Assembly: GCA_046483505.1 (NCBI GenBank) | Contig: JAWODB010000123.1 | Coordinates: 8,371 to 72,370 of the forward strand | Direction of reading: 5' to 3' | Source of the DNA: Phycisphaerae bacterium | GTDB taxonomy: Bacteria; Planctomycetota; Phycisphaerae; FEN-1346 | Length of the DNA stretch: 64,000 bases | Part shown: positions 1-64,000 of the stretch, piece by piece | Position numbering within the stretch: the first letter of the stretch is position 1 | Layout: each line of letters opens with the position of its first letter | The notes under the pieces: model-generated | What the model saw: the letters and a program-made list of their open reading frames with translations, nothing else | Told to the model about the DNA's origin: nothing | Databases searched by the model: none | Made by a program: the position numbers and the translations under genes

Positions 1-539
1 ATCACGTGCTTGCGGGTGTTGTCCAGGGCGTGGAAGAACCGGTTGACGTCGATCCGATCCTTCTCCTCGATGTCGTTGGGGAAGACGTTGATCGTGAAGA
101 GGTGGACGTTCTCGAGCGTCTCGACGAGCCGCGCGTTCAGGATGACGTCCATGGTGCGCGAGGGCCGGCGCTCGCCCGTCTCGGGGTCGAGCACGTAGAT
201 GGCCGTGCCGCCCGTTCCGTAGTGGACGCGGCTGCCTTCGAGGTGACAGTCGAACTCGCCGTCGCGGGAGTGGAGCGTGACGGACGAGGGGTTGGAGTCG
301 ACGGCGTCCTCGACCATGCTGCGGGGCAGGCGGACGATGCGGGTCTCGTCGTCGCCCTCGCCGCCCGCCTCGGTCAGCGCGCGGTAGGCGGTATCGGAGT
401 AGGCGGCGACGCCGGCCTTCTCGAGGATCTCGAGGGCGGCGTCGGCCAGGCGCGCGGCGTCGGCCTCGCTCAGCGGACGGTAGAGCGTGGACGGCAGCCC
501 GGGCTGCTGGTGGATCGGTCGCTCGGATGGCTGGGCCAT
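1..539 (-). CDS. MttB-superfamily (trimethylamine/glycine-betaine-type) corrinoid-dependent methyltransferase, N-terminal 179 aa; gene continues past window start
   Basis: Hand translation from ATG (plus-strand 'cat' at 537-539) gives MAQPSERPIHQQPGLPSTLYRPLSEADAARLADAALEILEKAGV...GTGGTAIYVLDPETGERR..., with no stops to position 1 and high GC3. The N-terminal pattern resembles MttB/MtgB family proteins. Confidence 0.45.
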   Translation of the reverse strand, partial: MAQPSERPIHQQPGLPSTLYRPLSEADAARLADAALEILEKAGVAAYSDTAYRALTEAGGEGDDETRIVRLPRSMVEDAVDSNPSSVTLHSRDGEFDCHLEGSRVHYGTGGTAIYVLDPETGERRPSRTMDVILNARLVETLENVHLFTINVFPNDIEEKDRIDVNRFFHALDNTRKHV

Positions 540-558
540 GGTCGGTCCTCATGCGTGG

Positions 559-1149
559 TCACGGTGTCGTCTCGTCCGTCTCATTGCCCGCCGGCGCCGC
601 CCCGGCGGGGGGCTCCCCGAAAAACGAGCGGGTCTGTTCGGGCGTCCTGTCCATGGGGCCGGGCGTCAGCATCGGCGCCGCCTCGATCCCGTCGGCCTCC
701 ATCATGGCCACGATGCGCTGAAGCGACGACAGGATCTGCGTCTGCTGCCAGTCCGGCAGCCCTGCGAACGCCTCCAGAAAGTTCTCGTGCAGCAGCGGCG
801 GCGACTGGCCCAGCGCGTCCCGGCCGTCCTCGGTCAGCCAGACGTGGACCTTCCGCTTGTCGGCCTCGCCGCGGCGGCGTTCGATCAGACCCCGCCGCTG
901 AAGCCGGTCCAGGATGCCCGTCACGGTGGCCTGGCTCAGGTGGACGGCCCGGGTCAACTCGCCGATGCTGCGGCCGCCGTCGGCGCCCAGTTCCTTGAGG
1001 ACGGCCAGTTGCGGCACGGTCAGGCCGTAGCGGCTGGCGAGCGAGTGTGAATGCAGTTCAATCGCCCGGCTGATGCGGCGCAGGGCCTGCATCACCGCCT
1101 CGGCAACGGCGAAACCGGACGCTCTCTGCTCGGTGGCACCTGAGGTCAT
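559..1149 (-). CDS. MarR-family transcriptional regulator
   Basis: 196-aa ORF with a winged-helix region (LTVPQLAVLKELGADGGRSIGELTRAVHLSQATVTGILDRLQRRGLIERRR) typical of MarR. It ends 20 bp upstream of the MttB-like start. Confidence 0.8.
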   Translation of the reverse strand: MTSGATEQRASGFAVAEAVMQALRRISRAIELHSHSLASRYGLTVPQLAVLKELGADGGRSIGELTRAVHLSQATVTGILDRLQRRGLIERRRGEADKRKVHVWLTEDGRDALGQSPPLLHENFLEAFAGLPDWQQTQILSSLQRIVAMMEADGIEAAPMLTPGPMDRTPEQTRSFFGEPPAGAAPAGNETDETTP

Positions 1150-1324
1150 AGACCCGGATTATATCGGATGCGAAAGGAATTTCCACTGAAAAATCCTCCG
1201 CGCCGGCACGTCGGCGTGAGAAACCGCTCCCTGGGCGCGTCCAGGCCGGTTTCGGGCATAATGCGGGCTAAGACGGTGTTTCGGATGCGTTAAAACTTGG
1301 GCGGCCGAAGACGCCACCCCTGGG

Positions 1325-2797
1325 CTAGGCCGAGGCCGCAGACTGCTTCTCCCGGCGCGCGCGGGCCGCCTCGCGCTCCGCGGGCAGGGGCGGCAGGTGC
1401 GGCACGTGGTCCGCCCACGCCCGGGCCGTCGCGTCGATGTGGCGGGCAATCCGGCCGTCGAGGTAGCCGTCGGCCATGTTCTTGGCCGGCCGGCACTCCG
1501 GCTGCCGGGCCACGCGCCGGAACGCCTCGGGATGGTCCACGAGCAGGCACGGGCGGGCGCGGTCCGTAATCTTCTTCTGCTCCTCACGGAAGCCGACGAA
1601 CACCGGATGCCGCTGCACGAAATCGTTCAGGCTGGCGTAGTCGCTCCGCCCGTCGATGATGTCGAAGATGTTGCCGCAGGCCACCGGCGAGAAGACGCAC
1701 GGGCTGATGTCTCCGTTCGCGTAGATATGGAAATAATATTTCCCGCCGGCGATGCAGCCGCCGACCAGGGGTCCGTCGTTCCAGAAGTCGCCGAGGAAGA
1801 TGGGCCGGTCCTCCTCGCGCCAGCGGTAGATCGTCTCGCGCAGCAGGGCCCGCTGTTCGGGAGTGACCATGAGGTCGACGCGCGGCGAGCGGCCGATCGG
1901 CATCATCAGGAAGAACCAGCCGAACATGTCGCCCTCGTCGATGCGCATCTCGATGAAGCCGTCGGAGCAGATCGATTCGCAGTTCTCACGCGTGACCGTG
2001 GCGGAGAATCCACACATGACGCCGCGCTCGGCGAGCAGCCGGCGGGCCCGGCGATCCTTGTCGTAGATGCCGCGGCCGCGACGGGCGTCCGTCTCGTGCT
2101 CGAACCCTTCCACACTGATGGCCGGGAAGACGTTGCCGACCCGCGCCAGGCGGTCGGCGATGTCCTCGTCGATGAGCGTCCCGTTCGTGTAGACGAGAAA
2201 GCCGCGGTCGGGGAACCGCTCGGCCAGGCGCGTGAGGGTGCGGTCGGCCTTCTCGCGGAGGAACGGTTCGCCGCCCGAGATCGTCACGAGCGTCACGCCC
2301 ATGTCGATGACCTGCTCGACGATGCTCTCCATCTGCTCGTACGGGATGTCGCACCCGTCGCGCGTGCTCTTGGCGTAGCAGCCGGGGCAGTTGAGGTTGC
2401 AGCGGTCGGTGGGCTCGATGACGACGGTGCAGGGGGTGGCGGCGCCTTCGGTGTACGCCTCGGTCCGGCGATAGACGTCCAGGCTCCATGCGGCGATGAA
2501 CCGGAGGATGGCCCGCGCCGCCACCGGCCGCTCCCGGAGCAGGCGGTCGAGGAACGACTGCAGATGCCGGGCGAACCACCGGTCGTGCATCAGTTTCTCG
2601 TGGTCGTCCTCGCATTCGGTGTGCGACTCGTCCAGGCGTTCCAGGAGCCGGTTCAGGAAGAAGTCGCGGACGGGCGGCACCTGGAGCCCCAGGTCCGCGC
2701 CCTTGACGGCCGCACTCATCGCCAGGTACGCCAACCGTTCGCGGAAGTTTCGGGACGTGACATCCATCGCCATCTCCCCCTTGAAACTGGGCGTCAC
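1325..2797 (-). CDS. Radical SAM enzyme with HpnH-like core and a Cys-rich C-terminal auxiliary (SPASM-like) region
   Basis: CNLNCPGCY (CxxxCxxC) followed by the SAM-binding motif VTISGGEPFL; the core resembles the HpnH subfamily. The C-terminal cluster is GGCIAGG...SPCVFSPVACGN. Start is GTG at 2797 (in-frame ATG at 2773). It lies 3 nt downstream of the B12-rSAM stop. Confidence 0.75.
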   Translation of the reverse strand: MTPSFKGEMAMDVTSRNFRERLAYLAMSAAVKGADLGLQVPPVRDFFLNRLLERLDESHTECEDDHEKLMHDRWFARHLQSFLDRLLRERPVAARAILRFIAAWSLDVYRRTEAYTEGAATPCTVVIEPTDRCNLNCPGCYAKSTRDGCDIPYEQMESIVEQVIDMGVTLVTISGGEPFLREKADRTLTRLAERFPDRGFLVYTNGTLIDEDIADRLARVGNVFPAISVEGFEHETDARRGRGIYDKDRRARRLLAERGVMCGFSATVTRENCESICSDGFIEMRIDEGDMFGWFFLMMPIGRSPRVDLMVTPEQRALLRETIYRWREEDRPIFLGDFWNDGPLVGGCIAGGKYYFHIYANGDISPCVFSPVACGNIFDIIDGRSDYASLNDFVQRHPVFVGFREEQKKITDRARPCLLVDHPEAFRRVARQPECRPAKNMADGYLDGRIARHIDATARAWADHVPHLPPLPAEREAARARREKQSAASA

Positions 2798-2800
2798 GGA

Positions 2801-4267
2801 TCAGGATTCAGCGGGCTGGAGCGTCCTCTCGCGGAAGGTCTCCAGGTACGCCGCCGTCTCCTCCTTCCATGCCTTGATGGTGTTGCGGGCGATTCGGGCG
2901 TTCTTCCAGAGCAGGGCGAGTTTGTCGCCCATGCCGATCCTCTGCTCAAAGTACTTGCGCAGCCGATGCACGCTCACCCCGCTCCAGCGGTAGAACTGCC
3001 GGTGCGCATCGAGCAGCACCTGCTGGAGCCGCTCGATGCCCAGCCGCCCGTGATTGTACACGCAGTGCGTCCCGTCGTAGTAGTCCCAGTCGGCGGGGAA
3101 CTGCGTGAAGGTCAGGTGCGGCCGGAACTGTTCCATCAGCGGCGTGCCGGGAAACGGCGTCAGCACGCTGATCTGGAGCGTCTCGAGGCGGCTCCGATGG
3201 GCGAAGCGGACGATCTGGTCGGCCGTCCGCTCCGTGTGCTGCGGCCCCAGGACAAACATCCCGTGAATCCAGAACCCGTTGTTGTGGAGGATGTGCGTGT
3301 CTTCCATCAGGCGCGTCGTCAGCGCCCCCTCGCCCTGGTACCCCTTGTGCCACTGCTTGGCCGTCTCGTCGTCGATGGTCTCGTAGCCGATGTAGAAGAC
3401 GTCGCCGCCCGCGCGGCGCATGGCGCGGAGGAGTTCGTCGTCGCGGCGGCGGCGATGGCGGTCCTTCCAGTGGAAATCGACCCGCACCTGGGCGTTGAAC
3501 CGCAGGTCCATCGGCCGGAGCCGCTCGAGCAGGTCGCGGCTCCAGGCCCGGTCCGTCGTGAAGTTGTCGTCGTAGAAGAACATCCGCTGGAAGCCGCGGG
3601 CGGCGTACTGCTGAATGTCGGCGTGGACCTTGTCCACCGACTGCCGCCGCACCCGCCGGCCGAACATCCGCGTCACGGTGCAGTACTCGCACCCGAACGG
3701 GCACCCGCGGGAGGTCATGACGGGCAGTTCGTAGTACTCGCGTCGGCGGCACTCGGCCAGCAGCGACTCGAACCCGTGCATGAGCCCGTGGTTGAGCGTC
3801 GGCAGCGTATCCAGATCTTCCACCGGGTCGCCGCGAACCACGCCCCGCCGGATGCGGCCGGCGGCGATGTCCTCGATGACCGACTCCGCCTCGCCCTGGA
3901 CGACCACGTCGCCGTGCTGCCGGGCCTCCTCCGGGCGGAAGGTCGCGTGGACCCCGCCGAACGCCAGCGTCACGGCCGGGCACCGCTCACGGATGGCGTC
4001 GGCGATCTGGTACCCCCGGTTGGCCGTCGGCGTCATGATGCTGATGCCCACGACGTCGGCCTCGCAGAGGTCCTCCATGATCTCCGGGTCCTCCAGAACC
4101 GGCCCGGAGAGGTTCTCGTTGTAGACCGCCACGTCGTAGCCGCGCTGCTCCAGCAGCGAGGCCAGCGTGATGGGGCCGAGCAGCGGCCACTTGCGAATCC
4201 AGGCATTGAACGGCCGTCCCGGCCGCCCGCTCGGCTCGATGAACCGGATCGTTCGCGTCTTCGACAT
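2801..4267 (-). CDS. Cobalamin(B12)-binding radical SAM protein (class B rSAM)
   Basis: N-terminal B12-binding fold (DVVGISIMTPTANRGYQIADAIRER...VTLAFGGVHATF) followed by a radical SAM core (MTSRGCPFGCEYCTV). ATG at 4267; 488 aa. Confidence 0.8.
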   Translation of the reverse strand: MSKTRTIRFIEPSGRPGRPFNAWIRKWPLLGPITLASLLEQRGYDVAVYNENLSGPVLEDPEIMEDLCEADVVGISIMTPTANRGYQIADAIRERCPAVTLAFGGVHATFRPEEARQHGDVVVQGEAESVIEDIAAGRIRRGVVRGDPVEDLDTLPTLNHGLMHGFESLLAECRRREYYELPVMTSRGCPFGCEYCTVTRMFGRRVRRQSVDKVHADIQQYAARGFQRMFFYDDNFTTDRAWSRDLLERLRPMDLRFNAQVRVDFHWKDRHRRRRDDELLRAMRRAGGDVFYIGYETIDDETAKQWHKGYQGEGALTTRLMEDTHILHNNGFWIHGMFVLGPQHTERTADQIVRFAHRSRLETLQISVLTPFPGTPLMEQFRPHLTFTQFPADWDYYDGTHCVYNHGRLGIERLQQVLLDAHRQFYRWSGVSVHRLRKYFEQRIGMGDKLALLWKNARIARNTIKAWKEETAAYLETFRERTLQPAES

Positions 4268-4581
4268 AGGCCTTTTCTTCCCTTCTCACAGACCCTGGAC
4301 AGTGGAGGACCTGGCCATCCGCAGCGACCACCGGCGCAACGTACCCTCCGGGCGCGCGCTGCCCGCTGCGTCCGATACGACGCACCCGCTACGCACGTAC
4401 CATACCGCGCAGGCACAGGCCGATTCCACCCGAAACCAAGTTTCGCCCCCACACGCCGGGATACACGACGTGACGAGGGCAACCGTTGCAATGCGCGCGG
4501 GCCTGTGTTTCAATGGAGTCGGGCGGCCGGCTGCGCATGCGGTCCGGCCGGGAACGTGCGAACCCGAAAGGAGACACCCCG

Positions 4582-5703
4582 ATGGCCTCGCCTGCCCCGC
4601 GTACCCGCCGTCCGGCCGGCTTCGCCGGCCCGATCCTCCTGGCGCTCGGCGTCCTGCTGGCCGGCTGCGGCGAAGGGCCGGCCCCCGAACCGCCCGAAGG
4701 CGCGGAGCCGGCCGACGCCGAGACCGACCTCCTCCAGCCCACCATCGCCGTCAAACTCCCGGAGAAATACAACACGCCGGACGGCATGGCCCTGGCGCCG
4801 GACGGCACCATCGTCCTCTCGTGCCCGAACTTCAACGACCCCTCCCATCCCGCGGTGATGCTGCGGATCGACGAGAACGACCTGGTGAGCGAGATCATCG
4901 CCCTGCCCGTCCACCCCGAGACGAAACGCGTCGGGCCGCTCGGCGTGGCCATCGGGCCGGAAGGGCACCTGTACGTCGCCGACACCCAGGCCGACTGGGC
5001 CGAGACGCCGTCCTCCCGCCTCCTGCGCGTCGTCATGGAGAACGGCCAGGCCGTCCGCTGCGAGACGCTCGTCGAGGGGTTCGTCCAGTCCAACGCCGTC
5101 TCCATCCACGGCGGCCAGGTGTACGTGACGGAGACGAAACTGAAACCCGACGCCACGCCCCTCGTCAGCGGGGTGTACCGCTTCAAACTGGCGGACCTCG
5201 ATCCGGCCAATCCCGTCCAACTGAAGCCCGCCGGCGCCGACCCGCACCTCGTGACGACCTGCGAGACGCAGAATCCCGACCGGCGCATCGGCGCCAACGG
5301 CATGGGCTTCGACGCCGACGGCAACCTCTACTACTGCAACTTCGGCGACGCCGAGATCCTCAAAGTAACGTTTAACGCGAACGGCGAGGTCGCCTCGCAG
5401 ACCGTCTTCGCGAAGGGCGGCGGCATGACGTCGACCGACGGCATCAAGGTCGACCCCGACACCGGCGACATCTACGTGGCCGACTTCGACGGCAACGCCG
5501 TCCACCGCGTCGACGGTGAGACCGGCGAGGTCACGACGCTGGCCAGGAACGGCAACACGACCGGCGCCGGTGGCGAACTCGATACGCCCAGCGAGGTGTG
5601 CCTCCGCGGTCGGCGGCTGTACGTCTCGAACATCGATTTGCCGTTCCGCGATAACGAATACGACGCGCCTCACACGATCTCGGTCATCGAACTGCCGGAG
5701 TGA
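4582..5703 (+). CDS. SMP-30/gluconolactonase/LRE-like beta-propeller lipoprotein
   Basis: Start MASPAPRTRRPAGFAGPILLALGVLLAGCGEG has a lipobox LLAGC, with SD AAAGGAG 9 nt upstream. Repeated motifs of the type 'GPLGVAIGPEGHLYVAD', 'DADGNLYYCNF' and 'GDIYVADF' match the SGL/NHL-like propeller. Confidence 0.7.
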   Translation: MASPAPRTRRPAGFAGPILLALGVLLAGCGEGPAPEPPEGAEPADAETDLLQPTIAVKLPEKYNTPDGMALAPDGTIVLSCPNFNDPSHPAVMLRIDENDLVSEIIALPVHPETKRVGPLGVAIGPEGHLYVADTQADWAETPSSRLLRVVMENGQAVRCETLVEGFVQSNAVSIHGGQVYVTETKLKPDATPLVSGVYRFKLADLDPANPVQLKPAGADPHLVTTCETQNPDRRIGANGMGFDADGNLYYCNFGDAEILKVTFNANGEVASQTVFAKGGGMTSTDGIKVDPDTGDIYVADFDGNAVHRVDGETGEVTTLARNGNTTGAGGELDTPSEVCLRGRRLYVSNIDLPFRDNEYDAPHTISVIELPE

Positions 5704-5870
5704 ACTGACAACGAAATGGGCGCGGTGGGTCTCCGTACCCACCGCGCCGAACGAGAAAGCGAGTGCAGAAGCGAGAATCGCGCGGCGGGTGCGGAGACCC
5801 GCCGCGCCCGAGAGAAAATTCCCGCGCGGTGGGTCGCCCGACCCGCCGCGCCCAACGCCTGGATCAGTCC

Positions 5871-8783
5871 ATGAAACGCGCCGAACAAGCCGCGTTGGCA
5901 TGCGCCGTCCTGCTGCCCCTCCTCCTCCTGACGGCGGCGGGCGCCGGGCACACGGCGCATGACGACGCCGCCGTCATCACGGTCAAGGGCGACAAGCCGC
6001 TCCATGCCTCGACGCTGCGCGAGGGCGGCCGCATCAGCACCAACCGCGCGTACACCTTCACCCGCGTTCCGGAGGCGCTGCGCGGCCTCGCCTCGACGGT
6101 CAACCAGCACAAGAACCCCGCCACCCTGACGGTAACGGCCGAGACCGACGGGGCTGTGTACACCTGCTTCGGCGAGGGGGACGCCGGCGATGCGTCGTCT
6201 CAGCCCACGCCCGCCTCGCTGAACCTGGACGGCGCGTGGGCCGAGGCCGGTCGTATGGTCGCCGTCGTGGGCGGCCGGGCGTACGGCTGGACCATCTATC
6301 GCACGCGGATGAAGGCCGGCCAGGTGCTCACCGTCCCGCCGGGCAACCGGTGGGGGGCGGCCGTCCTGGCCCGCGAGATCCGCGGGCTGGACACGGTGGC
6401 GGCCCGTCCCGGCGAGGGGCCTCCCCTGCCGGCCGACCTGTCCGACGCCCACGCCGCCGAGCGGGAAGCGTGGGCGCGGCCGGACCTCGCCGACGAGGCC
6501 CGCCGTCGCTGGCACGAACTGGCGCGGCAACTCGGCGACCGCACGTGGTTCAAGCGGATTGCGGGCCAGGCGTACCATCCGGCGGCGCTCGTTCGCGACG
6601 GCGACCGCGACCCCGTGGACGTCCTGCTCCGCCGCACGACCGCCCTGCTCCGCCGCCTGCGCGAGATGCCGGAGGCGCCGGACCTTTCGGAAGCCGCGGA
6701 CGAACTCGCCGGCCTTCGACGGCGCGCCGCCAAGGTCGACCCGGCCAGGACCGCGGAACGCTACCGCCTGTTCCACGAGGCGATGCGCCTGAGGCGGCGC
6801 GTCGCCCTCGCCAATCCGCTGCTCGACGTCGACCGCATCCTGTTCGTCCAGCGGCACGACGCCGGCGGGCCGTTCCACATGTGCGACCAGTACTACGGGT
6901 GCAACGCCCGGCCGGGCGGCGGCCTGTTCGTCCTGGAGGACGCCTTCGGCGCCGAGCCGCACCTGCGCAACCTCCTGGCCGACGCCGCCGTCGAAAACGG
7001 CCGCCTGGAGGGCCGGCGGCTGGAGGGCGGCTCGTTCCTTTCCCCCGAACTCTCGTTCGACGGCCGGACCGTCTATTTCGCCTGGACCCAGGCCCAGGCC
7101 AAAAAGACCTATACGTGGACACCCGAGTGCTGCTACCACGTCTTCAAGGTGAACGCAGACGGGACCGGCCTGCGGCAACTCACCGACGGGCCGTGGGACG
7201 ACTTCGACCCGTGCGTCCTGCCGTCCGGGCGCGTCGCCTTCATCAGCCTCCGCCGCGGCGGGTATCTGCGGTGCGGCCGGCACTGCCCCACCTACACCCT
7301 GCACTCGATGGAGCCGGACGGCTCGGACATCGTCCCGCTCTCCTACCACGAGACGCACGAGTGGCACCCCAGCGTCGATCGCTTCGGCCGCATCGTCTAC
7401 ACGCGGTGGGACTACGTGGACCGCGACACGAACGTGGCCCATCATATCTGGACGTGTTATCCCGACGGCCGCGACCCCAGGTCGATGCACGGCAACTACC
7501 CGCTGGAGCGCGGCAGCCGGCCGTGGATGGAGATGACCATCCGGGCCGTGCCCGGCTCGCTCCGGTACATCGCCACGACGGGGGCCCACCACGGGCACGC
7601 GTTCGGGTCGCTCGTGCTGATCGACCAGTCGTACGAGGACGACCGCGCGATGTCGCAACTCTCGCGGCTGACGCCGGAGGTCCGTTTCCCGGAGGCCGAG
7701 GGCGACATCCGCCGGCACATGATCTTCGCCACCCCGTGGCCCCTCGCCGAGGACTTCTGGCTCTCGGCCTACGACCCGGCGGCGAAGCGGCACGGCCTTT
7801 ACCTGGCCGATGCGTTCGGCAACCGGACGCTTCTGTACCGCGATGCGTCGATTCCTTCCCTGAGCCCGATCCCGCTGGGCGCGCGGCCCCGGCCGCCCGT
7901 CATCCCGACCGAGACGACGCAGACGGTGCGGGGCCGGCGGAAGTTCGGCGAGCGCCGCGCCACCGTCGCCGTCATGGACATGTACGACAGCGATTTCCAG
8001 TGGCCGGAAGGTGCCAAGGTCGACCGCCTCCGCATCGTCCAACTGCTCCCCAAGAGCACGCCCCCGCCGGACAAGCCGCGCATCGGCGTCGCCCGCCAGT
8101 CCAGCGCCCGGGCGTCGCTCGGCACCGTGCCGGTCGAGGCGGACGGCAGCGTCCACTTCGAGGCCCCCGTGGGCGTGCCCATCTACTTCCAGGCGCTGGA
8201 CGAGCGGGGCATGGCCATCCAGTCGATGCGGTCCGTCACGTACGTGCACCCCGGCGAGCGACTCGTCTGCCAGGGCTGCCACGAGCCGAAACGGCGGCAG
8301 CGTCGGCCCGGCGGCCGCCTGCCCGTCGCGCTCAGGCGGGCGCCCTCCCCCATCCGGCCCGACCCGGACGGCGCCGACCCGTTCAACTACGTCCGCCTCG
8401 TCCAGCCCGTCCTCGATACGCACTGCGTGGCGTGCCACAAGGAGAAGAAGGCGGTGGACCTCACGGGCGAGCCCGGCGGCAAGTACGGGTGGACCCGTTC
8501 CTACGCCAACCTCGCGGAGGCGTTCGGGTTCTACTTCCACGTCTACAACGGCTCGATCAAGGCGGGCGTGCACGGCGGGAGCCGGACCGTGCCCGGCAAG
8601 TTCGGGGCGCGGGCGTCGCGGCTGCTCGAGTACCTCGGTCCGGCCCATTACGGCGTGGACCTGCCGCCGGAGGCCTTCCGGCGCGTCGCCCTGTGGCTGG
8701 ACCTGAACAGCGAGTTCTACGGCGCGTACGAGCAAACGGACGAGCAGGCGCGGGGCCAGGTGGTCGAGCCGAGCCTGGAGTGA
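5871..8783 (+). CDS. Large secreted protein with a TolB-like PD40 beta-propeller and C-terminal CxxCH haem-binding-like motifs (paralog of 35597-38419)
   Basis: Signal peptide MKRAEQAALACAVLLPLLLLTAAGAG. PD40-like repeats (GRTVYFAW..., DGTGLRQLTDGPWDDFDPCVLPSGRVAF, MEPDGSDIVPLSY). C-terminal CQGCHE and CVACHK. Collinear similarity to the protein encoded at 35597-38419. Confidence 0.65.
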   Translation: MKRAEQAALACAVLLPLLLLTAAGAGHTAHDDAAVITVKGDKPLHASTLREGGRISTNRAYTFTRVPEALRGLASTVNQHKNPATLTVTAETDGAVYTCFGEGDAGDASSQPTPASLNLDGAWAEAGRMVAVVGGRAYGWTIYRTRMKAGQVLTVPPGNRWGAAVLAREIRGLDTVAARPGEGPPLPADLSDAHAAEREAWARPDLADEARRRWHELARQLGDRTWFKRIAGQAYHPAALVRDGDRDPVDVLLRRTTALLRRLREMPEAPDLSEAADELAGLRRRAAKVDPARTAERYRLFHEAMRLRRRVALANPLLDVDRILFVQRHDAGGPFHMCDQYYGCNARPGGGLFVLEDAFGAEPHLRNLLADAAVENGRLEGRRLEGGSFLSPELSFDGRTVYFAWTQAQAKKTYTWTPECCYHVFKVNADGTGLRQLTDGPWDDFDPCVLPSGRVAFISLRRGGYLRCGRHCPTYTLHSMEPDGSDIVPLSYHETHEWHPSVDRFGRIVYTRWDYVDRDTNVAHHIWTCYPDGRDPRSMHGNYPLERGSRPWMEMTIRAVPGSLRYIATTGAHHGHAFGSLVLIDQSYEDDRAMSQLSRLTPEVRFPEAEGDIRRHMIFATPWPLAEDFWLSAYDPAAKRHGLYLADAFGNRTLLYRDASIPSLSPIPLGARPRPPVIPTETTQTVRGRRKFGERRATVAVMDMYDSDFQWPEGAKVDRLRIVQLLPKSTPPPDKPRIGVARQSSARASLGTVPVEADGSVHFEAPVGVPIYFQALDERGMAIQSMRSVTYVHPGERLVCQGCHEPKRRQRRPGGRLPVALRRAPSPIRPDPDGADPFNYVRLVQPVLDTHCVACHKEKKAVDLTGEPGGKYGWTRSYANLAEAFGFYFHVYNGSIKAGVHGGSRTVPGKFGARASRLLEYLGPAHYGVDLPPEAFRRVALWLDLNSEFYGAYEQTDEQARGQVVEPSLE

Positions 8784-8809
8784 GTCGCTGCGCTCCTCAC
8801 GCGGCAAGC

Positions 8810-8950
8810 CTCAAGCCGCAGGCTCCAAGCCAAAGACGGCGCCGTTCGAGCCGGCCGCGGAAGTGGCCGGTCATCTCCATCCGCATGGTACGCATCGCGC
8901 CGCCATCGTCGTTGTTCGGCTTGCGGCTTGCGGCTTGAGGCTTGCCGCTG
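8810..8950. terminator. Long inverted repeat between convergent genes, built from CAAGCC/GGCTTG motif repeats; likely bidirectional terminator or rut-like element
   Basis: Arm 1 is gcggcaagcctcaagccgcaggctccaagcc (8810-8838). Arm 2 is gttcggcttgcggcttgcggcttgaggcttgccgc (8916-8950); its reverse complement matches arm 1 over about 20 nt. Each mRNA strand carries the C-rich CAAGCC version in its 3' UTR. Confidence 0.4.
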
Positions 8951-8959
8951 GCAGCCGCC

Positions 8960-10651
8960 TTACTGCGTCAGCCAGTAGAACCCGCCGATCATCGCCGCCA
9001 CCAGCGCCCATCCGACCGCGAAGCCGATGAGAGACGTGCGGGTCGGCACGGGAATCTCCAGGCCGCCCCACTCCACGAGCACCCGCCGCGGCGCCGGCGG
9101 CGTGCCGGCCGGCAGGGTGCACGGTTCCTCGACCTCCTCGCCCGGCGCGACGGGCGTCCGCGTCAGGGCGTAATAGTGGTCCAGTTGCGCCTTCGGCACC
9201 GGCCGCGTCAGGAGGCTGACGAGGACGCCCGCCAGCGTGCCCGCCCCCAGGTAGGCGACCATCTGCCACGGCAGGACCATCTCGGCCACGCCCGATTCGG
9301 TGCGGCGGACGAGGCCGAGCGTCAGGTTCACGCCGGTGCCCTCCAGCGCCTCGATGAGGCCGGTCCAGTACGAGACGGCGAGCAGGACGGCGAAGCCGAC
9401 GAGGGTGGCGGCCCAGGCCCCGGCGGTCGTGGTCCGCCGCCAGAACAGGCCCAGCCAGAAGGCGATGCCGATGGTCGGCGAGATCTTCCAGAACCATTCC
9501 AGCCCCCGGACGACGCTGGGCAGCAGGAATGCCACCAGCACGCCGCCCGCCACGACGGCCAGCGCCACGCCCCGGCCCACGGCCAGGTAGTGGCGGTCCG
9601 CCTTGCCCGACCGCAGCGGCTTGTAGATGTTTTCCGTAAAGAGGGCCGAGGAGGCGATCATGAACGAGTCGCACGAACTCATCACGCTCGCGAGCAGCGC
9701 CGCCAGGAACACGCCCAGCAGGCCGGGGAGGATGCGCGGCAGGAAATCGGCCGCCATCACGCCGTACACCTCGTCCGGGTGCACGTCCCGGCCGGCGAGG
9801 TACGCCACGGCCGCCAGGCCCGTCAGGCACCACGCCATCGTGCAGATGCGTTTGATGAAGTTGCCGCCCATCCATCCGACGCGGCCCTCCATCTCGGTCT
9901 TGCCCGCCGCACAGTTCCCCATCGTGTGCGGCTGGGTGACGATGCCGACGAGGGCGTTGACGGCGATCATCACGATATAAAAGACGCCGATGTCCCCCGG
10001 CGCGACGAGCGAAAACATCTTCGCGTCGGCGATGCGCTCGTGCAGGCCCGCCATGCCGCCCACGGCGTCGAGCACGAACGGCAGGAGGAGGAACGAAAAG
10101 AGGACCGTCAGGATGCCCTGGACGAAGTCCGTGATGATGGCGGCACTCAGGCCGCCCGCCACGCCGTACGTCACGAACATGACGGTCATGGCGGCAATGG
10201 CGATCCCGGCGGGGATGCCCGTGCTGGCCTCGATGACCGCGCCGCTCCCCTTCAGCATGACGCCGATGTTCACGCTCAACTGGAGCATGCCGATGACCGC
10301 GAAGAGGCCGGCCACGCTGCGGTCGTAACGGGCGGCGAAGACGTCGCCCGTCGTGATCGCCCGGAACCGCCGCATCACCGGCGCGATGAGCCAGTAGAAC
10401 GGCGTGCAGAAGAGCCACAGCCACTGGTACCAGATGCCGCTCAGCCCGTTCGTGTACGTCTTGGAGGCCACGCTGACGGCCTGGTCGGAGTGCGTGCCCG
10501 TCCCGAACGCATGCGTGATCATCATGACCTTGCCGAAGCGGCGCGGCATGAAGTAGTCGCTCATCCGGTGGACGAGGCGGGCGGCGTAGATGCCGAGGCC
10601 CGTGATGAGCGCCAGGTACAGGACGAGGCAGACGATGTCGGCGGCGGCCAT
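8960..10651 (-). CDS. Sodium:solute symporter family (SSF) transporter
   Basis: 563-aa polytopic membrane protein whose transmembrane pattern is consistent with the SSF family. ATG at 10651. Confidence 0.8.
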   Translation of the reverse strand: MAAADIVCLVLYLALITGLGIYAARLVHRMSDYFMPRRFGKVMMITHAFGTGTHSDQAVSVASKTYTNGLSGIWYQWLWLFCTPFYWLIAPVMRRFRAITTGDVFAARYDRSVAGLFAVIGMLQLSVNIGVMLKGSGAVIEASTGIPAGIAIAAMTVMFVTYGVAGGLSAAIITDFVQGILTVLFSFLLLPFVLDAVGGMAGLHERIADAKMFSLVAPGDIGVFYIVMIAVNALVGIVTQPHTMGNCAAGKTEMEGRVGWMGGNFIKRICTMAWCLTGLAAVAYLAGRDVHPDEVYGVMAADFLPRILPGLLGVFLAALLASVMSSCDSFMIASSALFTENIYKPLRSGKADRHYLAVGRGVALAVVAGGVLVAFLLPSVVRGLEWFWKISPTIGIAFWLGLFWRRTTTAGAWAATLVGFAVLLAVSYWTGLIEALEGTGVNLTLGLVRRTESGVAEMVLPWQMVAYLGAGTLAGVLVSLLTRPVPKAQLDHYYALTRTPVAPGEEVEEPCTLPAGTPPAPRRVLVEWGGLEIPVPTRTSLIGFAVGWALVAAMIGGFYWLTQ

Positions 10652-10691
10652 GCGGCATCCTCGCGTTAATGTGTTTTCCGGTACGGCAACG

Positions 10692-10722
10692 GCGCGCGGC
10701 CCGCAAGCGGGCCGGCGAACAC
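10692..10722. repeat. REP-like palindromic element, family 1 (GCGCGGCCCGCAAGCGGGCCGGCGAACAC)
   Basis: Hairpin GGCCCGC-AAG-GCGGGCC. Further copies at 22329-22352, 24685-24710, 27959-27993 and 28568-28603, all intergenic. Produces the recurring spurious 'FAGPLAGRAP' peptide in track ORFs. Confidence 0.6.
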
Positions 10723-10775
10723 GGGCGTCGTCCCGCAGGTCTTACCGTGTCGCCGGTTCGCAACTCCCGCAGGGC

Positions 10776-12356
10776 CTACGGTGCCGCGAGGTCGTGCGTC
10801 GCGACGCCACGCCGCACGGCCTCCGGCACCTTCGGGCCGACATCGACCGGCCGGTCGGCCTCCATCAGGTCGTTGCCGGTCAGGGTGATGCGGCCCGTTT
10901 CCGGGCCCTCCAGGCGGAGGAACGTGCCGGCGGTGCGCGGGACGCAGCCCGTGACGAAGGCCCGAGCCACGTTCGTCATAAGGACGACGGGGGCCGCGTC
11001 CTTCGGCTGCGGCGGCGTCTCCAGATCCTCGATCCGCACGTCGCGGACGTCGTCCAGGACGACGGCGTGGCGCAGGTCCGGCTGCTCGGTCGCGAGGCGG
11101 ACGTTCCGCAGCCGGAGCCCCCGCACGTGCCGGGCGTAGAGGCCGCAGGCCGGCAGGCGGCCGAACATGTTGAACTCCGGGTAGGCCGACGGCTTCTCGG
11201 GCACCTCGCGGGCGGCGTCGTCGCGCGTGCCGCCCCCGGCGAAGACCAGGTGCACGTCCTCCAGGCTCACGTTCTCGATGCATTGGCCGGGCAGGCCCGC
11301 GATCGCGCAGCCCGTCGGCCCCGCACCGGTGGCGCGGATATGACTGATGGAGATGTTCCGCACCGTGCCGGCACCGGGCCGCTCCATGTCCTTCTTGAAC
11401 GGCCGGGCGCGGTTGCCCAGGCGGACGAACACCGGCGCCCCCACGCCGCGCATCGTCAGGCCCGAGACGACGATGCCGTCCATCGTCCCGCCGTCAACGA
11501 TCTCGAGGGCCACGCCCGCCAGCCGCGTGTCGTACACCGCGCAGCCGGTGATGGCGACGTTCTCGAAGCCCCCGTTCGACTCGGTGCCCATCTTCAGGGC
11601 GTTGCACGTGCTGCGCAGGACGCACCCGGTGATGGTCACGTCGCGGCACGGACGGTCGGCAGTACTCTTCAGGACGATGGCATCGTCGCCGGAATCGACG
11701 CGGCAGTTGGCGACGACGACGCGCCGGCAGCAGTCGATGTCGATCCCGTCGTTATTGTGGTTCGCGTGGCTCGTCACGGTCACGCCGCGGATGGTGAGGC
11801 CGTCGCACGCCAGGTAGTGCTGGACCCACATCGGCGAGTCGCGGAACGTCAGGCCCTCGACGCGGACCTCGCGGCAGCCGATCATGCGGACCAGGTACGG
11901 CCGCCGCTTGTAGGGCCCGGAGAACCGCTTCCCCTGCCCGTCGATGACGCCGCGGCCGACGAGGCCGACGTTCTCCGCTCCCTCGGCGTAGATGAGGCTC
12001 TTGTTCGTGTAGTTATCGGTGTACGAGCGGAACGCGGGGGCGGTCTCCGGGTAATCGTCGAGGTCGTCGCTGGCGAGGAGGGTGGCCCCGGCCGCCAGGT
12101 CCAGCACGACGCCGCTTTTCAGGACGATCGTGCCGCTGCGGTACGTGCCGGGGGGAAACCGGACGCTGCCGCCGCCGGCTTCGGCGCAGGCGTCGACGGC
12201 CTTCTGGATGGCGCGGGTGCAGAGGGTTTGACCGTCGGGTACGGCGCCGGCCTCGCGGACGTCGACGACGCGACCGGAGGCCTCGGCAGCCGCCGCTGCG
12301 ACAGCCGCGCCCGCCACGACCCATCCCACTGCCGCCCAGATGGCCGCCTGCCGCAT
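10776..12356 (-). CDS. Glycoside hydrolase family 28-like (pectin-lyase fold) secreted protein
   Basis: Signal peptide MRQAAIWAAVGWVVAGAAVAAAAAEA (ATG 12356). Parallel beta-helix motifs NHNNDGIDID, SGDDAIVLKS and CNALKMGTES resemble GH28 NTDGID/GDD/GHG signatures. Confidence 0.6.
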   Translation of the reverse strand: MRQAAIWAAVGWVVAGAAVAAAAAEASGRVVDVREAGAVPDGQTLCTRAIQKAVDACAEAGGGSVRFPPGTYRSGTIVLKSGVVLDLAAGATLLASDDLDDYPETAPAFRSYTDNYTNKSLIYAEGAENVGLVGRGVIDGQGKRFSGPYKRRPYLVRMIGCREVRVEGLTFRDSPMWVQHYLACDGLTIRGVTVTSHANHNNDGIDIDCCRRVVVANCRVDSGDDAIVLKSTADRPCRDVTITGCVLRSTCNALKMGTESNGGFENVAITGCAVYDTRLAGVALEIVDGGTMDGIVVSGLTMRGVGAPVFVRLGNRARPFKKDMERPGAGTVRNISISHIRATGAGPTGCAIAGLPGQCIENVSLEDVHLVFAGGGTRDDAAREVPEKPSAYPEFNMFGRLPACGLYARHVRGLRLRNVRLATEQPDLRHAVVLDDVRDVRIEDLETPPQPKDAAPVVLMTNVARAFVTGCVPRTAGTFLRLEGPETGRITLTGNDLMEADRPVDVGPKVPEAVRRGVATHDLAAP

Positions 12357-12535
12357 GACCGGTCCCCTTTCCCGACGAGGTGCACGCACGATTGTAGGGA
12401 GCCGGCGGCCGGCCGCAAGCGCTTCCGCGAGAGGACGTGGCTTTGGCTGGACCCTTGACATTGCGGCCCGTCTGCCGCACCCTGAATGGGTGAGAAGGGC
12501 GCCGGTGCGGCGCACCGGCCGCCAGGGAGACTCCC

Positions 12536-13405
12536 GTGCCGACCGACCGCCTGACCATCAAGGCGTACCCGGAGATCGACGGCTCCCGCATGGTGCTGGG
12601 CTTCTCGGGGTGGATGGACGGGGGCGACGTCTCGACCGGCTGCGTGAAGTACCTGTCCGAGAAACTCGGCGCCCGGCCGCTGGCCGAGATCGAGCCGCGG
12701 GGATTCTACATCTATAACTTCCCGGGGTCGATGGAGATCTCGGCCCTGTTCCGGCCGCACTGCGAGATCACCGACGGCATCGTCCACGCCTACGACCCGC
12801 CCGCCAACCGGTTCCGGCACGACGACTCGAACCGGCTGATCCTGTTCAGCGGCAAGGAGCCGAACCTGGCGTGGGAAGAGTTCGCGGACTGCCTCTTCGG
12901 CCTGGGCGAGGCGTTTCGCGTCCGGGCCGTCTACTTCATCGGCTCTTACGCCGGCGTCGTGCCGCACACCCGCGACCCCCGGCTGTACGCCTCCGTCTCG
13001 GACCCCGAGATGAAGGCCGAACTGGAGCCGCACGGCTTCCGCTTCACCGACTACGAAGGGCCGGCCCACTTCGCGACGTACCTGACGCACGCGGCGGCGG
13101 ACCGCGGCGTGAAGATGGCGACGCTGGTGGCCGAGATCCCCGCCTACATCCAGGGCACGAATCCCCGGTGCATCGAGGCCGTGGCGCGCACGGTCGCCGG
13201 CATCCTCGGCATCCAGATCAACACCGACGACCTGCGCCAGACGAGCGACGGCTTCGAGGCCAAGGTCAACGAGGCCATCGCCGAGAAGGACGATCTCTCG
13301 GAGATGATCCGGAAAATGGAAGCCCAGTACGACAGCGAGATGTTCGAGACCCAGATGGGCGACCTGAAGGATTGGCTCGAGGACCGGGGCATTCGGCTGG
13401 ACTGA
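12536..13405 (+). CDS. PAC2-family protein
   Basis: 289-aa protein: GTG start with SD AGGGAGA upstream, then ...AYPEIDGSRMVLGFSGWMDGGDVSTG... (PAC2-like). First in-frame ATG at 12590. Confidence 0.65.
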   Translation: MPTDRLTIKAYPEIDGSRMVLGFSGWMDGGDVSTGCVKYLSEKLGARPLAEIEPRGFYIYNFPGSMEISALFRPHCEITDGIVHAYDPPANRFRHDDSNRLILFSGKEPNLAWEEFADCLFGLGEAFRVRAVYFIGSYAGVVPHTRDPRLYASVSDPEMKAELEPHGFRFTDYEGPAHFATYLTHAAADRGVKMATLVAEIPAYIQGTNPRCIEAVARTVAGILGIQINTDDLRQTSDGFEAKVNEAIAEKDDLSEMIRKMEAQYDSEMFETQMGDLKDWLEDRGIRLD

Positions 13406-13426
13406 CGCCGAGCGGCCGCCGAGCCC

Positions 13427-13519
13427 GTTGAGCCGCCGACGGCGCACCGGCGGGTGGTGCCGTTGCGGCGAGGCAATCCTTCTCTGCCGTGCGCGTCGAC
13501 CTTCGGTCGACGGCTCAAC
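13427..13519. repeat. REP/MITE-like palindromic element, family 3 (GTTGAGCCGCCGAC...GTCGACCTTCGGTCGAC...GTCGACGGCTCAAC)
   Basis: Nested inverted repeats. Further copies at 14421-14565, 19554-19625 and 21096-21157, all intergenic. Yields the spurious 'TCRRRLN' peptide in track ORFs. Confidence 0.6.
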
Positions 13520-13658
13520 CGGCGCGCGGACACCAGCGACACCGTCACGGCTCTGCGTTGGAGCGACACTTGGTCCCGCCGCGTGGATTAAAGAAACGAG
13601 CGCCCGGCAGGACGTGTCGCTCGGCGCCGACCTGCACGAACCGGAAAAGGAGCCTTCC

Positions 13659-14402
13659 ATGACCCGCACGCTGCTCGTCGCCGCAACGGTCGTCGGCCTG
13701 GTGACCGGCGGCCTCGTCGCCGCCCCGCCCAAAGGCGAGGGATGGAAACCCCTGTTCAACGGCAAGGACCTCTCCGGCTGGGTCGTCCCGAAGGGGGATA
13801 ACGGCCACTGGAAGGTCGTGGACGGCGTCATCGATTACGACGCCCGCAGCGAAGCCAAGGGCAACAAGAACCTCGTCACGGAAGACGAGTTCGGCGACTA
13901 CCGCCTGCACATCGAGTGGCGGCTGAAACGGACCACCGGCCTGTACCCCATGCCGACCATCCTGCCCGACGGCTCGTACAAGAAGGACGCGGACGGCAAG
14001 GTCATCAAGACCCCCACCCCGAACGCCGACTCGGGCATCTTCCTTCGCGGCAGCGGCAAGACGCAGATCAACATCTGGTGCTGGCCGTGCGGGTCCGGCG
14101 AACTCTGGGGCTACCGCAACGACACGAGCCAGCCGGCCGAGGTCCGCGCCGCCGCCGTCCCGAAGACCTGCGCCGACAAGCCCGTCGGCGAGTGGAATGC
14201 CTTCGACGTCAGCGTCAAGGGCGAGCACGTCACAGTGAACCTGAACGGTAAGACGGTCATCGACGGTCGGTTCCCGGGCTGGCCCGAGAAAGGCCCCATC
14301 GCCCTCCAGCATCACGGGGGATACAACGAGAAGACGGGCAAGTACAGCCCGGCGTCCAGCCTGATTCAGTTCCGTGACATTTACATCAAGGACTTGGAGT
14401 AG
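13659..14402 (+). CDS. DUF1080 (3-keto-disaccharide hydrolase-like) secreted protein
   Basis: ATG 13659 preceded by SD AAAAGGAG. Signal peptide MTRTLLVAATVVGLVTGGLVAAPP. Motifs WKPLFNGKDLSGW, GHWKVVDGVI and IALQHHG typical of DUF1080. Confidence 0.7.
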   Translation: MTRTLLVAATVVGLVTGGLVAAPPKGEGWKPLFNGKDLSGWVVPKGDNGHWKVVDGVIDYDARSEAKGNKNLVTEDEFGDYRLHIEWRLKRTTGLYPMPTILPDGSYKKDADGKVIKTPTPNADSGIFLRGSGKTQINIWCWPCGSGELWGYRNDTSQPAEVRAAAVPKTCADKPVGEWNAFDVSVKGEHVTVNLNGKTVIDGRFPGWPEKGPIALQHHGGYNEKTGKYSPASSLIQFRDIYIKDLE

Positions 14403-14586
14403 GTTCGCATACCCGCGACCGTTGAGCCGCCGACGGCACGTCGGCGGGCGTTCGCCGCTCAAGCCGGGTGGCACGCTTCCGCGAGCGAAAGCGTGCAGTA
14501 TGGGGCGGGGGAGGCACATGCTTTCGCAGCATCGCGAAAGCATGCCACCCGCCTACCTCAAGGGATTAGAGTAGGCCCTAGGCGCA

Positions 14587-15198
14587 TCAGACCGGCCGGC
14601 TCCGGGGGACGACCCGGGCCCCGCCCGGGCCGCGGCGCATGCCGTTGACGCGCACCTCACGGTCCTCGGTCACCAGGACCTGGTCGCCGCGCTCGACCCG
14701 CCCGTAGTCGCGCCCCTCGACGCGGAGGGTGATGCGGCCGTCCTCGTCGGTGACCTCGACGTTCACGTCGCCGAGGCGGAGGTCGCACTCGCGGGTCCAT
14801 CCGCCCAGCCCGTGGCTGCTGCGCATGCTGCGCGAGGATCCGCGCCCGCCGGGCTCCAGGACCTTGATGTCGACGCCGAACACGCGGGCCCGCGCCACGT
14901 CGCCCTCCATGCGGACGTAATCGCCGTCCTCCTCCGAACCGGGCGGCCCCATCTCCGCGCACGGCGGCTCCGCGTGATGCACGACCCGCTGCGTGGCCAC
15001 CCCGAGGTAGACGACGACGGGTATGGCGACCACCGCCGCCAGCAGGGCCGGCACGAGGCACACGAGGCCCACAATCCACAGGGCCGTCATCTTCTTCAGG
15101 ACGCCGACGATCAGCATCACGAGGCCCGCCAGCCCCACCAGCACGATGCCGCCGCCCACGACGAACAGGATCAGCATGAACACAGGCGCTGCGGCCAT
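14587..15198 (-). CDS. Hypothetical membrane protein (two N-terminal transmembrane helices plus a soluble C-terminal domain)
   Basis: 203-aa ORF starting MAAAPVFMLILFVVGGGIVLVGLAGLVMLIVG..., with high GC3 codon usage. It is the only coherent reading in this interval; the 755-aa and 244-aa track ORFs here look like shadow frames. Confidence 0.45.
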   Translation of the reverse strand: MAAAPVFMLILFVVGGGIVLVGLAGLVMLIVGVLKKMTALWIVGLVCLVPALLAAVVAIPVVVYLGVATQRVVHHAEPPCAEMGPPGSEEDGDYVRMEGDVARARVFGVDIKVLEPGGRGSSRSMRSSHGLGGWTRECDLRLGDVNVEVTDEDGRITLRVEGRDYGRVERGDQVLVTEDREVRVNGMRRGPGGARVVPRSRPV

Positions 15199-15312
15199 GA
15201 CACGCTCCTTTCCGGCCGGTCGTCCCGCCGACCATAGCCCCATCATAACGTCTGGAGGCGCCGCGAGAAAGGGTTGGTTGATCCCGTTGGGGCGGCGCCG
15301 GCGCACGGCGGC

Positions 15313-15367
15313 AGGGCGGCGGGTGCCCCTCGGCTTCGCTCGGGACAGGCTCTGACCCGCCGCGCAG
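15313..15367. repeat. Dispersed intergenic repeat, family 2 (…GGGTGCCCCTCGGCTTCGCTCGGGACAGGCTCTGACCCGCCGCGC…)
   Basis: Inverted copy at 19455-19510, ~95% identical over ~50 nt. Encodes the spurious 'RRVPLGFARDRL' in track ORFs. Confidence 0.55.
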
Positions 15368-15486
15368 CGTGTATGCGACCCGCGAAAACACTTGTCCCGC
15401 GATTCGTGCGGCCCTATAACCGTTGTTCCCGGTTTATTCTGCGCGGACGGAGAAGGAGTCGGTCTTTTGCCTCGGAAGGGCTCGAC

Positions 15487-16788
15487 ATGGACCGCCACAG
15501 CCGGCGTCAGTTCCTGAAGCGTCTCGGCCTGGCCGCCGGTGCCGCCGCCGCGGCGCCGTACGTCGTGCCGGACACGGCGACCGGCGCCGCCGCGGACGTC
15601 GTCTCGCCCAGCGAGCGCGTCACGATGAGCATCATGGGCTGCGGCAACCGCGGGCCGCGGGTCATGGGGCATTTCCTCCAGCAGCCGGACGTCCAGTGGC
15701 TGGCCTGCTGCGACTGCCGCATGGACCGCCTCATGGCCGCCAAGAAGAAGGTCGACGCCGCCACCGGCAACAGCGACTGCGCCACGTACCGCGACTTCCG
15801 CGAGTTGTTCGACCGCCCGGACCTGGACGGCGTCCTCATCGCGACGGGCAACCGGTGGCACGCGCTCGGGTCCATCTACGCCGCCCGCGCCGGCAAAGAC
15901 GTCTACAGCGAGAAGCCGATCAGCCTGACCCTGGCCGAGGGCCGGGCCCTCGTCGAGACCTGCGACCGCCTCGGCACCATCTACCAGGCGGGGTACCAGC
16001 GGCACTCGGTGGACTCGTGCCGCTTCGCCGTCGAGTGCGCCCACCAGAAACGCATCGGCGACCTCAAGGAAGTCATCTGCAACAGTTGGACGAACAACGT
16101 CGTCAAGCCGAGCCCGGTCGTCCCCGTGCCGCAGAACTTCTGGTACGACATGTGGCTTGGCGCGACGCCGTGGCACCCGTTCTCCTGGGCCCGCGTCAAC
16201 GGCTGGCGGGTCGTCTGGGACACCGGCGCCGGCATCCTGGCCGACATGGGCTGCCACTGGACCGACCTGGCCCAGTGGGCGAACCACGCCGAGGAGACCG
16301 GTCCCGTCCACATCGAGACCGAGCACGTCGAGTGGGCCCCGGCGGACGCGCTGACCGAGGTGCCCGTCTCGGCCCGGGCCGTCACCACGTACGCCAGCGG
16401 CGTCCGCGTGGTCCACGACGCCACGGGGACGTTCAACGAGCGGTACATCCGCTTCGTGGGCACCGAAGGATGGGTCCAGGTGCACGACGCCACGAACACC
16501 GTGACGGCCGAGCCGGCGTCGCTGTTGCGGCTGCGGGACATCTCGGCCAAGGGCTGGGGCGACCCGGGCGACCACATCCGGAACTTCCTGGAGGGCATCA
16601 AGACCCGCCGGCGGACGGTCTGCTATCCGGAGGCCGCCCACCGCGCCATGAGCCTGTGCCAACTGGCGAACATCAGCATCCGCCTCGGCCGGCCGCTGCG
16701 GTGGGATCCCGTGAAGGAGGAGTTCCCCGACGACCCGGAGGCGAACACGCTTCGCGGCCGGGCCATGCGGTCGCCGTGGCGGATCTGA
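15487..16788 (+). CDS. Gfo/Idh/MocA-family oxidoreductase, TAT-exported
   Basis: MDRHSRRQFLKRLGLAAGAAAAAPYVV is a twin-arginine signal. Rossmann-like N-terminus (MSIMGCGNRGPRV) and motifs DVYSEKP, WHPFSW and CHWTD. 433 aa. Confidence 0.8.
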   Translation: MDRHSRRQFLKRLGLAAGAAAAAPYVVPDTATGAAADVVSPSERVTMSIMGCGNRGPRVMGHFLQQPDVQWLACCDCRMDRLMAAKKKVDAATGNSDCATYRDFRELFDRPDLDGVLIATGNRWHALGSIYAARAGKDVYSEKPISLTLAEGRALVETCDRLGTIYQAGYQRHSVDSCRFAVECAHQKRIGDLKEVICNSWTNNVVKPSPVVPVPQNFWYDMWLGATPWHPFSWARVNGWRVVWDTGAGILADMGCHWTDLAQWANHAEETGPVHIETEHVEWAPADALTEVPVSARAVTTYASGVRVVHDATGTFNERYIRFVGTEGWVQVHDATNTVTAEPASLLRLRDISAKGWGDPGDHIRNFLEGIKTRRRTVCYPEAAHRAMSLCQLANISIRLGRPLRWDPVKEEFPDDPEANTLRGRAMRSPWRI

Positions 16789-16847
16789 AGCCCGATGCAT
16801 CGCCACATGCACATGCGTTCCACACGACACTGCTGAAGGGAGAAACC

Positions 16848-19409
16848 ATGACACGCTCGTTCGTTCGATTGGCCGCCGTCGCCGCCGTCCTGGCCCTGCT
16901 CGCCGGCGCCGCCGGCGCCGCCGAGGCCCCCAGCAAGGCCGACATCGACCAGGCCGTCGGCGCCCTCGCCGCCTACAAGGCCGGCCAGGAGCACACGCCG
17001 GTCACCCGCATCGGCGAGTTGCTCCAGGCGATGCACGGTAAGGCGGACCTCCAGAAGCACATGGAGCAGAAACTCATCGGCCTCCTCGAAAGCGATGCCG
17101 ACTACGAGGCCAAACTCCAGGCCTGCCAGGTGCTGGCGCGTATCGGCACGGAGGCATGCATCCCCGCACTGGAGAAGATGCTGGACGACCCGAAGACGAC
17201 GCACATCGCGTGCTGGGCGCTCGAGCCGAATCCGAGCGCCGAGGCCCTGGCGGCCCTTCGCCGCGGCCTCCAGGATGCGAAGGGCGAGGCCGCCGTCACC
17301 ATCATGGGCGTCCTCGGGCAGCGGCGCGACGAGATGGCCGTCCCCATCCTCGAGAAGCACATCGGCGCCCACAGCGAGATGGTGGCCGAGGCCGCCCTGG
17401 CCGCCGTCGGCAAGATCGCCACGCCCAAGGCGGCCGACATCCTGGCCACGGCCCGCAAGAGCGTGGGCAAGGCCCTCCGCGGAGCCGCCAACGACGCCTA
17501 CCTCCAGTGCGCGAACCGCCTGGCCGACGCCGGCCGGACCGACCGGGCCGTCACGATGTTCGAAGACGTCCTCGAGGACGACGTCGCCATCCGTTACCAC
17601 CGCGGGGCGCTCATTGCGCTGATGCGGCACGCGGGCGGCAAGGCCGTGCCGCACGTGCTGGCGGCCATCCGCAGCAACGACCAGATGATGCAGGGTACCG
17701 CCATCGCCAACGTGCCCCTGCTCGAGGGCAAAGACGTGGTGAAACGGTTGTCGGCCGAACTGCCCAAGCAGTCGGCCCGCATCCAGGCCCTGCTCGTCAG
17801 CGCCCTGGCCGACCGCGGCGGCGACGACGCCCGCAAGGTCGTCACCGACGTCGTCGACGCCGACGAACCCGAGGCCCGCGTGGCGGCCGTCAAGGCCCTC
17901 GCACGGATCGGCGACGCCTCGTCCGTGCCGCTGCTCGTCAAGGCCGCCGGCCAGGGCAAGACGAAGGCGGAGCGTGAGGCGGCCCTGATTTCCCTCCGCC
18001 GCCTTTCGGGCGAGGGCGCCGACGCCGCCATCCTCAAGGCCATGAAGACCGCCAAGCCGCCCGTGCGAGCCGAACTCATCAGCGTCATCCACGGCCGGGG
18101 CACGAAGTCGGCGGTCCCCGCCCTGCTTGAACAAGCAGCGGCCGATGACGAAGCCGTCCAGGCGGCGGCGCTGAAGGCGCTGGCCCACCTCGCCGAACCG
18201 GATCACCTGGCGGACCTCGTGGAGCGCCTGGTGAACCTGAAGGCCGCCAAGGCCCGTCCCGCCGCGGAGCGGGCGGTCGTCCAGGTCGCGCAGAAGACCG
18301 AGACCCCGGCCGCCGGCAGCCGGCCCGTCCTGGCAGCCTTGAAGAAGACCGACGACGTCCTGACCCGGACGTCGCTGCTGCGCGTGCTGGGCGGCATCGG
18401 CGGGGAGGCGGCCCTGGCCGCCGTCACCGACGCCCTCGACGCCAGGCAGGAGGGCGTTCGCGACGCCGCGGTGCGGGCCCTCGGCTCCTGGCCGGACGCC
18501 TCGGCCGTGCCGGCCCTGCTGGGCCTCGTCAAGAAGACGGACGACCGCACGTACCGCGTGGTGGCGCTCCGCGGTGCCGCCCGGCTGCTGGCGAAGGGCG
18601 CGGGCGTACCGTCGGACGACGTCCTCCAGCCGTACAAGGACCTGATGGCCCTGAGCGAACGACCGGAAGACAAGAAACTCGTCCTGGCCGGCCTGGCCGA
18701 CGTGCCCCATCCGGAGGCCCTCCGGATGGCCGTCGATTCCCTCGACAACAAGGCCGTGCAGGGCGAGGCGGCCATGGCGGCCGTCAAGATCGGCGAGGCC
18801 GTCATGGGCAGCGCCCCCAAGGCCGTCGCAGCCGCCATGGAGCAGGTCGTCAAGGCCGCGCCCAATGACGCAACGAAGAAGCAGGCCCGGCAGGTGCTCG
18901 GCCGCGCCAGGCAACTGGGCAGCGGCATCCTCGGGTGGCAGATCGCCGGTCCGTACACGAAGCAGAACGTGCGGTTCTGGCAGTTGTGCAACCTGGCGTT
19001 CGCGCCCGAGAAGGAAGGCGAGCCGGCCGAGTGGCGCATCTGCCCCGTCAAGACGAAGGGTAAGACACACATCCTGATGGTGCACGAGATCCTCGGTCAG
19101 GGCGACAACCGCACCGCGTACGTCCGGACGTGGCTGGTGGCCGACAAGGCCGCGGACGCCCGCCTCGAAGCCGGCTCCGACGACGCCATCAAGATCTGGC
19201 TCAACGGCAAGGCCATCCACGAAAACCGCCAGGGCGGCGCGTGCGAGCCGGGCGAGCACAAGAAGAACGTCCGGCTCAAGCAAGGCGCCAACGCGCTGAT
19301 GCTCAAGATCACCAATGACAGCGGACCGTGGGAGTTCTCCGCCCGCATCGTCGGCCGCGACGGCAAGCCCCTGGACGGCGTGACCGTCGACCCGTATCAC
19401 GCGAAGTAG
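16848..19409 (+). CDS. Secreted HEAT-repeat (PBS-lyase-like) protein with a C-terminal ~170-aa beta-rich domain
   Basis: ATG 16848 with SD GAAGGGAG. Signal peptide MTRSFVRLAAVAAVLALLAGAAGAAEA. More than 12 HEAT-like repeats of the form (A/V)RxxAxxALGxxGDxxAVPxL. C-terminal region GWQIAGPYTKQNVRFWQL... Confidence 0.65.
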   Translation: MTRSFVRLAAVAAVLALLAGAAGAAEAPSKADIDQAVGALAAYKAGQEHTPVTRIGELLQAMHGKADLQKHMEQKLIGLLESDADYEAKLQACQVLARIGTEACIPALEKMLDDPKTTHIACWALEPNPSAEALAALRRGLQDAKGEAAVTIMGVLGQRRDEMAVPILEKHIGAHSEMVAEAALAAVGKIATPKAADILATARKSVGKALRGAANDAYLQCANRLADAGRTDRAVTMFEDVLEDDVAIRYHRGALIALMRHAGGKAVPHVLAAIRSNDQMMQGTAIANVPLLEGKDVVKRLSAELPKQSARIQALLVSALADRGGDDARKVVTDVVDADEPEARVAAVKALARIGDASSVPLLVKAAGQGKTKAEREAALISLRRLSGEGADAAILKAMKTAKPPVRAELISVIHGRGTKSAVPALLEQAAADDEAVQAAALKALAHLAEPDHLADLVERLVNLKAAKARPAAERAVVQVAQKTETPAAGSRPVLAALKKTDDVLTRTSLLRVLGGIGGEAALAAVTDALDARQEGVRDAAVRALGSWPDASAVPALLGLVKKTDDRTYRVVALRGAARLLAKGAGVPSDDVLQPYKDLMALSERPEDKKLVLAGLADVPHPEALRMAVDSLDNKAVQGEAAMAAVKIGEAVMGSAPKAVAAAMEQVVKAAPNDATKKQARQVLGRARQLGSGILGWQIAGPYTKQNVRFWQLCNLAFAPEKEGEPAEWRICPVKTKGKTHILMVHEILGQGDNRTAYVRTWLVADKAADARLEAGSDDAIKIWLNGKAIHENRQGGACEPGEHKKNVRLKQGANALMLKITNDSGPWEFSARIVGRDGKPLDGVTVDPYHAK

Positions 19410-19695
19410 CCGCGAGCCGCCGGCCACGCGCCACGAGCAATAGACCAAGGCAAAGCGCGGCGGGTCGGAGCCTGTCCCGAGCGAAGCCGAGGGGTACCCG
19501 CCGCGCTGGCCGAGCGCCGGCCCGCTTTCGGGCCGAACGCCCTGCGCAGGCCCGTTGAGCGGTCGACCGAAGGTCGACGCGGGTTTCTCGAGCGAACGGG
19601 CGCCGACGTGCCGTCGGCGGCTCAACGAAGACCAAGGCCGTCCAGCGCGGTGGTTCGGGAGGGCCACCGCGCGGAGAGCCAGGAAGGAACCACCC

Positions 19696-21087
19696 ATGAA
19701 CCGCCGCTCGTTTCTGAAGGGCCTGGGCGCAGCCGCCCTCGCCCTGCCCGCCCGGGCACGCGCCGCCGAGGCCGACCGCAAGCCCAACATCGTCTACATC
19801 ATCGCCGACGACCTCGGCTACGGCGACCTGAGTTGCTACGGCCAGGAGCATTTCAAGACACCCCACATCGACCGCCTGGCAGCCGAGGGCCTGAAGTTCA
19901 CCCAGCACTACGCCGGCTCGACCGTCTGCGCGCCGTCGCGGTGCGTCCTGATGACCGGCCTGCACACCGGCCACGCCTATGTCCGGGGCAACAAGGAGCA
20001 CAAGCCCGTCGGGCAGGAGCCCATCCCCGCCGATACCGTGACCGTGGCCGAACGCCTGAAGGCGGCCGGCTACACCACCGGCGGATTCGGCAAATGGGGA
20101 CTCGGCTACCCCGGCTCCGAGGGTGACCCCGTCCGCCAGGGCTTCGACGAGTTCTTCGGCTACAACTGCCAGCGCAACGCTCACCGCTACTACCCGAACT
20201 TCCTCTGGCACAACGAGAAGCGCGTGGACCTGGACGGCAAGACGTATTCGCACGCCCTCATCATGGAACGGGCCCTGGACTTCATCCGCCGGCACAAGGA
20301 CGGGCCGTTCTTCTGCTTCATGCCGGTCACGATTCCGCACGCGGCGATGCAGGCGCCGGAGAAGTACGTGGCGCCGTTCCGCGACACGTTCTCCCAGTTC
20401 GCCGACGCCGTCGGCCGGTACGCCGGCACGCAGACGAAGAACCCCGTGGCGGCCTTCGCCGGCATGATGACGGTCCTCGACGAGAGCGTGGGGCAGGTGC
20501 TCGCGCTCCTGGAGGACCTCGGCCTCGATGAGAACACGGTCGTGATGTTCACGAGCGACAACGGGCCGCACCACGAGGGCGGGCACAAACCGCAGTTCTT
20601 CGATTCCAACGGGCCCTTGAAAGGGCACAAGCGCGACCTGACGGAGGGCGGCATCCGCGTGCCGATGCTCGCCCGCTGGCCCGGCCGCATCCGCCCCGGC
20701 ACCACCACGGAGCACATCTCCGGGTTCCAGGACGTGATGCCGACGCTGTGCGACCTCGCCGGCACGGCCGCCCCGGGCGGCATCGACGGCCTCTCGTTCC
20801 TCCCGACGCTCATCGGCCGGGCCGACCGCCAGAAGGCGCACCCGTACCTGTACTGGGAGTTCTACGAGCGGGGCGGCAAACGGGCCGCCCGCAAGGGCCG
20901 ATGGAAGGCCGTCCAGACCGGGCTCCAGAAGAAGTCGCCCGGCCCCGTCCGCCTGTACGACCTGGAGAAGGACCTCGGCGAGACGACGGACGTGGCCGAC
21001 GCCCATCCGGAAATCGTGGCGGAGATGAAACGAATCTTCGCCGAGGCCCACACGCCGTCGGAGATCTGGACGTTCCGCGGGCTGTGA
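19696..21087 (+). CDS. Sulfatase (arylsulfatase family), TAT-exported
   Basis: MNRRSFLKGLGAAALALPARARA signal. NIVYIIADDLGYGDLSCYG, followed by the formylglycine motif CAPSRCVLMTG. Confidence 0.85.
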   Translation: MNRRSFLKGLGAAALALPARARAAEADRKPNIVYIIADDLGYGDLSCYGQEHFKTPHIDRLAAEGLKFTQHYAGSTVCAPSRCVLMTGLHTGHAYVRGNKEHKPVGQEPIPADTVTVAERLKAAGYTTGGFGKWGLGYPGSEGDPVRQGFDEFFGYNCQRNAHRYYPNFLWHNEKRVDLDGKTYSHALIMERALDFIRRHKDGPFFCFMPVTIPHAAMQAPEKYVAPFRDTFSQFADAVGRYAGTQTKNPVAAFAGMMTVLDESVGQVLALLEDLGLDENTVVMFTSDNGPHHEGGHKPQFFDSNGPLKGHKRDLTEGGIRVPMLARWPGRIRPGTTTEHISGFQDVMPTLCDLAGTAAPGGIDGLSFLPTLIGRADRQKAHPYLYWEFYERGGKRAARKGRWKAVQTGLQKKSPGPVRLYDLEKDLGETTDVADAHPEIVAEMKRIFAEAHTPSEIWTFRGL

Positions 21088-21190
21088 AGCGCCACGTTGA
21101 GCCGCCGACTCACGCGTCGACGGCCGTTACTCGTCGACCTTCGGTCGACGGCTCAACACCGCACTGGTGCGCGGTGCACAGTCTTGGGCA

Positions 21191-21221
21191 CCGCGCGGCG
21201 GTCAAGACTGCCCGCCGCGCA
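21191..21221. repeat. Small palindromic element, family 4 (CGCGGCGG-CAAGACTG-CCCGCCGCGCA)
   Basis: Second copy at 38478-38505 (gccgcggcggcaagactgcccgccgcgca), in the rho to big-protein intergenic region. Confidence 0.5.
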
Positions 21222-21289
21222 TCCGGCTTCGGCGCGGCGACCCGGTAGGGCCGCCGCGCGGGACCTATCTTCACGATGGGCCTCCCTTC

Positions 21290-22264
21290 GTGCGAACCGC
21301 CACCGTCCTCCTCGCCATTGCGTGCACCGCCCTGCCGCTCGCCGCCGCCGAACCGCCGGAGTGGGCCACAAAGGACCTGAAGGCCGGCATCATCGGGACG
21401 GACACCTCGCACGTGCCGGCGTTCACGGGCCTCTTCGCCCGGCATCCTGAGTGGCGGGTCAAGGTCGTCGCGGCGTTCAAAGGCGGCAGCCCGGACGTAC
21501 CCGCGAGCGCGAACCGCGTCGAGAAGTTCGCGAAGCAACTCCAGGAGCAGTTCGACGTCGAGATCGTGCCGAGCATCGCGGCCCTGCTCGAAAAGGTCGA
21601 CGTCGTCCTGATCGAGAGCGTGGACGGCCGGCCGCACCTGGCGCAGGCCCAACCCGTCTTCGAGGCCGGCAAACCCTGCTTCATCGACAAGCCGTTCACG
21701 GCGAGCCTGGCCGACGCGCGCCAGATCGTCCGCCTCTCGAAGGAAACCGGCACACCGTTCTTCAGTTGCTCGTGCTCGCGGTTCCAGCCCGAGGTCCAGG
21801 CCCTCGCCCAAGACAGTGGCGTCGGCAAGGTGACGAAGGTCCAGGGCTCGGCCCCGTTCAACGTGGAGCCGCACCACCCGGACCTCTTCTGGTACGGCAT
21901 CCACGGGGTCGAGGCCCTGTACACCGTCATGGGGCCGGGGTGCGTCAGCGTGAAGCGCGAGGCGGGCGAGGAGTTGGACATCACGACCGGCACGTGGAAG
22001 GACGGCCGGATCGGCGTCTTCCGCGGCGTCCGTAAGGGCGACTACAAACCTATCATCAAGGTGTGGGGCACCGAGGGGACCGTCGAGACGAAGGGAGGCT
22101 TCTCCTACGGCGGCCTTGTGGAAGCGATGGCCGAGTTCTTCCACACCCGCAAACCGCCCATCGACCCGGCGGAGACGCTCGAGATCATCGAGTTCATGAC
22201 GGCGGCGCAGCGCAGCAACGAGCGCGGCGGGGCCGAGGTGCGGCTGGAAGAACTGCGGAAGTGA
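21290..22264 (+). CDS. Gfo/Idh/MocA-like oxidoreductase (secreted)
   Basis: Start is likely GTG (VRTATVLLAIACTALPLAAAEPP signal); the track ORF extends to 21167 using non-ATG starts. LKAGIIGTDTSH... and GKPCFIDKPFTASLADARQIVRL match the dinucleotide-binding fold of this family. Confidence 0.55.
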   Translation: MRTATVLLAIACTALPLAAAEPPEWATKDLKAGIIGTDTSHVPAFTGLFARHPEWRVKVVAAFKGGSPDVPASANRVEKFAKQLQEQFDVEIVPSIAALLEKVDVVLIESVDGRPHLAQAQPVFEAGKPCFIDKPFTASLADARQIVRLSKETGTPFFSCSCSRFQPEVQALAQDSGVGKVTKVQGSAPFNVEPHHPDLFWYGIHGVEALYTVMGPGCVSVKREAGEELDITTGTWKDGRIGVFRGVRKGDYKPIIKVWGTEGTVETKGGFSYGGLVEAMAEFFHTRKPPIDPAETLEIIEFMTAAQRSNERGGAEVRLEELRK

Positions 22265-22438
22265 CCGGCGGCGTCCTCGCGGCCGCGGGGTGTATCTCCT
22301 GATGCACCGCGCGCTTCCCGACGGCGCCCGGCCCGCAAGCGGGCCGGCGAACCGCTGACTGCTGCGCCTGTTCGACGTCAGCGAACCTTCCAAGGGGCGC
22401 GCGGCTCGACCTGCAAAGGCGCCTGACATCTTTGTGCG

Positions 22439-23452
22439 CTACAGCGTCCGCCCGACGGCCTCGGCCACCTTGCGGCACGAGGCGACGAGGCGCCCGAGGG
22501 CCTCCGGCGTAATCGACTGGGCCCCGTCCACCAGCGCGGTCTCCGGGTCCGGGTGGACCTCGATGAGGAGCCCGTCGGCCCCCACCGCGACGGCGGCCCG
22601 GCTGACCGCCTCCACCAGGTCGGCCCGGCCGGTGGCGTGACTCGGGTCGGCGATGACCGGCAGGTGGGTCATCCCCTTCAGGGCGGGGATGGCGGCGGCC
22701 GGGAACGTGGCCCGCGTAGCCCGCTCGAACGTGCGGATGCCCCGCTCGCACAGGATGACCTGCGTGTTGCCGCTCGCAAGAACGTACTCGGCGGCCAGGA
22801 GGAACTCCTCCAGCGTGGCGCTCATCCCGCGCTTCAGCAGCACCGCCCGCTCGCTCTCGCCGGCGGCGGCCAGGAGCATGAAGTTCTGCATGTTCCGCGT
22901 GCCGATCTGGAGCACGTCGGCGTAGCGGGCGACCAGCGGCACATGCTCCGGCGCCATGACCTCCGTGACGACGGCCAGGCCGGTCGCCTCACGGGCCTCG
23001 GCCAGGTACTCCAGGCCCTCTTCGCCCAGGCCCTGGAAGGAATACGGCCCCGTCCGGGGTTTGAACGCCCCGCCGCGCAGGGCAACGGCACCGGCCTCAC
23101 GGACGGCCTCGGCGGTCTCGAGCAGCATCGTCCGGTCCTCGACGGCGCACGGCCCGGCGATGAGGCCAACGGCCGTGCCGCCCACGCTGCCCCGACCCAG
23201 CGGGACGACCGTCGGCTCGTGCTTCGTCTCCCGCGAGGCGATCTTGTACGGCACCAGGACGGGCAGGACCTTCTCGACGGCCGGCGCCACGGCGAGTTGC
23301 TCGGGCGCCTTGAACCGCTCGTCGCCGATGCAGGCGACGACCGTCCGCTCGGTGCCCTGGATGAGGTGCGGCTCCAGGCCCATGGCCCGGACGCGTTCGG
23401 CCACGTGTTCGATCTCTGCGTCGGTTGCATTGGGTTCCATGACCACGATCAT
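22439..23452 (-). CDS. 3-deoxy-7-phosphoheptulonate (DAHP) synthase, type I-beta, with N-terminal ferredoxin-like regulatory domain
   Basis: Starts [43 protein letters not shown] (regulatory domain). It is followed by a DAHPS/KDO8PS-family TIM-barrel region (AGPCAVE...[21 protein letters not shown]...[10 protein letters not shown]). Confidence 0.85.
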
Positions 23453-23865
23453 GTGCCTCCTCCTGTTCGCTCGAGGCCGCCAGGTCCGGTGTGCCAACGA
23501 AAAAGGCTCCGGACCGCGGGGGCCCGGAGCCTTGACCGTTCGACGCGCGGATGCGCTAAGGCAAGGCGCGGGCCCTGTGCCCGAAGCCGACATAAAACCA
23601 GAACCACCCCGCCGCCGGCGCGTGCCGGGCGGTTGCGTTGCATCGCGGGATGATTCGGGTCGTGCACGTCATGGCGTCTCGGCCTTTCGCCTGCCTGACA
23701 TCAACAAGTATACGGACGGCGGGGCCTGTGTCAAGCGCCGCGGGCCGAAAACCGGCCTGCGGCCCCGGCACGGCCTTTTCGGACCCTCTTTGACGAAACT
23801 CTTGCCCGCGGCCGCCGTGCGGCGTATCGTAACAGGGGGCCAGAAACCGCGAGCGACGCTTCCGT

Positions 23866-24660
23866 ATGCCGACCCACGACCGACCGCGCGTGCTCGTCGT
23901 CGAGGACGAGCCCGACATGAACAACCTGCTCGCCGACGTGCTGCGGGCGTTCGACTTCGAGCCCGTGCAGGCGGCCGACGGCCGGGAGGCCCTTCAGTGC
24001 GTCGAGCAGCAGCCCCCCGACGCCGTCATCCTCGATCTCATGCTCCCCGTCATCGGCGGATACGAGGTCTGCCGGCGTCTGAAGACGTCGCGCGCCACCT
24101 GCCGCATCCCGGTCCTCATCCTGACCGCCCTGGACCGGGAACCCAAGCGCCGGACCGCCTACCGGACCGGCGCGGACGAGTATCTGACGAAGCCGTTCGC
24201 GCCCGACGCCCTCATCCAGCGCCTGCAGGCTTGCCTGGAGGAGGCCCGCCGGGCGACCGACGCCCAGGCCGGACAGGTGCGGCTGACCGTGGAACCGTCC
24301 GGTGCCCTGGACGACCTGAAGGGGCCGAACGCGCTGGCCCGCGCGCTGTACGAACGGACGGACCTGGCGTCCGAAACCATCGAGACGCTCCGCGAGCACC
24401 TGTTGGACCTCGTCGAAGACGCCGGCGACCTGGCGTGCGAATGCGGCGGCTCGCGGCTGGTCCGGATCACCATGACGGTGGAGGCGAACCGGTTGCGGGT
24501 GACGGTCGATCCGCTGGCGCCGGCGGCGGAGAGGTTCCTGAACGAGCATCTCGGGCCCGACGCCGCCGCCGCGACGGCCCTGGTCGACGCGGGCGCCGTG
24601 GACCGCGTCCGGCGCGAGGGCGGGAGCGTCGTGATGGAGAAGGCGCTGGGGGACGGGTGA
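23866..24660 (+). CDS. Response regulator (REC domain) with a C-terminal domain of uncertain type (possibly HATPase/anti-sigma-kinase-like)
   Basis: RVLVVEDEPDMNNLLADVL...DAVILDLMLPVIGGYEVCRRLK...PVLILTALD is a canonical receiver. The ~130-aa C-terminal region (ACECGGSRLVRITMTVEANRLRVTVDPLAP) is weakly reminiscent of RsbW/SpoIIAB-like HATPase domains. Confidence 0.7.
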   Translation: MPTHDRPRVLVVEDEPDMNNLLADVLRAFDFEPVQAADGREALQCVEQQPPDAVILDLMLPVIGGYEVCRRLKTSRATCRIPVLILTALDREPKRRTAYRTGADEYLTKPFAPDALIQRLQACLEEARRATDAQAGQVRLTVEPSGALDDLKGPNALARALYERTDLASETIETLREHLLDLVEDAGDLACECGGSRLVRITMTVEANRLRVTVDPLAPAAERFLNEHLGPDAAAATALVDAGAVDRVRREGGSVVMEKALGDG

Positions 24661-24821
24661 GGGGCCGGGGGGCGCTTCCAAGGGGCGCGGCCCGCAAGCG
24701 GGCCGGCGACCATGGGCGCTGACGGGCGCGGCGAGCCGCGCCCGAACCTATCAGAGACCAACACGTGCAGTCCGCGCGGCGGCCCAGGAGAGCCGCCGCG
24801 CGACATCCATGTCCGAGCGAC

Positions 24822-26309
24822 TCACCGCCCGTCGGGCACTTCCTGCGGCGGGCTGAACTCCGAGGGAACCGTGAAGTAGAACCGCGCCCCCCGGCCCAGC
24901 GTCGATTCGTAGTTGATGCTGCCGCCCCACGACTCCACCAGCCGCTGCGCCGTGGACAGGCCGAGCCCCATCCCCGCGACGTTGCCGGTGAACTCCTCCT
25001 CCAGTTGCGAGAAGGCCGAGAAGATCTGCTCCCTCTGGGCGGCGGACACGCCGGGACCGTTGTCGCGGACCGAGACCTGGAGCCAGCGGTTCTCGACCTC
25101 CCGCACGTCCACGCCCACCTCGGCGGGCGTCTTGTCGGCGAACTTGACGGCGTTGTCGAGCAGGTTGTCGACGACGATGGCCAGGAGTTCCTCCGGCGCC
25201 CGGGCGCGGGGCAGGTCGGCCGGCAGGTCCGTCGACCACGCCACCTCGCGGTCCGGATACCGTTCCCTGATGCGGTCGCGGATGCGGCCGACGAGGTCGC
25301 CGAGCGTCACGAGTTGACCGGCCCGCTCCAGTTCGGTGGCCGTCAGCCCCGCGTACGAGAGGACCTTCTCCACGAGGTCCGAGAGTTCCTTGATCTTCGC
25401 GAGCGAGATCCGCACCGACTCGGCCACGGCGTCCGGCACGTCGCCGTACTTGCCCCGGTCGATGAGGCTGAGGTACCCGCTGGCCACGGTGATGGGCGTC
25501 TTGAGTTTGTGGCTGACGAGCGACAGGAAATCGCGTTTCAGTTTCTCCTTTCGGCGCATCTCGCTGATGTCGCGGAAGACGAGTGCCGCGTTGTGCAGCC
25601 GCCCGCCCGGCCCGACGATGCGGGTGTACCGGCCGGCCAGGTACCGCGGCGGCCGGCGGTCTTCCTGCGCCAGTTCCACCGTCACGGCCTCCGCGGTCGA
25701 CTGGCGGAGGGCGTCGAGCGACGGTTCGACCGTAAACCCGTCGAGCACCTCGGCCAGGTTCCGGCCGGTGAGGTCCTCGTCGGTCCGTTCGAGCAGGTCC
25801 GCGGCCCGGCGGCTGACGGTCTCCACGCGCCACTGCCCGTCGGTGATGACGATGCCGTGCGAGAGGTCCTGGATGACGGCGTGGAACTTCTCGCGCTCCG
25901 CCAGCATCGACCGGTAGTACTTGACCTGGAGCAGGCTCTTGACGCGGGCCAGCAGTTCGGCCCGGTCGAACGGCTTGGAGATGAAGTCGTCGGCGCCGGC
26001 CTCCAGGCCGCGGATCCGGTCCTCGGTCTCCTTCAGGGCGGTGACCATGATGACGGGAATGACGGCGGTGGCCTCGTCGGCGCGGAGGCGGCGGCAGACC
26101 TCGAAGCCGTCGACCTTCGGCATCATGATGTCGAGGAGCACCAGATCGGGTTGCTCGGCGTCGACCTGCGCGAGCGCCTGCTCGCCGTCGTAGGCGGCCA
26201 CGGTCTCGTACCCGGCCGCCTGGAGGTTCCGCTCCAGGAGTTTGACGTTGGCGGCGTAGTCGTCGACGACGAGGATCTTGCCGCCCACCTGCTCGGCTTC
26301 ATCGGTCAT
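24822..26309 (-). CDS. Hybrid sensor histidine kinase (REC-PAS-HisKA-HATPase_c)
   Basis: N-terminal receiver (KILVVDDYAANVKLL...LLDIMMPKVDGFEVCRRLR), H-box LSLVSHKLKTPIT, and an ATPase N/G-box region (DNLLDNAVKF...DNGPGV...GMGLGLS). ATG 26309 overlaps the upstream kinase stop by 11 nt. Confidence 0.8.
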   Translation of the reverse strand: MTDEAEQVGGKILVVDDYAANVKLLERNLQAAGYETVAAYDGEQALAQVDAEQPDLVLLDIMMPKVDGFEVCRRLRADEATAVIPVIMVTALKETEDRIRGLEAGADDFISKPFDRAELLARVKSLLQVKYYRSMLAEREKFHAVIQDLSHGIVITDGQWRVETVSRRAADLLERTDEDLTGRNLAEVLDGFTVEPSLDALRQSTAEAVTVELAQEDRRPPRYLAGRYTRIVGPGGRLHNAALVFRDISEMRRKEKLKRDFLSLVSHKLKTPITVASGYLSLIDRGKYGDVPDAVAESVRISLAKIKELSDLVEKVLSYAGLTATELERAGQLVTLGDLVGRIRDRIRERYPDREVAWSTDLPADLPRARAPEELLAIVVDNLLDNAVKFADKTPAEVGVDVREVENRWLQVSVRDNGPGVSAAQREQIFSAFSQLEEEFTGNVAGMGLGLSTAQRLVESWGGSINYESTLGRGARFYFTVPSEFSPPQEVPDGR

Positions 26310-27933
26310 TGTGGTCCCCGTTGGGTTCGGTATCGAGAATGACGCCGGGCCGGGGCGGCGCCTCGCCGCGGCGGACCGCCTCGAGTTCGGCCTCCGTCAC
26401 GAGGTCCCTGAGGAGGGTGACGGTGACGGTGGTGCCGCGGCCGAGTTCGCTTCCGACCTCGATCTGGCCGCCGTGCAGTTCCACCAGCCGCCGCGTCAGC
26501 GCCAGGCCCAGGCCGGTGCCCTCGTGCTTGCGGGTAAGGGAGGAATCCACCTGCGTAAACTCCTCGAACAGGCTGGGCAGGTCTTCCGGGGCGATGCCGG
26601 ACCCCGTGTCGGTCACCTGGAGGCGGACGACCTCCTTCTCGAGGACGGCCCGGACCGCCACCTGCCCGCCGCCCTCCGTGAACTTGATGGCGTTCGAAAG
26701 CAGATTGTAGAGGACCTGCTTCAGTTTCATGGCGTCAGCGGTCAGTTCGAGCGGCCGGGGCGAGACCTCGGCCATCACCTCCACGCCCCGCCGCCGCGCC
26801 AGGCCGCGCGCCACGCGCAGCGTCTCGTCGACCAGGGCGGCCAGGTCCACCGGCGCCAGCGCCAGGTCCATGGCGCCGGACTCCAGTTTGGTGAAGTCGA
26901 GGATGTCGTTGATCATCTGGAGCAGTTGGTGCCCGGCCCGATGGATGTCGTCGGCGAACTCGCGCTGCTCGTCGGTCGTCTCGCCGGCCAGGCCGTCGCG
27001 GATGGCCTCGGCGAAGCCCATGATGGCGTTGAGCGGCGTGCGGAGTTCGTGGCTCATGTTGGCCAGGAACTGCGACTTCAGGCGGCTGGTGCGGCGGAGT
27101 TCGGCGTTGGCCTGGCGGAGTTCGGCCGTCTGTTCGGCCACCTTCTCCTCCAGGCGGTCGGTGTACTCGCGCAGTTGCTGCTGGAGGCGGCGGCTCGTGG
27201 TGATGTCGCGGCAGATGATGGTGTAGCCGATGGGGTCGCCGCCCGGCCCGGTGCGGCGCGTGGTGACGGTGCGGACGGGAAACCGCGTGCCGTCCTGTCG
27301 GAGGCGGGTGCCCTCGCCCTCGTGGCGGCCGTGCATCCGCACCTCGCGCTCCACCAGGAGGGGCACGTCGCGCGCCAGGTCCTCGGGCGGCAGGAGCCGG
27401 GACACCGTCCGGCCCAGGATCTCGTCCGGCTCGTACCCGAACATGCGCCGCGCCCCCTCGTTGAACGTCAGGATGCGCCACGTGGTATCGGTGGCGATGA
27501 TGGCGTACTCGGTGGCGGAGTTCAAGACCGAATCGAGGAACTCGGTGGTCTCGGAGAGTTCGGCCGTCCGCTCGGCCACCCGCCGCTCGAGTTCCTCGTA
27601 CATCTGGCGGAGGTGGTCGGCCATGTCGCGGAACGCGTCGGCGAGTTCGCCGACCTCGTCGCGGCTCCGGACGTCGATCTCGGCCTCGAGGTTCCCCCGG
27701 CCCAGTTCCTCGGCCGCCGAGGCGAGGGCGTGCAGCGGCCGGGCCAACTGGTGTCGAATGAAGATGCCCACCAGGACGAGCAGCACGGTGGCCAGGCCGC
27801 CCGCCGTCGCCGCGAACGCCCGCTCCCACGCCGTCTCGGCCGCCCGGTACAGCCAGACCGTCAGCGCCGCCACGACCAGCGCGCACGCCACGACGTAGAG
27901 GAGGAGTTTCGTGGTCAGTCGGAGGCGTCGCAT
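26299..27933 (-). CDS. Sensor histidine kinase (TM-HAMP-PAS-HisKA-HATPase_c)
   Basis: ATG 27933 (MRRLRLTTKLLLYVVACALVVAALTVWLY). Second transmembrane helix and HAMP region (LARPLHALASAAEELGRGNLEAEI), PAS domain, H-box ANMSHELRTPLNAI, G-boxes (DTGSGI...GTGLGL). Confidence 0.8.
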   Translation of the reverse strand: MRRLRLTTKLLLYVVACALVVAALTVWLYRAAETAWERAFAATAGGLATVLLVLVGIFIRHQLARPLHALASAAEELGRGNLEAEIDVRSRDEVGELADAFRDMADHLRQMYEELERRVAERTAELSETTEFLDSVLNSATEYAIIATDTTWRILTFNEGARRMFGYEPDEILGRTVSRLLPPEDLARDVPLLVEREVRMHGRHEGEGTRLRQDGTRFPVRTVTTRRTGPGGDPIGYTIICRDITTSRRLQQQLREYTDRLEEKVAEQTAELRQANAELRRTSRLKSQFLANMSHELRTPLNAIMGFAEAIRDGLAGETTDEQREFADDIHRAGHQLLQMINDILDFTKLESGAMDLALAPVDLAALVDETLRVARGLARRRGVEVMAEVSPRPLELTADAMKLKQVLYNLLSNAIKFTEGGGQVAVRAVLEKEVVRLQVTDTGSGIAPEDLPSLFEEFTQVDSSLTRKHEGTGLGLALTRRLVELHGGQIEVGSELGRGTTVTVTLLRDLVTEAELEAVRRGEAPPRPGVILDTEPNGDHNDR

Positions 27934-28034
27934 GATGATCACGTCCCAACGGCAACAGCGCGCGGCCCGCGAGCGGGCCGGCGAACACAGGCGTCCTCCC
28001 CCGATCGGGACACGGCCGACGCCCGAGGCCGGCT

Positions 28035-28526
28035 CTACGCGCCGCCCTCGCGGTCGGCGAGGCGCCGGCGGATGTACTGCTCGAACGTCGGCAGGCCGGC
28101 GTCCGTCCACCGCCGCTCGATCCGCGTCTTGATGTGGGCGTTGGCCCGGATGATGGCGTCGACGGCGTCGCGTTCGACGGGGGCGGCGGCCTCGGTCAGC
28201 ATCTCGTCGTGCGAGTCGACCGTGAGGACCCAGTCGCCCGTCTCCGGCACGCGGTCGAGGCCGAGTTTCATGTGCGGGTACCGCGGGTTCCCGAGGCGGA
28301 GGCGAAGGTGCGTGCAGGCATCCGGCGGCGCCTCGCGCGGCGTGCGCTCGAAGGCGTCACCGGCGGCGAGGTCGGCCAGCGTCTTCCCTTCCGGCCACGC
28401 GAGCCGCTCGCGCACGCGGGGCGGCGGCTCCCGGTCGCCGTAGGCCTCCTCCAGGTAGATGCGGACCGCTTCCTCGACGGTTTCGCGGTCGATGTCGTTC
28501 AGGTCCGGCAACGTCTCGTCCTTCAC
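28035..28526 (-). CDS. Hypothetical protein
   Basis: Likely GTG start at 28526 (VKDETLPDLNDIDRETVEEAVRIYLEEAYG...). The track ORF extends to 28670, but that N-terminus is the translation of a REP-like element (…FAGPLAGRAP…). High GC3. Confidence 0.35.
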   Translation of the reverse strand: MKDETLPDLNDIDRETVEEAVRIYLEEAYGDREPPPRVRERLAWPEGKTLADLAAGDAFERTPREAPPDACTHLRLRLGNPRYPHMKLGLDRVPETGDWVLTVDSHDEMLTEAAAPVERDAVDAIIRANAHIKTRIERRWTDAGLPTFEQYIRRRLADREGGA

Positions 28527-28815
28527 ATGCGTGCCGACCGAGGCGAAGGCTATAGCCCTCGCCCAAGGCGCGCGGCCCGCAAGCGGGCCGGCGAACACAG
28601 GCACCCGTGCCCCCGCTCCACCCACCCGACGCGCGGGGCGCGTCTTGCCCCGCCGCGTTCCAGACCGCACGCTTGCACGACCAGAGAGGCCGGTCGTGGC
28701 ACAACCCGCTCAAAGAACATCCTGAAACCGGTGCAGCACGGCCAGCGCTGTCAGGAACACCACCCACACCGCGTAAGCAACGGCGGCGAGGACCATCGGC
28801 CAGCGGCGACGGCCG

Positions 28816-30000
28816 TCAGGTTGACTCCGCGGGCTTCTCACGGGCCAGTTCATCCACCTTCGGCAGCACGAACTCCTTGGCCAGAATCTTCACGGTCGAG
28901 GCAAGCGGCACGGCGGCGATCAGGCCGAACAGGCCGAACACCTCGTACCCGGCCAGCAGCGCCACCATCAGCGTGACCGGGTGGAGGCCGACGGCCCGGC
29001 CCTGGATGAACGGCGTCAGGACCCAGCCCTCCAGCGTCTGGACGACGATGAAGACGGCCGCGGTGCCGCCCACCGCCCACACGCTGCCCGCGTCGAACCA
29101 CGCCACCAGGATCGCCGGCACCAGGCCGACGAAGATGGGCAAGTACGGCACCACGCCGGCTACGCCCGTCGCCACGCCGATGAGGTACCAGTACGGCACG
29201 CCGACGATCGCCAGGCCCACGGCCGTCAGCACGCCCACGACCAGGCAGACGAGGATGCGGCCGCGAAGGAAAGCGCTGACCGCCGCGTCGATCTTTCCGA
29301 CCACGTCCTCGATGCGCGGCCGGTACTTGCCCGGCAGCCGCCGGTGCACGGCCTCGACGACGCGGTCGAAGTTCATCAGCAAGAAGAACAGGTAGAAGGC
29401 CGTCAGCCCCACACCGAACGCAAACCCCTGGAGGTTCCACAGGAACGCGACGACGCCGGTGCCCGCCTGCTTCAGCGTGGTGAGTGCGCCTTTGAGGAGC
29501 CCCTCCCGCGCATCCTGCGACGTGCCGATGCTGCCGAGGACGCGATCGAACCAGGTGCTCTCGCCCGTCTGGAGCCGCGCCGCCACGCCGCGCGCCCACT
29601 GGAGCGCCGCCGGGATGTAGCCGTGATCCCACTCGCCGTTCTCGTTCAGGTCGCGGTAGCCGGGCGGCTCCTCGATTTCCGGCTCGCCGACCACCGTGAC
29701 CCCGAAGTCATACAACTGGCCCACGAGCGGCGGGACGGCAAACAGGACCGCCAGCACGAAGAGCGCCAGGAGCACGAAGAAGATGAGCGTGGCCGCCACG
29801 CCGCGAGGCACACGGTGCCGCTGGGACCATCGCATGACGGGGTTCAGCACGTACGCCAGGGCCAGGGCGACGGCCAGCGGCGAGAGGATCTCGCGAAAGA
29901 AGACGACCATGGCCACCAGGACGAGCGCCCCGACGGCGATAAGGACGTCCGTCCGGTACCGCCGCCACAGACTCGGCTCAGGCTTGGCCGCCCCGCTCAT
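28816..30000 (-). CDS. AI-2E family (PerM/UPF0118) transporter
   Basis: ATG 30000 (MSGAAKPEPSLWRRYRTDVLIAVGALVLVAMVVFF). Eight predicted transmembrane helices and topology typical of AI-2E. The track ORF's extra 73 N-terminal residues are low-complexity. Confidence 0.75.
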   Translation of the reverse strand: MSGAAKPEPSLWRRYRTDVLIAVGALVLVAMVVFFREILSPLAVALALAYVLNPVMRWSQRHRVPRGVAATLIFFVLLALFVLAVLFAVPPLVGQLYDFGVTVVGEPEIEEPPGYRDLNENGEWDHGYIPAALQWARGVAARLQTGESTWFDRVLGSIGTSQDAREGLLKGALTTLKQAGTGVVAFLWNLQGFAFGVGLTAFYLFFLLMNFDRVVEAVHRRLPGKYRPRIEDVVGKIDAAVSAFLRGRILVCLVVGVLTAVGLAIVGVPYWYLIGVATGVAGVVPYLPIFVGLVPAILVAWFDAGSVWAVGGTAAVFIVVQTLEGWVLTPFIQGRAVGLHPVTLMVALLAGYEVFGLFGLIAAVPLASTVKILAKEFVLPKVDELAREKPAEST

Positions 30001-30391
30001 CGTCGTCCTCCCCGGACGCCAAGTGCAGTTCGAACCCGCGGTCGAACGCCTCGTCGAAATCGAGCGCCCCGGCGAAATCGTCGCGCCGGTCTTCCTCGGT
30101 CTTGCGCAAGAGGCCGACCTCGACCATGCGGAAGACGATCTCGCCGACGTCCTCGCTGGAGCGGATGCCCCAGCCGGCGAGGACCGACCGCGCCAGCCGC
30201 CCGAACTGGCTGAGGGCAAACTCCGCCAGGCCCTCGCACAGTTCCTGGCCCGTCACGTGGCCGACGCGGCCCGACCGCTGCACCGTGTAGCCGAGCGAGT
30301 CGCTGACGAAGACGTAGGCGTCGCGGGCGTACCGCCGGTCAGCCGCCATGATTTCGTCGAGCAGTTCTTCGGGTGATTTGCGTTCGGGCAT
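29978..30391 (-). CDS. Small acidic conserved hypothetical protein
   Basis: 137 aa, MPERKSPEELLDEIMAADRRYARDAYVFVSDSLGY.... Real-looking codon usage, with an AT-rich putative promoter upstream (30392-30450). Its 3' end overlaps the AI-2E start by 23 nt. Confidence 0.5.
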   Translation of the reverse strand: MPERKSPEELLDEIMAADRRYARDAYVFVSDSLGYTVQRSGRVGHVTGQELCEGLAEFALSQFGRLARSVLAGWGIRSSEDVGEIVFRMVEVGLLRKTEEDRRDDFAGALDFDEAFDRGFELHLASGEDDDERGGQA

Positions 30392-30616
30392 GAGTGCGAC
30401 TCGTTATATACTACGCATCTTGAATAAGAGGATGTCATTCTGAGGGCCGCTTGCGGCCCGAAGAATCTCGCCGTGGTCGTTACCGCCTTGGTCTTCGCAC
30501 CCTGGCACGGGTGCGGCTCGTACCGTGGCCGGCGGCGAGATGCTTCGCTTCGCTCAGCATGACAGCATCTCCGCCGTGCAGCGGCGGCCCGGGAGGACCG
30601 CCGCGCGGAAATCCGT

Positions 30617-32278
30617 TCACTCCTCCGCCGCCGCGTGGTCGGCCTGGAGAGCCTTGGTCTCCTCGATGACCGCGTCAATGGCGTCCTGTTCGACGCGTTC
30701 GGCAATGCGCTCGAACTCGGCGATGGGCCGGTCCTCGATGCGTTCGGCCAGGTTCGTGAAGTCCGGCGCCTCGGCGCCCAGGAGGCGGGCCACCTTCTCG
30801 GGATACCGCGGCACCACGGGCCCGAGGTACGCCGCCAGCAGCCGGACGCCGTTCAGAACGGCCGTCAGCGCCGTGCGGGCGGCCTCCGGCTGGGTCTTGA
30901 CCGTCTCCCACGGCCGCGTCTCTTCCATGAACTGGTTGAGGCGGTCGGCCTGGGCGGTGACGGCGCGGACGGCGGCGGCGTACTGACACCCCTCGTAGGC
31001 CCGGCCGACCTCGTCGGCGGCGGCCTCGATCTCGGCGAGCATCGTCCGGCCGGCCTCGTCGAGCCGGCCCAGGCGGTTGTCGAGCCGCTTCGCCAGGAGG
31101 CCCGCGCTGCGGCTGGGCAGGTTCGCGAAGTTGCCCACCAGGTCCTTGTTCACGCGGGCGACGAAGTCCTGCAGCGAGAGGTCGATGTCCTCGGTCCCCG
31201 GCCCGAGTTTGCACGCGTAGTAATAGCGCAGGTACTGCGGATCCAGGTGCTTGAGATACGTACTGGCGTTGATGAAGGTGCCGCGGCTCTTGCTCATCTT
31301 GAAGCCGTCCACGGTCAGGAACCCGTGGACCCAGATGCGGCTGGGCATGCGGAACCCCGCCCCCGCCAGCATGGCCGGCCAGTACAGGGCGTGGAAGTAC
31401 AGGATGTCCTTGCCGATGAAGTGGTACAGTTCGGCGTCGTCGGACACCCAGTAGTCGTCGAGGCTGCGGCCCTCGCGCTTGCACCAGTCCTCGGTGCTGG
31501 CGATGTAGCCGATGGGTGCGTCGAACCAAACGTAGAAATACTTATCCTCCGTGCCGGGGATGCGAAATCCCCAGTACGGCGCGTCGCGCGTAAAGTCCCA
31601 GTCGCGCAGGCCCTCGTCGAACCACTCCTGGAGTTTCGCGACCACGTGGGGATGCAGATGCTCCGGGCCGACCCACTCGCGCAGCATCTCCTCGTAGGCG
31701 GTCACGAGGAAGAAGTAGTGGTCGGACTCGCGCCAGGCCGCCGGCTCTCCGCATTGGGCGCACCGGGGATCGACCATGTCGGCCGGCCCGTAGGCCGAGC
31801 CGCAGGCCTCGCAATTATCCCCGTACTGGTCCTCGGCGCCGCACCGCGGGCAGGTGCCGCGGATGTACCGGTCCGGCAGAAACATGCCGCAGTGCTCGCA
31901 GTACGCCTGGCGGACGGTCCGGGTCTCGACGTGTCCCTTCTCGCGCAGCCGCTCGAAGAACGTCTCGGTCAGGACGCGGTTCTCCTCGGCGTTCGTGGTG
32001 TAGAAGTTGTCGAAGCCGACGTCGAACGCGTCGAAGTCGCGGACATACTGGGCGTGAAAGCGCTCGATGATCGTCTCCGGCGTGACACCCTCCTTCTGGG
32101 CCTTCAGCATAATGGGCGTGCCGTGGCTGTCGATGGCGCACATGTACCGGCAGTCGCGGCCGCAGGCCTTGTGGTAGCGGGCCCAGATGTCGGCCTGAAC
32201 GTACTCGACGAGGTGACCGATGTGGGCCGGCCCGTGTGCGTACGGGAGGGCGGCGGTAATCAGGATGTGCCTGCTCAT
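30617..32278 (-). CDS. metG: Methionine--tRNA ligase (short form, no C-terminal tRNA-binding extension)
   Basis: HIGH motif (PYAHGPAHIGHLVEY), zinc knuckles CEHCG...CPRCG...CEACG...CAQCG, and KMSKS. 553 aa. Confidence 0.9.
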   Translation of the reverse strand: MSRHILITAALPYAHGPAHIGHLVEYVQADIWARYHKACGRDCRYMCAIDSHGTPIMLKAQKEGVTPETIIERFHAQYVRDFDAFDVGFDNFYTTNAEENRVLTETFFERLREKGHVETRTVRQAYCEHCGMFLPDRYIRGTCPRCGAEDQYGDNCEACGSAYGPADMVDPRCAQCGEPAAWRESDHYFFLVTAYEEMLREWVGPEHLHPHVVAKLQEWFDEGLRDWDFTRDAPYWGFRIPGTEDKYFYVWFDAPIGYIASTEDWCKREGRSLDDYWVSDDAELYHFIGKDILYFHALYWPAMLAGAGFRMPSRIWVHGFLTVDGFKMSKSRGTFINASTYLKHLDPQYLRYYYACKLGPGTEDIDLSLQDFVARVNKDLVGNFANLPSRSAGLLAKRLDNRLGRLDEAGRTMLAEIEAAADEVGRAYEGCQYAAAVRAVTAQADRLNQFMEETRPWETVKTQPEAARTALTAVLNGVRLLAAYLGPVVPRYPEKVARLLGAEAPDFTNLAERIEDRPIAEFERIAERVEQDAIDAVIEETKALQADHAAAEE

Positions 32279-32320
32279 GTGGTTTCCCCGCCGAGATGTG
32301 CAGCCGATGGTCCGGCCCCG

Positions 32321-33685
32321 TCAGGCTTTGGCCCCGCCCTTGTCGCTCTTGCCGGCCTTTCGGCCTCCGCCGGAGTCGGAGCCGCTGCCCTTGCTGTTCT
32401 TGCGTCCGCGGCGCTTGCCTTTGGAGCGTCGGCGCCGGCCCCCGCCGCCCTTCTTGCCGGAGTCATCCTTCTTCGGGTCGCCGTCTTTCCGACCGCCGTC
32501 GCCCTTCTTCGCGGCGGCGTCCTTCTCGCGTGTGGCCCCGTCGGCGTCGTCGTCCTTCTTCGACTTCCCGCCCTGACGCTGGGCGGCCGCCGTGCCGCCG
32601 GCCGGACCCGCCTCGTCGGCCGGGACGAGCGTCTCGACCGGCACGACGACGCGCGTCCCGCCTTCGAGCAAGACGGTCGCCGTCTGCGTCACGACGTCCG
32701 TGCCGATCACCTTGCCGCGGCCCACGGCCGTCCCCACCTCCTTGTTCTTGCGCGGGAGGTTCTTCTGGAGTTCGCGGTAGGTGGCATGCTCGAACCGGAG
32801 GCAGCACATGAGGCGGCCGCACCGGCCCGAGATCTTCGACGGGTCGAGCGTCGCCTTCTGGACCTTGGCCATCTTCATCGAGACGGGTTCGAGGTCGCGG
32901 ATGAACGCGCGGCAGCAGAGCGGACGGCCGCACCGCTCGAAATCGCCGAGCAGCCGGGCCTCGTCGCGGACGCCGATCTGGCGCATCTCGATCCGCGTCT
33001 GGAACTCGCGGGCCAGGTCGCGCACCAGGGCCCGGAAATCGACCCGCTTCTCCGCCACGAAGTAGAAGATGATCCGGTCGCCGCCGAAGAGATGCTCCAC
33101 GGCAACCAGTTTCATCGGAAGGTTCCGCGCGGCGATGCGCTCCCTGCAAAACGCGAACTCGCGGTCGGCATCCTTCTCCAGATGCCGCTCGTCCACCTCG
33201 TCGGAATGCGTGACGAGACGCAGCACCTCGCCCTTGACCTTGAGGTCGTCGGCGGCACCGTCGACCCATCGGCAGACAATCGTACCGATCTCGATGCCGC
33301 GCTCGGACTTGATGACGGCCCGCTGGCCGCGGCGCCAGCGGTCGAGATCGTAGCGGAACCGGCCGAGGAACCGCATGCGGCCGTAACGGATGACGAGGGT
33401 GGGCCGCTCGCGTTTGGCGGTCTTCTCCCGGCTGGCGGTGTCGGCGCCTCCGCCGTCACCGCCGGTGTCGTAGCCGCCGTCGCCGGAGTCGCGGCCCGTC
33501 TCGCCGCCGCTTTCGGCGCTTCGCTGCTCCGAATCGTCGGCGCCGTCGGCCGGGGCTTCACCCGCCGGGCCGCCGGAGGGGTCGTCCGCGGGCTTGTCCG
33601 ACACCTCGGGCGCCGACTCGGCGGGCGTCGTGGCCGCCGCATCCGCCTGCGGTCGGTTCTCGCGCGTTTCGTGTACGTCGGTCAT
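32321..33685 (-). CDS. PSP1 C-terminal domain protein with disordered Gly/Lys/Arg-rich tails
   Basis: Core LVIRYGRMRFLGRFRYD...GIEIGTIV...MKMAKVQKATLDPSKISGRCGRLMCCLRFEH (PSP1). First in-frame ATG at 33685; the track start 33751 is TTG. Low-complexity termini. Confidence 0.65.
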   Translation of the reverse strand: MTDVHETRENRPQADAAATTPAESAPEVSDKPADDPSGGPAGEAPADGADDSEQRSAESGGETGRDSGDGGYDTGGDGGGADTASREKTAKRERPTLVIRYGRMRFLGRFRYDLDRWRRGQRAVIKSERGIEIGTIVCRWVDGAADDLKVKGEVLRLVTHSDEVDERHLEKDADREFAFCRERIAARNLPMKLVAVEHLFGGDRIIFYFVAEKRVDFRALVRDLAREFQTRIEMRQIGVRDEARLLGDFERCGRPLCCRAFIRDLEPVSMKMAKVQKATLDPSKISGRCGRLMCCLRFEHATYRELQKNLPRKNKEVGTAVGRGKVIGTDVVTQTATVLLEGGTRVVVPVETLVPADEAGPAGGTAAAQRQGGKSKKDDDADGATREKDAAAKKGDGGRKDGDPKKDDSGKKGGGGRRRRSKGKRRGRKNSKGSGSDSGGGRKAGKSDKGGAKA

Positions 33686-33871
33686 ATCGATAGCCGTCGA
33701 CTGGGTGGTCTCAGGTCGGCCGATTGTATCGGCTGAGGGCGGGACCTTCAATCGCTTTCGGCCTTCCCGGGCCGCCTCTCGCGAGCGGCCGGCCGGAAAA
33801 AGGACGCGGCCGGAAGCCCTCGCCGCCCCGGCTCCCGGCCCCGTCCGTCAGGGTACGTTGCGATGGGATTC

Positions 33872-35410
33872 TCAGCCGGGGCCCATGGCCTCGAGCAGGG
33901 CCTTCTCCGCCTCGGTCGCGTTGGCCGCCTCGGGCAGGTGCGACCGCGCCTCGGCCGCGTTGTCCCGGGAGAACTCGGCATAGGCCAGCAGGAACCGGTA
34001 TCCGGCCTGGGCCGAGCCTCGGTCCACCTCGCGTTTGAGTTCGCGGTGGATGCGGCCGAACACGTCCTTGTCGGGGTAGACGGCCTCGAGATCGGGGATC
34101 TTGGTGGCCCACTCGGGATGGCTGGCGAGGCCCCGCTTCAGGACGGCCGCCGCCTGCAGATACAGGCGCCCGGCGAGCAAGGCATGGACGCGGCCGAAGA
34201 AGGCGGCGGGTCGATTCCGTTCCAGCGCGGCCGCCGCCGCGTACAGCGACTCCGCCTTGCCGTACTGGCCCTGCCGCAACGCCTCGTGGCCACGGAGCAC
34301 GTAGTGGCCGTAGCCGGAAGTGGGCTCCCTGGGGACCGGGACGGGACGCGTTCGCGCAGCGGGGAGGCCTTCGACATCGCTCAACGGATCGGCCGTCTCG
34401 AACGCCGCCCAGGGGTCATCCGGGTCGGGCGCGTCGGGGTCCGCCCACCCGCCGCCGGTGCCCCAGCGGTCGGCGGCCGCCGGCGCCTCCTCGACCGGTT
34501 CAAGGGGTTCGTCGGCGAAGTCTTCCTCCTGCGGCATCGGGTGGACCCATCGGTCGAGGTCGGTCGTCTCGGGGGCGTACCGAAGATTCATGGTTCGCTC
34601 GTAGGGGGACTCTTCCCCCTTGGTACGGCGGGCCGGCTCGACGCCGAACAGGTTCATCGGCTCGGTCCGGAACTGCTTCTCGAAGATCGCATACGGATAC
34701 AGCAGGGCCGCTTCCTCCCCCTCCGCGCGCTCGGCGCCCTCGCCTTGGAGTACCTCCGTCGTCATGGCCCGGAGCGATTCCAGCACCTCCGTCGTACTCT
34801 CCGCCCCTTCGGGCACATAGCCGGCCGCTTCGGCCGCCTGGAGACTCTCCGCCGTCAGCCCTGTCCACCCGCCGGACCCCGTGAAGATGTTGCCCGGCGC
34901 CTGGAGCGGCGCGGCGGCTGCCGTGTTAAAGTTGGGCGGAAGGTAGCCGGCGCGGTCGCCGAACCGCCGATCGTCAAACCGGTGCCCCGCCGTCCACGGC
35001 GTCGTGACCGTGGCCGAGTCCGGATAATACGCCTCCGTCTGGCCGTATTGCAGCGGCGTGCCGAGGTCTCCCACGCCGAAGGAGTCGCGGCGGAAGTTAC
35101 TCAGCCGCGTCGAGGGCAGCGATTCGGCCAACTGGCTCCCGGTCTGGACGTACGGCGTGTTCCCCTGGAACGACTTGCCCAGCCGCAGGTTCCCCGTGAC
35201 CGCCAGGTTGCCGTGCAGCGGATTCCCGAACCGGTACGGGTCCGCCTGGCGCGGCGGCCCGGTTCGCAGCGTCCCGCTCGGGATGTAGGTGGGGCTTGTG
35301 TACCGCAAGTCGTAGCGCAGCGGCGTGCTGTACTGGGCCCATGCGACGGAGGGCCCGAGGGCGACAGCCGCCGCGACGGCCCCTATCAGGATGGCTTCTA
35401 AGCGTTTCAT
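33872..35410 (-). CDS. Secreted hypothetical protein with C-terminal TPR-like region
   Basis: Signal peptide MKRLEAILIGAVAAAVALGPSVAWAQ. Long Gly/Pro/Thr-rich region, then helical repeats (YGKAESLYAAAAALERN...AGYRFLLAYAEFSRDNAAEA). Confidence 0.5.
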   Translation of the reverse strand: MKRLEAILIGAVAAAVALGPSVAWAQYSTPLRYDLRYTSPTYIPSGTLRTGPPRQADPYRFGNPLHGNLAVTGNLRLGKSFQGNTPYVQTGSQLAESLPSTRLSNFRRDSFGVGDLGTPLQYGQTEAYYPDSATVTTPWTAGHRFDDRRFGDRAGYLPPNFNTAAAAPLQAPGNIFTGSGGWTGLTAESLQAAEAAGYVPEGAESTTEVLESLRAMTTEVLQGEGAERAEGEEAALLYPYAIFEKQFRTEPMNLFGVEPARRTKGEESPYERTMNLRYAPETTDLDRWVHPMPQEEDFADEPLEPVEEAPAAADRWGTGGGWADPDAPDPDDPWAAFETADPLSDVEGLPAARTRPVPVPREPTSGYGHYVLRGHEALRQGQYGKAESLYAAAAALERNRPAAFFGRVHALLAGRLYLQAAAVLKRGLASHPEWATKIPDLEAVYPDKDVFGRIHRELKREVDRGSAQAGYRFLLAYAEFSRDNAAEARSHLPEAANATEAEKALLEAMGPG

Positions 35411-35596
35411 GGTATTCCTCCCCCCGCACTCGGGGCGGGAGTCTGTCCGTCATCTATTCTATCGGCATCTGGCCCCTCTTCCTCTCTTCAATTATAGGCG
35501 ATGGGCGGGCGGCATGAAAGGTCCGCGCCGATTAGACGGCGGATGGGGACACCTGTTTCAGAAAAAGGAGGCGGTGGCCGGCCTGGGTGCCGGGCG

Positions 35597-38419
35597 TTAC
35601 GGCCCGGCGGCGACGCTGTCGGCAATATCCACCCGCGACCGCTGCCGCAGCGCCTCCTGAACCCCTTCGAACGTCTCCAGGACGGCCCGGTAGTCCGGGT
35701 CGGACGTGTCCCGGAAGACCGCCTTGCCGCACCCCTCCGTCCCGCCGGCCGAGCGGGCCAGCGGCGCCAGCAGAAACGCATTGAACTCCGGCCGGGCCAC
35801 GCGGACCCATTCCTTGCGCGGCACCTTGCCGCCGTTGTGACATTCGGCGCATCGCCGGCCGGCCACGTCCGCGAGGACCTTGTCCAGGTTCGCCGGATAC
35901 AGCCGCCGGCACCCCTGCCGCTCGTAGTCCCGGGCCAGCGACGTGCCGTAGTACGGCACGTTCAGGTCGATCCAGGCGAAGATGCGGCGGCGCTCGGCGT
36001 CGGTGAGCCGGACGCGCGGCCGGCCGTCGGCGTCCGGATGGCCGGCCAGGACGAGGTCGGCCAGCGGCGAGGCGGGCGAGCCCCAGACCTTCGGCGTGAT
36101 CTCCAGGATGTTCCGCTCGGCCCCGTTGTACGTGGAGATGGACCGGGTGTAGCCCCGGCCGCCCCAGCCGCGGTCGAACTTCTCGCGGGCCAGCACCTCG
36201 TACGAGACGCTGAAGAAGTCCGTGGCGTCGCCCGTCAGGTCGACGCCCTTCGGCGGATCGGGCGGCTTGTGGCAGCGGACGCAGTGCGCATCCAGCACCG
36301 GCTGGACGATGCCGGCGTAATCGAAGCCGCGGCGGCCCCACTCGGGCGGGCGGAGCGGCTGCGGCGGACGGGCCGTCGTCCGGATCCGCGCCACCCGTGG
36401 ACTCTCCGACCGCCGCTCGTGGCAGCCGATGCAGCCCTGAACCTCGCCGGGCATGAAGTGGGTGAACGATCGCATCCGCTGGACCGCCCGGCCGTGCTTA
36501 TCGAGCGCCATGAAATAGATCGGCACGCCAGCCGGCACGCGGAACGAGGCGGAACCGTCGTCGGCCACGTCCGCATAGCCCCACACCTTCTTGGGAGCGT
36601 ACGTGGCGCCGCACGAGACCACGGGGAACTGAAACCCGAACGCCCGGCGCGCCACGTCGGCCTTGCGCGACTTCTCGATCTCCTGGACGACCGCCACCTG
36701 CCGCACCTCGCCCCGCGCCACGTGCGGCCCGAGGCCGAGGTGGACGTCCTGGAGGTAGACCGATGCCCATCGGCCGCCTTCCCCTTCGGCGCCGGAGTCG
36801 TCGGGCACGGTCGAGGGGCGGCCGGGCGGCCGCGCGCGCGGACGCAACGGGCGGGCATTCCGCCAGCCGATGCCGCGGCTCGGCAGGATGGTCGCCTGCT
36901 CGGTCCCCTCGTAATCGCGGACGAGGATGTGCCCCTTACAGGAGACGAGGAAGTACGTCTCGTCCAGCGGGTACGGCGTCTGGTATGGGCCGCTGCGGGG
37001 GCCATTGTTCGAGCGATCGACGCGCCCGTGGTTGATTTCGGGCGTCAGGTTGCGGATGGCGGCCTGCGTGTTGTCGCCGTAAATCGGGTTGACCAGGCCC
37101 ACCGCCCCGCCGCACGTCCCATTGTGGCCGGTCATCGTGCAGAGGACGGCCCCGGACCCGGGCACGGGCTGCGGGTCGATGAAGGTGGCCGGGCCGAGCA
37201 CCCGGTTCCCGTAGTACTGGGCCAGCATGGTGCCGTCCGGGTTGATCGTCCAGAGTCCCTGGATGGGGATGGCGGGCCGGTCCACGTACTCCCACCGCCC
37301 GTAGATGATGCGGCCGTCGTTCATGACGGCGGGCGTGAAATCGTTCAGGTAGTTGGCCGAGAGCCGCCGCACGTTCGAGCCGTCGCGGTCCATCCGGTAC
37401 AGGACGCCGACGGGCGAGGTCCAGCAGTAGGCGAACTGCGGCGCCCGCGTGGAGAGGAACGCGATGCCGCCGTCCGGCAGCCAGCAGGCGTTGAAGTTGT
37501 ACGCGTCGCCGTCGGTCAGTTGGACGAGGTCCGAGCCGTCGGCCCCGATACGGTACACCTGGTACGACCGGGCGCCTCGGCGCCACGAGAAGAGGATTTC
37601 GCGGCCGTCCCAGGAGCCGTCGCAGTCGAGAATCTGGCCGTCGGAGGCGTCGACGAGTTGCTTGAGGTCGCCGGTGGTCACGTCGTAGACGTAGAGCCCG
37701 CCGCCGTCGCGCTGGCCCTCGCAATGATACGTGTACACGTGCGAGGACCTGACGCGGTGCCGCTCGATGACGAGCATCGTCTCGAAACCGAGGCGGCCGG
37801 CCTCCAGGCGCCGGGCGAGGTCGGGCGAGTCCGCGACGGGCGTCGGCGGAGGCTCGTTCGGACCGCGGAAGCCGCCGAGCACCTTCTTCGGCGGCGGGGC
37901 GGCGTAAATGCCGATCTCCGACGCCCCGGGGTTGCTGCCGCCGTAGGACGAGCCGAACGTCAGCATGACCTTCCGGACGCGGGCCGGCTTCGGCAGCCGG
38001 ATCCGCTGCGGGCCGTGGCCCGGCTTCAGCGCGGCCTTGACGGCGGGCGGCTCGGCGCCGTCGAGGTGGACGGCGACGTCCTTGAAGTTCTCTTCCCACT
38101 CCCAGGCGGTCCGGCCCCAGTAGACGATCTCGGCCACAGTGACGGGTTCCGGCCATTCGAACGTGAGGGTGGCGGCGTGCTTCGCCTTCGTCGCCCACGC
38201 CTTGCCGACGTCGGCGTGGCTCATCGCCCCCGGGATGTGACCGTCGGCGACGTTAGCGGCGGCGTAGTCGCGGCTGTACTCGGAGGAGGCGGTGATGGCG
38301 GCCGTGCGGGCGAGGTTCTTCGGCTCAGCGGCGGGGCACGGCCGGGCAAGCGCCGCCACGCACGCCGTAGCGATCATCACTGCCAGCGCCGTCAGGCAGA
38401 TGGGGCGGGGTGTGCGCAT
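35597..38419 (-). CDS. Large secreted protein with discoidin (F5/8 type C) domain, PD40 beta-propeller and C-terminal CxxCH motifs (paralog of 5871-8783)
   Basis: Signal peptide MRTPRPICLTALAVMIATACVAALA. Discoidin-like ASSEYSRDYAAANVADGH...WATK... PD40 repeats (ILFSWRRGARSYQVYRIGADGSDLVQLTDG). C-terminal CIGCHE, CVRCHK and CAECHN. Confidence 0.65.
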   Translation of the reverse strand: MRTPRPICLTALAVMIATACVAALARPCPAAEPKNLARTAAITASSEYSRDYAAANVADGHIPGAMSHADVGKAWATKAKHAATLTFEWPEPVTVAEIVYWGRTAWEWEENFKDVAVHLDGAEPPAVKAALKPGHGPQRIRLPKPARVRKVMLTFGSSYGGSNPGASEIGIYAAPPPKKVLGGFRGPNEPPPTPVADSPDLARRLEAGRLGFETMLVIERHRVRSSHVYTYHCEGQRDGGGLYVYDVTTGDLKQLVDASDGQILDCDGSWDGREILFSWRRGARSYQVYRIGADGSDLVQLTDGDAYNFNACWLPDGGIAFLSTRAPQFAYCWTSPVGVLYRMDRDGSNVRRLSANYLNDFTPAVMNDGRIIYGRWEYVDRPAIPIQGLWTINPDGTMLAQYYGNRVLGPATFIDPQPVPGSGAVLCTMTGHNGTCGGAVGLVNPIYGDNTQAAIRNLTPEINHGRVDRSNNGPRSGPYQTPYPLDETYFLVSCKGHILVRDYEGTEQATILPSRGIGWRNARPLRPRARPPGRPSTVPDDSGAEGEGGRWASVYLQDVHLGLGPHVARGEVRQVAVVQEIEKSRKADVARRAFGFQFPVVSCGATYAPKKVWGYADVADDGSASFRVPAGVPIYFMALDKHGRAVQRMRSFTHFMPGEVQGCIGCHERRSESPRVARIRTTARPPQPLRPPEWGRRGFDYAGIVQPVLDAHCVRCHKPPDPPKGVDLTGDATDFFSVSYEVLAREKFDRGWGGRGYTRSISTYNGAERNILEITPKVWGSPASPLADLVLAGHPDADGRPRVRLTDAERRRIFAWIDLNVPYYGTSLARDYERQGCRRLYPANLDKVLADVAGRRCAECHNGGKVPRKEWVRVARPEFNAFLLAPLARSAGGTEGCGKAVFRDTSDPDYRAVLETFEGVQEALRQRSRVDIADSVAAGP

Positions 38420-38609
38420 GCAGCCTCGCTTTCGGACGGGAAAACGGTCCTCCCGCCGGCATTCTACACGGGAATCGGGCGGATGCAACCGCGTGGGCCG
38501 CGGCGGCAAGACTGCCCGCCGCGCACGAAGTGCGCGTGGTGGTGCCAGCGCGCTGACTACCAGTTCTCACACGGGGCGGTATGGGCATACCGGGACGCGT
38601 GGCAGGTCG

Positions 38610-39737
38610 CTACTCCTCCTGCGGCGTCATCGCGTCGAGGAGTTCACGATTGGACGGATACTTCTCCATCGCCTTCAGGAGCGTTTCGAGCGCCTCGACG
38701 GGCCGGTTGCCGGCCAGGCGCCGGCGGATGAGGTGCCGCTTGTGCAGGTCGTCCGGCGTCACGAGCCGCTCCTCTTTGCGCGTGCCGGACTGGAGCACGT
38801 CCATGGCGGGCCACAGGCGCCGTTCGGCCAGGTCGCGGTCGAGGACCACCTCCATGTTGCCCGTGCCCTTGAACTCCTGGAAGATGAGGTCGTCCATGCG
38901 GCTGCCGGTCTCGATGAGGCAGGTGGCGATGATCGTCAGGCTCCCGCCGTCCTCGATGTTGCGGGCGGCGCCGAACAGGCGCTTGGGCTCGGCCAGGGCG
39001 TGGATATCCACGCCGCCCGAGAGCGTCCGCCCGCTGGAGGGCACGGCCTTGTTGAACGCCCGCCCGAGGCGGGTCAGGCTGTCGAGGAAGACGACGACGT
39101 CGCGGCCGAACTCCACGTCGGCCTTCGCCTTGGCGAACGTCAGGCGCGACAGGCGCACGTGCTGCTGCACGTCCTGGTCGTTCGACGAGGCCAGCACCTC
39201 GGCGCCCGTCGCCCGTTTGAAGTGGGTGACCTCCTCCGGCCGCTCGTCCACCAGCAGCATGATGACGTGGACCTCCGGGTTGTTCGTACGGACGGCGGTG
39301 GCCATGTGCTCGAGCAGGATGGTCTTGCCGGCCCGCGGCGGCGAGACGATCAGCCCCCGCTGCCCCTTGCCGATGGGCGTCAGGAGGTCCAGGCAGCGGG
39401 TGGTCAGCGGCTCGGGGCCCGTCTCGAGCCAGAGCGTTTCCTCCGGATCGATGACCGTGAGGTCCTCGAACCGCGCGAGGCCCTTGTAGGCCTCCGGGTC
39501 CTCGCCGCAGATGGTCCGGACTTCGGCCAGTTGCAGGCCGCGGCCCTTCTTGTCCGGGCGGGTTGGCCCTTCGAGGGTGGCGCCGGTCCGCAGATTGTAC
39601 CGGCTGACGAGTCCCGGCGGCACGAAGATGTCGTTGCCGGTAGGACGGAAGTTCTGCTCCTCGTGCCGCAGGAAGCCGTAGCCGCGCTCCTGGAGTTCGA
39701 GCACGCCACGGGCCGTGTCATTTCCCGAATCGGACAT
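38610..39737 (-). CDS. rho: Transcription termination factor Rho (short N-terminus)
   Basis: SD AGGAG 7 nt upstream of the ATG. Cold-shock-like RNA-binding domain GVLELQERGYGFLR at residue ~10, Walker A GQRGLIVSPPRAGKT, Q- and R-loops. The ~45-aa N-terminal helix bundle of E. coli Rho appears absent. Confidence 0.9.
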   Translation of the reverse strand: MSDSGNDTARGVLELQERGYGFLRHEEQNFRPTGNDIFVPPGLVSRYNLRTGATLEGPTRPDKKGRGLQLAEVRTICGEDPEAYKGLARFEDLTVIDPEETLWLETGPEPLTTRCLDLLTPIGKGQRGLIVSPPRAGKTILLEHMATAVRTNNPEVHVIMLLVDERPEEVTHFKRATGAEVLASSNDQDVQQHVRLSRLTFAKAKADVEFGRDVVVFLDSLTRLGRAFNKAVPSSGRTLSGGVDIHALAEPKRLFGAARNIEDGGSLTIIATCLIETGSRMDDLIFQEFKGTGNMEVVLDRDLAERRLWPAMDVLQSGTRKEERLVTPDDLHKRHLIRRRLAGNRPVEALETLLKAMEKYPSNRELLDAMTPQEE

Positions 39738-39889
39738 GGCACTCCTAACGGGTCACACAAGGTCACGCCGGGCGGCTGCAGGGTCCCGGCCGAGACAAAG
39801 GGAATCGAGAAAGACGAAGAACGTATTAAGGATACCAACCGGCGGGACGATGTAAAGGGCAAAAATCCGGGCAACGCGGTCCCTGGTCC

Positions 39890-40130
39890 CTTGTCTCTGG
39901 TCCTTGGTCCGGTGCCGTTGTGCCGTCTGGCCTTGGCTTGGGTCTTGGGGCTTGTGGCTCGTTGTCATGGCTTGTCGCTTGAGGCTTGGGGCTTGCGGCC
40001 TGTGGCTTGAGTCTTGCGGCTTGTTCCTCTTGGCTCGCGGCCCGTGTCCTATCGAGCCGCGGCGCGCCGCGGCCTACGGCTTGGCTCGTGGCTTGGGCTT
40101 GTGGCTCGCAGTTGTGGCTTTCGGGGGCCG
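39890..40130 (-). promoter_or_regulatory. rho 5' leader with ~20 tandem CAAGCC-type repeats (C-rich, G-poor on the mRNA strand); candidate rut site for Rho autoregulation
   Basis: Plus strand reads ggcttgggtcttggggcttgtggctcg...ggcttgagtcttgcggcttg...ggcttgggcttgtggctcg. The reverse complement, which is the rho mRNA, is a C>>G pyrimidine-rich tract located 150-400 nt upstream of the rho ATG. Confidence 0.4.
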
Positions 40131-40195
40131 CCGCCAAAACCGTCTGGCGGGCTTGCAAAACGGCCCCCTGCCCGGTAGAATGCGATGCTCGGACT

Positions 40196-40271
40196 GGGGG
40201 AGTAGCTCAGTTGGTAGAGCAACGGCCTTTTAAGCCGTGGGTCCAGGGTTCGAGTCCCTGCTCCCTCACCA
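40196..40271 (+). tRNA. tRNA-Lys (anticodon UUU)
   Basis: Cloverleaf folded by hand: acceptor gggggag/ctccctc, D-arm gctc-agttggta-gagc, anticodon stem acggc/gccgt with loop cTTTTaa, T-arm caggg-ttcgagt-ccctg. Encoded CCA. Confidence 0.85.
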
Positions 40272-40351
40272 GCAGGATTGCGGATTTCGGATTGCGGAGT
40301 TCGGATTCGAGATTCGCAATCGGAGCATCAAGACGAGAGACGAACGCACGT

Positions 40352-40426
40352 GGCCCCATCGTCCAGTGGTTAGGACACGGCCCTTTCAAGGCCGCGACAC
40401 GGGTTCGACTCCCGTTGGGGTCACCA
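40352..40426 (+). tRNA. tRNA-Glu (anticodon UUC)
   Basis: Acceptor ggcccca/tggggtc, anticodon stem cggcc/ggccg with loop cTTTCaa, T-arm acggg-ttcgact-cccgt. Encoded CCA. Confidence 0.85.
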
Positions 40427-40738
40427 TTGAAACGGGCGAAGCCCGTTTCAATGGTAGAGCAGGAGAACACGAGAAAGGAGAGAGGAGAGCACGGCCAGGA
40501 ACGACAAAGGCACAAACGGCTTGATGGCGCGGCGCCCCGTTCTCCTGCGGTCTACTCTCTACTTTCTACTGCCCTGGTCGTTGTCGTTTGACGTTGAATG
40601 GTAGCCCAGGCCGCAACACCGCATTCGCCCTTGACAACGCCGCCTGCACCGGGTTTATTGAATTGAAGGGACGCGGATTTGTCCGGCGGTCCACCTCGCG
40701 GGCCGCATGAGCCAATCCGAAATCCGCAATCGAATATT

Positions 40739-40814
40739 GGCCCCATCGTCCAGCGGTCTAGGACATGGCCCTCTCAAGGCCAAGACACGGGTTCGAGTCC
40801 CGTTGGGGTCACCA
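40739..40814 (+). tRNA. tRNA-Glu (anticodon CUC)
   Basis: Near-duplicate of the previous tRNA but with anticodon loop cCTCTCaa (CTC). T-arm acggg-ttcgagt-cccgt. CCA encoded. Confidence 0.85.
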
Positions 40815-40827
40815 GTACTCCAGAACG

Positions 40828-40866
40828 GTGCGACCGCATGCATTTGCATGCGGTCGCATTGTTTCG
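40828..40866 (+). terminator. Intrinsic terminator-like hairpin after the tRNA cluster
   Basis: gtgcgaccgcatgca-ttt-gcatgcggtcgca forms a 13-bp perfect stem and is followed by ttgtttc. Confidence 0.45.
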
Positions 40867-41247
40867 CAAGCCTTTGCAAGGGGCCAAGTTAGAACCGGGC
40901 CCGGAATCCCGCCGATCCCCCGGTGCAACGCCGTGCGACCCAATGCGACCGTACGCTGCACCGCATTCTGCACCACTTCTTGACGGTCGGCACCCTGGGC
41001 CCGCACCTACGCCAACCGGAGACGCGCTCCGCGGTGCACGGCCGTCCGCGTTGCACCGCCCTGCACCCCTCACCGCATCGTCTGTCACAGCCGCCCGTTG
41101 CGTATTGTCCCATGATGCATCGCTCCCCGTTGATAGAACGCTATTGCACGTACGAGTCAACGTGGTAGCATGGGCTGGGTTGAGGATAGGCCGCGGGCCT
41201 CGTACAAGTTAGTGGAGGTCACTGGCCCGCACAGAAAGGGGTGCAGG

Positions 41248-44200
41248 ATGCGCTGTGCCGCGACAATACTCTTCCTTGTCGCCGCCCTTGCCGGTCCAGT
41301 GCGACCGGCCGATCGTCCGGCGGTCCCGCGTACGTCCATGCCAGAGCGGGTGCAGAAGATCTTTCGACGGGCCATCGAGACCTACCCCTACGACGGCCGC
41401 CGGAAGGCCGAGGAGCGGGCGAGGAACCTCGAGGCCCTCGACCAGATACGCGAGGGACCGTGGCCCGACCTCGGACGCTTGAAGCGCGTCCGCCTGCACT
41501 TCCACTCGGATTTGTATGAGAGGGACTTCACCGCGACCGCCTGGCGGGTCCACGCGGCCGAGGGCGCCGAAACGGACGGTCTCCTGCTGGTGGCACCGGA
41601 CCTGACGGCCCGCCCGTTCCCGGCCGGGGCGTTCACCCGTGTCGAGCCGGTCGACTATGCCGAGGAACTCGCCACCCTCGTCCGCGTTCTCGAGAAACCG
41701 GAGTCCGAACGGCCGGACGAGTGGGACCTGGTGCTGCTGCCGGGCGGAGGGGGCCACGCGATGCGGTTCCACAGCACAATTCTCCTGCTGCACCACGCTT
41801 ACGCTGCCGCCTGGCTCGGCCGGGAGGACGAGGCTGGCCGCCTCCTCCGCGAACTCCTCGGGGGCGGCGAGGCGGCCTTCGCCTACGCCTGCACGCGCCT
41901 GGGGGATCGCTGGTTCCTCTGGGGCACTCGGATGCTCAGCGAGGACCGTCCCTGGGCCGGCGTCCTCGACCAGTGGCGCGAAACGCTTCGTTACTTCCCC
42001 AACTGGCGGTATCCCGACCAACTGCGGGAGGTGGTGTCGCGGCTCGAGGAGCAGGTCCCCGAGATGGCCCGCTTGGCCGAGACCGACGTGGCCGACCCCG
42101 CTGCCTTGCCGCCCCAGGAGCGCATCGCTTGTTACGCCGCCCGGCTGCCGGAGGTGCGCGGCGCTCAGACCAGGATACCGGGTTCCGCCCGCGCGTTGCG
42201 GATGGGCCAGCGGACGCGCGTGAGCGACGCCCTCGTGGCCATCGGCCGGCCCGCCGTGCCCGCCCTCCTCGACCGCCTCGATGACCGCCGCATCACGCGG
42301 TCGGTGGCGGACAGCCTCGCCCCGAAGTTGGCCATCCTGCGGGTCCAGGACGTGGCCATCCAGTGCATCGAAGCCATTGTGGACCTGCAATTCTATAGAC
42401 CCTCGACCACCAGTTCATCCATGTCGAGCGAAGCGCCGCAGATCCGCGAGACGGTGATCGAGGATATACGAACCTGGTGGCAAGAGCACGGGCAGAAGTC
42501 GGCACTGGCCGGCTTCCTGGGTCGCCTGAACCAGACCGAGAACCTCCGCCGCCGGATTGCGACCCTCGGCAAGATCGAGGCCACGGACGCCGACGCCGTC
42601 GATTCGGTGGCCCGCCTGAAAGAGTGGGCCGTCGAGGCGAACCGGTCCGGGTTGCGGGACATCATCGAGGCGCTCCTGGAGCGGGGCGACACGTCCCTCC
42701 TGCCGGCGGCGATGGAGGCCGCCCGCCGGGCCCTCCGCGACGGACGCCTCGACTGCGTCCGCACGCTGCTCGACCACGGCGGTCCGGACGACTTCCGCGT
42801 CCTGCGCGAGGCGGTCGAACGCGAACGGGCCCGCGTCGCGGCCCCGGAATCGTCCGCCCTGCTGAAGTTCCTCCGGTATCACCTGCCGCGCGTGGACCGC
42901 CCCGTCGCCGTGCCGCTGCTCGTCGATTGCCTTGGCGACCGCCGGCTGACCAAGTCCCGCCAGGTTCTCGGCCGGAAGGAACGCCTCCGGTTCAGCGCCG
43001 CTGACGATTGCATGCAGGCGCTCATCGACCTGACCGGCCACGACGCGGGCTACCGCAAGAACGCCGACGCCGAGGCGAGGCTGGCCGCTATCGACCGCTG
43101 GCTCGCGTGGTGGAAGCGTGAGGGCCGGGAGGCATTCCTCGCCGCCCACCCGGCCGTGCGGAAAGTGGCCGAGGGCGGCGGCCGGCGCATCGCGCGCCTG
43201 GACCCGGCGGACCTCCCGCCGTCCATCTGGGTCCAGTGGGCCGATGCCGACACCCCCATCGCTTGCCGCGTGCCGCGAGAATCGCTCGTCCGCCTCTTCA
43301 CGCGGGGCGACGTGCAGGCGCGCGCCTTCACGGATGGGTCCGACGCGCCGCCCGCGCCCGGGGCCCGGCACGTCGATCATCACGGCCGGCCCGTCACACA
43401 GGCGCACCAGACGTTCCGATTCACAAGCCGCGATGCCGCATGGCGATGGTTCGAACAGGCCCACCCTCTACCGGCGGAGACCGAGCCCGACCGGCAGCCG
43501 CTCGCCTGCCTCGGCGCAAGCGGCAATATCGAAAGCCTGACCCTCGCCCCGGGCGGCCGGGCCTGGCTGTGGGACGCGTATCCCAAGCAAGAGCCGGACA
43601 TCGTCCGCCGCCGGGTGGAAGAAGGAGCCGCCTCCGACCGGCCCGCCGTGACCGTCGGCGGGGCACAGATTCTCCTCATCGATCCCCGCGACCGCGTGTG
43701 GCTCACCCGGACGGGCGACGCCCACCGGCTGCTCGCCTGCGACCCGGCCGCGCGCCGCTGGCTCCACCGTGAGGCGGGCGACCGCGACGCCCCCGTGCCG
43801 ACGACCGACGCCAAGGGCCGCCGCCTCGATCCGCTCTTCACGGGATCGGCCTATGCGAGCCGGGCCGGCCGGCTCTTCTTCGCCGACCGCTTCGGCCTCC
43901 ACGTCCTCCACGATGACACGTGGTCGTACCACCCGCTGGTCCGCGCCGGTGAAGGCCGCAACCGGCCCGAGCGAACGGCCCCGGAAGGGCTGAGGAACCT
44001 GGAGTTCCGCGAGGACGAGGCAGGAACGCTGTACGTCTGGGCCACCGAGGGCAGGGACGTCGGCGGCCTGACGGTCTTCGACGGTCAGCGCTGGCACGAC
44101 CTCCCTGTTCCGGGCATCCCGAAGGACGTGGTGCCCGTCGGCCCCGGCCGGGCCTGGGTCATCGGCGAGGGGCCGCTCGTCTATCGGGTGGAGAACGGAC

Positions 44201-44784
44201 GGGTCGCGGCCGAGCACGGCCTTGCCGACCTGTTGCCCGAGGGCCTACGGGCCCGGACGGGCCGATTCGTCGCAGCAAGCGGCGGCCGCGTGTACTTCTA
44301 CCTCGAGGACGTGACCCGCGTTAGGCCCCTCGAGAAACGCGAGGGCGCCGCGATGGTCCTCCACCCCGACGGCACCGTCGAGACTCTCGGCGAGACGGCC
44401 GCTGCGTTCCTCCGTACCTATGCCCTCAGCCGCACCGTCGGCCCGGACGGATGGATCTGGCAGAGCGGCGACGGGTTCCTCCAAGGGATGTCGCCGGACG
44501 GGCGCCAGGTCCTTACTCGGCCGACGGTCCGGCACCTGACGCATATTCGCGTTCGGGCCGTCGACGAGGAGGGCACGCTCTACCTCCATGCCAGCCGGCA
44601 CTGGTGGCGGCTGCGACCGCCGGGAGAGGCCGAGCCCGCGGCCGCCCAGCTGCCGCGCCTGCCCGCCGTCCGCACCGGCATCCACGGCCTGGCCTGGCCG
44701 GACGACCGCGGCCGCATGTGGTGCACGTGGGATCGGCCGGACCACCGGGTGTCACATCGTTCTGGATCCCTTTGCCGCCAATGA
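41248..44784 (+). CDS. Large secreted hypothetical protein (HEAT/ARM-like helical repeats plus beta-propeller-like C-terminal half)
   Basis: ATG 41248 with AAAGGGG upstream. Signal peptide MRCAATILFLVAALAGPVRPA. 1178 aa, high GC3. Its TGA stop overlaps the next ATG (ATGA) at 44781-44784. Confidence 0.6.
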   Translation: MRCAATILFLVAALAGPVRPADRPAVPRTSMPERVQKIFRRAIETYPYDGRRKAEERARNLEALDQIREGPWPDLGRLKRVRLHFHSDLYERDFTATAWRVHAAEGAETDGLLLVAPDLTARPFPAGAFTRVEPVDYAEELATLVRVLEKPESERPDEWDLVLLPGGGGHAMRFHSTILLLHHAYAAAWLGREDEAGRLLRELLGGGEAAFAYACTRLGDRWFLWGTRMLSEDRPWAGVLDQWRETLRYFPNWRYPDQLREVVSRLEEQVPEMARLAETDVADPAALPPQERIACYAARLPEVRGAQTRIPGSARALRMGQRTRVSDALVAIGRPAVPALLDRLDDRRITRSVADSLAPKLAILRVQDVAIQCIEAIVDLQFYRPSTTSSSMSSEAPQIRETVIEDIRTWWQEHGQKSALAGFLGRLNQTENLRRRIATLGKIEATDADAVDSVARLKEWAVEANRSGLRDIIEALLERGDTSLLPAAMEAARRALRDGRLDCVRTLLDHGGPDDFRVLREAVERERARVAAPESSALLKFLRYHLPRVDRPVAVPLLVDCLGDRRLTKSRQVLGRKERLRFSAADDCMQALIDLTGHDAGYRKNADAEARLAAIDRWLAWWKREGREAFLAAHPAVRKVAEGGGRRIARLDPADLPPSIWVQWADADTPIACRVPRESLVRLFTRGDVQARAFTDGSDAPPAPGARHVDHHGRPVTQAHQTFRFTSRDAAWRWFEQAHPLPAETEPDRQPLACLGASGNIESLTLAPGGRAWLWDAYPKQEPDIVRRRVEEGAASDRPAVTVGGAQILLIDPRDRVWLTRTGDAHRLLACDPAARRWLHREAGDRDAPVPTTDAKGRRLDPLFTGSAYASRAGRLFFADRFGLHVLHDDTWSYHPLVRAGEGRNRPERTAPEGLRNLEFREDEAGTLYVWATEGRDVGGLTVFDGQRWHDLPVPGIPKDVVPVGPGRAWVIGEGPLVYRVENGRVAAEHGLADLLPEGLRARTGRFVAASGGRVYFYLEDVTRVRPLEKREGAAMVLHPDGTVETLGETAAAFLRTYALSRTVGPDGWIWQSGDGFLQGMSPDGRQVLTRPTVRHLTHIRVRAVDEEGTLYLHASRHWWRLRPPGEAEPAAAQLPRLPAVRTGIHGLAWPDDRGRMWCTWDRPDHRVSHRSGSLCRQ

Positions 44785-45247
44785 AGGAGCCGTCGTCGCC
44801 GGCGATAAGGCAGGAGGCCAGGCGCCTTGCCGCGGACCGTATCTGCTTCGAGATCGAGAGGAGCAGCGGCAAGGCCCGGGAGAACCTCCGCCGCGTGCTC
44901 GAAACGCCCGTTTTCAGCGGCTTGAACGAGGCGCCCGAGAAAGCGGAACCCAAAGAAGGCGGCGACGGGGACAGACGCGACCCAAAGGGGCGTCGCTCTG
45001 GGACGTGGAGTCGGGCCGCGAGATTCGTCGGCTGCATCACAACCTGGAGGGGATCGTGGGCTTCAGTCCCGACGGCAAGACCTTCATCGTGACCGAGGAG
45101 GGACGACCAGCCGCGCTGTACAGCGCGGAGACGGGAGAGGTCCTTCGGCGGTACGAGTTGGACGAGGCGCTCAGCGATGCAGCGGCCGGAGATGCGGACC
45201 GTGAGGGCCAGACCGGGGAGAAACCCCTCAGGGTCAAACCCGCGTGA
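44781..45247 (+). pseudogene. Frameshifted remnant of a WD40-repeat gene, translationally coupled to the upstream gene
   Basis: Frame 1 from the ATG: MKEPSSPAIRQEARRLAADRICFEIERSSGKAREN.... A second frame from ~44990 reads ...SLWDVESGREIRRLHHNLEGIVGFSPDGKTFIVTEEGRPAALYSAETGEVLRRY, a WD40 repeat resembling the intact WD40 gene at 59326. It ends where the repeat island begins. Confidence 0.35.
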
Positions 45248-45441
45248 CTGAACGCACACACCCCCTCTGTCACACGCGGCGACGGGTTGTGGGCTGGCGG
45301 AATGGCGTTGCACGCGGGAGAGCGCCGGCAGACCGAGGCCTGCAGCCCCCAAACCCGTGTGACTGACCGCCCCCGCCTCTCTGTCACACGCGGCGACGGT
45401 CCGGGGGCCCGCGGAATGCCGTTGCACGCGGGGGGGGGGGC
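45237..45441. repeat. Two tandem copies (period ~117 bp) of a structured repeat: GTGTGACTGACCGCAC..CTCTGTCACACGCGGCGACGGTCTGTGGGC..GGAATGCCGTTGCACGCGGGAGAGCG..; ends in an 11-nt poly-G
   Basis: Internal inverted repeat GTGTGAC...GTCACAC. Five further copies or partial copies follow, one between every pair of ORFs downstream. Confidence 0.6.
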
Positions 45442-45518
45442 AGCGTAGAGTGTGAGGAGTTGTATGCGTACACGCGTCGGTAGGTGAAGCGCTAACCTCT
45501 TGTGGCGGAGATGGGGCT

Positions 45519-46484
45519 ATGTCCAAGCGGAACGGCACCCTGAGCCGCGGTTCGCACCTGCTCCTCGTTGCCGGGTCTACAGGGATACTTGCCCTGCTTG
45601 CTGGCTGTAACGGCGAAAACCTGTTGGACAAGAATTACGCCTGGGTCGCGGAGATGATCGTCGAGCCGAGAATGAATACGCCCGTAGAGACGATTGAGGC
45701 AGCCCCCGTGCCCAGCGCCGAGACCGTCACGCTCGGAGAACTCAGGATCGACATGCCGGAGGGGTGGGAGGTTGGCGACGTCCGGCCCGAGGTGGATGAA
45801 ACGACAGGCGAGGTCGTGTGGTTCATGCTGCCGATCCACTCCGTCCCCGGCCTCGGAGAGTGCCGTCTCATGCTTCAGTATACGCGCGAGGCAACGTGGC
45901 CGATCGAGCCGGTCTTTTACCGAAAGGCCGTGGAGCCGTTCTACCCCGAGCCGGACTCGTTTTTCGGCGAGTATGCGTCAGACCTGGACCTGTTCGAGAC
46001 CATTCATAACCAGTTGCCGGGCATCATGGTGTACGTGCGGTCCCGTGACATAGTACGGAAGATTCTGGCTCGCCTGGCGCTCAAGCAGACGGTAATCGAG
46101 CACAGGCCGGCCAAACGGCTCGACACGCAACGGGCGCACGCCTTCCTGGCGATTAAGGAGAAGTGGTTGGTTGCCGAAGTGTTCGATGAAGTTGGCCGGT
46201 TCCGCGGCCTCATCACTGTGGGAACTGAAGCGTATGCTCGGGGAGCAGACGGGACCGGCGAAGACCAGAACGAGGTGAGCATCGCTGGCGCGTTGGCCCC
46301 GGCAGCAAAGAACCTGCTGGGCCCGGAACTGGCGACGCCAGGACTTACACGGCGCGTCGCCATGGACCTGGCCGAGGAGTTTTTCTTGCAGATCCTCGCG
46401 AACGCACACTTCGCGCCGTCACCTGAAGGCAAGAAGCCCGGTTTCCGATTCGTGCCTGCTCCGAAGTCTGGCGAGCGGCCGTGA
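45519..46484 (+). CDS. Hypothetical lipoprotein (cassette-like ORF 1)
   Basis: GGAG SD. MSKRNGTLSRGSHLLLVAGSTGILALLAGCNGE carries a lipobox. GC ~57% with many A/T-ending codons, unlike the ~70% GC core genes. Confidence 0.55.
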   Translation: MSKRNGTLSRGSHLLLVAGSTGILALLAGCNGENLLDKNYAWVAEMIVEPRMNTPVETIEAAPVPSAETVTLGELRIDMPEGWEVGDVRPEVDETTGEVVWFMLPIHSVPGLGECRLMLQYTREATWPIEPVFYRKAVEPFYPEPDSFFGEYASDLDLFETIHNQLPGIMVYVRSRDIVRKILARLALKQTVIEHRPAKRLDTQRAHAFLAIKEKWLVAEVFDEVGRFRGLITVGTEAYARGADGTGEDQNEVSIAGALAPAAKNLLGPELATPGLTRRVAMDLAEEFFLQILANAHFAPSPEGKKPGFRFVPAPKSGERP

Positions 46485-46512
46485 GCCATGAAGGCTCCTC
46501 ACCTACGAAAAC

Positions 46513-46650
46513 CCCGTTGCACGCGGCAGGCCGGTGTCAGGCCGAGGACACCAGGCTCAACCCCGTGTGACTGACCGCACCCAGCCCCTCGGTCACACGC
46601 GGCGACGGTCTGTGGGCTGGCGGAATGCCGTTGTGCGCGAGGGGTGGGGG
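46513..46650. repeat. Structured ~117-bp repeat copy (1.2 units)
   Basis: ccgttgcacgcggcaggccg...cgtgtgactgaccgcacccagcccctcggtcacacgcggcgacggtctgtgggctggcggaatgccgttgtgcgcgagg. Confidence 0.6.
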
Positions 46651-46678
46651 CGGTAGTGTGGTCTGATGCACGGCCACA

Positions 46679-47020
46679 GTGCCAATGGCGCGTTCCAAGG
46701 ATTCTCCCGTGACTCGAGGGAATAGGAATCTGCTGATTGGCTGGGCGGCGAGTTCGCTGTCACCTTGGCTGCTCACCTCCCTTGCCTTCATCGTCTCGGT
46801 CCTGGTGGATGTTGACCTTTGGCCTGCTGACCCGGGGCTTTCCCTGTTAGTCCTCGATGTTCTTGGCTTGGCGGGTGGCGTGTGCTGTGCTTTCGCGATG
46901 CGCTTGCCACCGTGGACCCGCGCGTTGATCGCGTTCGGCACGCTTCCTTTACTGGCGATAGGCCATTTCATGACTCTTCTCATGGTGATGCAGTTTGGCG
47001 ATTTCAGCGGGATACAGTGA
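46679..47020 (+). CDS. Small hypothetical membrane protein (cassette-like ORF 2)
   Basis: GTG at 46679 or ATG at 46685. 3-4 predicted transmembrane helices (LLIGWAASSLSPWLLTSLAFIVSVLV...). Strongly atypical codon usage (cgt, gat, tct, aat, att). Confidence 0.45.
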   Translation: MPMARSKDSPVTRGNRNLLIGWAASSLSPWLLTSLAFIVSVLVDVDLWPADPGLSLLVLDVLGLAGGVCCAFAMRLPPWTRALIAFGTLPLLAIGHFMTLLMVMQFGDFSGIQ

Positions 47021-47085
47021 CCCCATGAGACACCATCCCACGCATGCTTTTGCCGTCTCACGGTTGCCTGGTCCACGCGCCCGCC

Positions 47086-47210
47086 CAATGCCGTTGCACG
47101 CGGGAGAGCGCGGGCAGGCCGAGCCCAGCATAGCCGCACCCGTGTGACCGAACGCACCGCCTCTCCGTCACAGGCAGCGACGGTCTGTGGGCCCGAGGAA
47201 TGCCGTGCGG
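47086..47210. repeat. Structured ~117-bp repeat copy
   Basis: aatgccgttgcacgcgggagagcgcgggcaggccgagcccagcatagccgcacccgtgtgaccgaacgcaccgcctctccgtcacaggcagcgacggtctgtgggcccgaggaatgcc. Confidence 0.6.
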
Positions 47211-47222
47211 AGGAGACTTGCC

Positions 47223-47690
47223 ATGAGGAAACGCAGTGGCGTAAATCCGGGGCGGGTAGCCTCGGTCCTAATGTGGGCCCTGTGCTCCCTCGAATTCGGC
47301 TGTTGTATGTTCCCAATGGACGGCCTTGTTGAGCTCGAAGGGAGAGTGGTGGAGGCGGCGACAGACCTCGGCCATTTTGAGCCGACAGAAAGCATGCCGC
47401 CGGAAACAGTCGAAAACATTGAGGGGGCAACGGTGGAACTCTGGACGAGAGATGGGACGAGGAGGTTGGCATCATGGACCACCCAGAAGGGTGATGCTGG
47501 CTATTTTGATGTGGGTTATACAGGCAAGTACGAGCCTGGACGGGAGTACATTCTCCGCGTGTCTGCCCCAGACTATCAGGCGTTGGAGGCGCGAATACAT
47601 ATGGAGCGGCATGGATACGGAGTAATATACCTGGCCCCCTCGGGTACGGAAGACGCCGAACAGAGTACTGCCGAGAGCCCACCCAAGTAA
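47223..47690 (+). CDS. Hypothetical exported protein (cassette-like ORF 3)
   Basis: ATG 47223, just past the repeat: MRKRSGVNPGRVASVLMWALCSLEFGCCMFPMDG.... The track start 47187 lies inside the repeat. Possible carboxypeptidase-regulatory-like beta-sandwich region (VELWTRDGT...YILRVSAPDYQ). Confidence 0.45.
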   Translation: MRKRSGVNPGRVASVLMWALCSLEFGCCMFPMDGLVELEGRVVEAATDLGHFEPTESMPPETVENIEGATVELWTRDGTRRLASWTTQKGDAGYFDVGYTGKYEPGREYILRVSAPDYQALEARIHMERHGYGVIYLAPSGTEDAEQSTAESPPK

Positions 47691-47804
47691 GGCGGGGCCG
47701 CTCAGTGGCCGCCAGCAGACCAGCGTGGAAATCCGGCTGTTGCCCAATACGCCGAGGCCCGGCGGCTGCTCGCGCAGCTGAAAATGAATGCGCCAACGCC
47801 AGCC

Positions 47805-47880
47805 TGTCTGTCACACGCGGCGACGGTCTGTGGGCCCGTAGAAGGGCGTTGCACGCACGGCGTGCGATGGTAGCATAGCC
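47805..47880. repeat. Partial copy of the structured repeat
   Basis: ctgtctgtcacacgcggcgacggtctgtgggcccgtagaagggcgttgcacgcacggcgtgcgatggtagcatagcc. Confidence 0.55.
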
Positions 47881-47946
47881 TTGGCGAACCGCGAACCGGC
47901 AACGAGTGTTGTGAGAAGCGGCCGCGAGCCGTCGGAGGTTGATGCG

Positions 47947-48729
47947 ATGGACGCGCCGGACGATCCGCACGCAGGTGCCGAGGCTGCCTCCAACGCCCCT
48001 GCCGCCCCGAGCGCCGCCGCCTCCGCCGGCGCGCACGCCAAGCCCAAGCCGAAACCCTCTGCTCTCGTCCTCGCCGTCATCGTCTTCTTCATCATCATGA
48101 GCGCACGCATCTACGACCTGGGCCTGTGGCGGCCCGTTCTGCTCCTACACGGGCTCTTCTACGGTGGCCTGACAAGCGTGCCGATTGCCGCCCTGTGCCT
48201 CGTGCCGCAACTGCCCGTGCCGCGACGCTTCAAGTCCGGTGGCCTTCGGCGGGTGGTCGCGTTCACCCTTCCGGCCGTGGTTCTGGCGATGCTGATGGTC
48301 TGGCACGGGCTGCCGTCCACGGTACTCGGCAACATGCTGGGCAACGAGCACTTCGCCGCGCTTCCGCCGTCCGCCAGCGACGTCAAGGTGGAAGGGTGGA
48401 CGACCGGATTCTGCTACGAGGTGTGGCTGCGCTTCACGGCCTCGCCGGAAGACGTGGAGGCGTTCCTTGCAGCCTCCCCCGAGTTACGGGACGTCGAACC
48501 GGAACACTTCAACCGCGACCGGATGCTCTTGCTTCGACCTCGTGGCCAAGCGTCCGACGCGGACCTGGATGCTGACGGTCCGCATGCGTTTGCCCAGCGC
48601 AGCCCGTTCGCTCCGTCGTGGTACGCCCCGGAGATTCGCGAGAAAGGCAGGGTGTACTCTTCGCCGTCCGGATACAATGTGATCGTAAACGACGCGACGC
48701 ATACTGTTTTCATCTACAATGCCGATTAG
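47947..48729 (+). CDS. Hypothetical membrane protein (cassette-like ORF 4)
   Basis: First ATG at 47947 (the track start 47881 is TTG). Three transmembrane helices (ALVLAVIVFFIIMSARIY..., LLLHGLFYGGLTSVPIAALCLV, VVAFTLPAVVLAMLMVW), then a soluble C-terminal domain. Confidence 0.45.
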   Translation: MDAPDDPHAGAEAASNAPAAPSAAASAGAHAKPKPKPSALVLAVIVFFIIMSARIYDLGLWRPVLLLHGLFYGGLTSVPIAALCLVPQLPVPRRFKSGGLRRVVAFTLPAVVLAMLMVWHGLPSTVLGNMLGNEHFAALPPSASDVKVEGWTTGFCYEVWLRFTASPEDVEAFLAASPELRDVEPEHFNRDRMLLLRPRGQASDADLDADGPHAFAQRSPFAPSWYAPEIREKGRVYSSPSGYNVIVNDATHTVFIYNAD

Positions 48730-48810
48730 CCTGACCGGGTGAGTCGTTGCCTGGGGCTTGCCCCCCGGTAGCCACCTTGCCGCTTGCCCCCGCCCTCACG
48801 CGCCCACACC

Positions 48811-49015
48811 ATGCCGTGTCACGCGGGAGAGCGTGGGCAGGTTGAGCCCAGCATAGCCGAACCCGTATGACTGACCGACCAGCCCCTCTGTCACACGCGG
48901 CGACGGTCTGTGGGTTGCGGAATGCCATTGCACTCGGGGAGCGCGCACAGGCCGAGGCTAGCAGGCCCGAACCCATGTGAGGGAGCACGCACCACCTGTC
49001 TGTGACACGAGGCGG
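48811..49015. repeat. About 1.7 copies of the structured repeat, terminal copy degenerate
   Basis: atgccgtgtcacgcgggagagcgtgggcaggttgagcccagcatagccgaacccgtatgactgaccgaccagcccctctgtcacacgcggcgacggtctgtgggttgcggaatgccattgcac... Confidence 0.6.
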
Positions 49016-49641
49016 TCCGGCCGGCACCACGAGCCCTCCTGCGGCTCGAACTGCCGCAGGTACGCGCGGTTGTCCCGGGCCCAGCCGCGGACCTGCATCT
49101 CGACCGAGTACCCGTCCACGCCGTAGGTGTGGGCGTCCTTGATGGCCATGCTGCCGTGGGCGCTGGAGGCCCCGAGCAGGCTCATCGCCACCGGGATGCC
49201 GTCGAGGGGCACGGCGAGTTTCAGGCCCGCGCCGCTCGTGACGCTGAACCCGTACGTCGGGAACGAGGCCCACGGGGCGCTCGGCCAGTCCGTCGGCTTC
49301 TCCGCCTCGGCCGGGAACTTCCAGTGGTGCGGCGTGTCGGCCCGGTCGCCGATGCCGTGGGAGTGGAGGTAGAACTCCCGGTACGCCTCGGGCTGGAGTC
49401 GCACGAGCATCTGCTCCAAAGGAAGGAACCCTCGCTGCTCGTACACCTCGACCTGCTTCTCGACCGGCGTCTGGACGAAGTCCGTCGCGACCCGGTCCGC
49501 CAGGCCCTTCTCCAGCCACCGCCACTCGGGCGTCTCGGAGGTCATCTGGAAGTTGAACACCGCCACGTTCGTGGCGGCGGAGACAGCGGGCACCGCCACC
49601 AGAAGAATCCCGCATGCGATGAATCGTGAAATAACCCTCAT
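48958..49641 (-). CDS. Secreted hypothetical protein with a CsgG/LpoB-like N-terminal module (last gene of the minus-strand operon)
   Basis: Signal peptide MRVISRFIACGILLVAVPAVSA, then ATNVAVFNFQMTSETPEWRWLEKGLADRVATDFVQ. The first ~165 bp are ~90% identical at DNA level to the 5' end of the gene starting at 54111. The 3' end runs into the repeat, so the true stop is uncertain. Confidence 0.5.
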   Translation of the reverse strand: MRVISRFIACGILLVAVPAVSAATNVAVFNFQMTSETPEWRWLEKGLADRVATDFVQTPVEKQVEVYEQRGFLPLEQMLVRLQPEAYREFYLHSHGIGDRADTPHHWKFPAEAEKPTDWPSAPWASFPTYGFSVTSGAGLKLAVPLDGIPVAMSLLGASSAHGSMAIKDAHTYGVDGYSVEMQVRGWARDNRAYLRQFEPQEGSWCRPDRLVSQTGGACSLTWVRAC

Positions 49642-49671
49642 GAGATCCTGCCGGTCCGGACTGGAGCACCT

Positions 49672-52600
49672 TCATTCGATGGTAAACGTCACCGGCTCGC
49701 ATTCGACGCGAAACGTGTCCGACGGGAACTCGGCCGTAGCCGTGCACGTCCCCTTGAACCCCTGTGGAATCTTCCAGCCGTCACCCATGTCGTCCCATTG
49801 TGTGTCAAATGTCCAGGTACGGTGATCCGATTGCCGAGTGATAACAATGCGAACGGGATCGTAATCCTTGTGGGCCTCGTACGTGTGGAAGCGTTGGACG
49901 TACACCCCGCGCCCCCGACAATCGCGAAGGCGGATGTCGAAAGACAGCGCGCCGTCCTTCTGCTTTACGCGTACCGTCCCGCGGAGAGGGGTGCCGATGG
50001 GGAAGGCGGTCTCCGTCCCTTCCTGGAGGTCCACCGTGACACCGGGGGTGAAGTTCGTGAACCGGGGGTGCATTTCGACGTTCGGGGATCTGGAATCCGG
50101 CCGGGCGGAAACGTACTCACGGTAGTGGTGAACCGTATAACGGCCCGCCGGAACGGTCACCGGTTCTTCCCCGCCGTTTACGCTGATGACGGAACCCCGG
50201 CCACGTAAGACCAACCGCCAAAAGGGGTGGTTCAGATGAAGGCGAGCCAGCGGTCCCTGGTAAGGCTCTGCCGTTACACGCCGCCCCTCGTCGACCACGC
50301 GCACGTTCCACCATCGTCCATCCGCCTGAATCGGCTGGCCGTAGTGGCCCCGGGAGGCTCGTACAGGGTCTTTCCCACGGGTGTAGATATAGACGTAGTC
50401 GCCCTCGATACGGTCGTCCCCGTAGACCGACACCACGCGCGGTTCATCCGTGACGCGAAGCGTGCGGTTGGCATCGACGAAGCGCACCCAGTATACCCGG
50501 TCACCGAATTGGCAGCGTCCCTCGGCGGCGGTCCCCGCGCAGTATCCGAGATAGGGCTCTTCCCCATCCGTCGAGTAGGTTAAGTTAAACCAGGCCTGAA
50601 TCTGCCGACCCGCAAGAGAAAGGGAGACACCATACTCCTCGAACCGGTACTGGTATTTTTCCTTGGCCGGAATGTGCTGGATAGAACTCCGGGGCACAAC
50701 AGGAGCGCTATTGAAATCGCCCCGCCCCGTCGTATCGATGCGCACCACGTCGAAGTGGGGCGCATCCGGTTCCTTCGAGTCGAACGCCAATGCAACCGTG
50801 GTCTCTCCTTTTTGAACCTTCGCCACGACGGCGTGCGGGTTGACCGTGCCGTCGCCGGGAACCGGTTCTCGGAAGTGCTCGGCACCTTTCAAGTAAACAT
50901 ACGGCCGGTAAAGGGACTGTTGCGGCGGAATGGGCAGCCACTTCAATTGGCCGACTGGGGAGGACCCCGCGGACCCGATCGGCTGCTTGGAAGGGTCCTG
51001 CTGCAGGAAACGGTTTCTTGGAGTACGATCCCTCCGCAACGCCTGTCTCACCTTGCCGTCTGCACCCGTCATCCTATAGCGTTGGGGCTCCCGGCTCTTC
51101 ACCAACGCCCTCCGATCTTTTCGCGCCCCATCGGTTGAATCAACGCACGCCTGGCGCAACGGGACCAGTGTCGGCCCCCAGGTCACGAACGGTCCGTAAC
51201 TGGAACGGGGCGATGTCTTGGGCGCCTCACCGACCCAGCCAATCAGATACCCCCGTCCCGGCGCATAAACAAACGTATGAGGACCGCTAGCGACGCTCGG
51301 CAGTGTCGCCCATCGGCGCCAGGTTTCCGATTCGGTAATGGTCAACAGCGTCATGAGGGAGCGGCTGTAAAGCCCTTTCCGAAGGAGAACAAGCGGAGAC
51401 TGAAGTTGAACAAGCAGCGCGGGCCCATTCGTGTCGCGCGCCGCAGTGACGCCGCACACAAATTCTTCCACCGCAGACGGGGGAAGGCTGAAGACGGTCT
51501 CCGACCTCGCTCCCCGTCCGTCGGCGCTGGGCACATGGCGGACGACATGATATTCATAGATCAAATTAGGCCATGTCGTCTTATATTTGTGTGCGCGCTC
51601 AGCCGCATAGGCTTCGATTCCACCACCCCCGGAGGGAAGCAGATCAACGCTCGTGACTTCTGCCCCCTGATGCGCGGGTTGAAGTTGCATGACCCGTTTC
51701 CACTGATAGCCGTGGCGGCTGGAATAAATGGCAATTCCCCCTTTCAGATCCGCCTTGGCCCACCAGAGCCGTCCCCGGCCGTCTTGCACTAAAGCGTGAT
51801 GGCCGGGCGTCGTTTCGTCAGTAATCTGAACCGGTGCGCTCCAGTGCACGAAGTCCCGCGACCAGGAGATGTAGGGAAGGCGGAGGTGGCGGGCATCCCG
51901 GTCCGAGAGAAAGGCCAACAGGAAACGCCCCGCTTCGTCGCGTATCAGACGGGGGGCGTACTCGCACCACCCGCTCGAGAGGGGAAGATCGAGTTTGCGC
52001 GGCGGCGAGAACGTCTCTTCGTCGGTACATACCGAACGCCACAGGTCTCCACGTTGGGACCAGATGACCCGGATCGCCTGTTCGTCGGCTTCCACGGCGG
52101 GGGGGCAATTCGAACGCTCATGCAGCCGCACGTCGTAGCCGAGGTAATCCGGGGCAACACCGGCCGTCTTCCACTTCTCCCATCCGCTTCCTTCCTTGTA
52201 CGGCAGCCTGCCCACCAACCGTGTTACTTCGCCCTCTTTCACGCGAACGGTGGTTTCCCAGTTCGTGCGAAGGGCTACCTGCTTGTCGGGCGTCGGCAGA
52301 TACACGCAAGCCCTTAGGCTGGGGCTTATACGCAATCCATGAGCGAACAATTGTGTTATAGAGGTCATCAACCCGGTCTCGGGCCATGGACCCTGATCCG
52401 CCGGTAGAAAACCGATCCGATGTTCGCCAGGCGGCAGAGGCCCAATGAGCCCGGGGAACCAGCGGGCAAAGATTCCATCCACGTGGACCATGAAGCGATG
52501 GGTATCCGCGCACCGCACGTCAATCGCCCCAGGCCGGGCGACACGCCGAAATGCGGGTTCCACCCGCACGCCGCGAACCACGACCGGCCCGCCCGTGGGT

Positions 52601-54111
52601 CCCTTGGCGACAAATCGGCAACACGCTCGCAGAATGCAGTGCCTGGGAAGGTCTTTCCAAAACACGCCATGCTCGCGCGCCGGGGCAAGCGCTGCACTCA
52701 CCGGAGGACAAATGCGAAACAGACACGAGGGATCACGCCCCGCCGGCGTGATTCCCACCTCCACCGTTGCGCCTGAACCCTCGGCCAAAGGGCAGAACCG
52801 AGCCGACTCGAACACATGCCCGTCGGGAGCCGCGAGAACCAACGGGATCTCCACCGACGTCGGAGCAAATTCCAGACGCTTATCCCGATTCCGGCGCTCC
52901 TCGCCGGCAATGCGTGTCGGCTCAGGAAACTCATAAACCCGAGCAGTGGCGTCCTCATCGAACGCCAAGAGCATCCGTTCACACCACCCCCACTCTCTGT
53001 TCACCAGAGTGTCCCGCCCGAACGCCTCGCCCGTAAGGGCTTGATGCAGGAGCACATTCCTCCTGCAAACACAGGGTCTACGGTAAGAGACGGGAGCGCG
53101 AGCAGGTGTACCGTAGTAGTCTTGCCACAAGCAGGGTCGCGAACGCTGTGCTACCTCTTTGTGGCGTCCAAGTTGACCGAGTAGTTCAAACGACTTGAAT
53201 TCAAACCAGTCCTCCGCTTCCATAAACCCATCTCGTCCCCAAGAGCCTCCTTCTTTGATCCTTGCATTCGGATACCGCCGGGCAAGAGCCTCATAGCGCC
53301 GAAGCAGGTCCTCGCCCGACGCCCCGCTCGCCTCGTACGTGTGGACGTACTCGACCATCGCGTCGCCCAGCCGCGGGTGGGCCGTGTCCAGGTAGACGAA
53401 CTTCTCCAGCATCCGACGCGCGTGTCCGTACCGGTGGAGAAAATAATACATCTTCCCCGTCCAGTACACCGCCTCCACGTACCCCGGGTCCTCGCGGGAG
53501 GCCTGGCGGAACTTCAGCCACCCTTCGGCATACCGGCCCTGGTCGTACAGGTCCATGCCCTCGTAAAGCGCCTTGGCCGCGGGGAGGCTGCGCGTCCAGA
53601 CGGGCAGGCGCTCCAGGATCGCCGCCGCCGGCTTCTTCGAGAACCACGCGAGCAACTCCGCCGACAGGCGACGCTGGAGGTCCAGCACCTCGGCGGCCTT
53701 GCCCTCCACTTCCTTTCGCGCCACCTCCTTGCGCGAATCCACCTCCACGATCTGGCCCGTCAGGTGGATGCCGCCGTCGGTGGTGACGCGGTACACGCCC
53801 GTGACGAGGTATTCGATCTTCAGGGCCTTCCGGACCTTCCCCATCCGGTCGGGGTCGGAGGTGGCCATCTCCGGCACCCACCGCATCTCGGCGGCGAGCA
53901 TCTGCATCCGGTCGCGCGCGACCACGTCCAGGTCGGCGTCCTGGACGAAGTCCGTCGCGATCCGGTCCGCCAGGCCTTTCTGGAGCCACCCCCATTCCGC
54001 CGTCTCGCTGGTCATCTGGAAGTTGAACACCGCCACGTTCGTGGCGGCGGAGGCCGGGCTTCCGGCCAGGACCACGACGGCCAGGACGGCAACAAGAGAT
54101 GAGGCTTTCAT
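49672..54111 (-). CDS. Giant (1479-aa) secreted protein: CsgG/LpoB-like N-terminal module, TPR region and long uncharacterised beta-rich body
   Basis: Signal peptide MKASSLVAVLAVVVLAGSPASA, then ATNVAVFNFQMTSETAEWGWLQKGLADRIATDFVQ...VVARDRMQMLAAE (CsgG/LpoB-like). TPR-like region YEGMDLYDQGRYAEGWLKFRQASREDPGYVEAVYWTGKMYY. High GC3 throughout. Confidence 0.65.
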   Translation of the reverse strand: MKASSLVAVLAVVVLAGSPASAATNVAVFNFQMTSETAEWGWLQKGLADRIATDFVQDADLDVVARDRMQMLAAEMRWVPEMATSDPDRMGKVRKALKIEYLVTGVYRVTTDGGIHLTGQIVEVDSRKEVARKEVEGKAAEVLDLQRRLSAELLAWFSKKPAAAILERLPVWTRSLPAAKALYEGMDLYDQGRYAEGWLKFRQASREDPGYVEAVYWTGKMYYFLHRYGHARRMLEKFVYLDTAHPRLGDAMVEYVHTYEASGASGEDLLRRYEALARRYPNARIKEGGSWGRDGFMEAEDWFEFKSFELLGQLGRHKEVAQRSRPCLWQDYYGTPARAPVSYRRPCVCRRNVLLHQALTGEAFGRDTLVNREWGWCERMLLAFDEDATARVYEFPEPTRIAGEERRNRDKRLEFAPTSVEIPLVLAAPDGHVFESARFCPLAEGSGATVEVGITPAGRDPSCLFRICPPVSAALAPAREHGVFWKDLPRHCILRACCRFVAKGPTGGPVVVRGVRVEPAFRRVARPGAIDVRCADTHRFMVHVDGIFARWFPGLIGPLPPGEHRIGFLPADQGPWPETGLMTSITQLFAHGLRISPSLRACVYLPTPDKQVALRTNWETTVRVKEGEVTRLVGRLPYKEGSGWEKWKTAGVAPDYLGYDVRLHERSNCPPAVEADEQAIRVIWSQRGDLWRSVCTDEETFSPPRKLDLPLSSGWCEYAPRLIRDEAGRFLLAFLSDRDARHLRLPYISWSRDFVHWSAPVQITDETTPGHHALVQDGRGRLWWAKADLKGGIAIYSSRHGYQWKRVMQLQPAHQGAEVTSVDLLPSGGGGIEAYAAERAHKYKTTWPNLIYEYHVVRHVPSADGRGARSETVFSLPPSAVEEFVCGVTAARDTNGPALLVQLQSPLVLLRKGLYSRSLMTLLTITESETWRRWATLPSVASGPHTFVYAPGRGYLIGWVGEAPKTSPRSSYGPFVTWGPTLVPLRQACVDSTDGARKDRRALVKSREPQRYRMTGADGKVRQALRRDRTPRNRFLQQDPSKQPIGSAGSSPVGQLKWLPIPPQQSLYRPYVYLKGAEHFREPVPGDGTVNPHAVVAKVQKGETTVALAFDSKEPDAPHFDVVRIDTTGRGDFNSAPVVPRSSIQHIPAKEKYQYRFEEYGVSLSLAGRQIQAWFNLTYSTDGEEPYLGYCAGTAAEGRCQFGDRVYWVRFVDANRTLRVTDEPRVVSVYGDDRIEGDYVYIYTRGKDPVRASRGHYGQPIQADGRWWNVRVVDEGRRVTAEPYQGPLARLHLNHPFWRLVLRGRGSVISVNGGEEPVTVPAGRYTVHHYREYVSARPDSRSPNVEMHPRFTNFTPGVTVDLQEGTETAFPIGTPLRGTVRVKQKDGALSFDIRLRDCRGRGVYVQRFHTYEAHKDYDPVRIVITRQSDHRTWTFDTQWDDMGDGWKIPQGFKGTCTATAEFPSDTFRVECEPVTFTIE

Positions 54112-54146
54112 ACGTCCCCCCAGGCGTTGACGGCTGAGTGCTGCGG

Positions 54147-55259
54147 CTACTTGCCGGACGGCTTCGCGGCCTCCTTCAGGGCCTTGAGCCGCTCGGCGGC
54201 CTCGCGGGCGGCGTCCGTGCCGGGGAACCGCTCGATGAGTTTCTCGTAGACGCGGCGGGCGGCATCGTGCTTGCCGGCCTTCTCGAACATCTTGCCCAAC
54301 TGCAGGTCGCTGTGGGCCCGGAGGCGGCTCTTCTCCTCATCGGTCATTGTTTCGTCGGGCGTCTCGGGCTCGGCCTCCTCTGCCGCCGCGGGAGACGCCC
54401 CTTCCTCCGTCGCACCAGGCCCGAGGCGCGGAATGCCGCTCTGTTTCTCCCCCGCGCGGGCCTCGCCGAGCAGTTTACGGACCGCCGCGGCCCGGTCGGA
54501 GTCCGGGCACCGCTGGAGGTACTTCTCCCACTCGATGGCCGCATGGGCCGGCTCCTTCAGCCGGTCGTGCGCCATGCCGCACCAGTAGTGGGCCTCCACG
54601 TAGTCGGGGTCCAGGTCCATCGTCCGCATGAACTGCATGATGGCGGCGTCCATGTTCCCGGCGTAATAGTGGCTGATGGCCTTGGCAAAGTGCAGGCTCG
54701 CCACGGGCGAGGCGTCGAGTTTGGCCGGATCGATCTCGGGCAGCGGCAGGGCCATGCCCTTGCCGAGGCCCCGCGCCAGGCCGATGGCCGTCTCCATCAG
54801 GTCCACCGGCCGGAACGCCGTCTGCCCGGCGGCCGCCACGCGCTCGGACGCGATGTCGATGGCCTGGAGGCCGGCGGTCAACTTGCCCTGCACGAGGAAC
54901 AGCCGCCCCGTGAGGACGGTGTCGGCCTCCAGGAGTTTGCCCGCCGCCAGGGCGTACTCTTGCCCCGTCAGGCCCTTCAGCGAGACGGCCTGTTCCGCCG
55001 TCAGGGCGAGCAGCCGCTGCCGTTCGACCACGGTGATGTGGTCCTGCTCGGCCAGGAGGACGGCCACCAGGTCGCCGAGGCCGGCCGCGGCGGGGTCGTA
55101 CTGCTCCTCTCGGGTCTCGTTCTCCAGGGGAACCGCGAAGACGGTGCGCCGGCTCTTCGCCGGCGCCGTCGCCTCCGCCGCGGAAGGCGCGGGCGCGGGC
55201 GCCGCGGCCGCGAGAAGGACGAGTGGCAGGATCCGTACGAGGGTCGTGATCGGTCTCAT
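54147..55259 (-). CDS. Secreted TPR-repeat protein with a CsgG/LpoB-like N-terminal module
   Basis: Signal peptide MRPITTLVRILPLVLLAAAAPAPA. RTVFAVPLENETREE...LGDLVAVLLAEQDHITVVERQRLLALTAEQ, followed by TPRs (AISHYYAGNMDAAIMQFMRTMDLDPDYVEAHYWCGMAH). The ATG overlaps the upstream stop (ATGA). Confidence 0.65.
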   Translation of the reverse strand: MRPITTLVRILPLVLLAAAAPAPAPSAAEATAPAKSRRTVFAVPLENETREEQYDPAAAGLGDLVAVLLAEQDHITVVERQRLLALTAEQAVSLKGLTGQEYALAAGKLLEADTVLTGRLFLVQGKLTAGLQAIDIASERVAAAGQTAFRPVDLMETAIGLARGLGKGMALPLPEIDPAKLDASPVASLHFAKAISHYYAGNMDAAIMQFMRTMDLDPDYVEAHYWCGMAHDRLKEPAHAAIEWEKYLQRCPDSDRAAAVRKLLGEARAGEKQSGIPRLGPGATEEGASPAAAEEAEPETPDETMTDEEKSRLRAHSDLQLGKMFEKAGKHDAARRVYEKLIERFPGTDAAREAAERLKALKEAAKPSGK

Positions 55260-56422
55260 TCCTCACCCCCTTTCGCGCCCGGCGGCGCGTAGCCGACGAG
55301 CCGCCGGCCGACCGCCACGCCGAGCACGTGCCCGGCCTTCTGGAGGGCCGTCTTGCCGGCGGTGGCTTCCGAGAGGTCGACCGCCCGGCGGGTGGCGCGG
55401 TCCGCCACCAGGATGTCGCCCGTGTGCCGGTCGATGAGGTTGATCTCGGCCCGGCCCGTACAGGTCACCAGGTCGCCGGTACGGAGGGCGAATTCGCTGA
55501 ACGCCTCGCCTACGACCACCACGTCCGCCCGGCGGAGGGCGTCGGGCCACGGGGCGTCGGCGTTCTTCATCCGCCGCTTCGCCCAATCGGCCAGATCGTT
55601 CTGGCCGGCGTCGACCACCTTGAACCCGCAGGCCACGAGGATGCGCTTGATCTCGGTCTCGGCCGCCGGGTCGATGACCACCACCCGCGTCAGGTGGACC
55701 TCGGGAATCACGACCGCCACCGTCGGCCGGGGCTTGTCGCCGAGGGCCTTGCGGATCGCGGCCACGGGGTCCGGCCGCGGTTCGGCGTCCGGCAGGAGAC
55801 CGGGGCCCTGCTCGCGGATCAACTCGGCCACCTGTTCGGACATCTCGAAGATCGCCTCCGACATCTCCTTCGTCGGCTCGGCCTTGGTGATGGTGCCCTT
55901 GACCTTGCCGGTCTCGACGCCCACGACCTTCGTCACGAACATCAGGTGTTTGCCCATCGTGAAGGTCTTGCCCATGACCATGAGGCGTGCGCCGAGGAGT
56001 TTGCCGACCTCGACGGCCTTCTCGTGGTCCGTCAGGCCGCGGAGTTTGAGTTTCTGCTCCTCCAGGATCCGGTCGAGTTTGGCCCGTTCGACGAGGTCGA
56101 AGGCCTCCTCGACGCTGAGGCGGACGGTCAGGAGGTCGGCGATCTGCCGGCCGAGGTCCCGCTCGCCGGTCGTTCCGGTCTCGTAAGCGAGGATGGCGAT
56201 GGTTGGCTTGGCCTTCCCTTTCGCCTCCGCCGCGGCTTCCGGCTTGGCTTCCGCCGCGGCTTCGGGCTTGACCCCGGCTGCGGCTTCCGGCTTGACCTCG
56301 GCCGCGGCTTCCGGCTTGGCCTCGGCCTTGCCGGCCTCCGCGGCGTGGGACCGGTCCGTCGCGGCCAGGCTCGGTACCATCGTTGCCAGCGCGAGCAGCG
56401 TTACGGCCAATGACCGTCTCAT
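55256..56422 (-). CDS. Secreted protein with a KPEAAAE tandem-repeat linker, a CsgG/LpoB-like module and a C-terminal alpha/beta domain
   Basis: Signal peptide MRRSLAVTLLALATMVPSLAA. AEAKPEAAAEVKPEAAAGVKPEAAAEAKPEAAAEAKGK encoded by 24-nt tandem repeats at 56215-56340. TIAILAYETGTTGERDLGRQIADLLTVRLS...LVERAKLDRILEEQKL. ATGA overlaps at both ends. Confidence 0.65.
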   Translation of the reverse strand: MRRSLAVTLLALATMVPSLAATDRSHAAEAGKAEAKPEAAAEVKPEAAAGVKPEAAAEAKPEAAAEAKGKAKPTIAILAYETGTTGERDLGRQIADLLTVRLSVEEAFDLVERAKLDRILEEQKLKLRGLTDHEKAVEVGKLLGARLMVMGKTFTMGKHLMFVTKVVGVETGKVKGTITKAEPTKEMSEAIFEMSEQVAELIREQGPGLLPDAEPRPDPVAAIRKALGDKPRPTVAVVIPEVHLTRVVVIDPAAETEIKRILVACGFKVVDAGQNDLADWAKRRMKNADAPWPDALRRADVVVVGEAFSEFALRTGDLVTCTGRAEINLIDRHTGDILVADRATRRAVDLSEATAGKTALQKAGHVLGVAVGRRLVGYAPPGAKGGEE

Positions 56423-57507
56423 GGCACGCCTCCTTCCACACGCGTTTCGATCGTGCCTTCCCGTATCACTCCCGGCCGCGGCGGCTTCTGCCGCCGTGCG
56501 ACCCAGAGCAGCAGTTCGGCCAAAACGGCCCGTCCGACGGGATCTTCCCTCGGCCGGCCGAGGCGCGGCACCGCCGCCGCCACGACCGCCCCGTCGCCCA
56601 GGACGCGGGCCGCGACAAGCAGGCACCCCGGGCGTGCGGGACCCGCGGGCGCGGCCTCCGCCGCCGGCGCCGTCCACGCCAACCGTATCACGGGAACATC
56701 TGCACGCAAGCCAAACTCCCACGGACCGGACCCCAGATCGCCCGGCCTGAGCACCTGCCCGAAATCCCGGCCCAGCCGCACGGACTCCCCCAGCGGCGCG
56801 TCGAGGGCCACGGCGCGCAGCCCCCACCGTCGCCACGCCGGCGGCGGATTCAGCACCAGGACGGTCAGCCCGTCGCGGACCTGCGCCTCGAGACGGGTCC
56901 AGTCGCCCCGCGCCAGCGTGGCCCCGTCGCCCAGGGCCAGGACGACCAGGTCCCCGTCGAAGGCCATCCGCTGGATGGCCGTCTCGAACGGCCCCGCCGC
57001 AAGCCCTTCGGCCGTCAGCGCCGCCTGTACCCGGCCGGAGGGATCGAAGGCTGCCGGACTCAAGGCCGCCACGCGCCGCCGCGCCGGCGCCAGCAGCGAC
57101 GCCGGCCAGACGTGGAGCGGCGCGACCGTCCACCGGCCGCCGGCGCGGCACACGAGTCGGCACGGCGTGCGATGACGGACCGCCGGCAGACCCAGCCGCA
57201 CGCGCGCCGTCGCGTCCGGGCCGGGACGCACCGTCCCGCGGGCCAGCACCAGCCGCTCGTGGACGAGCCACCATGGGACCGGTTCTCCTCCCGCCCCAAC
57301 CCGGACCTTCACGTCGCTTCCGCCGAAGACGTGGACCGGCGGCCGGGCCGGCGCCGGTCGGTCGGCGGCCGCGACCCGGACGGCCGGACCGCGGGTCCGT
57401 CTCGTGTGGGGCGGCCCCACCGCGGTCGTCTCGGCCCGTACCAGGGTCGCGGCCACGCCGACCAGCATCCAGGCCGCCGTGCGGCCTGCGCTCCGTCGCA
57501 TCCGCAT
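56419..57507 (-). CDS. Secreted hypothetical protein
   Basis: 362 aa starting MRMRRSAGRTAAWMLVGVAATLVRAETTAV (signal-like). Ala/Arg/Pro-rich but a consistent frame. Translationally coupled to the downstream gene (ATGA at 56419-56422). Confidence 0.45.
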   Translation of the reverse strand: MRMRRSAGRTAAWMLVGVAATLVRAETTAVGPPHTRRTRGPAVRVAAADRPAPARPPVHVFGGSDVKVRVGAGGEPVPWWLVHERLVLARGTVRPGPDATARVRLGLPAVRHRTPCRLVCRAGGRWTVAPLHVWPASLLAPARRRVAALSPAAFDPSGRVQAALTAEGLAAGPFETAIQRMAFDGDLVVLALGDGATLARGDWTRLEAQVRDGLTVLVLNPPPAWRRWGLRAVALDAPLGESVRLGRDFGQVLRPGDLGSGPWEFGLRADVPVIRLAWTAPAAEAAPAGPARPGCLLVAARVLGDGAVVAAAVPRLGRPREDPVGRAVLAELLLWVARRQKPPRPGVIREGTIETRVEGGVP

Positions 57508-57543
57508 CGCCCGTTCCCCCCGCGGCGGGCGCGGGCGGAGGCG

Positions 57544-58464
57544 TCATCCCAGCACCCCTCCCAGCGGAAGGGCCTGACACACCACCTGCACCCGGCATCC
57601 ATTGATCCGAAACTGTCCCACCTCGACGGGCCCCTGCCCGACGGCCACGCGGCCCTGCACGCCGGCGGCCCCGGCCTCCTCGCCGCCCACCGTGACGTGG
57701 ACGACGGCTTCGCCGCCGCGGGTGGCGATTTCGCACGCCACCGGCCGATGGTGGAGGCTGGCTACACGGTCCAGCGCCAGGGGGCTCTGGATGCCGGCCG
57801 GGACGAGGACGTTGAACGTGCCGTGCACCTCCCCGTCGCAGCCGACCAGCCGGCACCGCACGAGCAGCGGCGACGCCTCGGCCTCGCCGCCCGCCGTCGC
57901 CGACACGTAGCCGAACCGCCCGCCGCCGTTCCCGAGGAGAATCCACGGCACCTCTTGCGGTGGCGTCCCCGCCACTTGACGCCACAGTGTCCGGAACGAG
58001 GCCAGTTCCTCCTCCGTCAGGCTCGGCAGGGTGACCGCGCGCTCGAGGCGCGCGAGGCGCTGCTCGATCCGCTGCTGCGTCCGGACGGCCGTGGCGGCCA
58101 TCCACGCGCCGGCGGCGAGCATGACGACCGCCGCGGCCGCCAGGCCCCAGGCCATCCACGGCCGGCCCCGGTTCCTCCGGCCTGTTGCGGCACGCTCGTC
58201 GCCGCGCGGTGCGGCGGGCGCCGACGGGCGGGACACCTCCGCCACGACCTCGGCCATCGAGCGCGCCAGCGCCGCCTCGGCAGCCTCGTAGCCGAGGACG
58301 GTCCGGGCGCCGCGCTGAACCCGGAGCATCTCGGCCAGGAGGGCGCGCGCGGCCTGGTCGCGCGCCAGGCGCGCGAGCAGCGCCGCCCGCTCCCGCTCGT
58401 CCGTGTCGCCGCACACCAGGGCGTGCAGGCGCCGCTCCAAATCGAGGCGCTCGTCGGTTTCCAT
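57544..58464 (-). CDS. Anti-sigma factor (single transmembrane helix, periplasmic C-terminal domain)
   Basis: ATG 58464 overlaps the sigma-factor stop (TGATG). METDERLDLERRLHALVCGDTDERERAALLARLARDQ... is a typical ECF anti-sigma N-terminus. Transmembrane helix WMAWGLAAAAVVMLAAGAWMAATAV. Confidence 0.6.
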   Translation of the reverse strand: METDERLDLERRLHALVCGDTDERERAALLARLARDQAARALLAEMLRVQRGARTVLGYEAAEAALARSMAEVVAEVSRPSAPAAPRGDERAATGRRNRGRPWMAWGLAAAAVVMLAAGAWMAATAVRTQQRIEQRLARLERAVTLPSLTEEELASFRTLWRQVAGTPPQEVPWILLGNGGGRFGYVSATAGGEAEASPLLVRCRLVGCDGEVHGTFNVLVPAGIQSPLALDRVASLHHRPVACEIATRGGEAVVHVTVGGEEAGAAGVQGRVAVGQGPVEVGQFRINGCRVQVVCQALPLGGVLG

Positions 58465-59147
58465 CAGTCCGCCTCCGGAAAGTGCGCCCGCAGGGCACCG
58501 GCCACGATGCGGCGGGCCCGGCTGACGCGGCTGGCGACCGTGCCCACCGGCACCTCGAGCAACTCGGCCGCCTGTTCGTACGTGTACCCGTCCAGCACGG
58601 TGACGACGAAGGCGGCCCGCGTCGGCGCGTCCAGATCCTGAATGGCCGCGGCCACGGCCCGGGCCTCCTCGGACCGTTCGAGCCCCTCGTCCGGCCCGGG
58701 GCGGCTGTCGAGGAGAGCCCCGACCGTCCATGCGTCAAGTGGCTCGGCCCGGCGGACCGACCCGCGGCGGAACCAGTCGCGGACGCAGTTAACCAGGATC
58801 CGGTGGAGCCACGTGGTGGGGCGTGCCTGGCCGTCGAAACGGTCCCAGCGCCGCAGCGCCTGGCAGAACGTCTGCTGGGTCAGGTCGGCGGCCGTGTCGG
58901 CGTCGCACGTCAGGCGCAGCGCCGTCCGGAACAGGCGCGGGTACCATCGTTCGATCTCGGCCGGCGTCGCGGGATCCACGAAGGGTCCTGTCGCAGGGGT
59001 CCGGGTGTCCGATGCCGTCGCCGTCACTCTATCAAACGCACGAGGGGAAAAACATTTCTCGTCTTTTCGAGGGGGCGGCACACCGCGACCCGTTCGGCAC
59101 CCCACGTTTTCGGCGAAGTCTCTCTCGGCTCGTGCGTTTGGTACCAT
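58464..59147 (-). CDS. ECF (sigma-70 family, group 4) sigma factor
   Basis: Region 2 (IERWYPRLFRTALRLTCDADTAADLTQQTFCQALRRWDRF) and region 4 HTH (AAFVVTVLDGYTYEQAAELLEVPVGTVASRVSRAR). The start may lie downstream of the ATG at 59147. Confidence 0.75.
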   Translation of the reverse strand: MVPNARAERDFAENVGCRTGRGVPPPRKDEKCFSPRAFDRVTATASDTRTPATGPFVDPATPAEIERWYPRLFRTALRLTCDADTAADLTQQTFCQALRRWDRFDGQARPTTWLHRILVNCVRDWFRRGSVRRAEPLDAWTVGALLDSRPGPDEGLERSEEARAVAAAIQDLDAPTRAAFVVTVLDGYTYEQAAELLEVPVGTVASRVSRARRIVAGALRAHFPEAD

Positions 59148-59325
59148 GGCGACCGTTTCGAATCCGTCAGCCCGGTCACATCCGCCACATGACAGAGGCG
59201 GCGTTCCGAGGGCGTATCGCGCTTGCGTTTGTGACGGACGCGCGCTATTGTGTATCTGTATCCGCTCTGAAGATGGACAGGCCGGAGCTCAGCACGGGAA
59301 GAGATACAGACCGAGCGGAGGGCGA

Positions 59326-60504
59326 ATGATGAGCCGGAAACCGCCGATTGCCCTCGTGAGGCCGGTGCTGATCGTCGCCCTCGGCATGAGCCTGCACCTT
59401 TGGCAGGAGCCGCTGCATGCCGGGGGTCAGACGCAGCCGCCGCCTGCACCGTCGCAGCCGACCGCGGGGCGCCCTCCAGCCCCGGGTGACGCGGTCGACT
59501 ACAGCAAGCCCATCCCCTGCGTGCGAACGATGCTGGGGCACGACGACACGGTGTATCGCGTCGCTTTCTCGCCCAACGGGATGCAGGCGGCAAGCACCGG
59601 GCGGGATAATACGATCCGTCTCTGGGATCTGGAGACGGGCCGGGAACTGCGATGCATCGGCACCTACGGCGCTGCCGTGGGGGCCCTTCTGTTTGCGGGC
59701 GACGGGAAGCGCGTGATCACGGGCGCAACGGATTCCACCATCCGCATGTGGGACATGGACACCGGCCGGGAGATGTGGCGGATCGACGGGCCGCCCATGC
59801 AGCACGCCCACTGCCTGGCGTTTCTGACGGACGCCGTTCTGGCCAGTGGCTGGTGCGATGGCGTGATCCGCCTGTTCAGCCTGTCGTCGCGCCGGGAAGT
59901 CGCGCGGCTGGAGAAACACGGGCCCACCTGCATTGAGACGATGACGGCTTCACCGGACCGCGCGATGCTGGCCACGGCGGGGCGGGACCGGAAAGTCTGC
60001 CTCTGGGATTCGGCGTCGCGCAGGTGGCTGGCCGACACCGGCGATCTGTACGCCAAGCCCGCGATGGTCGGGTTTCTGGACAGCGAGCGCCTCTTGCTCA
60101 TGACGGATGATCACACGATCTCCGTCTGGGAGTGGAAGGTCGGCCGCGTCACGCGGTGGGCCCAGGAGCCGATGCTCTCGGGGTTGGCCCTGGCGCCGCG
60201 AGGACGACAGTTCGTCGCGTACAGCCTCAACGACCTCGAGCAGTGGGACGCGTCGGCCGGAAAGTGTATGCGGACGGCCCGTGCCGGCCCTGGCCAACTC
60301 CATTGTGCCGAGATATCGCCCGACGGCCGCTACCTCCTTACCGCGGAGGGTGGGCGACGGTTCCTACAAGGGGGGAGGACGTTCAGGACATTTGACTTCA
60401 CGTCCACCGACGCGAACTTCGTGCGTCTGTGGGACTTGCAGGCACCGAAGGTGCCGCAAACGCCTTACAGGTACCTGCCGACACAGGCACCGGATCTGCC
60501 ATGA
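59326..60504 (+). CDS. Secreted WD40-repeat beta-propeller protein
   Basis: MMSRKPPIALVRPVLIVALGMSLHLW signal. WD40 repeats TMLGHDDTVYRVAFSPNGMQAASTGRDNTIRLWDLETGRELRCI... and ...TIRMWDMDTGREMWRI. Divergent from the ECF operon. Confidence 0.75.
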   Translation: MMSRKPPIALVRPVLIVALGMSLHLWQEPLHAGGQTQPPPAPSQPTAGRPPAPGDAVDYSKPIPCVRTMLGHDDTVYRVAFSPNGMQAASTGRDNTIRLWDLETGRELRCIGTYGAAVGALLFAGDGKRVITGATDSTIRMWDMDTGREMWRIDGPPMQHAHCLAFLTDAVLASGWCDGVIRLFSLSSRREVARLEKHGPTCIETMTASPDRAMLATAGRDRKVCLWDSASRRWLADTGDLYAKPAMVGFLDSERLLLMTDDHTISVWEWKVGRVTRWAQEPMLSGLALAPRGRQFVAYSLNDLEQWDASAGKCMRTARAGPGQLHCAEISPDGRYLLTAEGGRRFLQGGRTFRTFDFTSTDANFVRLWDLQAPKVPQTPYRYLPTQAPDLP

Positions 60505-63269
60505 CACGACACGTCCTCGTTGGGCTGGCCCTTCTTACCTGCGGCGCCACAGCGATGGCGGGCGCCGGGCCCCGGCCCACGTGCGGCCTCGTCCCCGACC
60601 GCGGCCTGGACTTGCACACGTCGCCGCTGGTGGCACTGTTGGAACTGCACCTGGCTCAATCGAAGCAGGTGGTGCTGGTGGAGCGGTCCCAGGTCGATCA
60701 GGTGATTGAGGAGCAGAAACTCCAGTTCATGTTTGCCCCCGAGGCCGTCCGCGAGCGCGCCGCCCTGGGTCAGTTGCTGAAGGCCGACTTGCTCGTGCTG
60801 ATGCGGGCCAACGATAAGCCTCAGCCGCACGTCCACGTCGTCATTTGCGAAACCCGGCAGGGTCTGCGGCTGTGCGCGCGGCCTGTGTCCCTGACGGACG
60901 ACCCCGAGGCCGACTGTGCCGCCGTGGCAGCCCTGGTGGACCAAGCCGTGGCGCTTCATACCAAGGGGATCAAGGACGTCGTGGCGGTGCCCCCCTTTGT
61001 GGACTGCAGCCTCACCTATCAGGCCGAGCACCTGAAGGCCGCTTACGCGAAACTGGTGGAGGACCTGGCGGTGTTACGGCCGGGTGTGCTGGCCGTCGAG
61101 TTGGCTGAGGCCAATGCCATTTCCCGGGAGATTGCGCTGAGCGCATCGGCGGACGTGCAGCGCCCGCTCCCCCTGTACGTGCTGGGCGAGTACCGGCAGG
61201 AGGGTGTCGCCGGGCAGGCCCGGCAGACGGTCAGCCTGAGGCTAATGCGCGGCCGAAAGCAACTGCACACGGCGAAGCGGGAGAACCTGTCGCCCCGGGA
61301 AGCGCCTCTCTTCATCCGTCAGGCCGCGACCGCCATGCTCGAGAAGTCGCTCGGCAAGGCGCCGCCGCCGGACCCGAAGACCGAGACGCGGCAACTGGTC
61401 GACCGCGGCACCGCCTTCCTTCGCATGGGCGACTGGTCCGAGGCCGCCGCCCTCCTGCAGGCCGCCATCCTCCTCGATGAGCGCCACCCCGAGTGGCATC
61501 GTCAGGCGGCCTTCGCCTTGCAGCGGATGGCACGCGACCTGCAGGCGCGCGACCGGTCCATCTTCACGAAGAACACGGAGCGGGCCATCGCGTGTTTCCG
61601 GGCGTCGCTCCGTCCCATCGAGACCTTCTTCCGGAACTCGGTGCTCACGCGCCAGCCGCACGAAATGACCGCCGAGGGCGGGCAGATCCAGGTACGGTGG
61701 GTGTGGGGAAACTGGCAGCGCCGACTGATCGCCGAAATGGGGGAACGCGCGCTCCGCGCCGCCGACCAACTGGATCGGGAATGCCTCGAGATGATGACCC
61801 GGGTCCTCCGGAGCAAAGCCGCCCGACAGGTCCAGGACACGACCCCCTTGTTTGCCGAGAGGATCTGTTTCCGGCCGCTGAACTACGGCATGCCCCTCGC
61901 CGAACGGGTCGAGGAATTGCAGAGACGCCTGGCGTTCCTCCGGCAGTTCGCGTACCTGGAAGACGCTGCGGTCTGTAAGCGGCTCGTCGACTACGTCGCA
62001 AGGTGGGGCGATCTGGCTCCGGACGACCCGGACTTCACGGCGTTCCTTGAGAAGGCCGAGACGATCAACAATGCCGCGATGCGCCAGGCCGTGCTCCACC
62101 ATCGCGAGGCCGCGGAGAAACAGGCGGCCTTGGACCAGGCCCGTTGCGCGACCCTGGCCGCGACGGCACCTGAGCGGCAGCGCGGCCGCCGGACGCGATC
62201 CTCCGTCCGGCTGGTCACCTTGGACGTGCGGTTGCACAACTCGCGGGGCGGCGATATCCCTGTACGATTCCCGATCTCCTACTGGCTCGCCATGCTCGAC
62301 GGCACGGATCTGATCTGCGGCGAGGCCCAGGTGTACGTCATGCGAGAGGCCGGACGCCTCGTTCCGCTGGGCCTGGTGCAGACGAAGGAACAAGTGTCCC
62401 CCGTCGTCGACGGGCGTCTGGCGTGGGTGGTATCCGGCTTTCCGCAGCCGGGGCTCTCTGCTCTGGATGCCAGCAGCGGCCATCTGGTCGGGCGGTTCAC
62501 GGAGGCGGATGGGCTGCCCGCCTGTCGGCGCGCCCACGTCGCACCGCTGGAGCCCGGGAAGGTCGTGGTGGCCGGCTACTTCGGCCGGTCCTTCTGCGGC
62601 ATCGCCGCCGTCGATCCTCGGGACGGCACGAAGTCCTTCAAGATCCTCTACGAGGCCCGCGACGCCTACGATGACATGAGCCTCGAGCATCAGAAGAGTC
62701 CGACCGTGGCCACCGAGATCGACTTCCTCCGCGTGTTGACCCGGTCTCCGTCTCCCGGGGCCACACCTGTGCGCAGGGCCGTCATCGGACGGTCCGCCGG
62801 GGCCCACCCCCTGCTGCTCGACCTGGATACGGCGTCGGTCCAGGTGCTGCCGTATCGCATGCTGGAACGCGACATTCTGGCCGTCCGCGACGGCGCGATC
62901 TACTGGACGAGCATCGGGCAAGAGGGCCTGTGCCTCCGTCGGGCCGCGCTGCCCGACATGCGGGAGGAGGTTCTGGCCAAGCGGCTGCCGGCCTCCGACG
63001 ACGGGGCCTTGCAGGACTGGCAGTCCCACGTCCCTGAGTGGCGAACCCAGCCTGACGGCGAGGAGGACGCCCGTCCCCCGGACGTGAGCGCAGCGTTCCT
63101 CAATGAGCACCACGGCGTTGGCGTGTTCCGGAGCGCCCGATACGGATGGGTGATGCCCACGCACGAGGGCCGGGTGTTTCGGGTGGTGCCGGAGGCTCCG
63201 GCCGCGGTTTCGGGGTTTGAGGCCGGGGCCGAGGACGGACCGCCGCGAACGGTCGGAGGTGCGCCATGA
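60501..63269 (+). CDS. Large (922-aa) secreted hypothetical protein with a CsgG/LpoB-like N-terminal module
   Basis: ATG overlaps the WD40 stop (ATGA). MTRHVLVGLALLTCGATAMAGAG signal. SPLVALLELHLAQSKQVVLVERSQVDQVIEEQKLQFM matches the CsgG/LpoB-type motif. Confidence 0.6.
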   Translation: MTRHVLVGLALLTCGATAMAGAGPRPTCGLVPDRGLDLHTSPLVALLELHLAQSKQVVLVERSQVDQVIEEQKLQFMFAPEAVRERAALGQLLKADLLVLMRANDKPQPHVHVVICETRQGLRLCARPVSLTDDPEADCAAVAALVDQAVALHTKGIKDVVAVPPFVDCSLTYQAEHLKAAYAKLVEDLAVLRPGVLAVELAEANAISREIALSASADVQRPLPLYVLGEYRQEGVAGQARQTVSLRLMRGRKQLHTAKRENLSPREAPLFIRQAATAMLEKSLGKAPPPDPKTETRQLVDRGTAFLRMGDWSEAAALLQAAILLDERHPEWHRQAAFALQRMARDLQARDRSIFTKNTERAIACFRASLRPIETFFRNSVLTRQPHEMTAEGGQIQVRWVWGNWQRRLIAEMGERALRAADQLDRECLEMMTRVLRSKAARQVQDTTPLFAERICFRPLNYGMPLAERVEELQRRLAFLRQFAYLEDAAVCKRLVDYVARWGDLAPDDPDFTAFLEKAETINNAAMRQAVLHHREAAEKQAALDQARCATLAATAPERQRGRRTRSSVRLVTLDVRLHNSRGGDIPVRFPISYWLAMLDGTDLICGEAQVYVMREAGRLVPLGLVQTKEQVSPVVDGRLAWVVSGFPQPGLSALDASSGHLVGRFTEADGLPACRRAHVAPLEPGKVVVAGYFGRSFCGIAAVDPRDGTKSFKILYEARDAYDDMSLEHQKSPTVATEIDFLRVLTRSPSPGATPVRRAVIGRSAGAHPLLLDLDTASVQVLPYRMLERDILAVRDGAIYWTSIGQEGLCLRRAALPDMREEVLAKRLPASDDGALQDWQSHVPEWRTQPDGEEDARPPDVSAAFLNEHHGVGVFRSARYGWVMPTHEGRVFRVVPEAPAAVSGFEAGAEDGPPRTVGGAP

Positions 63270-64000
63270 ACGCCCGCGGCCCAACACATTGGATGGCGGT
63301 CGTTCTTTTCGCCGCGCTTGCCGGCGGGACCGTCCTGGCGGCCGCCTCACCTTCGGAAAACAACCCGGAGGAACTCAACGAAGCCGGTCTGGCCGCCATT
63401 CGCCCCGGCCGCCTCGACGAGGCGGAGAAGATGTTCCTCCTGGCAATCGGCGCGGCCGAGGCGCAGAACCCGACAGGCCCGGACCTGCTGAGGTACCGGA
63501 CGAATCTGGGCGCGCTCTACTCCGTGCAGGGAAACAACCAGAAAGCCGAGCAGGCCCTCGAAAAGGCCATGGCGCTGCACGAGAAGCATCTCGCGCCGGG
63601 GCATCCCAACGTCCTCAACTGCCTGAGGAATCTGGGGAGAGTTTACCGCGCGCGGCGCCGGTTCGATGCGGCGGAGACGACGCTCAAACGTGTCCTGGCG
63701 GGCTGGGAGAAAGCCGGTGGCCCGGAGTATCCCGAGGTGGCCATCAGCCTGAGCGACCTCGGTACGCTTTATCGCTCCCTTGAGAAGTGCGACCAGGCAG
63801 CGTTGTGCCATCGGCGGGCCTTGGCCATCCGGGAGAAGGCACAGGCGCCCGAGGACGCGGGCACGGCGGGTGACCTGTACGGCTTGGCCGACTGCTACCT
63901 CAATCAGGACAAGAAGGCCGAGGCAGAACCGCTGTGCAGAAGGGCCCTGGCCATCATAGAGAAGGTGCGCGGGCGGGAACACATGGAGACGGCTTCGGTC
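63266..64000 (+). CDS. Secreted TPR-repeat protein (kinesin-light-chain-type TPR_12), 3'-truncated by window end
   Basis: ATG overlaps the upstream stop (ATGA). Signal peptide MNARGPTHWMAVVLFAALAGGTVLAAAS. Repeated EQALEKAMALHEKHLAPGHPNVLNCLRNLGRVY and AETTLKRVLAGWEKAGGPEYPEVAISLSDLGTLY units. Confidence 0.7.
   Translation, partial: MNARGPTHWMAVVLFAALAGGTVLAAASPSENNPEELNEAGLAAIRPGRLDEAEKMFLLAIGAAEAQNPTGPDLLRYRTNLGALYSVQGNNQKAEQALEKAMALHEKHLAPGHPNVLNCLRNLGRVYRARRRFDAAETTLKRVLAGWEKAGGPEYPEVAISLSDLGTLYRSLEKCDQAALCHRRALAIREKAQAPEDAGTAGDLYGLADCYLNQDKKAEAEPLCRRALAIIEKVRGREHMETASV

Follow-up and report, generated by a model that had tools for sequence, protein, structure and literature searches.

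A conserved pair of radical SAM genes in anaerobic Phycisphaerae that may modify the alkyl tails of membrane lipids

The window analyzed here is the whole of a 64,000-nucleotide stretch of DNA from a Phycisphaerae bacterium (GCA_046483505.1, JAWODB010000123.1:8371-72370), and the genes of interest lie near its start. The ORF map confirmed four minus-strand ORFs, coding successively for a B12-binding radical SAM enzyme, a second radical SAM enzyme, a MarR-family regulator and an MttB-family methyltransferase (Table 1). Codon-position GC indicates that all four are real genes (GC3 0.89-0.96, GC2 0.44-0.51), and the gene order and domain calls given in an earlier note on this DNA were correct, as judged from the ORF map and Pfam. 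Two distances had to be revised. The 3-nt gap reported between the two radical SAM genes arises from the longest ORF, which has a GTG start. A strong Shine-Dalgarno sequence, AAGGGGGAG, is read ahead of an ATG-GCG-ATG in this second gene, and homologs of its product are about 480 aa long; the likely start is therefore M11, at position 2767, giving a 480-aa protein and a gap of 33 nt. Between marR and the MttB gene, the gap is 19 nt instead of 20. The intergenic region upstream of the pair, which is presumably the seat of its promoter, contained no sigma-70 site in a consensus scan, and a search of positions 1-6000 with Rfam (E≤1) found no cobalamin riboswitch, only two weak matches at chance level.

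Table 1. Features of the locus, with positions counted from the first letter of the window.
Feature	Position	Strand	Remarks
B12-binding radical SAM enzyme	2801..4267	-	488 aa; first of the pair; Pfam B12-binding and Radical_SAM
Mss-family radical SAM enzyme	1325..2767	-	~480 aa from likely start M11; Mss homology
Longest ORF of the Mss-family gene	1325-2797	-	490 aa
Intergenic spacer between the two radical SAM genes	2768..2800	-	holds the Shine-Dalgarno ahead of the mss start; sequence reading
Region upstream of the pair	4268..4485	.	intergenic, divergent from a plus-strand NHL/SGL-repeat gene; ORF map
Sigma-70-like promoter, TGGAAA-16-TATAAT	1158..1185	-	just upstream of marR; consensus scan
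MarR-family regulator	559..1149	-	196 aa; Pfam MarR 57 bits
MttB-superfamily methyltransferase, N-terminus	1..539	-	179 aa, cut by window edge; Pfam MTTB 73 bits

The closest known system to the product of the second gene is Mss, the membrane-spanning lipid synthase known from Thermotoga maritima (Tmari_0825/AGL49750) and Thermoanaerobacter ethanolicus (Sahonero-Canavesi et al. 2022, PMC13159169), with which bacteria couple two fatty-acid tails to obtain lipids that cross the membrane. Accession AGL49750.1 (P0548 in our numbering) has been used as the T. maritima Mss query (bioRxiv 10.64898/2026.06.23.733905), and in E. coli grown anaerobically this enzyme was shown to yield C32/C33 diabolic acids (PMC13159169). 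In BLASTP, this protein and the window protein are 35% identical over 361 aa (E 7e-73), an alignment covering 74% of the protein and passing the published cut-off for Mss homologs (E≤1e-50, identity ≥30%; PMC13159169). Both proteins occur in anaerobes, have similar lengths (480 aa in the window, 482 aa in T. maritima) and follow the same layout, with an N-terminal extension of ~100 aa, a radical SAM core and a C-terminal domain containing three conserved Cys. All six conserved Cys of the window protein, i.e. C133/C137/C140 in the radical SAM motif CNLNCPGC and C348/C367/C417 in the C-terminal domain, align with Cys of T. maritima Mss and are invariant in a family alignment of 79 sequences, and many core motifs are common to the two proteins as well. 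The C-terminal part had been described as a Cys-rich auxiliary region, but these last three are the only extra Cys conserved across the family, and they could serve as ligands for no more than one auxiliary cluster. Pfam Radical_SAM scored 76.6 bits on the window protein, and the SPASM match was sub-threshold. In its AF2 model (pLDDT 94.5), a five-helix N-terminal domain (residues 10-116) precedes the radical SAM barrel, itself followed by a twitch-like C-terminal domain.

Unlike Mss, the window protein belongs to a Phycisphaerae-specific clade, which forms a separate deep branch in the tree, and its N-terminal domain has no similarity to that of T. maritima Mss detectable by BLASTP. Across Phycisphaerae MAGs, the protein is conserved at 54-92%. 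Verified T. maritima Mss itself stays below every NCBIfam cut-off, with weak NirJ/AhbD/StsB-type matches similar to those of the window protein, so that the absence of a curated family assignment for the latter is expected. By its sequence, the 490-aa ORF is an Mss homolog, and not HpnH-like.

As for the 488-aa partner, its Pfam matches indicate a class-B architecture, in which a B12-binding Rossmann domain (PF02310, residues 33-134, 59 bits) is followed by a radical SAM core (PF04055, residues 185-356, 55.9 bits). The Cys of its CX3CX2C motif (C189/C193/C196) are invariant in 17 orthologs. The same architecture is found in the class-B radical SAM enzymes of lipids (HpnJ, HpnR/HpnP, Grs, Gmm/Cgm/Pgm, Ted and the "ladderane-type" TIGR04072), which the partner also resembles in being genetically coupled to a lipid enzyme. 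Unlike HpnJ, HpnR and TIGR04072, it fits no curated family, all its NCBIfam scores being far below cut-off: 109.6 bits for the best match, HpnJ (cut-off 577.6), 83.5 for BchE (481), 53.3 for TIGR04072 (360) and 52.2 for HpnR (650). Among solved structures, the best sequence matches were 9ccb, AprD4 and TokK. HpnJ and BchE, the closest curated families, are not methylases, and a single-sequence AF2 model had a pLDDT of 39. Methylation, cyclisation and desaturation are candidate reactions for this enzyme that sequence does not tell apart.

With HpnJ at the top of the partner's NCBIfam list and HpnH among the weak matches of the Mss-family protein, the two genes might be taken for a hopanoid side-chain pathway, composed of an HpnH-like adenosyl-hopene transferase and an HpnJ-like B12 enzyme, and hopanoids are generally reported from some Planctomycetes. 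Both scores are however far under their cut-offs, that for the HpnH model TIGR03470 being 41.6 bits (cut-off 225), and some 20 other radical SAM families outscore HpnH. Since verified T. maritima Mss matches the HpnH model as weakly (53 bits), the score of the window protein reflects generic radical SAM similarity. In addition, squalene-hopene cyclase and hpn domains were absent from the window ORFs scanned, no hopanoid gene was a conserved neighbour in 38 related loci, and none of the orthologs in the loci compared was seen in an hpnH-hpnG-shc cluster. HpnH identity was rejected on its score and on the lack of hpnG/shc neighbours, and a hopanoid pathway seems to us hardly credible. The resemblance to HpnH put forward in the earlier note was not upheld; its reservations, an N-terminal extension unlike HpnH and no adjacent hopanoid genes, were right, the protein being no true HpnH.

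The neighbourhood of the Mss-family gene was compared in these 38 related Phycisphaerae/Planctomycetota loci. A B12-binding radical SAM gene lies directly upstream in 26/38 (26 of the ~33 testable loci of the Phycisphaerae clade), its products being 47-90% identical to that of the window, and it is the sole conserved neighbour. The estimated gap between the two genes has a median of 37 nt and is ≤120 nt in 21 of the 25 measured loci. Paired loci are scattered through the whole Phycisphaerae clade in the tree, and at least 7 loci of the clade are without the partner. Among 42 loci of distant relatives from other phyla, an adjoining B12-binding radical SAM gene was found in one only (L076); with this exception, the conserved partner distinguishes the window protein from Mss relatives of other phyla. 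As far as these comparisons go, the radical SAM pair constitutes an operon that is conserved in anaerobic Phycisphaerae, and the proposal that they form one unit was borne out. "Hits" for Mss, GrsA and Gms are already published for Phycisphaerae/Planctomycetota MAGs from euxinic water (PMC11868695); we found no description of a conserved B12 partner of Mss in the literature.

The earlier note had extended this unit to an apparent operon with marR and the MttB gene, suggestive of a methylation pathway. In such a model, all four genes would form a single MarR-regulated operon, and MttB and a corrinoid carrier would feed methyl groups to the B12-binding enzyme. All four genes are indeed on the same strand, marR and the MttB gene are merely 19 nt apart, MttB and the B12-binding enzyme both use corrinoids, and L005 and L006, which are the nearest relatives, have the identical gene order. 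But these are the only two of the 38 loci with marR and the MttB gene downstream of the pair: both genes are missing from the 36 others, across which the radical SAM pair persists, and even in the close relatives their spacing differs (about 740 nt and 275 nt). Moreover, the sigma-70-like promoter directly upstream of marR, within the 175-nt gap, matches the consensus at 10/12 positions and is the only promoter-like site in positions 400-4700, where 0.1 is expected by chance. We judge that it marks a separate transcription unit, outside the module. As far as sequence can show, the MttB gene is transcribed separately, an outcome that the earlier note had itself counted against its model.

Biochemically, class-B radical SAM methylases load their cobalamin from SAM themselves, so that no methyl donor of the MttB type is needed, and in L005, a scan of seven ORFs lying around its two MttB genes or further downstream detected no corrinoid-protein domain. 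The first of these two MttB genes, the ortholog of the window gene, is an uninterrupted 493-aa ORF, and thus of the non-pyrrolysine kind, followed by the second MttB paralog. The window gene, of which the first 179 residues are available and whose pyrrolysine site falls beyond the window edge, is by its ortholog a predicted non-pyrrolysine member of the MttB superfamily; this fragment scores 73 bits with the MTTB domain (cut-off 25) and, at 179 aa only, 114 bits with TIGR02369 (cut-off 525), the model that, together with an in-frame UAG, characterises true trimethylamine MttB. As to MarR, a "radical SAM mobile pair" system was rejected, with 34.3 bits for TIGR04472 (cut-off 240). On the whole we judge marR and the MttB gene to be chance neighbours, which belong to a separate lineage-specific unit. 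Given the comparative data, the four-gene operon is close to refuted, and we consider it very improbable.

Relatives of the Mss-family protein were found in Thermotogales (all genera seen), Clostridia, Synergistota, Spirochaetes, Deltaproteobacteria, Chloroflexi, candidate phyla and DPANN archaea, in agreement with the published distribution of Mss (PMC13159169). In Geobacteraceae and Dehalococcoidia, the family genes are placed within fatty-acid or phospholipid gene clusters. In L076, the homolog stands amid genes for a lipid A acyltransferase, FabD-like and FabG-like proteins, a ketoacyl synthase and two B12-binding radical SAM enzymes, one of which is a true member of TIGR04072, "lipid biosynthesis B12/rSAM" (384 bits, cut-off 360). 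In another locus (L056), it overlaps a gene for a BadF/G-type ATPase, and plsX comes next. Other members are solo genes on Escherichia and Klebsiella plasmids, or Clostridium copies that adjoin LarB/LarC-like genes. The family is thus broad, and lipid coupling need not be the role of each member; Mss homologs and membrane-spanning lipids do not always coincide (PMC13159169). As far as the 64-kb window was scanned, it contained neither ether-lipid genes (ger/plsA) nor tes nor any other lipid gene.

A pair of Mss descent could have diverged towards some other small molecule, hydrophobic or cofactor-like, such as a quinone, a tetrapyrrole or a nucleotide cofactor. This would fit with an identity to verified Mss of only 35%, with the deep separate branch of the Phycisphaerae clade, with the unrelated contexts just mentioned, with the shared weak similarity to the heme enzymes NirJ and AhbD, and with a partner closest to BchE and HpnJ, not to lipid-tail enzymes. 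Yet no cofactor-pathway gene was conserved beside the pair in the related loci compared, both informative contexts in other phyla are lipid synthesis, and the catalytic Cys are all in common with verified Mss, as are many core motifs. We hold such a change of substrate to be possible, but rather unlikely.

The earlier note had left the choice between a lipid and a peptide substrate undecided, and of the two a lipid is the better guess. For a peptide or protein substrate, a SPASM/twitch radical SAM enzyme would introduce cross-links and the B12-binding enzyme C-methyl groups, into a target that may be encoded elsewhere. The best solved-structure relatives of the Mss-family protein are indeed RiPP maturases (SkfB, SuiB, CteB-type), the StsB, mycofactocin and WgkB models are among its top weak NCBIfam matches, its ~110-aa N-terminal extension is placed where RiPP recognition elements usually sit, and ApyD and other RiPP models match the partner weakly. 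However, no conserved ORF of 15-120 aa, a candidate precursor peptide, was found in the ~700 nt flanking the pair at each end, in 26 loci. The confident AF2 model gives the N-terminal domain as helices only, whereas a RiPP recognition element is usually described as a winged helix with strands, and such conservation across many Phycisphaerae MAGs would generally be high for a RiPP maturase. Peptide maturases also match the protein far less well (E from about 1e-14 to 1e-21) than Mss does, and family members lie within lipid gene clusters. A RiPP maturase system was rejected, in view of the lacking precursor gene and of an N-terminal five-helix bundle that is not of the RRE type; maturation of a peptide or protein by this pair is improbable.

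Among lipid enzymes, the pair recalls archaeal gms, which codes for the GMGT synthase, a SPASM radical SAM enzyme with an N-terminal helical cap, and clusters with gmm, coding for a B12-binding radical SAM enzyme that methylates GMGT (PMC11214058). In both cases, a tail-joining SPASM/twitch-type enzyme with a helical cap would accompany a tail-modifying B12-binding one (PMC11214058, PMC11186832); rings and double bonds in lipids are also made by B12-binding radical SAM enzymes. Gms takes isoprenoid GDGTs as substrates; it has been reported to resemble AhbD (E 7e-79), and its complete SPASM domain contains two fully Cys-ligated auxiliary [4Fe-4S] clusters (PMC11186832, PMC11214058). Unlike Gms, the window protein scores 69.7 bits with the AhbD model (cut-off 500) and has only three extra Cys, together with its sub-threshold SPASM match; Gms identity was discarded by comparison with this published description. 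Tes/GDGT-MAS, the archaeal tetraether synthase (PDB 7TOL/7TOM), is likewise a radical SAM enzyme, which couples lipid tail ends, and its catalytic auxiliary cluster, held by three Cys and one weak ligand, parallels the three conserved C-terminal Cys of the window protein. The match between the two was weak and limited to the core (phmmer E 3e-4; Foldseek rank 35-36, TM about 0.37). Going by which Cys are conserved, the rubredoxin-like domain and the N-terminal Fe-S cluster of the four-domain Tes are both missing from the window protein, conserved N-terminal Cys being absent from the family alignment. Tes identity was rejected, and the B12-binding enzyme missed 7TOL even with a profile at E≤1.

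We propose that this operon of two genes, from an anaerobic planctomycete of the Phycisphaerae type, serves to modify membrane lipids in their alkyl tails. We hold this reading with slightly better than even confidence; what each enzyme catalyses, and which lipid is concerned, is what we infer. If it works like its counterparts in T. maritima and Thermoanaerobacter, the Mss-family enzyme would use a 5'-deoxyadenosyl radical to abstract H from two acyl or alkyl chains, at their tail ends or close by, and would join these chains through a C-C bond, the single three-Cys auxiliary Fe-S cluster probably assisting the coupling. The five-helix N-terminal domain would form a lipid-binding cap, and the products would be membrane-spanning lipids of the diabolic- or iso-diabolic-acid type. 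The B12-binding enzyme probably acts upon the same lipid tails, where it would most likely add methyl branches; introduction of a ring or of a double bond would be the alternatives, as for the archaeal enzymes Gmm/Cgm/Pgm, Grs and Ted. That it is the missing enzyme adding methyl branches or rings to the membrane-spanning lipids of bacteria, in anaerobic Phycisphaerae, is a more doubtful suggestion, which we make only tentatively.

Generic "radical SAM/SPASM" annotations in many genomes conceal Mss, for which there is no curated model. If the partner merely tunes another substrate, the present analysis would still correct a mis-annotation (HpnH and hopanoids, MttB-fed methylation). Temperature and pH are widely reconstructed from branched tetraether lipids, although it is still debated which organisms produce them under anoxic conditions. 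In the literature consulted, we found no description of enzymes for the methylation or cyclisation of their chains, and the conserved, tightly linked operon of uncultured anaerobic Phycisphaerae offers a concrete two-gene candidate. If the tentative suggestion on the B12-binding enzyme is true, these planctomycetes would be a source of branched or "overly branched" GDGT-type lipids in anoxic waters and sediments, and the methylation on which brGDGT palaeothermometers depend would have its first gene marker.

Four minus-strand ORFs lie within the first 4.3 kb of the window (G+C about 70%), and the codon-position GC of all four is typical for real genes, in agreement with the gene content read from the sequence in the earlier note. 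In order of transcription, they are a B12-binding radical SAM gene (B12-rSAM), a second radical SAM gene belonging to the family of Mss, the membrane-spanning lipid synthase (these two are hereafter called the pair), marR and an MttB-family gene. The Mss-family ORF opens at GTG. Because a strong AAGGGGGAG ribosome-binding site precedes an ATG-GCG-ATG, and homologs are about 480 aa long, its start is probably at 2767, 33 nt past the B12-rSAM stop. The radical SAM motif reported earlier was recovered, and the reported 490-aa length and 3-nt gap between the two genes probably give way to this shorter product and wider spacing. The gap between marR and the MttB gene, given as 20 bp, measured 19 nt.

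Features in the first part of the window (window coordinates).
Feature	Position	Strand	Description
B12-rSAM	2801-4267	minus	488 aa; Pfam B12-binding and Radical_SAM domains
Mss-family radical SAM ORF	1325-2797	minus	490 aa; motif CNLNCPGC
MarR	559-1149	minus	196 aa
MttB-family protein	1-539	minus	first 179 residues; interrupted by window edge
sigma-70-like promoter	1158-1185	minus	TGGAAA-16-TATAAT; 10/12 consensus match, AT-rich in 70% G+C DNA, immediately upstream of marR

Neither radical SAM enzyme of the pair received an NCBIfam or Pfam family assignment. The top NCBIfam matches of the 490-aa enzyme were StsB, mycofactocin maturase, AhbD and NirJ, at about 70 bits versus cut-offs of 265 to 625. 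The resemblance to HpnH pointed out in the earlier note was rejected, the HpnH model giving 41.6 bits versus a cut-off of 225. PDB searches by sequence and by fold returned generic SPASM/twitch relatives only (SkfB, SuiB, anSME), and the tetraether synthase Tes (7TOL/7TOM) was a weak match in these solved structures. The decisive relative was reached by way of a Thermosipho member of the family. The Thermotoga cluster member, P0548, is AGL49750.1, formerly named 'AstB/chuR-related protein', and AGL49750 is cited as the Mss of T. maritima (bioRxiv 10.64898/2026.06.23.733905). Mss is a radical SAM enzyme that joins the tails of two fatty acids, giving diabolic or iso-diabolic acids (PMC13159169). 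The window protein shares 35% identity with AGL49750.1 over 361 residues (E 7e-73), within the published limits for Mss homologs (E≤1e-50 and ≥30% identity, PMC13159169). Its CX3CX2C motif and all three of its extra cysteines are in register with those of AGL49750.1. These three, C348, C367 and C417, are the only conserved cysteines beyond the radical SAM triad, fewer than the Cys-rich C-terminal region described earlier would imply. The verified Mss, too, falls short of every NCBIfam cut-off and has a similar set of weak matches, which explains why the window protein lacks a curated assignment. Judged by sequence, the 490-aa enzyme is an Mss homolog.

The AF2 model of this enzyme is confident (pLDDT 94.5, 79-sequence alignment) and predicts an all-helical N-terminal domain (residues 10-116), a radical SAM barrel and, C-terminally, a twitch-like region. 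The GMGT synthase Gms is laid out similarly, its radical SAM core lying between an N-terminal helical cap and a SPASM domain. Gms is, however, AhbD-like and has two fully ligated auxiliary clusters, a feature absent from the window protein.

The B12-rSAM has a class-B architecture, with C189, C193 and C196 invariant. It stays far below every curated family cut-off, among them those of HpnJ (110 vs 578 bits), BchE (84 vs 481), HpnR (52 vs 650) and TIGR04072 (53 vs 360). Homology to Tes was also considered, and no match to Tes was obtained; a single-sequence structure model was unusable (pLDDT 39). Methylation is the commonest outcome for class-B radical SAM enzymes. Known B12-rSAMs acting on lipids perform methylation (Gmm, Cgm, Pgm, HpnP/R), ring formation (Grs) or desaturation (Ted), and sequence alone gives no choice among the three for the window enzyme.

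We then compared 38 distinct Phycisphaerae-clade loci. In 26 of them, the Mss-family gene has a B12-rSAM gene immediately upstream; at least 7 have sufficient upstream DNA and no B12-rSAM, and the remaining ones are at contig ends. The estimated median gap between the two genes is 37 nt (25 loci measured). A distance tree scatters the paired genes across the whole clade, so the pairing is apparently ancestral and was occasionally lost. When the neighbouring ORFs of these loci were clustered all against all, no other conserved neighbour emerged, no conserved small ORF or precursor peptide was found around the pair, and an Rfam scan of window positions 1-6000 detected no cobalamin riboswitch before it. 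A 'radical SAM mobile pair' system was rejected on NCBIfam scores.

An association of the pair with MarR and MttB, as the earlier note had it, fares less well. The two genes follow the pair only in its two closest relatives, L005 and L006, with a different spacing, and the sole sigma-70-like site in window 400-4700 is the one upstream of marR; both observations argue against a functional link. As to pyrrolysine, the 493-aa ORF of the MttB ortholog in L005 runs without interruption, which makes it a non-Pyl member. At L005:13174-16319, marR is followed by two non-pyrrolysine MttB-family genes in a row (493 and 504 aa); seven ORFs scanned, around these two genes and further downstream, lacked any corrinoid-protein domain.

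A scan of about 30 window ORFs turned up no gene for hopanoids or other lipids; the earlier note had remarked that shc and hpnG are not adjacent. The remaining window encodes a sulfatase, GH28, GFO/IDH/MocA oxidoreductases, a sodium:solute symporter, two-component regulators, DAHP synthase and Rho. Two proteins of about 1000 aa each have an HZS_alpha domain (hydrazine-synthase-alpha middle domain; 5763-8783, plus strand, and 35597-38509, minus strand), one of them also with DUF7402. Four long ORFs of 946-1479 aa (41170-44784, 49672-54111, 60429-63269 and 16623-19790) matched no Pfam entry at E≤1e-5. Three of them failed a codon-bias gene filter, and some may be spurious, the DNA being high-GC.

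In a representative library, the Mss family comprises 444 clusters at E≤1e-30, with members mostly of 450-500 aa. The close relatives, at 54-92% identity, come without exception from Phycisphaerae/Planctomycetota-type MAGs. Distant ones (36-46%) are from Synergistota, Spirochaetes, Deltaproteobacteria, Bacteroidales, Dehalococcoidia, candidate phyla and DPANN archaea, and the family also extends to Clostridium and to all Thermotogales genera sampled. This agrees with the published distribution of Mss (PMC13159169). Some genomes have two copies: the DPANN archaeal MAGs of L061:8279-11077, where the copies are in tandem, and L050:1905-8374 (a Pacearchaeota MAG and an unclassified archaeon), and the Phycisphaerae MAG GSL_GB14_14 (L012 and L029). 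In the latter, the paralog with a B12-rSAM partner is 73% identical to the window protein; the solo paralog is 65% identical and has beside it, in opposite orientation, a PurE-like AIRC gene.

Two distant loci independently support a putative role of the family in lipid synthesis. At L076:8440-19169, in a MAG of the Geobacteraceae, the Mss-family gene lies within a same-strand lipid cluster, in the order polysaccharide deacetylase, GT2, Mss homolog, lipid A-type acyltransferase, HpnR/HpnJ-like B12-rSAM, FabD-like acyltransferase, TIGR04072 protein, FabG-like reductase and ketoacyl synthase. Of its two B12-rSAMs, one is a genuine TIGR04072 'lipid biosynthesis B12-binding/radical SAM protein' (384 bits vs a cut-off of 360), and the cluster links Mss-type with 'ladderane-type' predicted lipid radical SAM genes. 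In a Dehalococcoidia MAG (L056:5752-9138), the Mss homolog overlaps a BadF/BadG/BcrA-type ATPase gene followed by plsX, which resembles an operon linked with the synthesis of phospholipids. Other contexts differ. In Clostridium carboxidivorans and C. tyrobutyricum (L085:6114-8383 and L086:4589-8392), the gene is just downstream of an AIRC/LarB-like gene, and the C. tyrobutyricum locus also has a LarC-like Ni-insertion gene; this arrangement may be functional or may reflect shared synteny. Solo copies are carried by enterobacterial plasmids (L087:2254-3633 on E. albertii pEA5_1, and K. pneumoniae NZ_CP077819.1), with 46-49% identity to the Thermosipho Mss for the copies listed; the context of the enterobacterial plasmid copy was uninformative. 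Membrane-spanning lipids are not known from such hosts, in which these copies were unexpected. Given the LarB/LarC contexts and the solo plasmid copies, the family may not be functionally uniform. Synteny in Synergistota (secDF, yajC, recJ, relA) was discarded as functional context, as it reflects relatedness only, and the other distant members had no conserved neighbour.

Building on the observed homology, cysteines and pairing, we infer the following mechanism. The pair would be one transcription unit. Its Mss enzyme would cleave SAM reductively, take a hydrogen off a tail carbon in a membrane lipid and bond that carbon to a second tail. The first radical would probably be held by the three-Cys auxiliary cluster, by analogy with proposals for Tes, Gms and Mss, and the helical N-terminal domain would be a lipid-binding cap, as proposed for Gms. 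The B12 enzyme would modify the chains afterwards, or prepare them beforehand. From the earlier interpretation, a probable lipid substrate and the two-gene radical SAM unit are retained; the HpnH likeness and the MarR/MttB link are not.

Mss, Ger, Tes, GrsA and Gms 'hits' have already been reported by surveys in Phycisphaerae/Planctomycetota MAGs from euxinic water (PMC11868695), and Garcia et al. noted that homologs of lipid radical SAM enzymes exist in bacteria of the Planctomycetes. The genes of the pair may be among the hits counted there; none of the papers found by literature search describes a conserved Mss-B12-rSAM operon. The pair offers a candidate, accessible to experiment, for the step in which bacteria modify the chains of membrane-spanning lipids.

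Follow-up and report, generated by a model that had tools for sequence, protein, structure and literature searches.

The window analyzed here is a stretch of 64,000 nucleotides from an uncultured Phycisphaerae bacterium. Between 45.2 and 49.0 kb, it contains four ORFs on the plus strand, set among copies of an intergenic repeat (c1 to c7). The array occupies a rearranged patch of the chromosome, with a truncated convergent gene on each side. The features are as follows, in order of position.

41170-44784, plus strand: large gene, a 1204-aa ORF (annotated as 1148 aa, R6X20_06595), 3'-truncated at about 44742
44711-44756, no strand assigned: left arm of an inverted repeat, 46 nt, 78% complementary to 49001-49045
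44781-45247, plus strand: two gene fragments, a 70-aa piece (44781-44990) and, in another frame, an 85-aa WD40-like piece (44990-45247) that enters c1
45218-45319, plus strand: repeat c1; its a-box runs straight into c2, leaving an "empty" junction without an ORF
45297-45465, plus strand: repeat c2; -35-like TTGCAC at 45422-45427, G11 tract at 45430-45440, -10-like TAGAGT at 45446-45451
45519-46484, plus strand: ORF1, a predicted lipoprotein of 321 aa with an LAGC lipobox; GC3 0.76
46503-46664, plus strand: repeat c3; TTGTGC at 46631-46636, TAGTGT at 46654-46659
46685-47020, plus strand: ORF2, a predicted membrane protein of 111 aa; GC3 0.67
47078-47224, plus strand: repeat c4, 3'-truncated, without TTGCAC or a -10 element; abuts the Shine-Dalgarno sequence and ATG of ORF3
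47223-47690, plus strand: ORF3, a predicted exported or lipoprotein-like protein of 155 aa; GC3 0.62
47780-47882, plus strand: repeat c5, 3' half only; TTGCAC at 47849-47854, TAGCAT at 47871-47876
47947-48729, plus strand: ORF4, a membrane protein of 260 aa with a conserved C-terminal domain
48801-48916(-48945), plus strand: repeat c6; its a-box runs into c7, the second "empty" junction
48916-49014, plus strand: repeat c7, degenerate; overlaps the final 18 codons of the convergent gene
48958-49641, minus strand: chimeric gene of 227 aa, 3'-truncated, convergent to the array
49001-49045, no strand assigned: right arm of the inverted repeat, which together with the left arm brackets the island

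The repeat unit and its distribution

The repeat was recovered by nhmmer, repeat finding, and pattern search as six copies and one degenerate copy, with zero chance matches expected for the pattern. The initial annotation had described a unit of ~117 bp recurring six times; this was confirmed, with a true period of 114 bp. All of the copies are on the plus strand, their pairwise identity is 75 to 87%, and none was found in the remaining ~60 kb of the window. Two blocks of the unit are near-invariant and the remainder drifts. The strongly conserved upstream block is TCTGTCACACGCGGCGACGG, with the inverted partner CCCGTGTGAC, and the GTGTGAC/GTCACAC inverted repeat reported earlier is indeed present. 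The motif GTYRCACGCGG can be seen three times per unit. A short box (GAATGCCGTTGCACGCGG) stands at both ends, so an inter-ORF copy amounts to ~1.2 units. This box belongs to the a-box, GCCCGC.GAATGCCGTTGCACGCGG, a direct repeat of ~20 to 30 bp. The ends of the unit are thus direct rather than inverted repeats, and, with the a-box duplicated, unit length in the array is 114 to 170 bp. The 5' ends of the copies are ragged, with four different truncation points. Exactly one copy had been claimed between ORFs; one repeat does bound each ORF, but the ORF3/ORF4 junction holds just half a copy. ORF4 is followed by one copy and then a partial one.

The same repeat was found in three other Planctomycetota contigs: three copies in a metagenome contig of 8.2 kb (L031), two in a metagenome contig of 2.3 kb (L016), and one in a contig of a Planctomycetaceae MAG (L032). 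The copies are clustered in the window and in two of the three outside contigs (7, 3, and 2 copies in 4, 5, and 1.2 kb, respectively). In all four sequences, the repeat stands only between genes, pointing the same way as its neighboring gene or genes. Viral contigs, plasmids, phages, and 1.1 Mb of unrelated loci yielded no copy, and tblastx comparison of L031 and L016 with the window gave only noise. Copy c2 shares 89 to 95% identity with copies in other assemblies, compared with 75 to 87% with its own neighbors in the array; therefore, the array did not arise by a recent duplication at this site. Three independent runs (L001, L002, and L133) contained the same array, with no presence/absence polymorphism. 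The sole difference among them was the length of one poly-G tract, that of c2, which was G10 instead of G11 in two Logan assemblies. The ~114-bp intergenic repeats form a previously undescribed family. The evidence agrees with the fallback reading of the initial annotation, in which a lineage-specific repeat marks out a variable locus.

The array genes and their disturbed surroundings

The four ORFs are co-oriented and, as had been proposed, unrelated, with no mutual similarity on comparison. A search of 5.8 billion proteins for homologues of ORF1 returned only ORF1 itself, and neither ORF1 nor ORF2 matched a family in Pfam, PHROGs, or PADLOC. ORF3 gave a weak match to DUF4249 (E = 2e-4). For ORF4, four homologues were found (56 to 61% identity), on contigs without the repeat and with different neighbors; one of them sits between 285-bp direct repeats. 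The AlphaFold model of ORF4 is poor, with a pLDDT of 59. A lower-GC island had been described. The ORFs do lie below the core in GC content, but not at a uniform 57%: they range from 57 to 66% and the region as a whole is 64%, against 70 to 72% for the core. GC3 is 0.62 to 0.80 for the array ORFs versus 0.87 to 0.96 for the core. A phage or defense island was considered and rejected, since PHROGs and PADLOC gave nothing for any protein of the island and no viral contig, phage record, or plasmid was found to carry the repeat.

Both flanks are damaged. Upstream, alignment of the large gene with homologues of 1474 aa (P0002) and 1325 aa (P0003) stops at 44742-44766, and the ~335 aa that would follow are missing from the window. 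The next two pieces (GC3 0.80 to 0.84) begin with an ATGA overlap with the large gene at 44781-44784. They had been read as a frameshifted WD40 gene. The WD40-like piece is real (E = 2.5e-4 against the WD40 gene at 59326-60504) but small, and the 70 aa before it are a fragment in another frame. Likewise, the island was thought to have truncated the WD40 gene of a sister-like operon; a WD40-like fragment does run into c1, but the genes that are clearly cut are the 1204-aa gene upstream and the 227-aa gene on the right. In the latter, residues 1 to 57 are a copy of the N terminus of the neighboring 1479-aa gene, residues 55 to 205 match the N-terminal third of proteins from a 400- to 680-aa family, and GC3 falls from ~1.0 to 0.67 on entering c7.

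The arms of the bracketing inverted repeat match at 27 of 34 positions, whereas 400 random window pairs gave 17.3 ± 1.5, with a maximum of 24. The left edge of the island also holds part of the core motif in inverted orientation. A simple inversion between the two arms was ruled out because the missing 3' parts of both truncated genes are nowhere in the window.

Folding, recombination sites, and the promoter-like end

Integron cassette arrays, including those without an integrase (CALIN), consist of unidirectional, unrelated ORFs, every one of them set off by a single repeat (Cury et al. 2016, PMC4889954). The layout here is cassette-like, as suggested earlier: the ORFs are co-oriented, unrelated, and atypical in composition, with one repeat bounding each. 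The length of the repeat is also within the attC size range, most of the ORFs lack homologues, and the same excision of an ORF-plus-repeat circle is topologically possible. However, the attC reading itself did not hold. When four copies were folded on both strands, z ranged from +0.2 to +0.7, with one exceptional copy at -3.0/-1.1; fold energy was no better than that of shuffled sequences in three of the four on either strand, and the predicted folds differed from one another. No imperfect palindrome spans the element. The consensus fold is a hairpin of 8 to 10 bp with a positive covariation term, and in this sole shared hairpin 11 cells are broken and none is compensated. The canonical core sites are absent, as the initial annotation had noted: no RYYYAAC/GTTRRRY pairs (R''/R') occur 45 to 140 nt apart on either strand of 45200-49050. 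Its statement that there is no intI also stands, since recombinase Pfam domains are absent from the sizeable ORFs of the window and from gene calls in the 3.2 kb beyond, 67 kb in all, and no intI pseudogene lies nearby. In addition, the unit has direct ends, and its copies seem to contain promoters, which most integron cassettes lack. Thus, a CALIN with divergent attC sites is very improbable. A known RNA family was ruled out by Rfam scans at the gathering threshold and at E ≤ 1, which returned three tRNAs and two chance-level matches and nothing relevant.

The 3' end of the repeat contains a conserved pair, TTGCAC-N16-18-TAGNNT. TANNNT is found 16 to 18 nt after TTGCAC or TTGTGC in six of six copies that precede a co-oriented ORF and in none of the four others, copies that are homologous and not independent. 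In those six, the pair lies 15 to 70 nt from the start codon. Copy c4 has no promoter end, yet ORF3 follows it; L031b and L016a keep the G-rich 3' end with no co-oriented ORF downstream. The hexamers agree with the Escherichia coli consensus at 7 of 12 positions, planctomycete promoters being poorly known, and a consensus promoter scan made no call in the repeats. Judging from the placement of this pair, the repeats seem to give each ORF a promoter. An ECF-type promoter, with GGAAT or TGTCACA as the -35 element and a CGTC-type -10 element, was rejected, as no suitable -10 occurs at 16 to 17 nt. The region upstream of the nearby ECF sigma factor gene (58980-59330) has just a 9-mer in common with the repeat. 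The hairpin, with its 8-bp stem, loop of 19 to 20 nt, and no U run, is a poor terminator, and a terminator scan of the repeats found none.

A candidate portable promoter module

In T4-type phages, PeSLs (promoter-early stem-loop "mobile regulatory cassettes") are repeated promoter and stem-loop units that border ORFans, undergo recombination, and give rise to mini-circles (Arbiol et al. 2010, PMC2839356; Comeau et al. 2014, PMC4122927). On the best reading of our comparison, these are probably the closest known system in working. Both are short, repeated intergenic modules with an inverted repeat and a sigma-70-like promoter (a predicted one here), both cluster in variable regions (a presumed one here), where most of the small genes that they flank have no known homologue, and for both a shuffling of modules by recombination between copies is proposed. 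In contrast to PeSLs, the Phycisphaerae repeat is chromosomal and bacterial. Its unit is longer (114 to 170 bp) and carries the a-box twice, and its hairpin lacks both covariation and the features of a believable intrinsic terminator. Among three assemblies, the array showed no indel polymorphism, and the repeat has no sequence similarity to PeSLs.

Three other explanations have to be weighed. The most serious, though doubtful, is a selfish, non-autonomous mobile repeat (MITE-, REP-, or REPIN-like) whose transposase is encoded elsewhere in the genome, whose place between genes is fortuitous, and whose promoter-like end is incidental or exapted. The Correia repeat-enclosed elements of Neisseria are a precedent, being intergenic repeats of ~100 to 150 bp that create promoters and can supply promoter elements to adjacent genes (PMC5039591). 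They differ in having 26-bp terminal inverted repeats and TA target duplications and in being scattered by the hundreds in both orientations, none of which was seen here. A selfish origin would agree with the greater identity between assemblies (up to 95%) than within the array, with the internal inverted repeat and threefold GTYRCACGCGG motif, and with the inverted partial core motif at the left edge. However, terminal inverted repeats are replaced by direct ones, no target-site duplications were seen flanking the copies, the ragged 5' ends depart from the sharp, constant ends expected of a MITE, the orientation is always that of the neighboring gene, and the copies are strongly clustered. 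REPs are palindromes of 20 to 40 bp with conserved structure, genome-wide dispersal, and a link to RAYT transposases. The present repeat resembles REPs, BIMEs, and REPINs in being a lineage-specific intergenic repeat with an internal palindrome, and these too sometimes form mosaic clusters; but its palindrome is a minor part, 8 bp of a 114-bp unit, without compensation, zero copies lie in the rest of the window (60 kb), and neither a transposase nor a RAYT occurs within 67 kb.

It is improbable that the locus is a site-specific cassette system, an analogue but not a homologue of integrons, in which a recombinase encoded elsewhere recognizes the a-box or core motif. Direct a-boxes of ~20 to 30 bp do flank the ORF modules, the constant spacer of ~95 bp with three motif copies (one inverted) resembles recombinase binding sites, and the two empty junctions, the 46-bp inverted repeat around the island, and the scarcity of homologues for ORF1 (none detectable) and ORF4 (just four) all point the same way. 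Against this, no recombinase is encoded within 67 kb, the three runs show no polymorphism, homologues of ORF4 occur elsewhere without the repeat, and conservation of the a-box can be explained without recombination because it overlaps the -35-like hexamer. A passive relic is about as improbable: an ancestral promoter region would have been copied by local segmental duplications in recombination-prone DNA, the ORFs later replaced or decayed, and the repeat left functionless. The patchwork of two truncated genes, a chimeric gene, two gene fragments, and a degenerate copy would suit such a history, but the repeat adjoins unrelated genes in three other assemblies, the array copies are not each other's closest relatives, and the block-wise conservation, with the -10-like hexamer kept only before ORFs, indicates constraint.

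The explanation that we tentatively prefer, with a probability of roughly 45%, is that the 114-bp unit, specific to this lineage (Phycisphaerae/Planctomycetota), works as a portable module for regulation and recombination. Here, GAATGCCGTTGCAC-N16-18-TAGNNT at the conserved 3' end would act as a sigma-70-type promoter firing into the next ORF, and the upstream block (TCTGTCACACGCGGCGACGG with its inverted partner) would be a probable protein-binding site. Each ORF module would lie between two direct a-boxes, and therefore recombination at the a-box or between whole units could delete, insert (via a circle), or swap modules. The ORF-less junctions c1|c2 and c6|c7 would be the expected footprints of lost modules. 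The outcome would be a set of accessory genes, each under its own promoter and with few or no homologues, encoding membrane proteins, lipoproteins, and exported proteins.

A more ambitious form of the portable module is a long shot. In this form, the array would be a chromosomal platform for gene capture and expression in Planctomycetota, an integron analogue of different build, made of 114-bp units with a promoter and a crossover box of ~20 to 30 bp. Single-gene envelope modules might enter and leave through the action of a recombinase or by short-homology recombination via circles, the array might be invertible or mobilizable via the 46-bp inverted repeat, and ORF1 might be phase-variable via the poly-G tract in the promoter spacer.

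If the repeat proves merely selfish, it would still be a new repeat family, of an ordinary kind. If the portable-module reading is true, a design of repeated promoter cassettes and orphan genes, hitherto documented for T4-type phages, would extend to a bacterial chromosome in a poorly studied phylum. TTGCAC-N17-TAGNNT would then be a first candidate for the promoter consensus of this Phycisphaerae lineage, and TCTGTCACACGCGGCGACGG ... GAATGCCGTTGCAC would serve as a sequence tag for arrays of accessory envelope genes in related MAGs.

Repeat array and its genes

The window comes from the chromosome of an uncultured member of the Phycisphaerae, with housekeeping genes nearby (MetRS, Rho, DAHP synthase, sulfatase, and two-component systems); the product of 41170-44784 is entered at NCBI as [quoted passage not shown] A repeat whose true period is 114 bp was present at 45.2-49.0 kb as six copies and one degenerate copy, all on the plus strand, with four genes between them:

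45218-45319, +, repeat copy c1
45297-45465, +, repeat copy c2
45519-46484, +, ORF1, lipoprotein with an LAGC lipobox
46503-46664, +, repeat copy c3
46685-47020, +, ORF2, small membrane protein
47078-47224, +, repeat copy c4
47223-47690, +, ORF3, exported or lipoprotein-like, weak DUF4249 match
47780-47882, +, repeat copy c5
47947-48729, +, ORF4, membrane protein
48801-48945, +, repeat copy c6
48916-49014, +, degenerate repeat copy c7

The core 28-mer of the repeat had six matches versus 0 expected by chance, and zero copies were found in the remaining ~60 kb of the window. The repeat is real, non-random, and clustered. The four ORFs had no mutual relationship, all look like envelope proteins, and had a GC3 of 0.62-0.80 versus 0.87-0.96 in the surrounding genes; GGAG-type ribosome-binding sites were seen upstream of ORF1, ORF3, and ORF4. 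With minor corrections, these results bore out the repeat and the unrelated, co-oriented ORFs described in the initial annotation. We found no published description of the repeat, and a keyword literature search on planctomycete intergenic repeats gave nothing relevant among the papers listed.

No homologue of ORF1 was found among 5.8 billion proteins. ORF4 had four homologues (56-61% identity), on contigs that lacked the repeat and had different neighboring genes. On one contig from another organism (ENA ERZ27256827 k141_23895), the ORF4 homologue was flanked by 285-bp direct repeats (810-1094 and 2056-2338; 77-86% identical) built from the upstream gene's duplicated 3' end and its downstream spacer, a pattern characteristic of a duplication or a Campbell-type insertion.

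Repeat unit and its promoter-like 3' end

Pattern scans recovered the repeat family outside the window on three contigs:

L031, metagenome contig Ga0114922_10010975, three copies in 8.2 kb
L016, metagenome contig Ga0180431_10108767, two copies in 2.3 kb
L032, contig of a MAG labelled "uncultured Planctomycetaceae," one copy

The other 25 metagenome matches and all 94 viral matches to the short pattern were attributed to chance. An nhmmer search over 1.1 Mb of unrelated loci found no additional member, and plasmid and phage collections contained nothing resembling the repeat. Copies on the three contigs were intergenic and oriented as an adjacent gene, and the genes that they bracketed were unrelated (HEAT-repeat, beta-helix-like, DUF4190, and FG-GAP proteins). 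The bracketed gene of L016 was again low in GC3, at 0.62 versus 0.96 in its neighbor. Two L031 copies (2368-2505 and 5296-5475), which flank an 880-aa HEAT-repeat gene of opposite orientation, were 98% identical over ~100 nt, far closer than any other pair; this suggests recent recombination or insertion at that locus.

The consensus from an alignment of 13 copies was ...CCCTCACGCGCCCGCAGAATGCCGTTGCACGCGG / GAGAGCGCGGGCAGGCCGAG..GCCCGAACC / CGTGTGACTGACCGCACCCAGCCCCTCTGTCACACGCGGCGACGGTCYGKGGGCC.GCG / GAATGCCGTTGCACGCGG / GGGGTGGGGNGG TAGNNT. Two blocks were near-invariant, TCTGTCACACGCGGCGACGG and GAATGCCGTTGCACGCGG (the "a-box"). Every inter-ORF copy carried an a-box at either end, which places each ORF module between two direct a-boxes. 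At two junctions (c1/c2 and c6/c7), adjoining units were joined by a single a-box and the ORF was absent, the residue that would be expected from recombination between module-flanking a-boxes.

The hexamer TANNNT (TAGAGT, TAGTGT, TAGCAT, or TAGGGT) lay 16-18 nt downstream of TTGCAC/TTGTGC, and 15-70 nt upstream of the start codon, in 6/6 copies with an intact a-box and a co-oriented ORF downstream (c2, c3, c5, L031a, L016b, and L032a), versus 0/4 copies without such an ORF (c1, c6, L031b, and L016a); the copies compared are not independent observations. In the near-identical pair L031a and L031b, identity stopped exactly at this hexamer. Since the hexamer occurs before ORFs and the identity ends there, we read the 3' end of the repeat as a putative promoter. 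The candidate scored 7/12 against the E. coli consensus and was not called by a simple promoter scan. Upstream of ORF1, a G11 tract (45430-45440), the only homopolymer of at least 8 nt in the window, lay within the spacer that separates the -35-like TTGCAC from the -10-like TAGAGT; it was G10 in two runs (independent Logan assemblies SRR31818007/8). Either a sequencing artefact or phase variation of the promoter spacing by slipped-strand mispairing may account for this difference.

Rearranged flanks of the island

The surroundings of the island are a rearranged patch. On the left, alignment of the 1204-aa gene to two homologues, P0002 (1474 aa) and P0003 (1325 aa), stopped at ~44742; the gene lacks their conserved ~335-aa C terminus, which was found nowhere in the window. 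Two gene fragments followed, the second being WD40-like and running into c1. Three tRNA genes (Lys-TTT, Glu-TTC, and Glu-CTC) were clustered at 40196-40814, directly upstream of the truncated large gene, with no integrase near them. On the right, a convergent 227-aa gene (48958-49641, -) proved to be a chimera. Its residues 1-57 were a copy of the N terminus of the 1479-aa gene next to it (63% identity, rising to 89% over residues 21-57). The remainder corresponded to the N-terminal third of a family of uncharacterised 400-680-aa proteins (568 matches; no Pfam match), of which only residues ~60-210 were covered. Its last 18 codons were the reverse complement of c7, where GC3 dropped from ~1.0 to 0.67.

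A 46-nt imperfect inverted repeat (44711-44756 versus 49001-49045, 78%) bracketed the whole island. The match of 27/34 was far above chance (null 17.3 ± 1.5, maximum 24, 400 trials), and the repeat was in frame in both truncated flanking genes (...TWDRPDHRVSH and ...SWCRPDRLVSQ). Its outer part belongs to the native coding sequence of the large gene family, so that the right arm (49001-49045) seems to be the left junction copied in inverse orientation. Assemblies from three runs showed no inverted variant.

The 1479-aa gene (49672-54111, -; low GC3, 0.72) encoded a CsgG-like N-domain and had no match in Pfam, PHROGs, or PADLOC; at least four proteins of this neighborhood carried such domains. 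Beyond it, a "1160-aa" ORF (55256-58738) was a high-GC artefact; the real genes at 54147-58979 (-) encoded an ECF sigma factor (58464-58979), 306-aa and 362-aa proteins, a CsgG-like 388-aa protein, and a TPR protein. A WD40/922-aa/795-aa (TPR) operon (59326-64000, +) was divergent from this set. Elsewhere, PF18582, the "hydrazine synthase alpha subunit middle domain," matched two large proteins (5763-8783, +, and 35597-38509, -; E=1.7e-20 and 5.8e-23), with anammox context absent.

Readings of the array

Integrons and attC sites are defined by fold, core sites, and integrase (PMC4889954), and the initial annotation had proposed an integron-cassette-like array here. Single-strand fold stability was at the level of shuffled sequences in 3/4 copies on either strand, with structures varying by copy. 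The only shared structural element was the GTGTGAC/GTCACAC hairpin, in which all substitutions across nine copies were pair-breaking (11 cells broken, 0 compensated). No RYYYAAC...GTTRRRY pairs were found on either strand, no Rfam family matched the repeat, and neither the sizeable ORFs of the window nor the gene calls in the 3.2 kb past its right end had a recombinase or transposase domain. On these features the array is not an integron, and a divergent attC array is highly improbable. A true site-specific cassette system would call on a putative recombinase and is distinctly unlikely.

Contigs from three sequencing runs had an identical array, which speaks against module turnover: they were collinear with the window, and one base in the G11 tract was the sole difference across the 8.8-kb and 4.6-kb contigs. 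Copy c2 was 95% identical to L031a, 93% to L031b, and 89% to L032a, versus 75-87% to its own neighbors in the window; therefore, the array did not come from recent local duplication. A passive relic of local duplications is, in our judgment, slightly less probable still than the cassette system. The copies are either constrained or derived from a shared mobile source. That the repeat is a selfish MITE- or REP-like element is unlikely, if less so than the relic or the cassette system.

The best-supported reading, to which we give a probability of roughly 45%, is that the repeat is a portable promoter/recombination module bounding accessory envelope genes. Nearest to it in working are the PeSL "mobile regulatory cassettes" of T4-type phages (PMC2839356, PMC4122927); unlike these, the repeat lies in a bacterial chromosome, and it is differently built.

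Follow-up and report, generated by a model that had tools for sequence, protein, structure and literature searches.

What does a planctomycete build when it places a series of exported, mutually related proteins behind an ECF sigma factor of their own? PVC bacteria (the Planctomycetes-Verrucomicrobia-Chlamydiae group) have unusual envelopes and divide in unusual ways, and most of their envelope systems are still poorly understood. The question was raised by a 64-kb stretch of a Phycisphaerae genome (hereafter the window), in which a sequence-only reading had picked out a dense, ECF sigma/anti-sigma-headed set of exported, paralogous TPR, WD40 and very large proteins that seemed to match no named envelope system. 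That description is supported by the present analysis, and neither a matching named system nor a paper on one was found; literature searches, which included the ECF re-classification paper, returned no description of the cluster. The further suggestion of a stress-responsive or secretion-related complex stays a conjecture. The cluster is real, is conserved across Planctomycetes and Verrucomicrobia and was previously undescribed. It represents a self-contained envelope gene cluster that is specific to PVC bacteria. Its cellular function we infer, and we consider it probable, if only just, that an autoregulated ECF switch drives the production of a periplasmic scaffold or adaptor, built via a shared docking module and constituting neither an enzyme pathway nor a CsgG-type pore.

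Two divergent operons of exported proteins

The ten open reading frames of the cluster were confirmed at the coordinates first assigned to them, with a revised start for the sigma gene (Table 1). In addition to the two regulators, the minus-strand operon encodes a series of Sec-exported proteins, namely X, C, a module + TPR protein, a 1479-aa protein and a truncated paralogue. The tight coupling noted earlier is borne out by the junction sequences: sigma and anti-sigma genes meet in a TGATG with an overlap of 1 nt, ATGA is found at the junctions between the 362- and 388-aa, 388- and 370-aa, WD40 and 922-aa, and 922-aa and TPR genes, and the remaining inter-gene gaps measure 30-36 nt. Repeats at 45-49 kb of the window were tested as attC-like elements or known RNAs and gave no Rfam match and no significant hairpin.

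Table 1. Genes, predicted promoters and repeat of the cluster, with positions in the 64-kb window
Feature	Position	Strand	Basis or character
p227, 227-aa truncated/chimeric paralogue	48958..49641	-	signal peptide + first ~40 aa of module, then unrelated
112-nt repeat	53941..54052 and 49471-49582		91% identity, 5' ends of p1479 and p227
p1479, module + TPR + large beta-rich body, 1479 aa	49672..54111	-	family HMM, aa 18-162, 7e-17
tpr370, module + TPR protein, 370 aa	54147..55259	-	Pfam CsgG 23.5 bits, TPR families, family HMM 2e-36
Protein C (p388), 388 aa	55256..56422	-	signal peptide, linker, module domain, second alpha/beta domain
Protein X, 362 aa, exported	56419..57507	-	conserved immediately upstream of C
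Putative single-pass membrane anti-sigma factor, 306 aa	57544..58464	-	sigma overlap, hydrophobic segment, co-occurrence
ECF sigma factor, 171 aa, GTG start	58464..58979	-	Sigma70_r2 + Sigma70_r4_2 matches, TIGR02937
Predicted ECF-type promoter P1, sigma operon, CGAGAAATGTTTTTCCCCTCGTGCGTTTGATAGA	59028..59061	-	-35 GAAAT, -10 CGTTTGA; top PWM match
ECF-type promoter-like site P2, toward WD40 operon, GGCGAAGTCTCTCTCGGCTCGTGCGTTTGGTACC	59112..59145	+	second-best PWM match
Exported WD40 beta-propeller protein, 392 aa	59326..60504	+	Pfam WD40 7e-31
p922, module (x1-2) + TPR + beta-rich body, 922 aa	60501..63269	+	family HMM, aa 65-175, 1e-13
TPR_12/TPR_10 protein, runs past window end	63266..64000	+	Pfam

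The bodies of the large proteins contain only repeat or interaction domains (TPR, Sel1, HEAT, EF-hand, WD40). When p1479 and p922 were searched piecewise against Pfam, together with the tail of p227, TPR was the only match and the p1479 body gave none, and five large orthologues likewise yielded repeat domains only. The composition of the p1479 body is atypical. Orthologues of p1479 lie downstream of C in loci L005, L011-L014, L018 and L023, and full-length orthologues of p922, which in the window belongs to the plus-strand operon, follow C directly in L047, L045, L052, L041, L070, L090 and L003. The homology of p227 is confined to aa 1-57 and its gene begins with a near-identical copy of the p1479 5' end, so it is best regarded as a truncated or chimeric paralogue; the remainder of p227 has a coding-like GC3 of 0.94. 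The TPR protein at the window end measures 795 aa on a sister contig (L001), where another TPR gene follows. These long-TPR genes and the WD40 gene are lineage-specific and not conserved with the cluster; for the WD40 protein, no homologue was present in 85 related loci.

A sigma factor with its own predicted promoter

The regulatory pair is similar to rpoE-rseABC and sigW-rsiW in that a sigma factor with sigma-70 regions 2 and 4 only (PF04542, 1.6e-15; PF08281, 6e-13; TIGR02937, 82.3 bits, cutoff 42.9) is translationally coupled to a downstream gene for a putative single-pass anti-sigma factor. The sigma gene had initially been read from 59147. We place its start at the GTG at 58979 instead, because GC3 drops to 0.57 in 58980-59147 compared with 0.90 within the gene, the gene as called on sister contig L001 is likewise 171 aa long, and the predicted promoter falls inside the N-terminal extension of the earlier call. 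As for the anti-sigma factor, its hydrophobic segment reads WMAWGLAAAAVVMLAAGAWMA, and its orthologues adjoin the sigma gene in 60+ loci. Its sole sequence match is a weak one to NF052375 (7e-6, 26 bits, where the cutoff is 100); a Pfam search of the 306-aa protein detected no anti-sigma domain, a separate Pfam search of the C-terminal segment gave nothing, and the zinc-binding HxxxCxxC motif is missing.

A predicted ECF-type promoter of the form GAAAT-N15-CGTYTRA precedes sigma at a fixed, conserved distance in all 64 loci examined, with an information content of 16.8 bits against 9.5-10.1 in shuffles and a positional standard deviation of 27 nt against 78-98. When a PWM built without the window's own site was run over the 64 kb, the best match was P1 (23.2/29.3 bits, compared with a shuffle maximum of 19.5/19.7), and the second was P2 (15.2/20.8 bits), which taken alone is only marginally over the whole-window shuffle maximum. 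The two sites have the 12-mer CTCGTGCGTTTG in common and stand back to back in the 346-nt divergent gap; similar divergent second sites are seen in L057, L058 and L041. No sigma-70-type promoter was found in 48.5-64 kb. The sequence-only reading had proposed a search for an ECF promoter motif, and P1 and a second copy that faces the divergent operon are predicted. Judged by motif and position, then, an autoregulatory ECF-type promoter appears to precede the sigma gene. The AAA-rich -35 and CGT-containing -10 elements upstream of sigma, as well as the co-transcription of envelope proteins, are familiar from ECF/class I anti-sigma modules. Unlike the described ECF groups that we found, this one has the consensus GAAAT/CAAAAA ... 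CGTCTaA/GCATCc and a co-transcribed set made up of X, C and the module proteins.

The shared module and the CsgG name

Five of the proteins had been proposed to begin with the same module of ~60 aa. The sharing stands, while the count and the size do not: the module is a whole domain of ~110-140 aa that is complete, according to a family HMM, in four proteins, and p227 keeps only its first ~40 residues. The same HMM places it at the N-terminus of soluble proteins of 900-2400 aa. With the Pfam CsgG family (PF03783, cutoff 20.8 bits), p388 scores 43 bits over aa 86-152 and tpr370 also passes, the matches covering positions 32-97 and 8-98, respectively, of the 210 in the profile; p922 is sub-threshold at 15 bits. 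Pfam, an AlphaFold model of C (pLDDT 81.8, two alpha/beta domains) and Foldseek support the earlier assignment to the CsgG/LpoB/TolB-N type of fold, and the objection that the module might be a low-complexity artefact fails in view of the pLDDT and the significant fold matches. As modelled, the module adopts the compact alpha/beta fold that is also seen in the C-domain of LpoB, the N-domain of TolB and the core of CsgG.

In protein C, a disordered (KPEAAAE)n linker is followed by the module (aa 74-205) and a second alpha/beta domain (aa 234-376), which is unrelated to the first by hhalign. The model was matched by Foldseek to CsgG, LpoB-C, TolB-N, PelC, GNA1162 and the FlgT/LPHT ring; sequence searches of the PDB with C and X profiles gave nothing. 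Since CsgG chains are the top Foldseek matches (3e-7 for 4uv2), the Pfam threshold is passed in p388 and tpr370, and the public names agree ('CsgG/HfaB family protein' at NCBI, CsgG at JGI), C could be taken for an outer-membrane channel of the CsgG/HfaB type and the cluster for an exporter of amyloid, holdfast or a similar surface polymer. We regard this as very improbable. In CsgG, two transmembrane beta-hairpins form a 36-strand barrel, whereas the modelled domain of C is a compact, insertion-free 130 aa with three strands of ~10 residues and no inserted hairpins; only about one-third of the profile is matched, and the superposition on CsgG is poor (TM 0.33-0.40, rmsd 9-10 A). The lipobox cysteine is absent as well: p388, tpr370 and p1479 have no cysteine after the signal peptide, 44 of the 46 C orthologues have signal-like N-termini and no genuine lipobox, and the cysteines in this set of 46 sit in the hydrophobic core, before the AxA cleavage site. 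Partners such as csgA/B/E/F or hfaA/D were not found among the ten genes (Pfam, NCBIfam) or in the related loci inspected, and a module that heads soluble proteins of such size fits a pore badly. Because both the lipobox and the room for hairpins are lacking, a secretion channel should not be deduced from the name 'CsgG/HfaB family protein', and on the model such a reading of the module proteins is disfavoured.

The closest single-domain match of C is in fact the LpoB C-domain (4q6z_A; E 4.9e-6, target-normalised TM 0.67, rmsd 3.1 A over 114 columns), and the N-domain of TolB is matched in 4r40 and 3iax. LpoB, which carries a long disordered linker ahead of its globular domain, binds and activates PBP1B through the UB2H domain, and TolB, encoded in the tol-pal operon, carries a PD40 beta-propeller behind an alpha/beta domain at its N-terminus. 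The cluster shares with LpoB-C, TolB-N, GNA1162 and PelC the fold (Foldseek E 5e-6 to 1e-4, TM up to 0.67), a periplasmic location and a module directly after the export signal; its association with TPR partners is also seen in TolB-CpoB and PelC-PelB. It might be equivalent in function to the LpoB/CpoB/TolB machinery, with periplasmic adaptors that regulate peptidoglycan synthases or outer-membrane tethering in PVC bacteria, from which the gammaproteobacterial Lpo proteins are not known. The LpoB-like linker of C and the best NCBIfam matches of tpr370 and p1479, which are to YbgF/CpoB (1.8e-13 and 2e-4, below cutoff), would agree with such a role. Still, we find it distinctly unlikely, since the YbgF matches are those of generic TPR, the length of the C linker is not kept in orthologues and, unlike in these families, the proteins are unlipidated. 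The corresponding sequence models stay below threshold (PF13036, 19.8 against 22.3; TIGR02722, 18.3 against 110.55), Pfam shows no TolB_N or PD40 match, the cluster and the related loci inspected contain no tol, pal or PBP gene, and pel neighbours are missing as well. A further difference is that the module here heads very large multi-domain proteins and, in C, stands in tandem with an unrelated alpha/beta domain.

Vibrio FlgT, of the flagellar H-ring, likewise has alpha/beta domains of this class in tandem; FlgT, FlgO and FlgP build periplasmic rings, and one orthologue gave a faint Pfam match to FlgO. Nevertheless, the global superposition on FlgT is poor (8z5n and 3w1e; 315-341 columns, TM 0.18-0.26, rmsd 17-24 A), and neither flagellar genes nearby nor sequence similarity link the cluster to FlgT/FlgO/FlgP. 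Invariant charged residues are numerous in the second domain of C (E241, D251, E255, E257, E306, S309, R324, E326, R346, D349, K357). They might belong to a site for ligand binding or catalysis, and that would fit a pure scaffold poorly.

Conservation and possible roles of the cluster

Synteny in relatives had been named beforehand as the observation on which the idea of a genuine gene set would stand or fall, and of the 70 informative loci, drawn from Planctomycetota and Verrucomicrobiota, 56 retain the order sigma, anti-sigma, X, C. Large module proteins, usually one to three per locus, come after C, and 53 of the 70 loci have one or more that reach 600 aa. X immediately precedes C in 80 of 86 loci. 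It has no Pfam match, with only a weak DUF4350 in 2 of 16 relatives, and its predicted structure, from a 5-sequence alignment, is unusable (pLDDT 37.6). A word-indexed search with the X profile returned only 5 proteins; an exhaustive phmmer search gave 80 representatives, all stand-alone and of ~330-370 aa, which are silent on function. A tie to the Akkermansia literature was considered and dropped, as the contig labelled A. muciniphila has a GC content of 67% and is evidently mislabelled.

The strictly conserved four-gene order mirrors rpoE-rseA-rseB-rseC, which raises the question of whether X and C help to regulate the anti-sigma factor from the periplasm, in the role that RseB has for RseA, with the large module proteins as sensors or receptors and the whole mainly a signalling device. 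The periplasmic domain of the anti-sigma factor (~150 aa), which is conserved along with the cluster, and the variable, receptor-like bodies of the large proteins could be understood in this way. However, X, C and large module proteins occur without sigma and anti-sigma genes in seven loci, and the exported proteins are therefore a unit of their own. In 10 loci, moreover, C is fused in a single ORF with the module-TPR protein and not with the anti-sigma factor, and no other protein of the set is as well conserved as C, with its 40-60% identity across phyla. A signalling role of this kind thus seems unlikely to us.

The scaffold or adaptor is the slightly favoured reading. A periplasmic cue would inactivate the anti-sigma factor, and the freed sigma factor would then transcribe its own operon, in positive autoregulation, together with the divergent one. 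The exported products may come together in the periplasm by way of the module that they share, C and its partner X providing a constant core and the TPR, WD40 and beta-rich bodies offering variable interaction surfaces. Assembly between like or unlike modules is suggested by the solved relatives, which form rings in the case of CsgG, PelC and FlgT and dock on envelope machines in that of LpoB and TolB. Two further observations speak against this reading, namely the FGE-sulfatase domain in a large protein of one relative and the lack of conservation of the WD40 and long-TPR genes.

The automatic name is misleading, as a curli or holdfast pore is unsupported by sequence and model alike. The cluster merits further work because it is conserved in two phyla, comes with a regulator of its own and a promoter that can be recognised, and is built from a fold whose members in other systems make up periplasmic rings or attach to machines of the cell wall and outer membrane. 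The sigma/promoter pair and a small, deletable gene set provide testable handles. A more specific picture, which we advance tentatively and consider doubtful, is that of a PVC-specific periplasmic machine under the control of its own ECF sigma factor, with a core of X and C, possibly a ring as in other proteins of the fold class, on which giant TPR and beta-propeller proteins would be interchangeable via their N-terminal docking domain, their bodies being swapped. If this is true, the near-identical 5' ends of the paralogues and the unusual make-up of the 1479-aa body would reflect recombinational exchange of bodies on a constant head, and such a machine could underlie envelope features that are peculiar to the PVC phyla.

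Gene layout and conservation of the cluster

An ECF sigma factor and a putative anti-sigma are present in the cluster and head a row of seven minus-strand genes divergent from a plus-strand operon, in a window of ~70% GC. Every ORF named in the sequence-only reading was found, as were its coupled junctions (TGATG at sigma/anti-sigma, ATGA at four more); the remaining gene gaps measure 30-36 nt. Its sigma start at 59147, on the other hand, was rejected, since GC3 in 58980-59147 is 0.57 versus 0.90 within the sigma gene, an independent gene call on the sister contig gives 171 aa, and the predicted promoter falls within the proposed N-terminal extension. On that contig the plus-strand TPR gene encodes 795 aa and is followed by another TPR gene. 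Three further ORFs adjoin the cluster and gave zero Pfam matches.

Features of the cluster and its surroundings, in window coordinates
Feature	Position	Strand	Size or score
Adjoining ORF	41170-44784		1204 aa
Repeat copy 1	45215-45360	+	
Repeat copy 2	45329-45474	+	
Adjoining ORF	45519-46484		321 aa
Repeat copy 3	46538-46683	+	
Repeat copy 4	47113-47258	+	
Repeat copy 5	47756-47901	+	
Adjoining ORF	47881-48729		282 aa
Repeat copy 6	48836-48981	+	
p227	48958-49641	-	227 aa
p1479	49672-54111	-	1479 aa
Module-TPR protein	54147-55259	-	370 aa
C (p388)	55256-56422	-	388 aa
Tandem repeat in C	56200-56355		12/24-nt units
X	56419-57507	-	362 aa
Anti-sigma	57544-58464	-	306 aa
Sigma	58464-58979	-	171 aa
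Putative promoter before sigma	59028-59061	-	23.2/29.3 bits (shuffle maximum 19.5/19.7)
Putative promoter toward WD40 operon	59112-59145	+	15.2/20.8 bits
WD40	59326-60504	+	392 aa
p922	60501-63269	+	922 aa
TPR gene	63266 onward	+	continues past window end
Other motif match	16839-16872	+	12.9/18.7 bits

Protein C has a 100% identical match at NCBI, in a Phycisphaerae MAG (Planctomycetota), and its homologues, more than 200 and all in Planctomycetota-type MAGs, come in two forms, of ~350 aa and of ~650 aa, the latter fused to TPR. Synteny was assessed with iterated HMMs on loci gathered by context look-ups and by scanning a single genome for each species (80 loci). Sigma, anti-sigma, X and C follow one another on one strand in 56 of the 70 loci with sufficient upstream DNA, and X, a predicted exported protein whose only family hint is a weak match to DUF4350 in 2 of 16 relatives, lies directly upstream of C in 80/86. 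X and C might in such a setting be RseB-like regulators, a reading we consider unlikely; X-C is kept without the regulators in 7/70 loci. Of the 70 loci with sufficient downstream DNA, 53 encode there, on the same strand, one or more module proteins of at least 600 aa, frequently two or three per locus, and a divergent module protein adjoins the predicted sigma promoter in 8/70. C and the module-TPR protein form a single ORF in 10 loci; in one such fusion (L005) the C-terminal half shares 72% identity with the 370-aa protein. Orthologues of p1479 directly follow C in the closest clade. Among more distant loci, full-length p922 orthologues (37% over 836 aa in locus L047) sit immediately after C, a placement that links the divergent plus-strand operon with the core. 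No equivalents of the WD40 and long-TPR genes were found among the related loci.

On the Planctomycetota side the loci represent Phycisphaerae, Sedimentisphaerales, Tepidisphaerales, Pirellulales and Thermoguttaceae; those of Verrucomicrobiota belong to Limisphaerales, Chthoniobacter, Terrimicrobiaceae and Opitutales. Several public labels look wrong: L085 (CAMAUZ010000066.1), of 67% GC, is labelled Akkermansia muciniphila; L011, L014 and L028, with clusters 60-77% identical to that of the window, are labelled Anaerolineales; and L087, which bears the verrucomicrobial cluster type, is labelled Proteobacteria.

A putative promoter in the divergent gap

A Gibbs search of 64 sigma-upstream regions returned a single motif, ncgAAAatat...cGcGCgTCTtAtt, with a -35 element of GAAAT, GAATT or CAAAAA and a -10 element of (G)CGTCTaA or GCATCc. 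It has a median position 118 nt upstream of the conserved sigma core (85-165 nt in 61/64 loci), an information content of 16.8 bits versus 9.5-10.1 in shuffled sets, and a positional standard deviation of 27 nt versus 78-98. With a PWM built without the window's own site, the two top scores of the entire 64 kb both fell in the 346-nt divergent gap, the first ~40 nt before the sigma start and the second toward the WD40 operon, with the 12-mer CTCGTGCGTTTG common to both. L057, L058 and L041 have a comparable second site in divergent orientation, and in L058 a divergent module protein of 1436 aa comes after it. No sigma-70-type promoter was found in 48.5-64 kb. The motif is a conserved putative promoter for autoregulation, with a second predicted copy for the divergent operon.

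Strong matches in L057, at 6748 (-), 7350 (+) and 14566 (-) (25.2, 24.0 and 20.7 bits), hint at a larger local regulon there. The sole other window match near the shuffle maximum, GGAGAAACCATGACACGCTCGTTCGTTCGATTGG, is probably within a minus-strand ORF.

The shared module and the proteins that carry it

Two proteins exceeded the threshold of Pfam CsgG (PF03783), C with 43 bits and the 370-aa protein with 23.5 bits; p922 stayed below it (15 bits), and p1479 and p227 had no match. An HMM from orthologues of C located the module at aa 18-189 of the 370-aa protein (2e-36), aa 18-162 of p1479 (7e-17) and aa 65-175 of p922 (1e-13). The window thus holds four complete modules and one fragment, in p227, and no further copies across 64 kb; the shared module of the sequence-only reading is real, its 60-aa size was too small, and of its five carriers four are complete. 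The cluster encodes a conserved set of exported proteins with one alpha/beta head domain in common.

The similarity of p227 to other proteins is confined to residues 1-57, 112 nt of DNA at its 5' end duplicate the 5' end of p1479 (91% identical), and the remainder, coding-like at GC3 0.94, has no homologue among related loci; judged from these features, p227 is a truncated or chimeric paralogue. Its 3' end adjoins the last copy of an interspersed direct-repeat family (45215-48981) surrounding three small plus-strand ORFs. The family has a conserved core of ~85 nt that includes GTCACACGCGGCGACGG, with 6 matches versus 0.2 expected and no others in 64 kb; neither an Rfam match nor a significant hairpin was found, and REP/MITE-like elements or cassette boundaries are candidate identities.

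In the large-protein bodies only interaction repeats (TPR, Sel1, HEAT, EF-hand, WD40) were found, along with an FGE-sulfatase domain in the large protein of one relative. The p1479 body (residues ~300-1479; 49672-53214) has a GC3 of 0.59-0.76, compared with 0.92 in its first 200 codons and 0.82-0.92 in all neighbouring genes, whereas orthologues in relatives resemble their own neighbours; this suggests that recombination beyond the conserved head domain recently replaced the body.

Fold of protein C and a possible periplasmic scaffold

Based on an alignment of 46 sequences, the AlphaFold model of C reached a confident pLDDT of 81.8. From the N-terminus it comprises a signal peptide, a disordered (KPEAAAE)n linker and two alpha/beta domains, a compact one at aa 74-205 and another at aa 234-376. 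The second has no sequence relationship to the first and holds most of the invariant charged residues. The linker, encoded by the tandem repeat, is TolA-like in composition and is short or missing in most orthologues.

A Foldseek search against the PDB with this model retrieved CsgG (4uv2) at E 3e-7, but with a TM of only 0.33-0.40 and an rmsd of 9-10 A. The module has no room for the CsgG membrane hairpins, and the signal peptides of C and its orthologues are of the ordinary kind, with no lipobox. A true CsgG-type pore, three of whose four defining features fail, is therefore very improbable. The LpoB C-domain (4q6z) fitted better (TM 0.67, rmsd 3.1 A), GNA1162, the TolB N-domain, PelC and HpaA matched at fold level, and 315-341 columns aligned with the FlgT/LPHT ring, with poor global fit. 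On the predicted model, then, the module is the core common to the CsgG/LpoB/TolB-N/PelC fold class, which backs the fold originally proposed. The LpoB and TolB matches would also suit an LpoB/CpoB/TolB-like cell-wall adaptor, an interpretation that seems quite unlikely.

Among solved structures related to the module, some form rings (CsgG, PelC, FlgT) and others dock to envelope machines (LpoB, TolB). This behaviour, together with the repeated fusion of C to its module-TPR partner, argues for a periplasmic scaffold: freed sigma would induce both operons, and their products would be joined through the module, with X-C as constant core and the TPR, WD40 and beta-rich bodies as variable surfaces. 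The earlier observation stands with corrections, and its interpretation, a possible envelope stress-responsive assembly or secretion-related complex, is supported in part. We found no paper describing the cluster. It is a phylum-spanning, undescribed variant of an ECF-controlled envelope operon, whose function we infer as above, and it provides a handle on PVC envelope biology.
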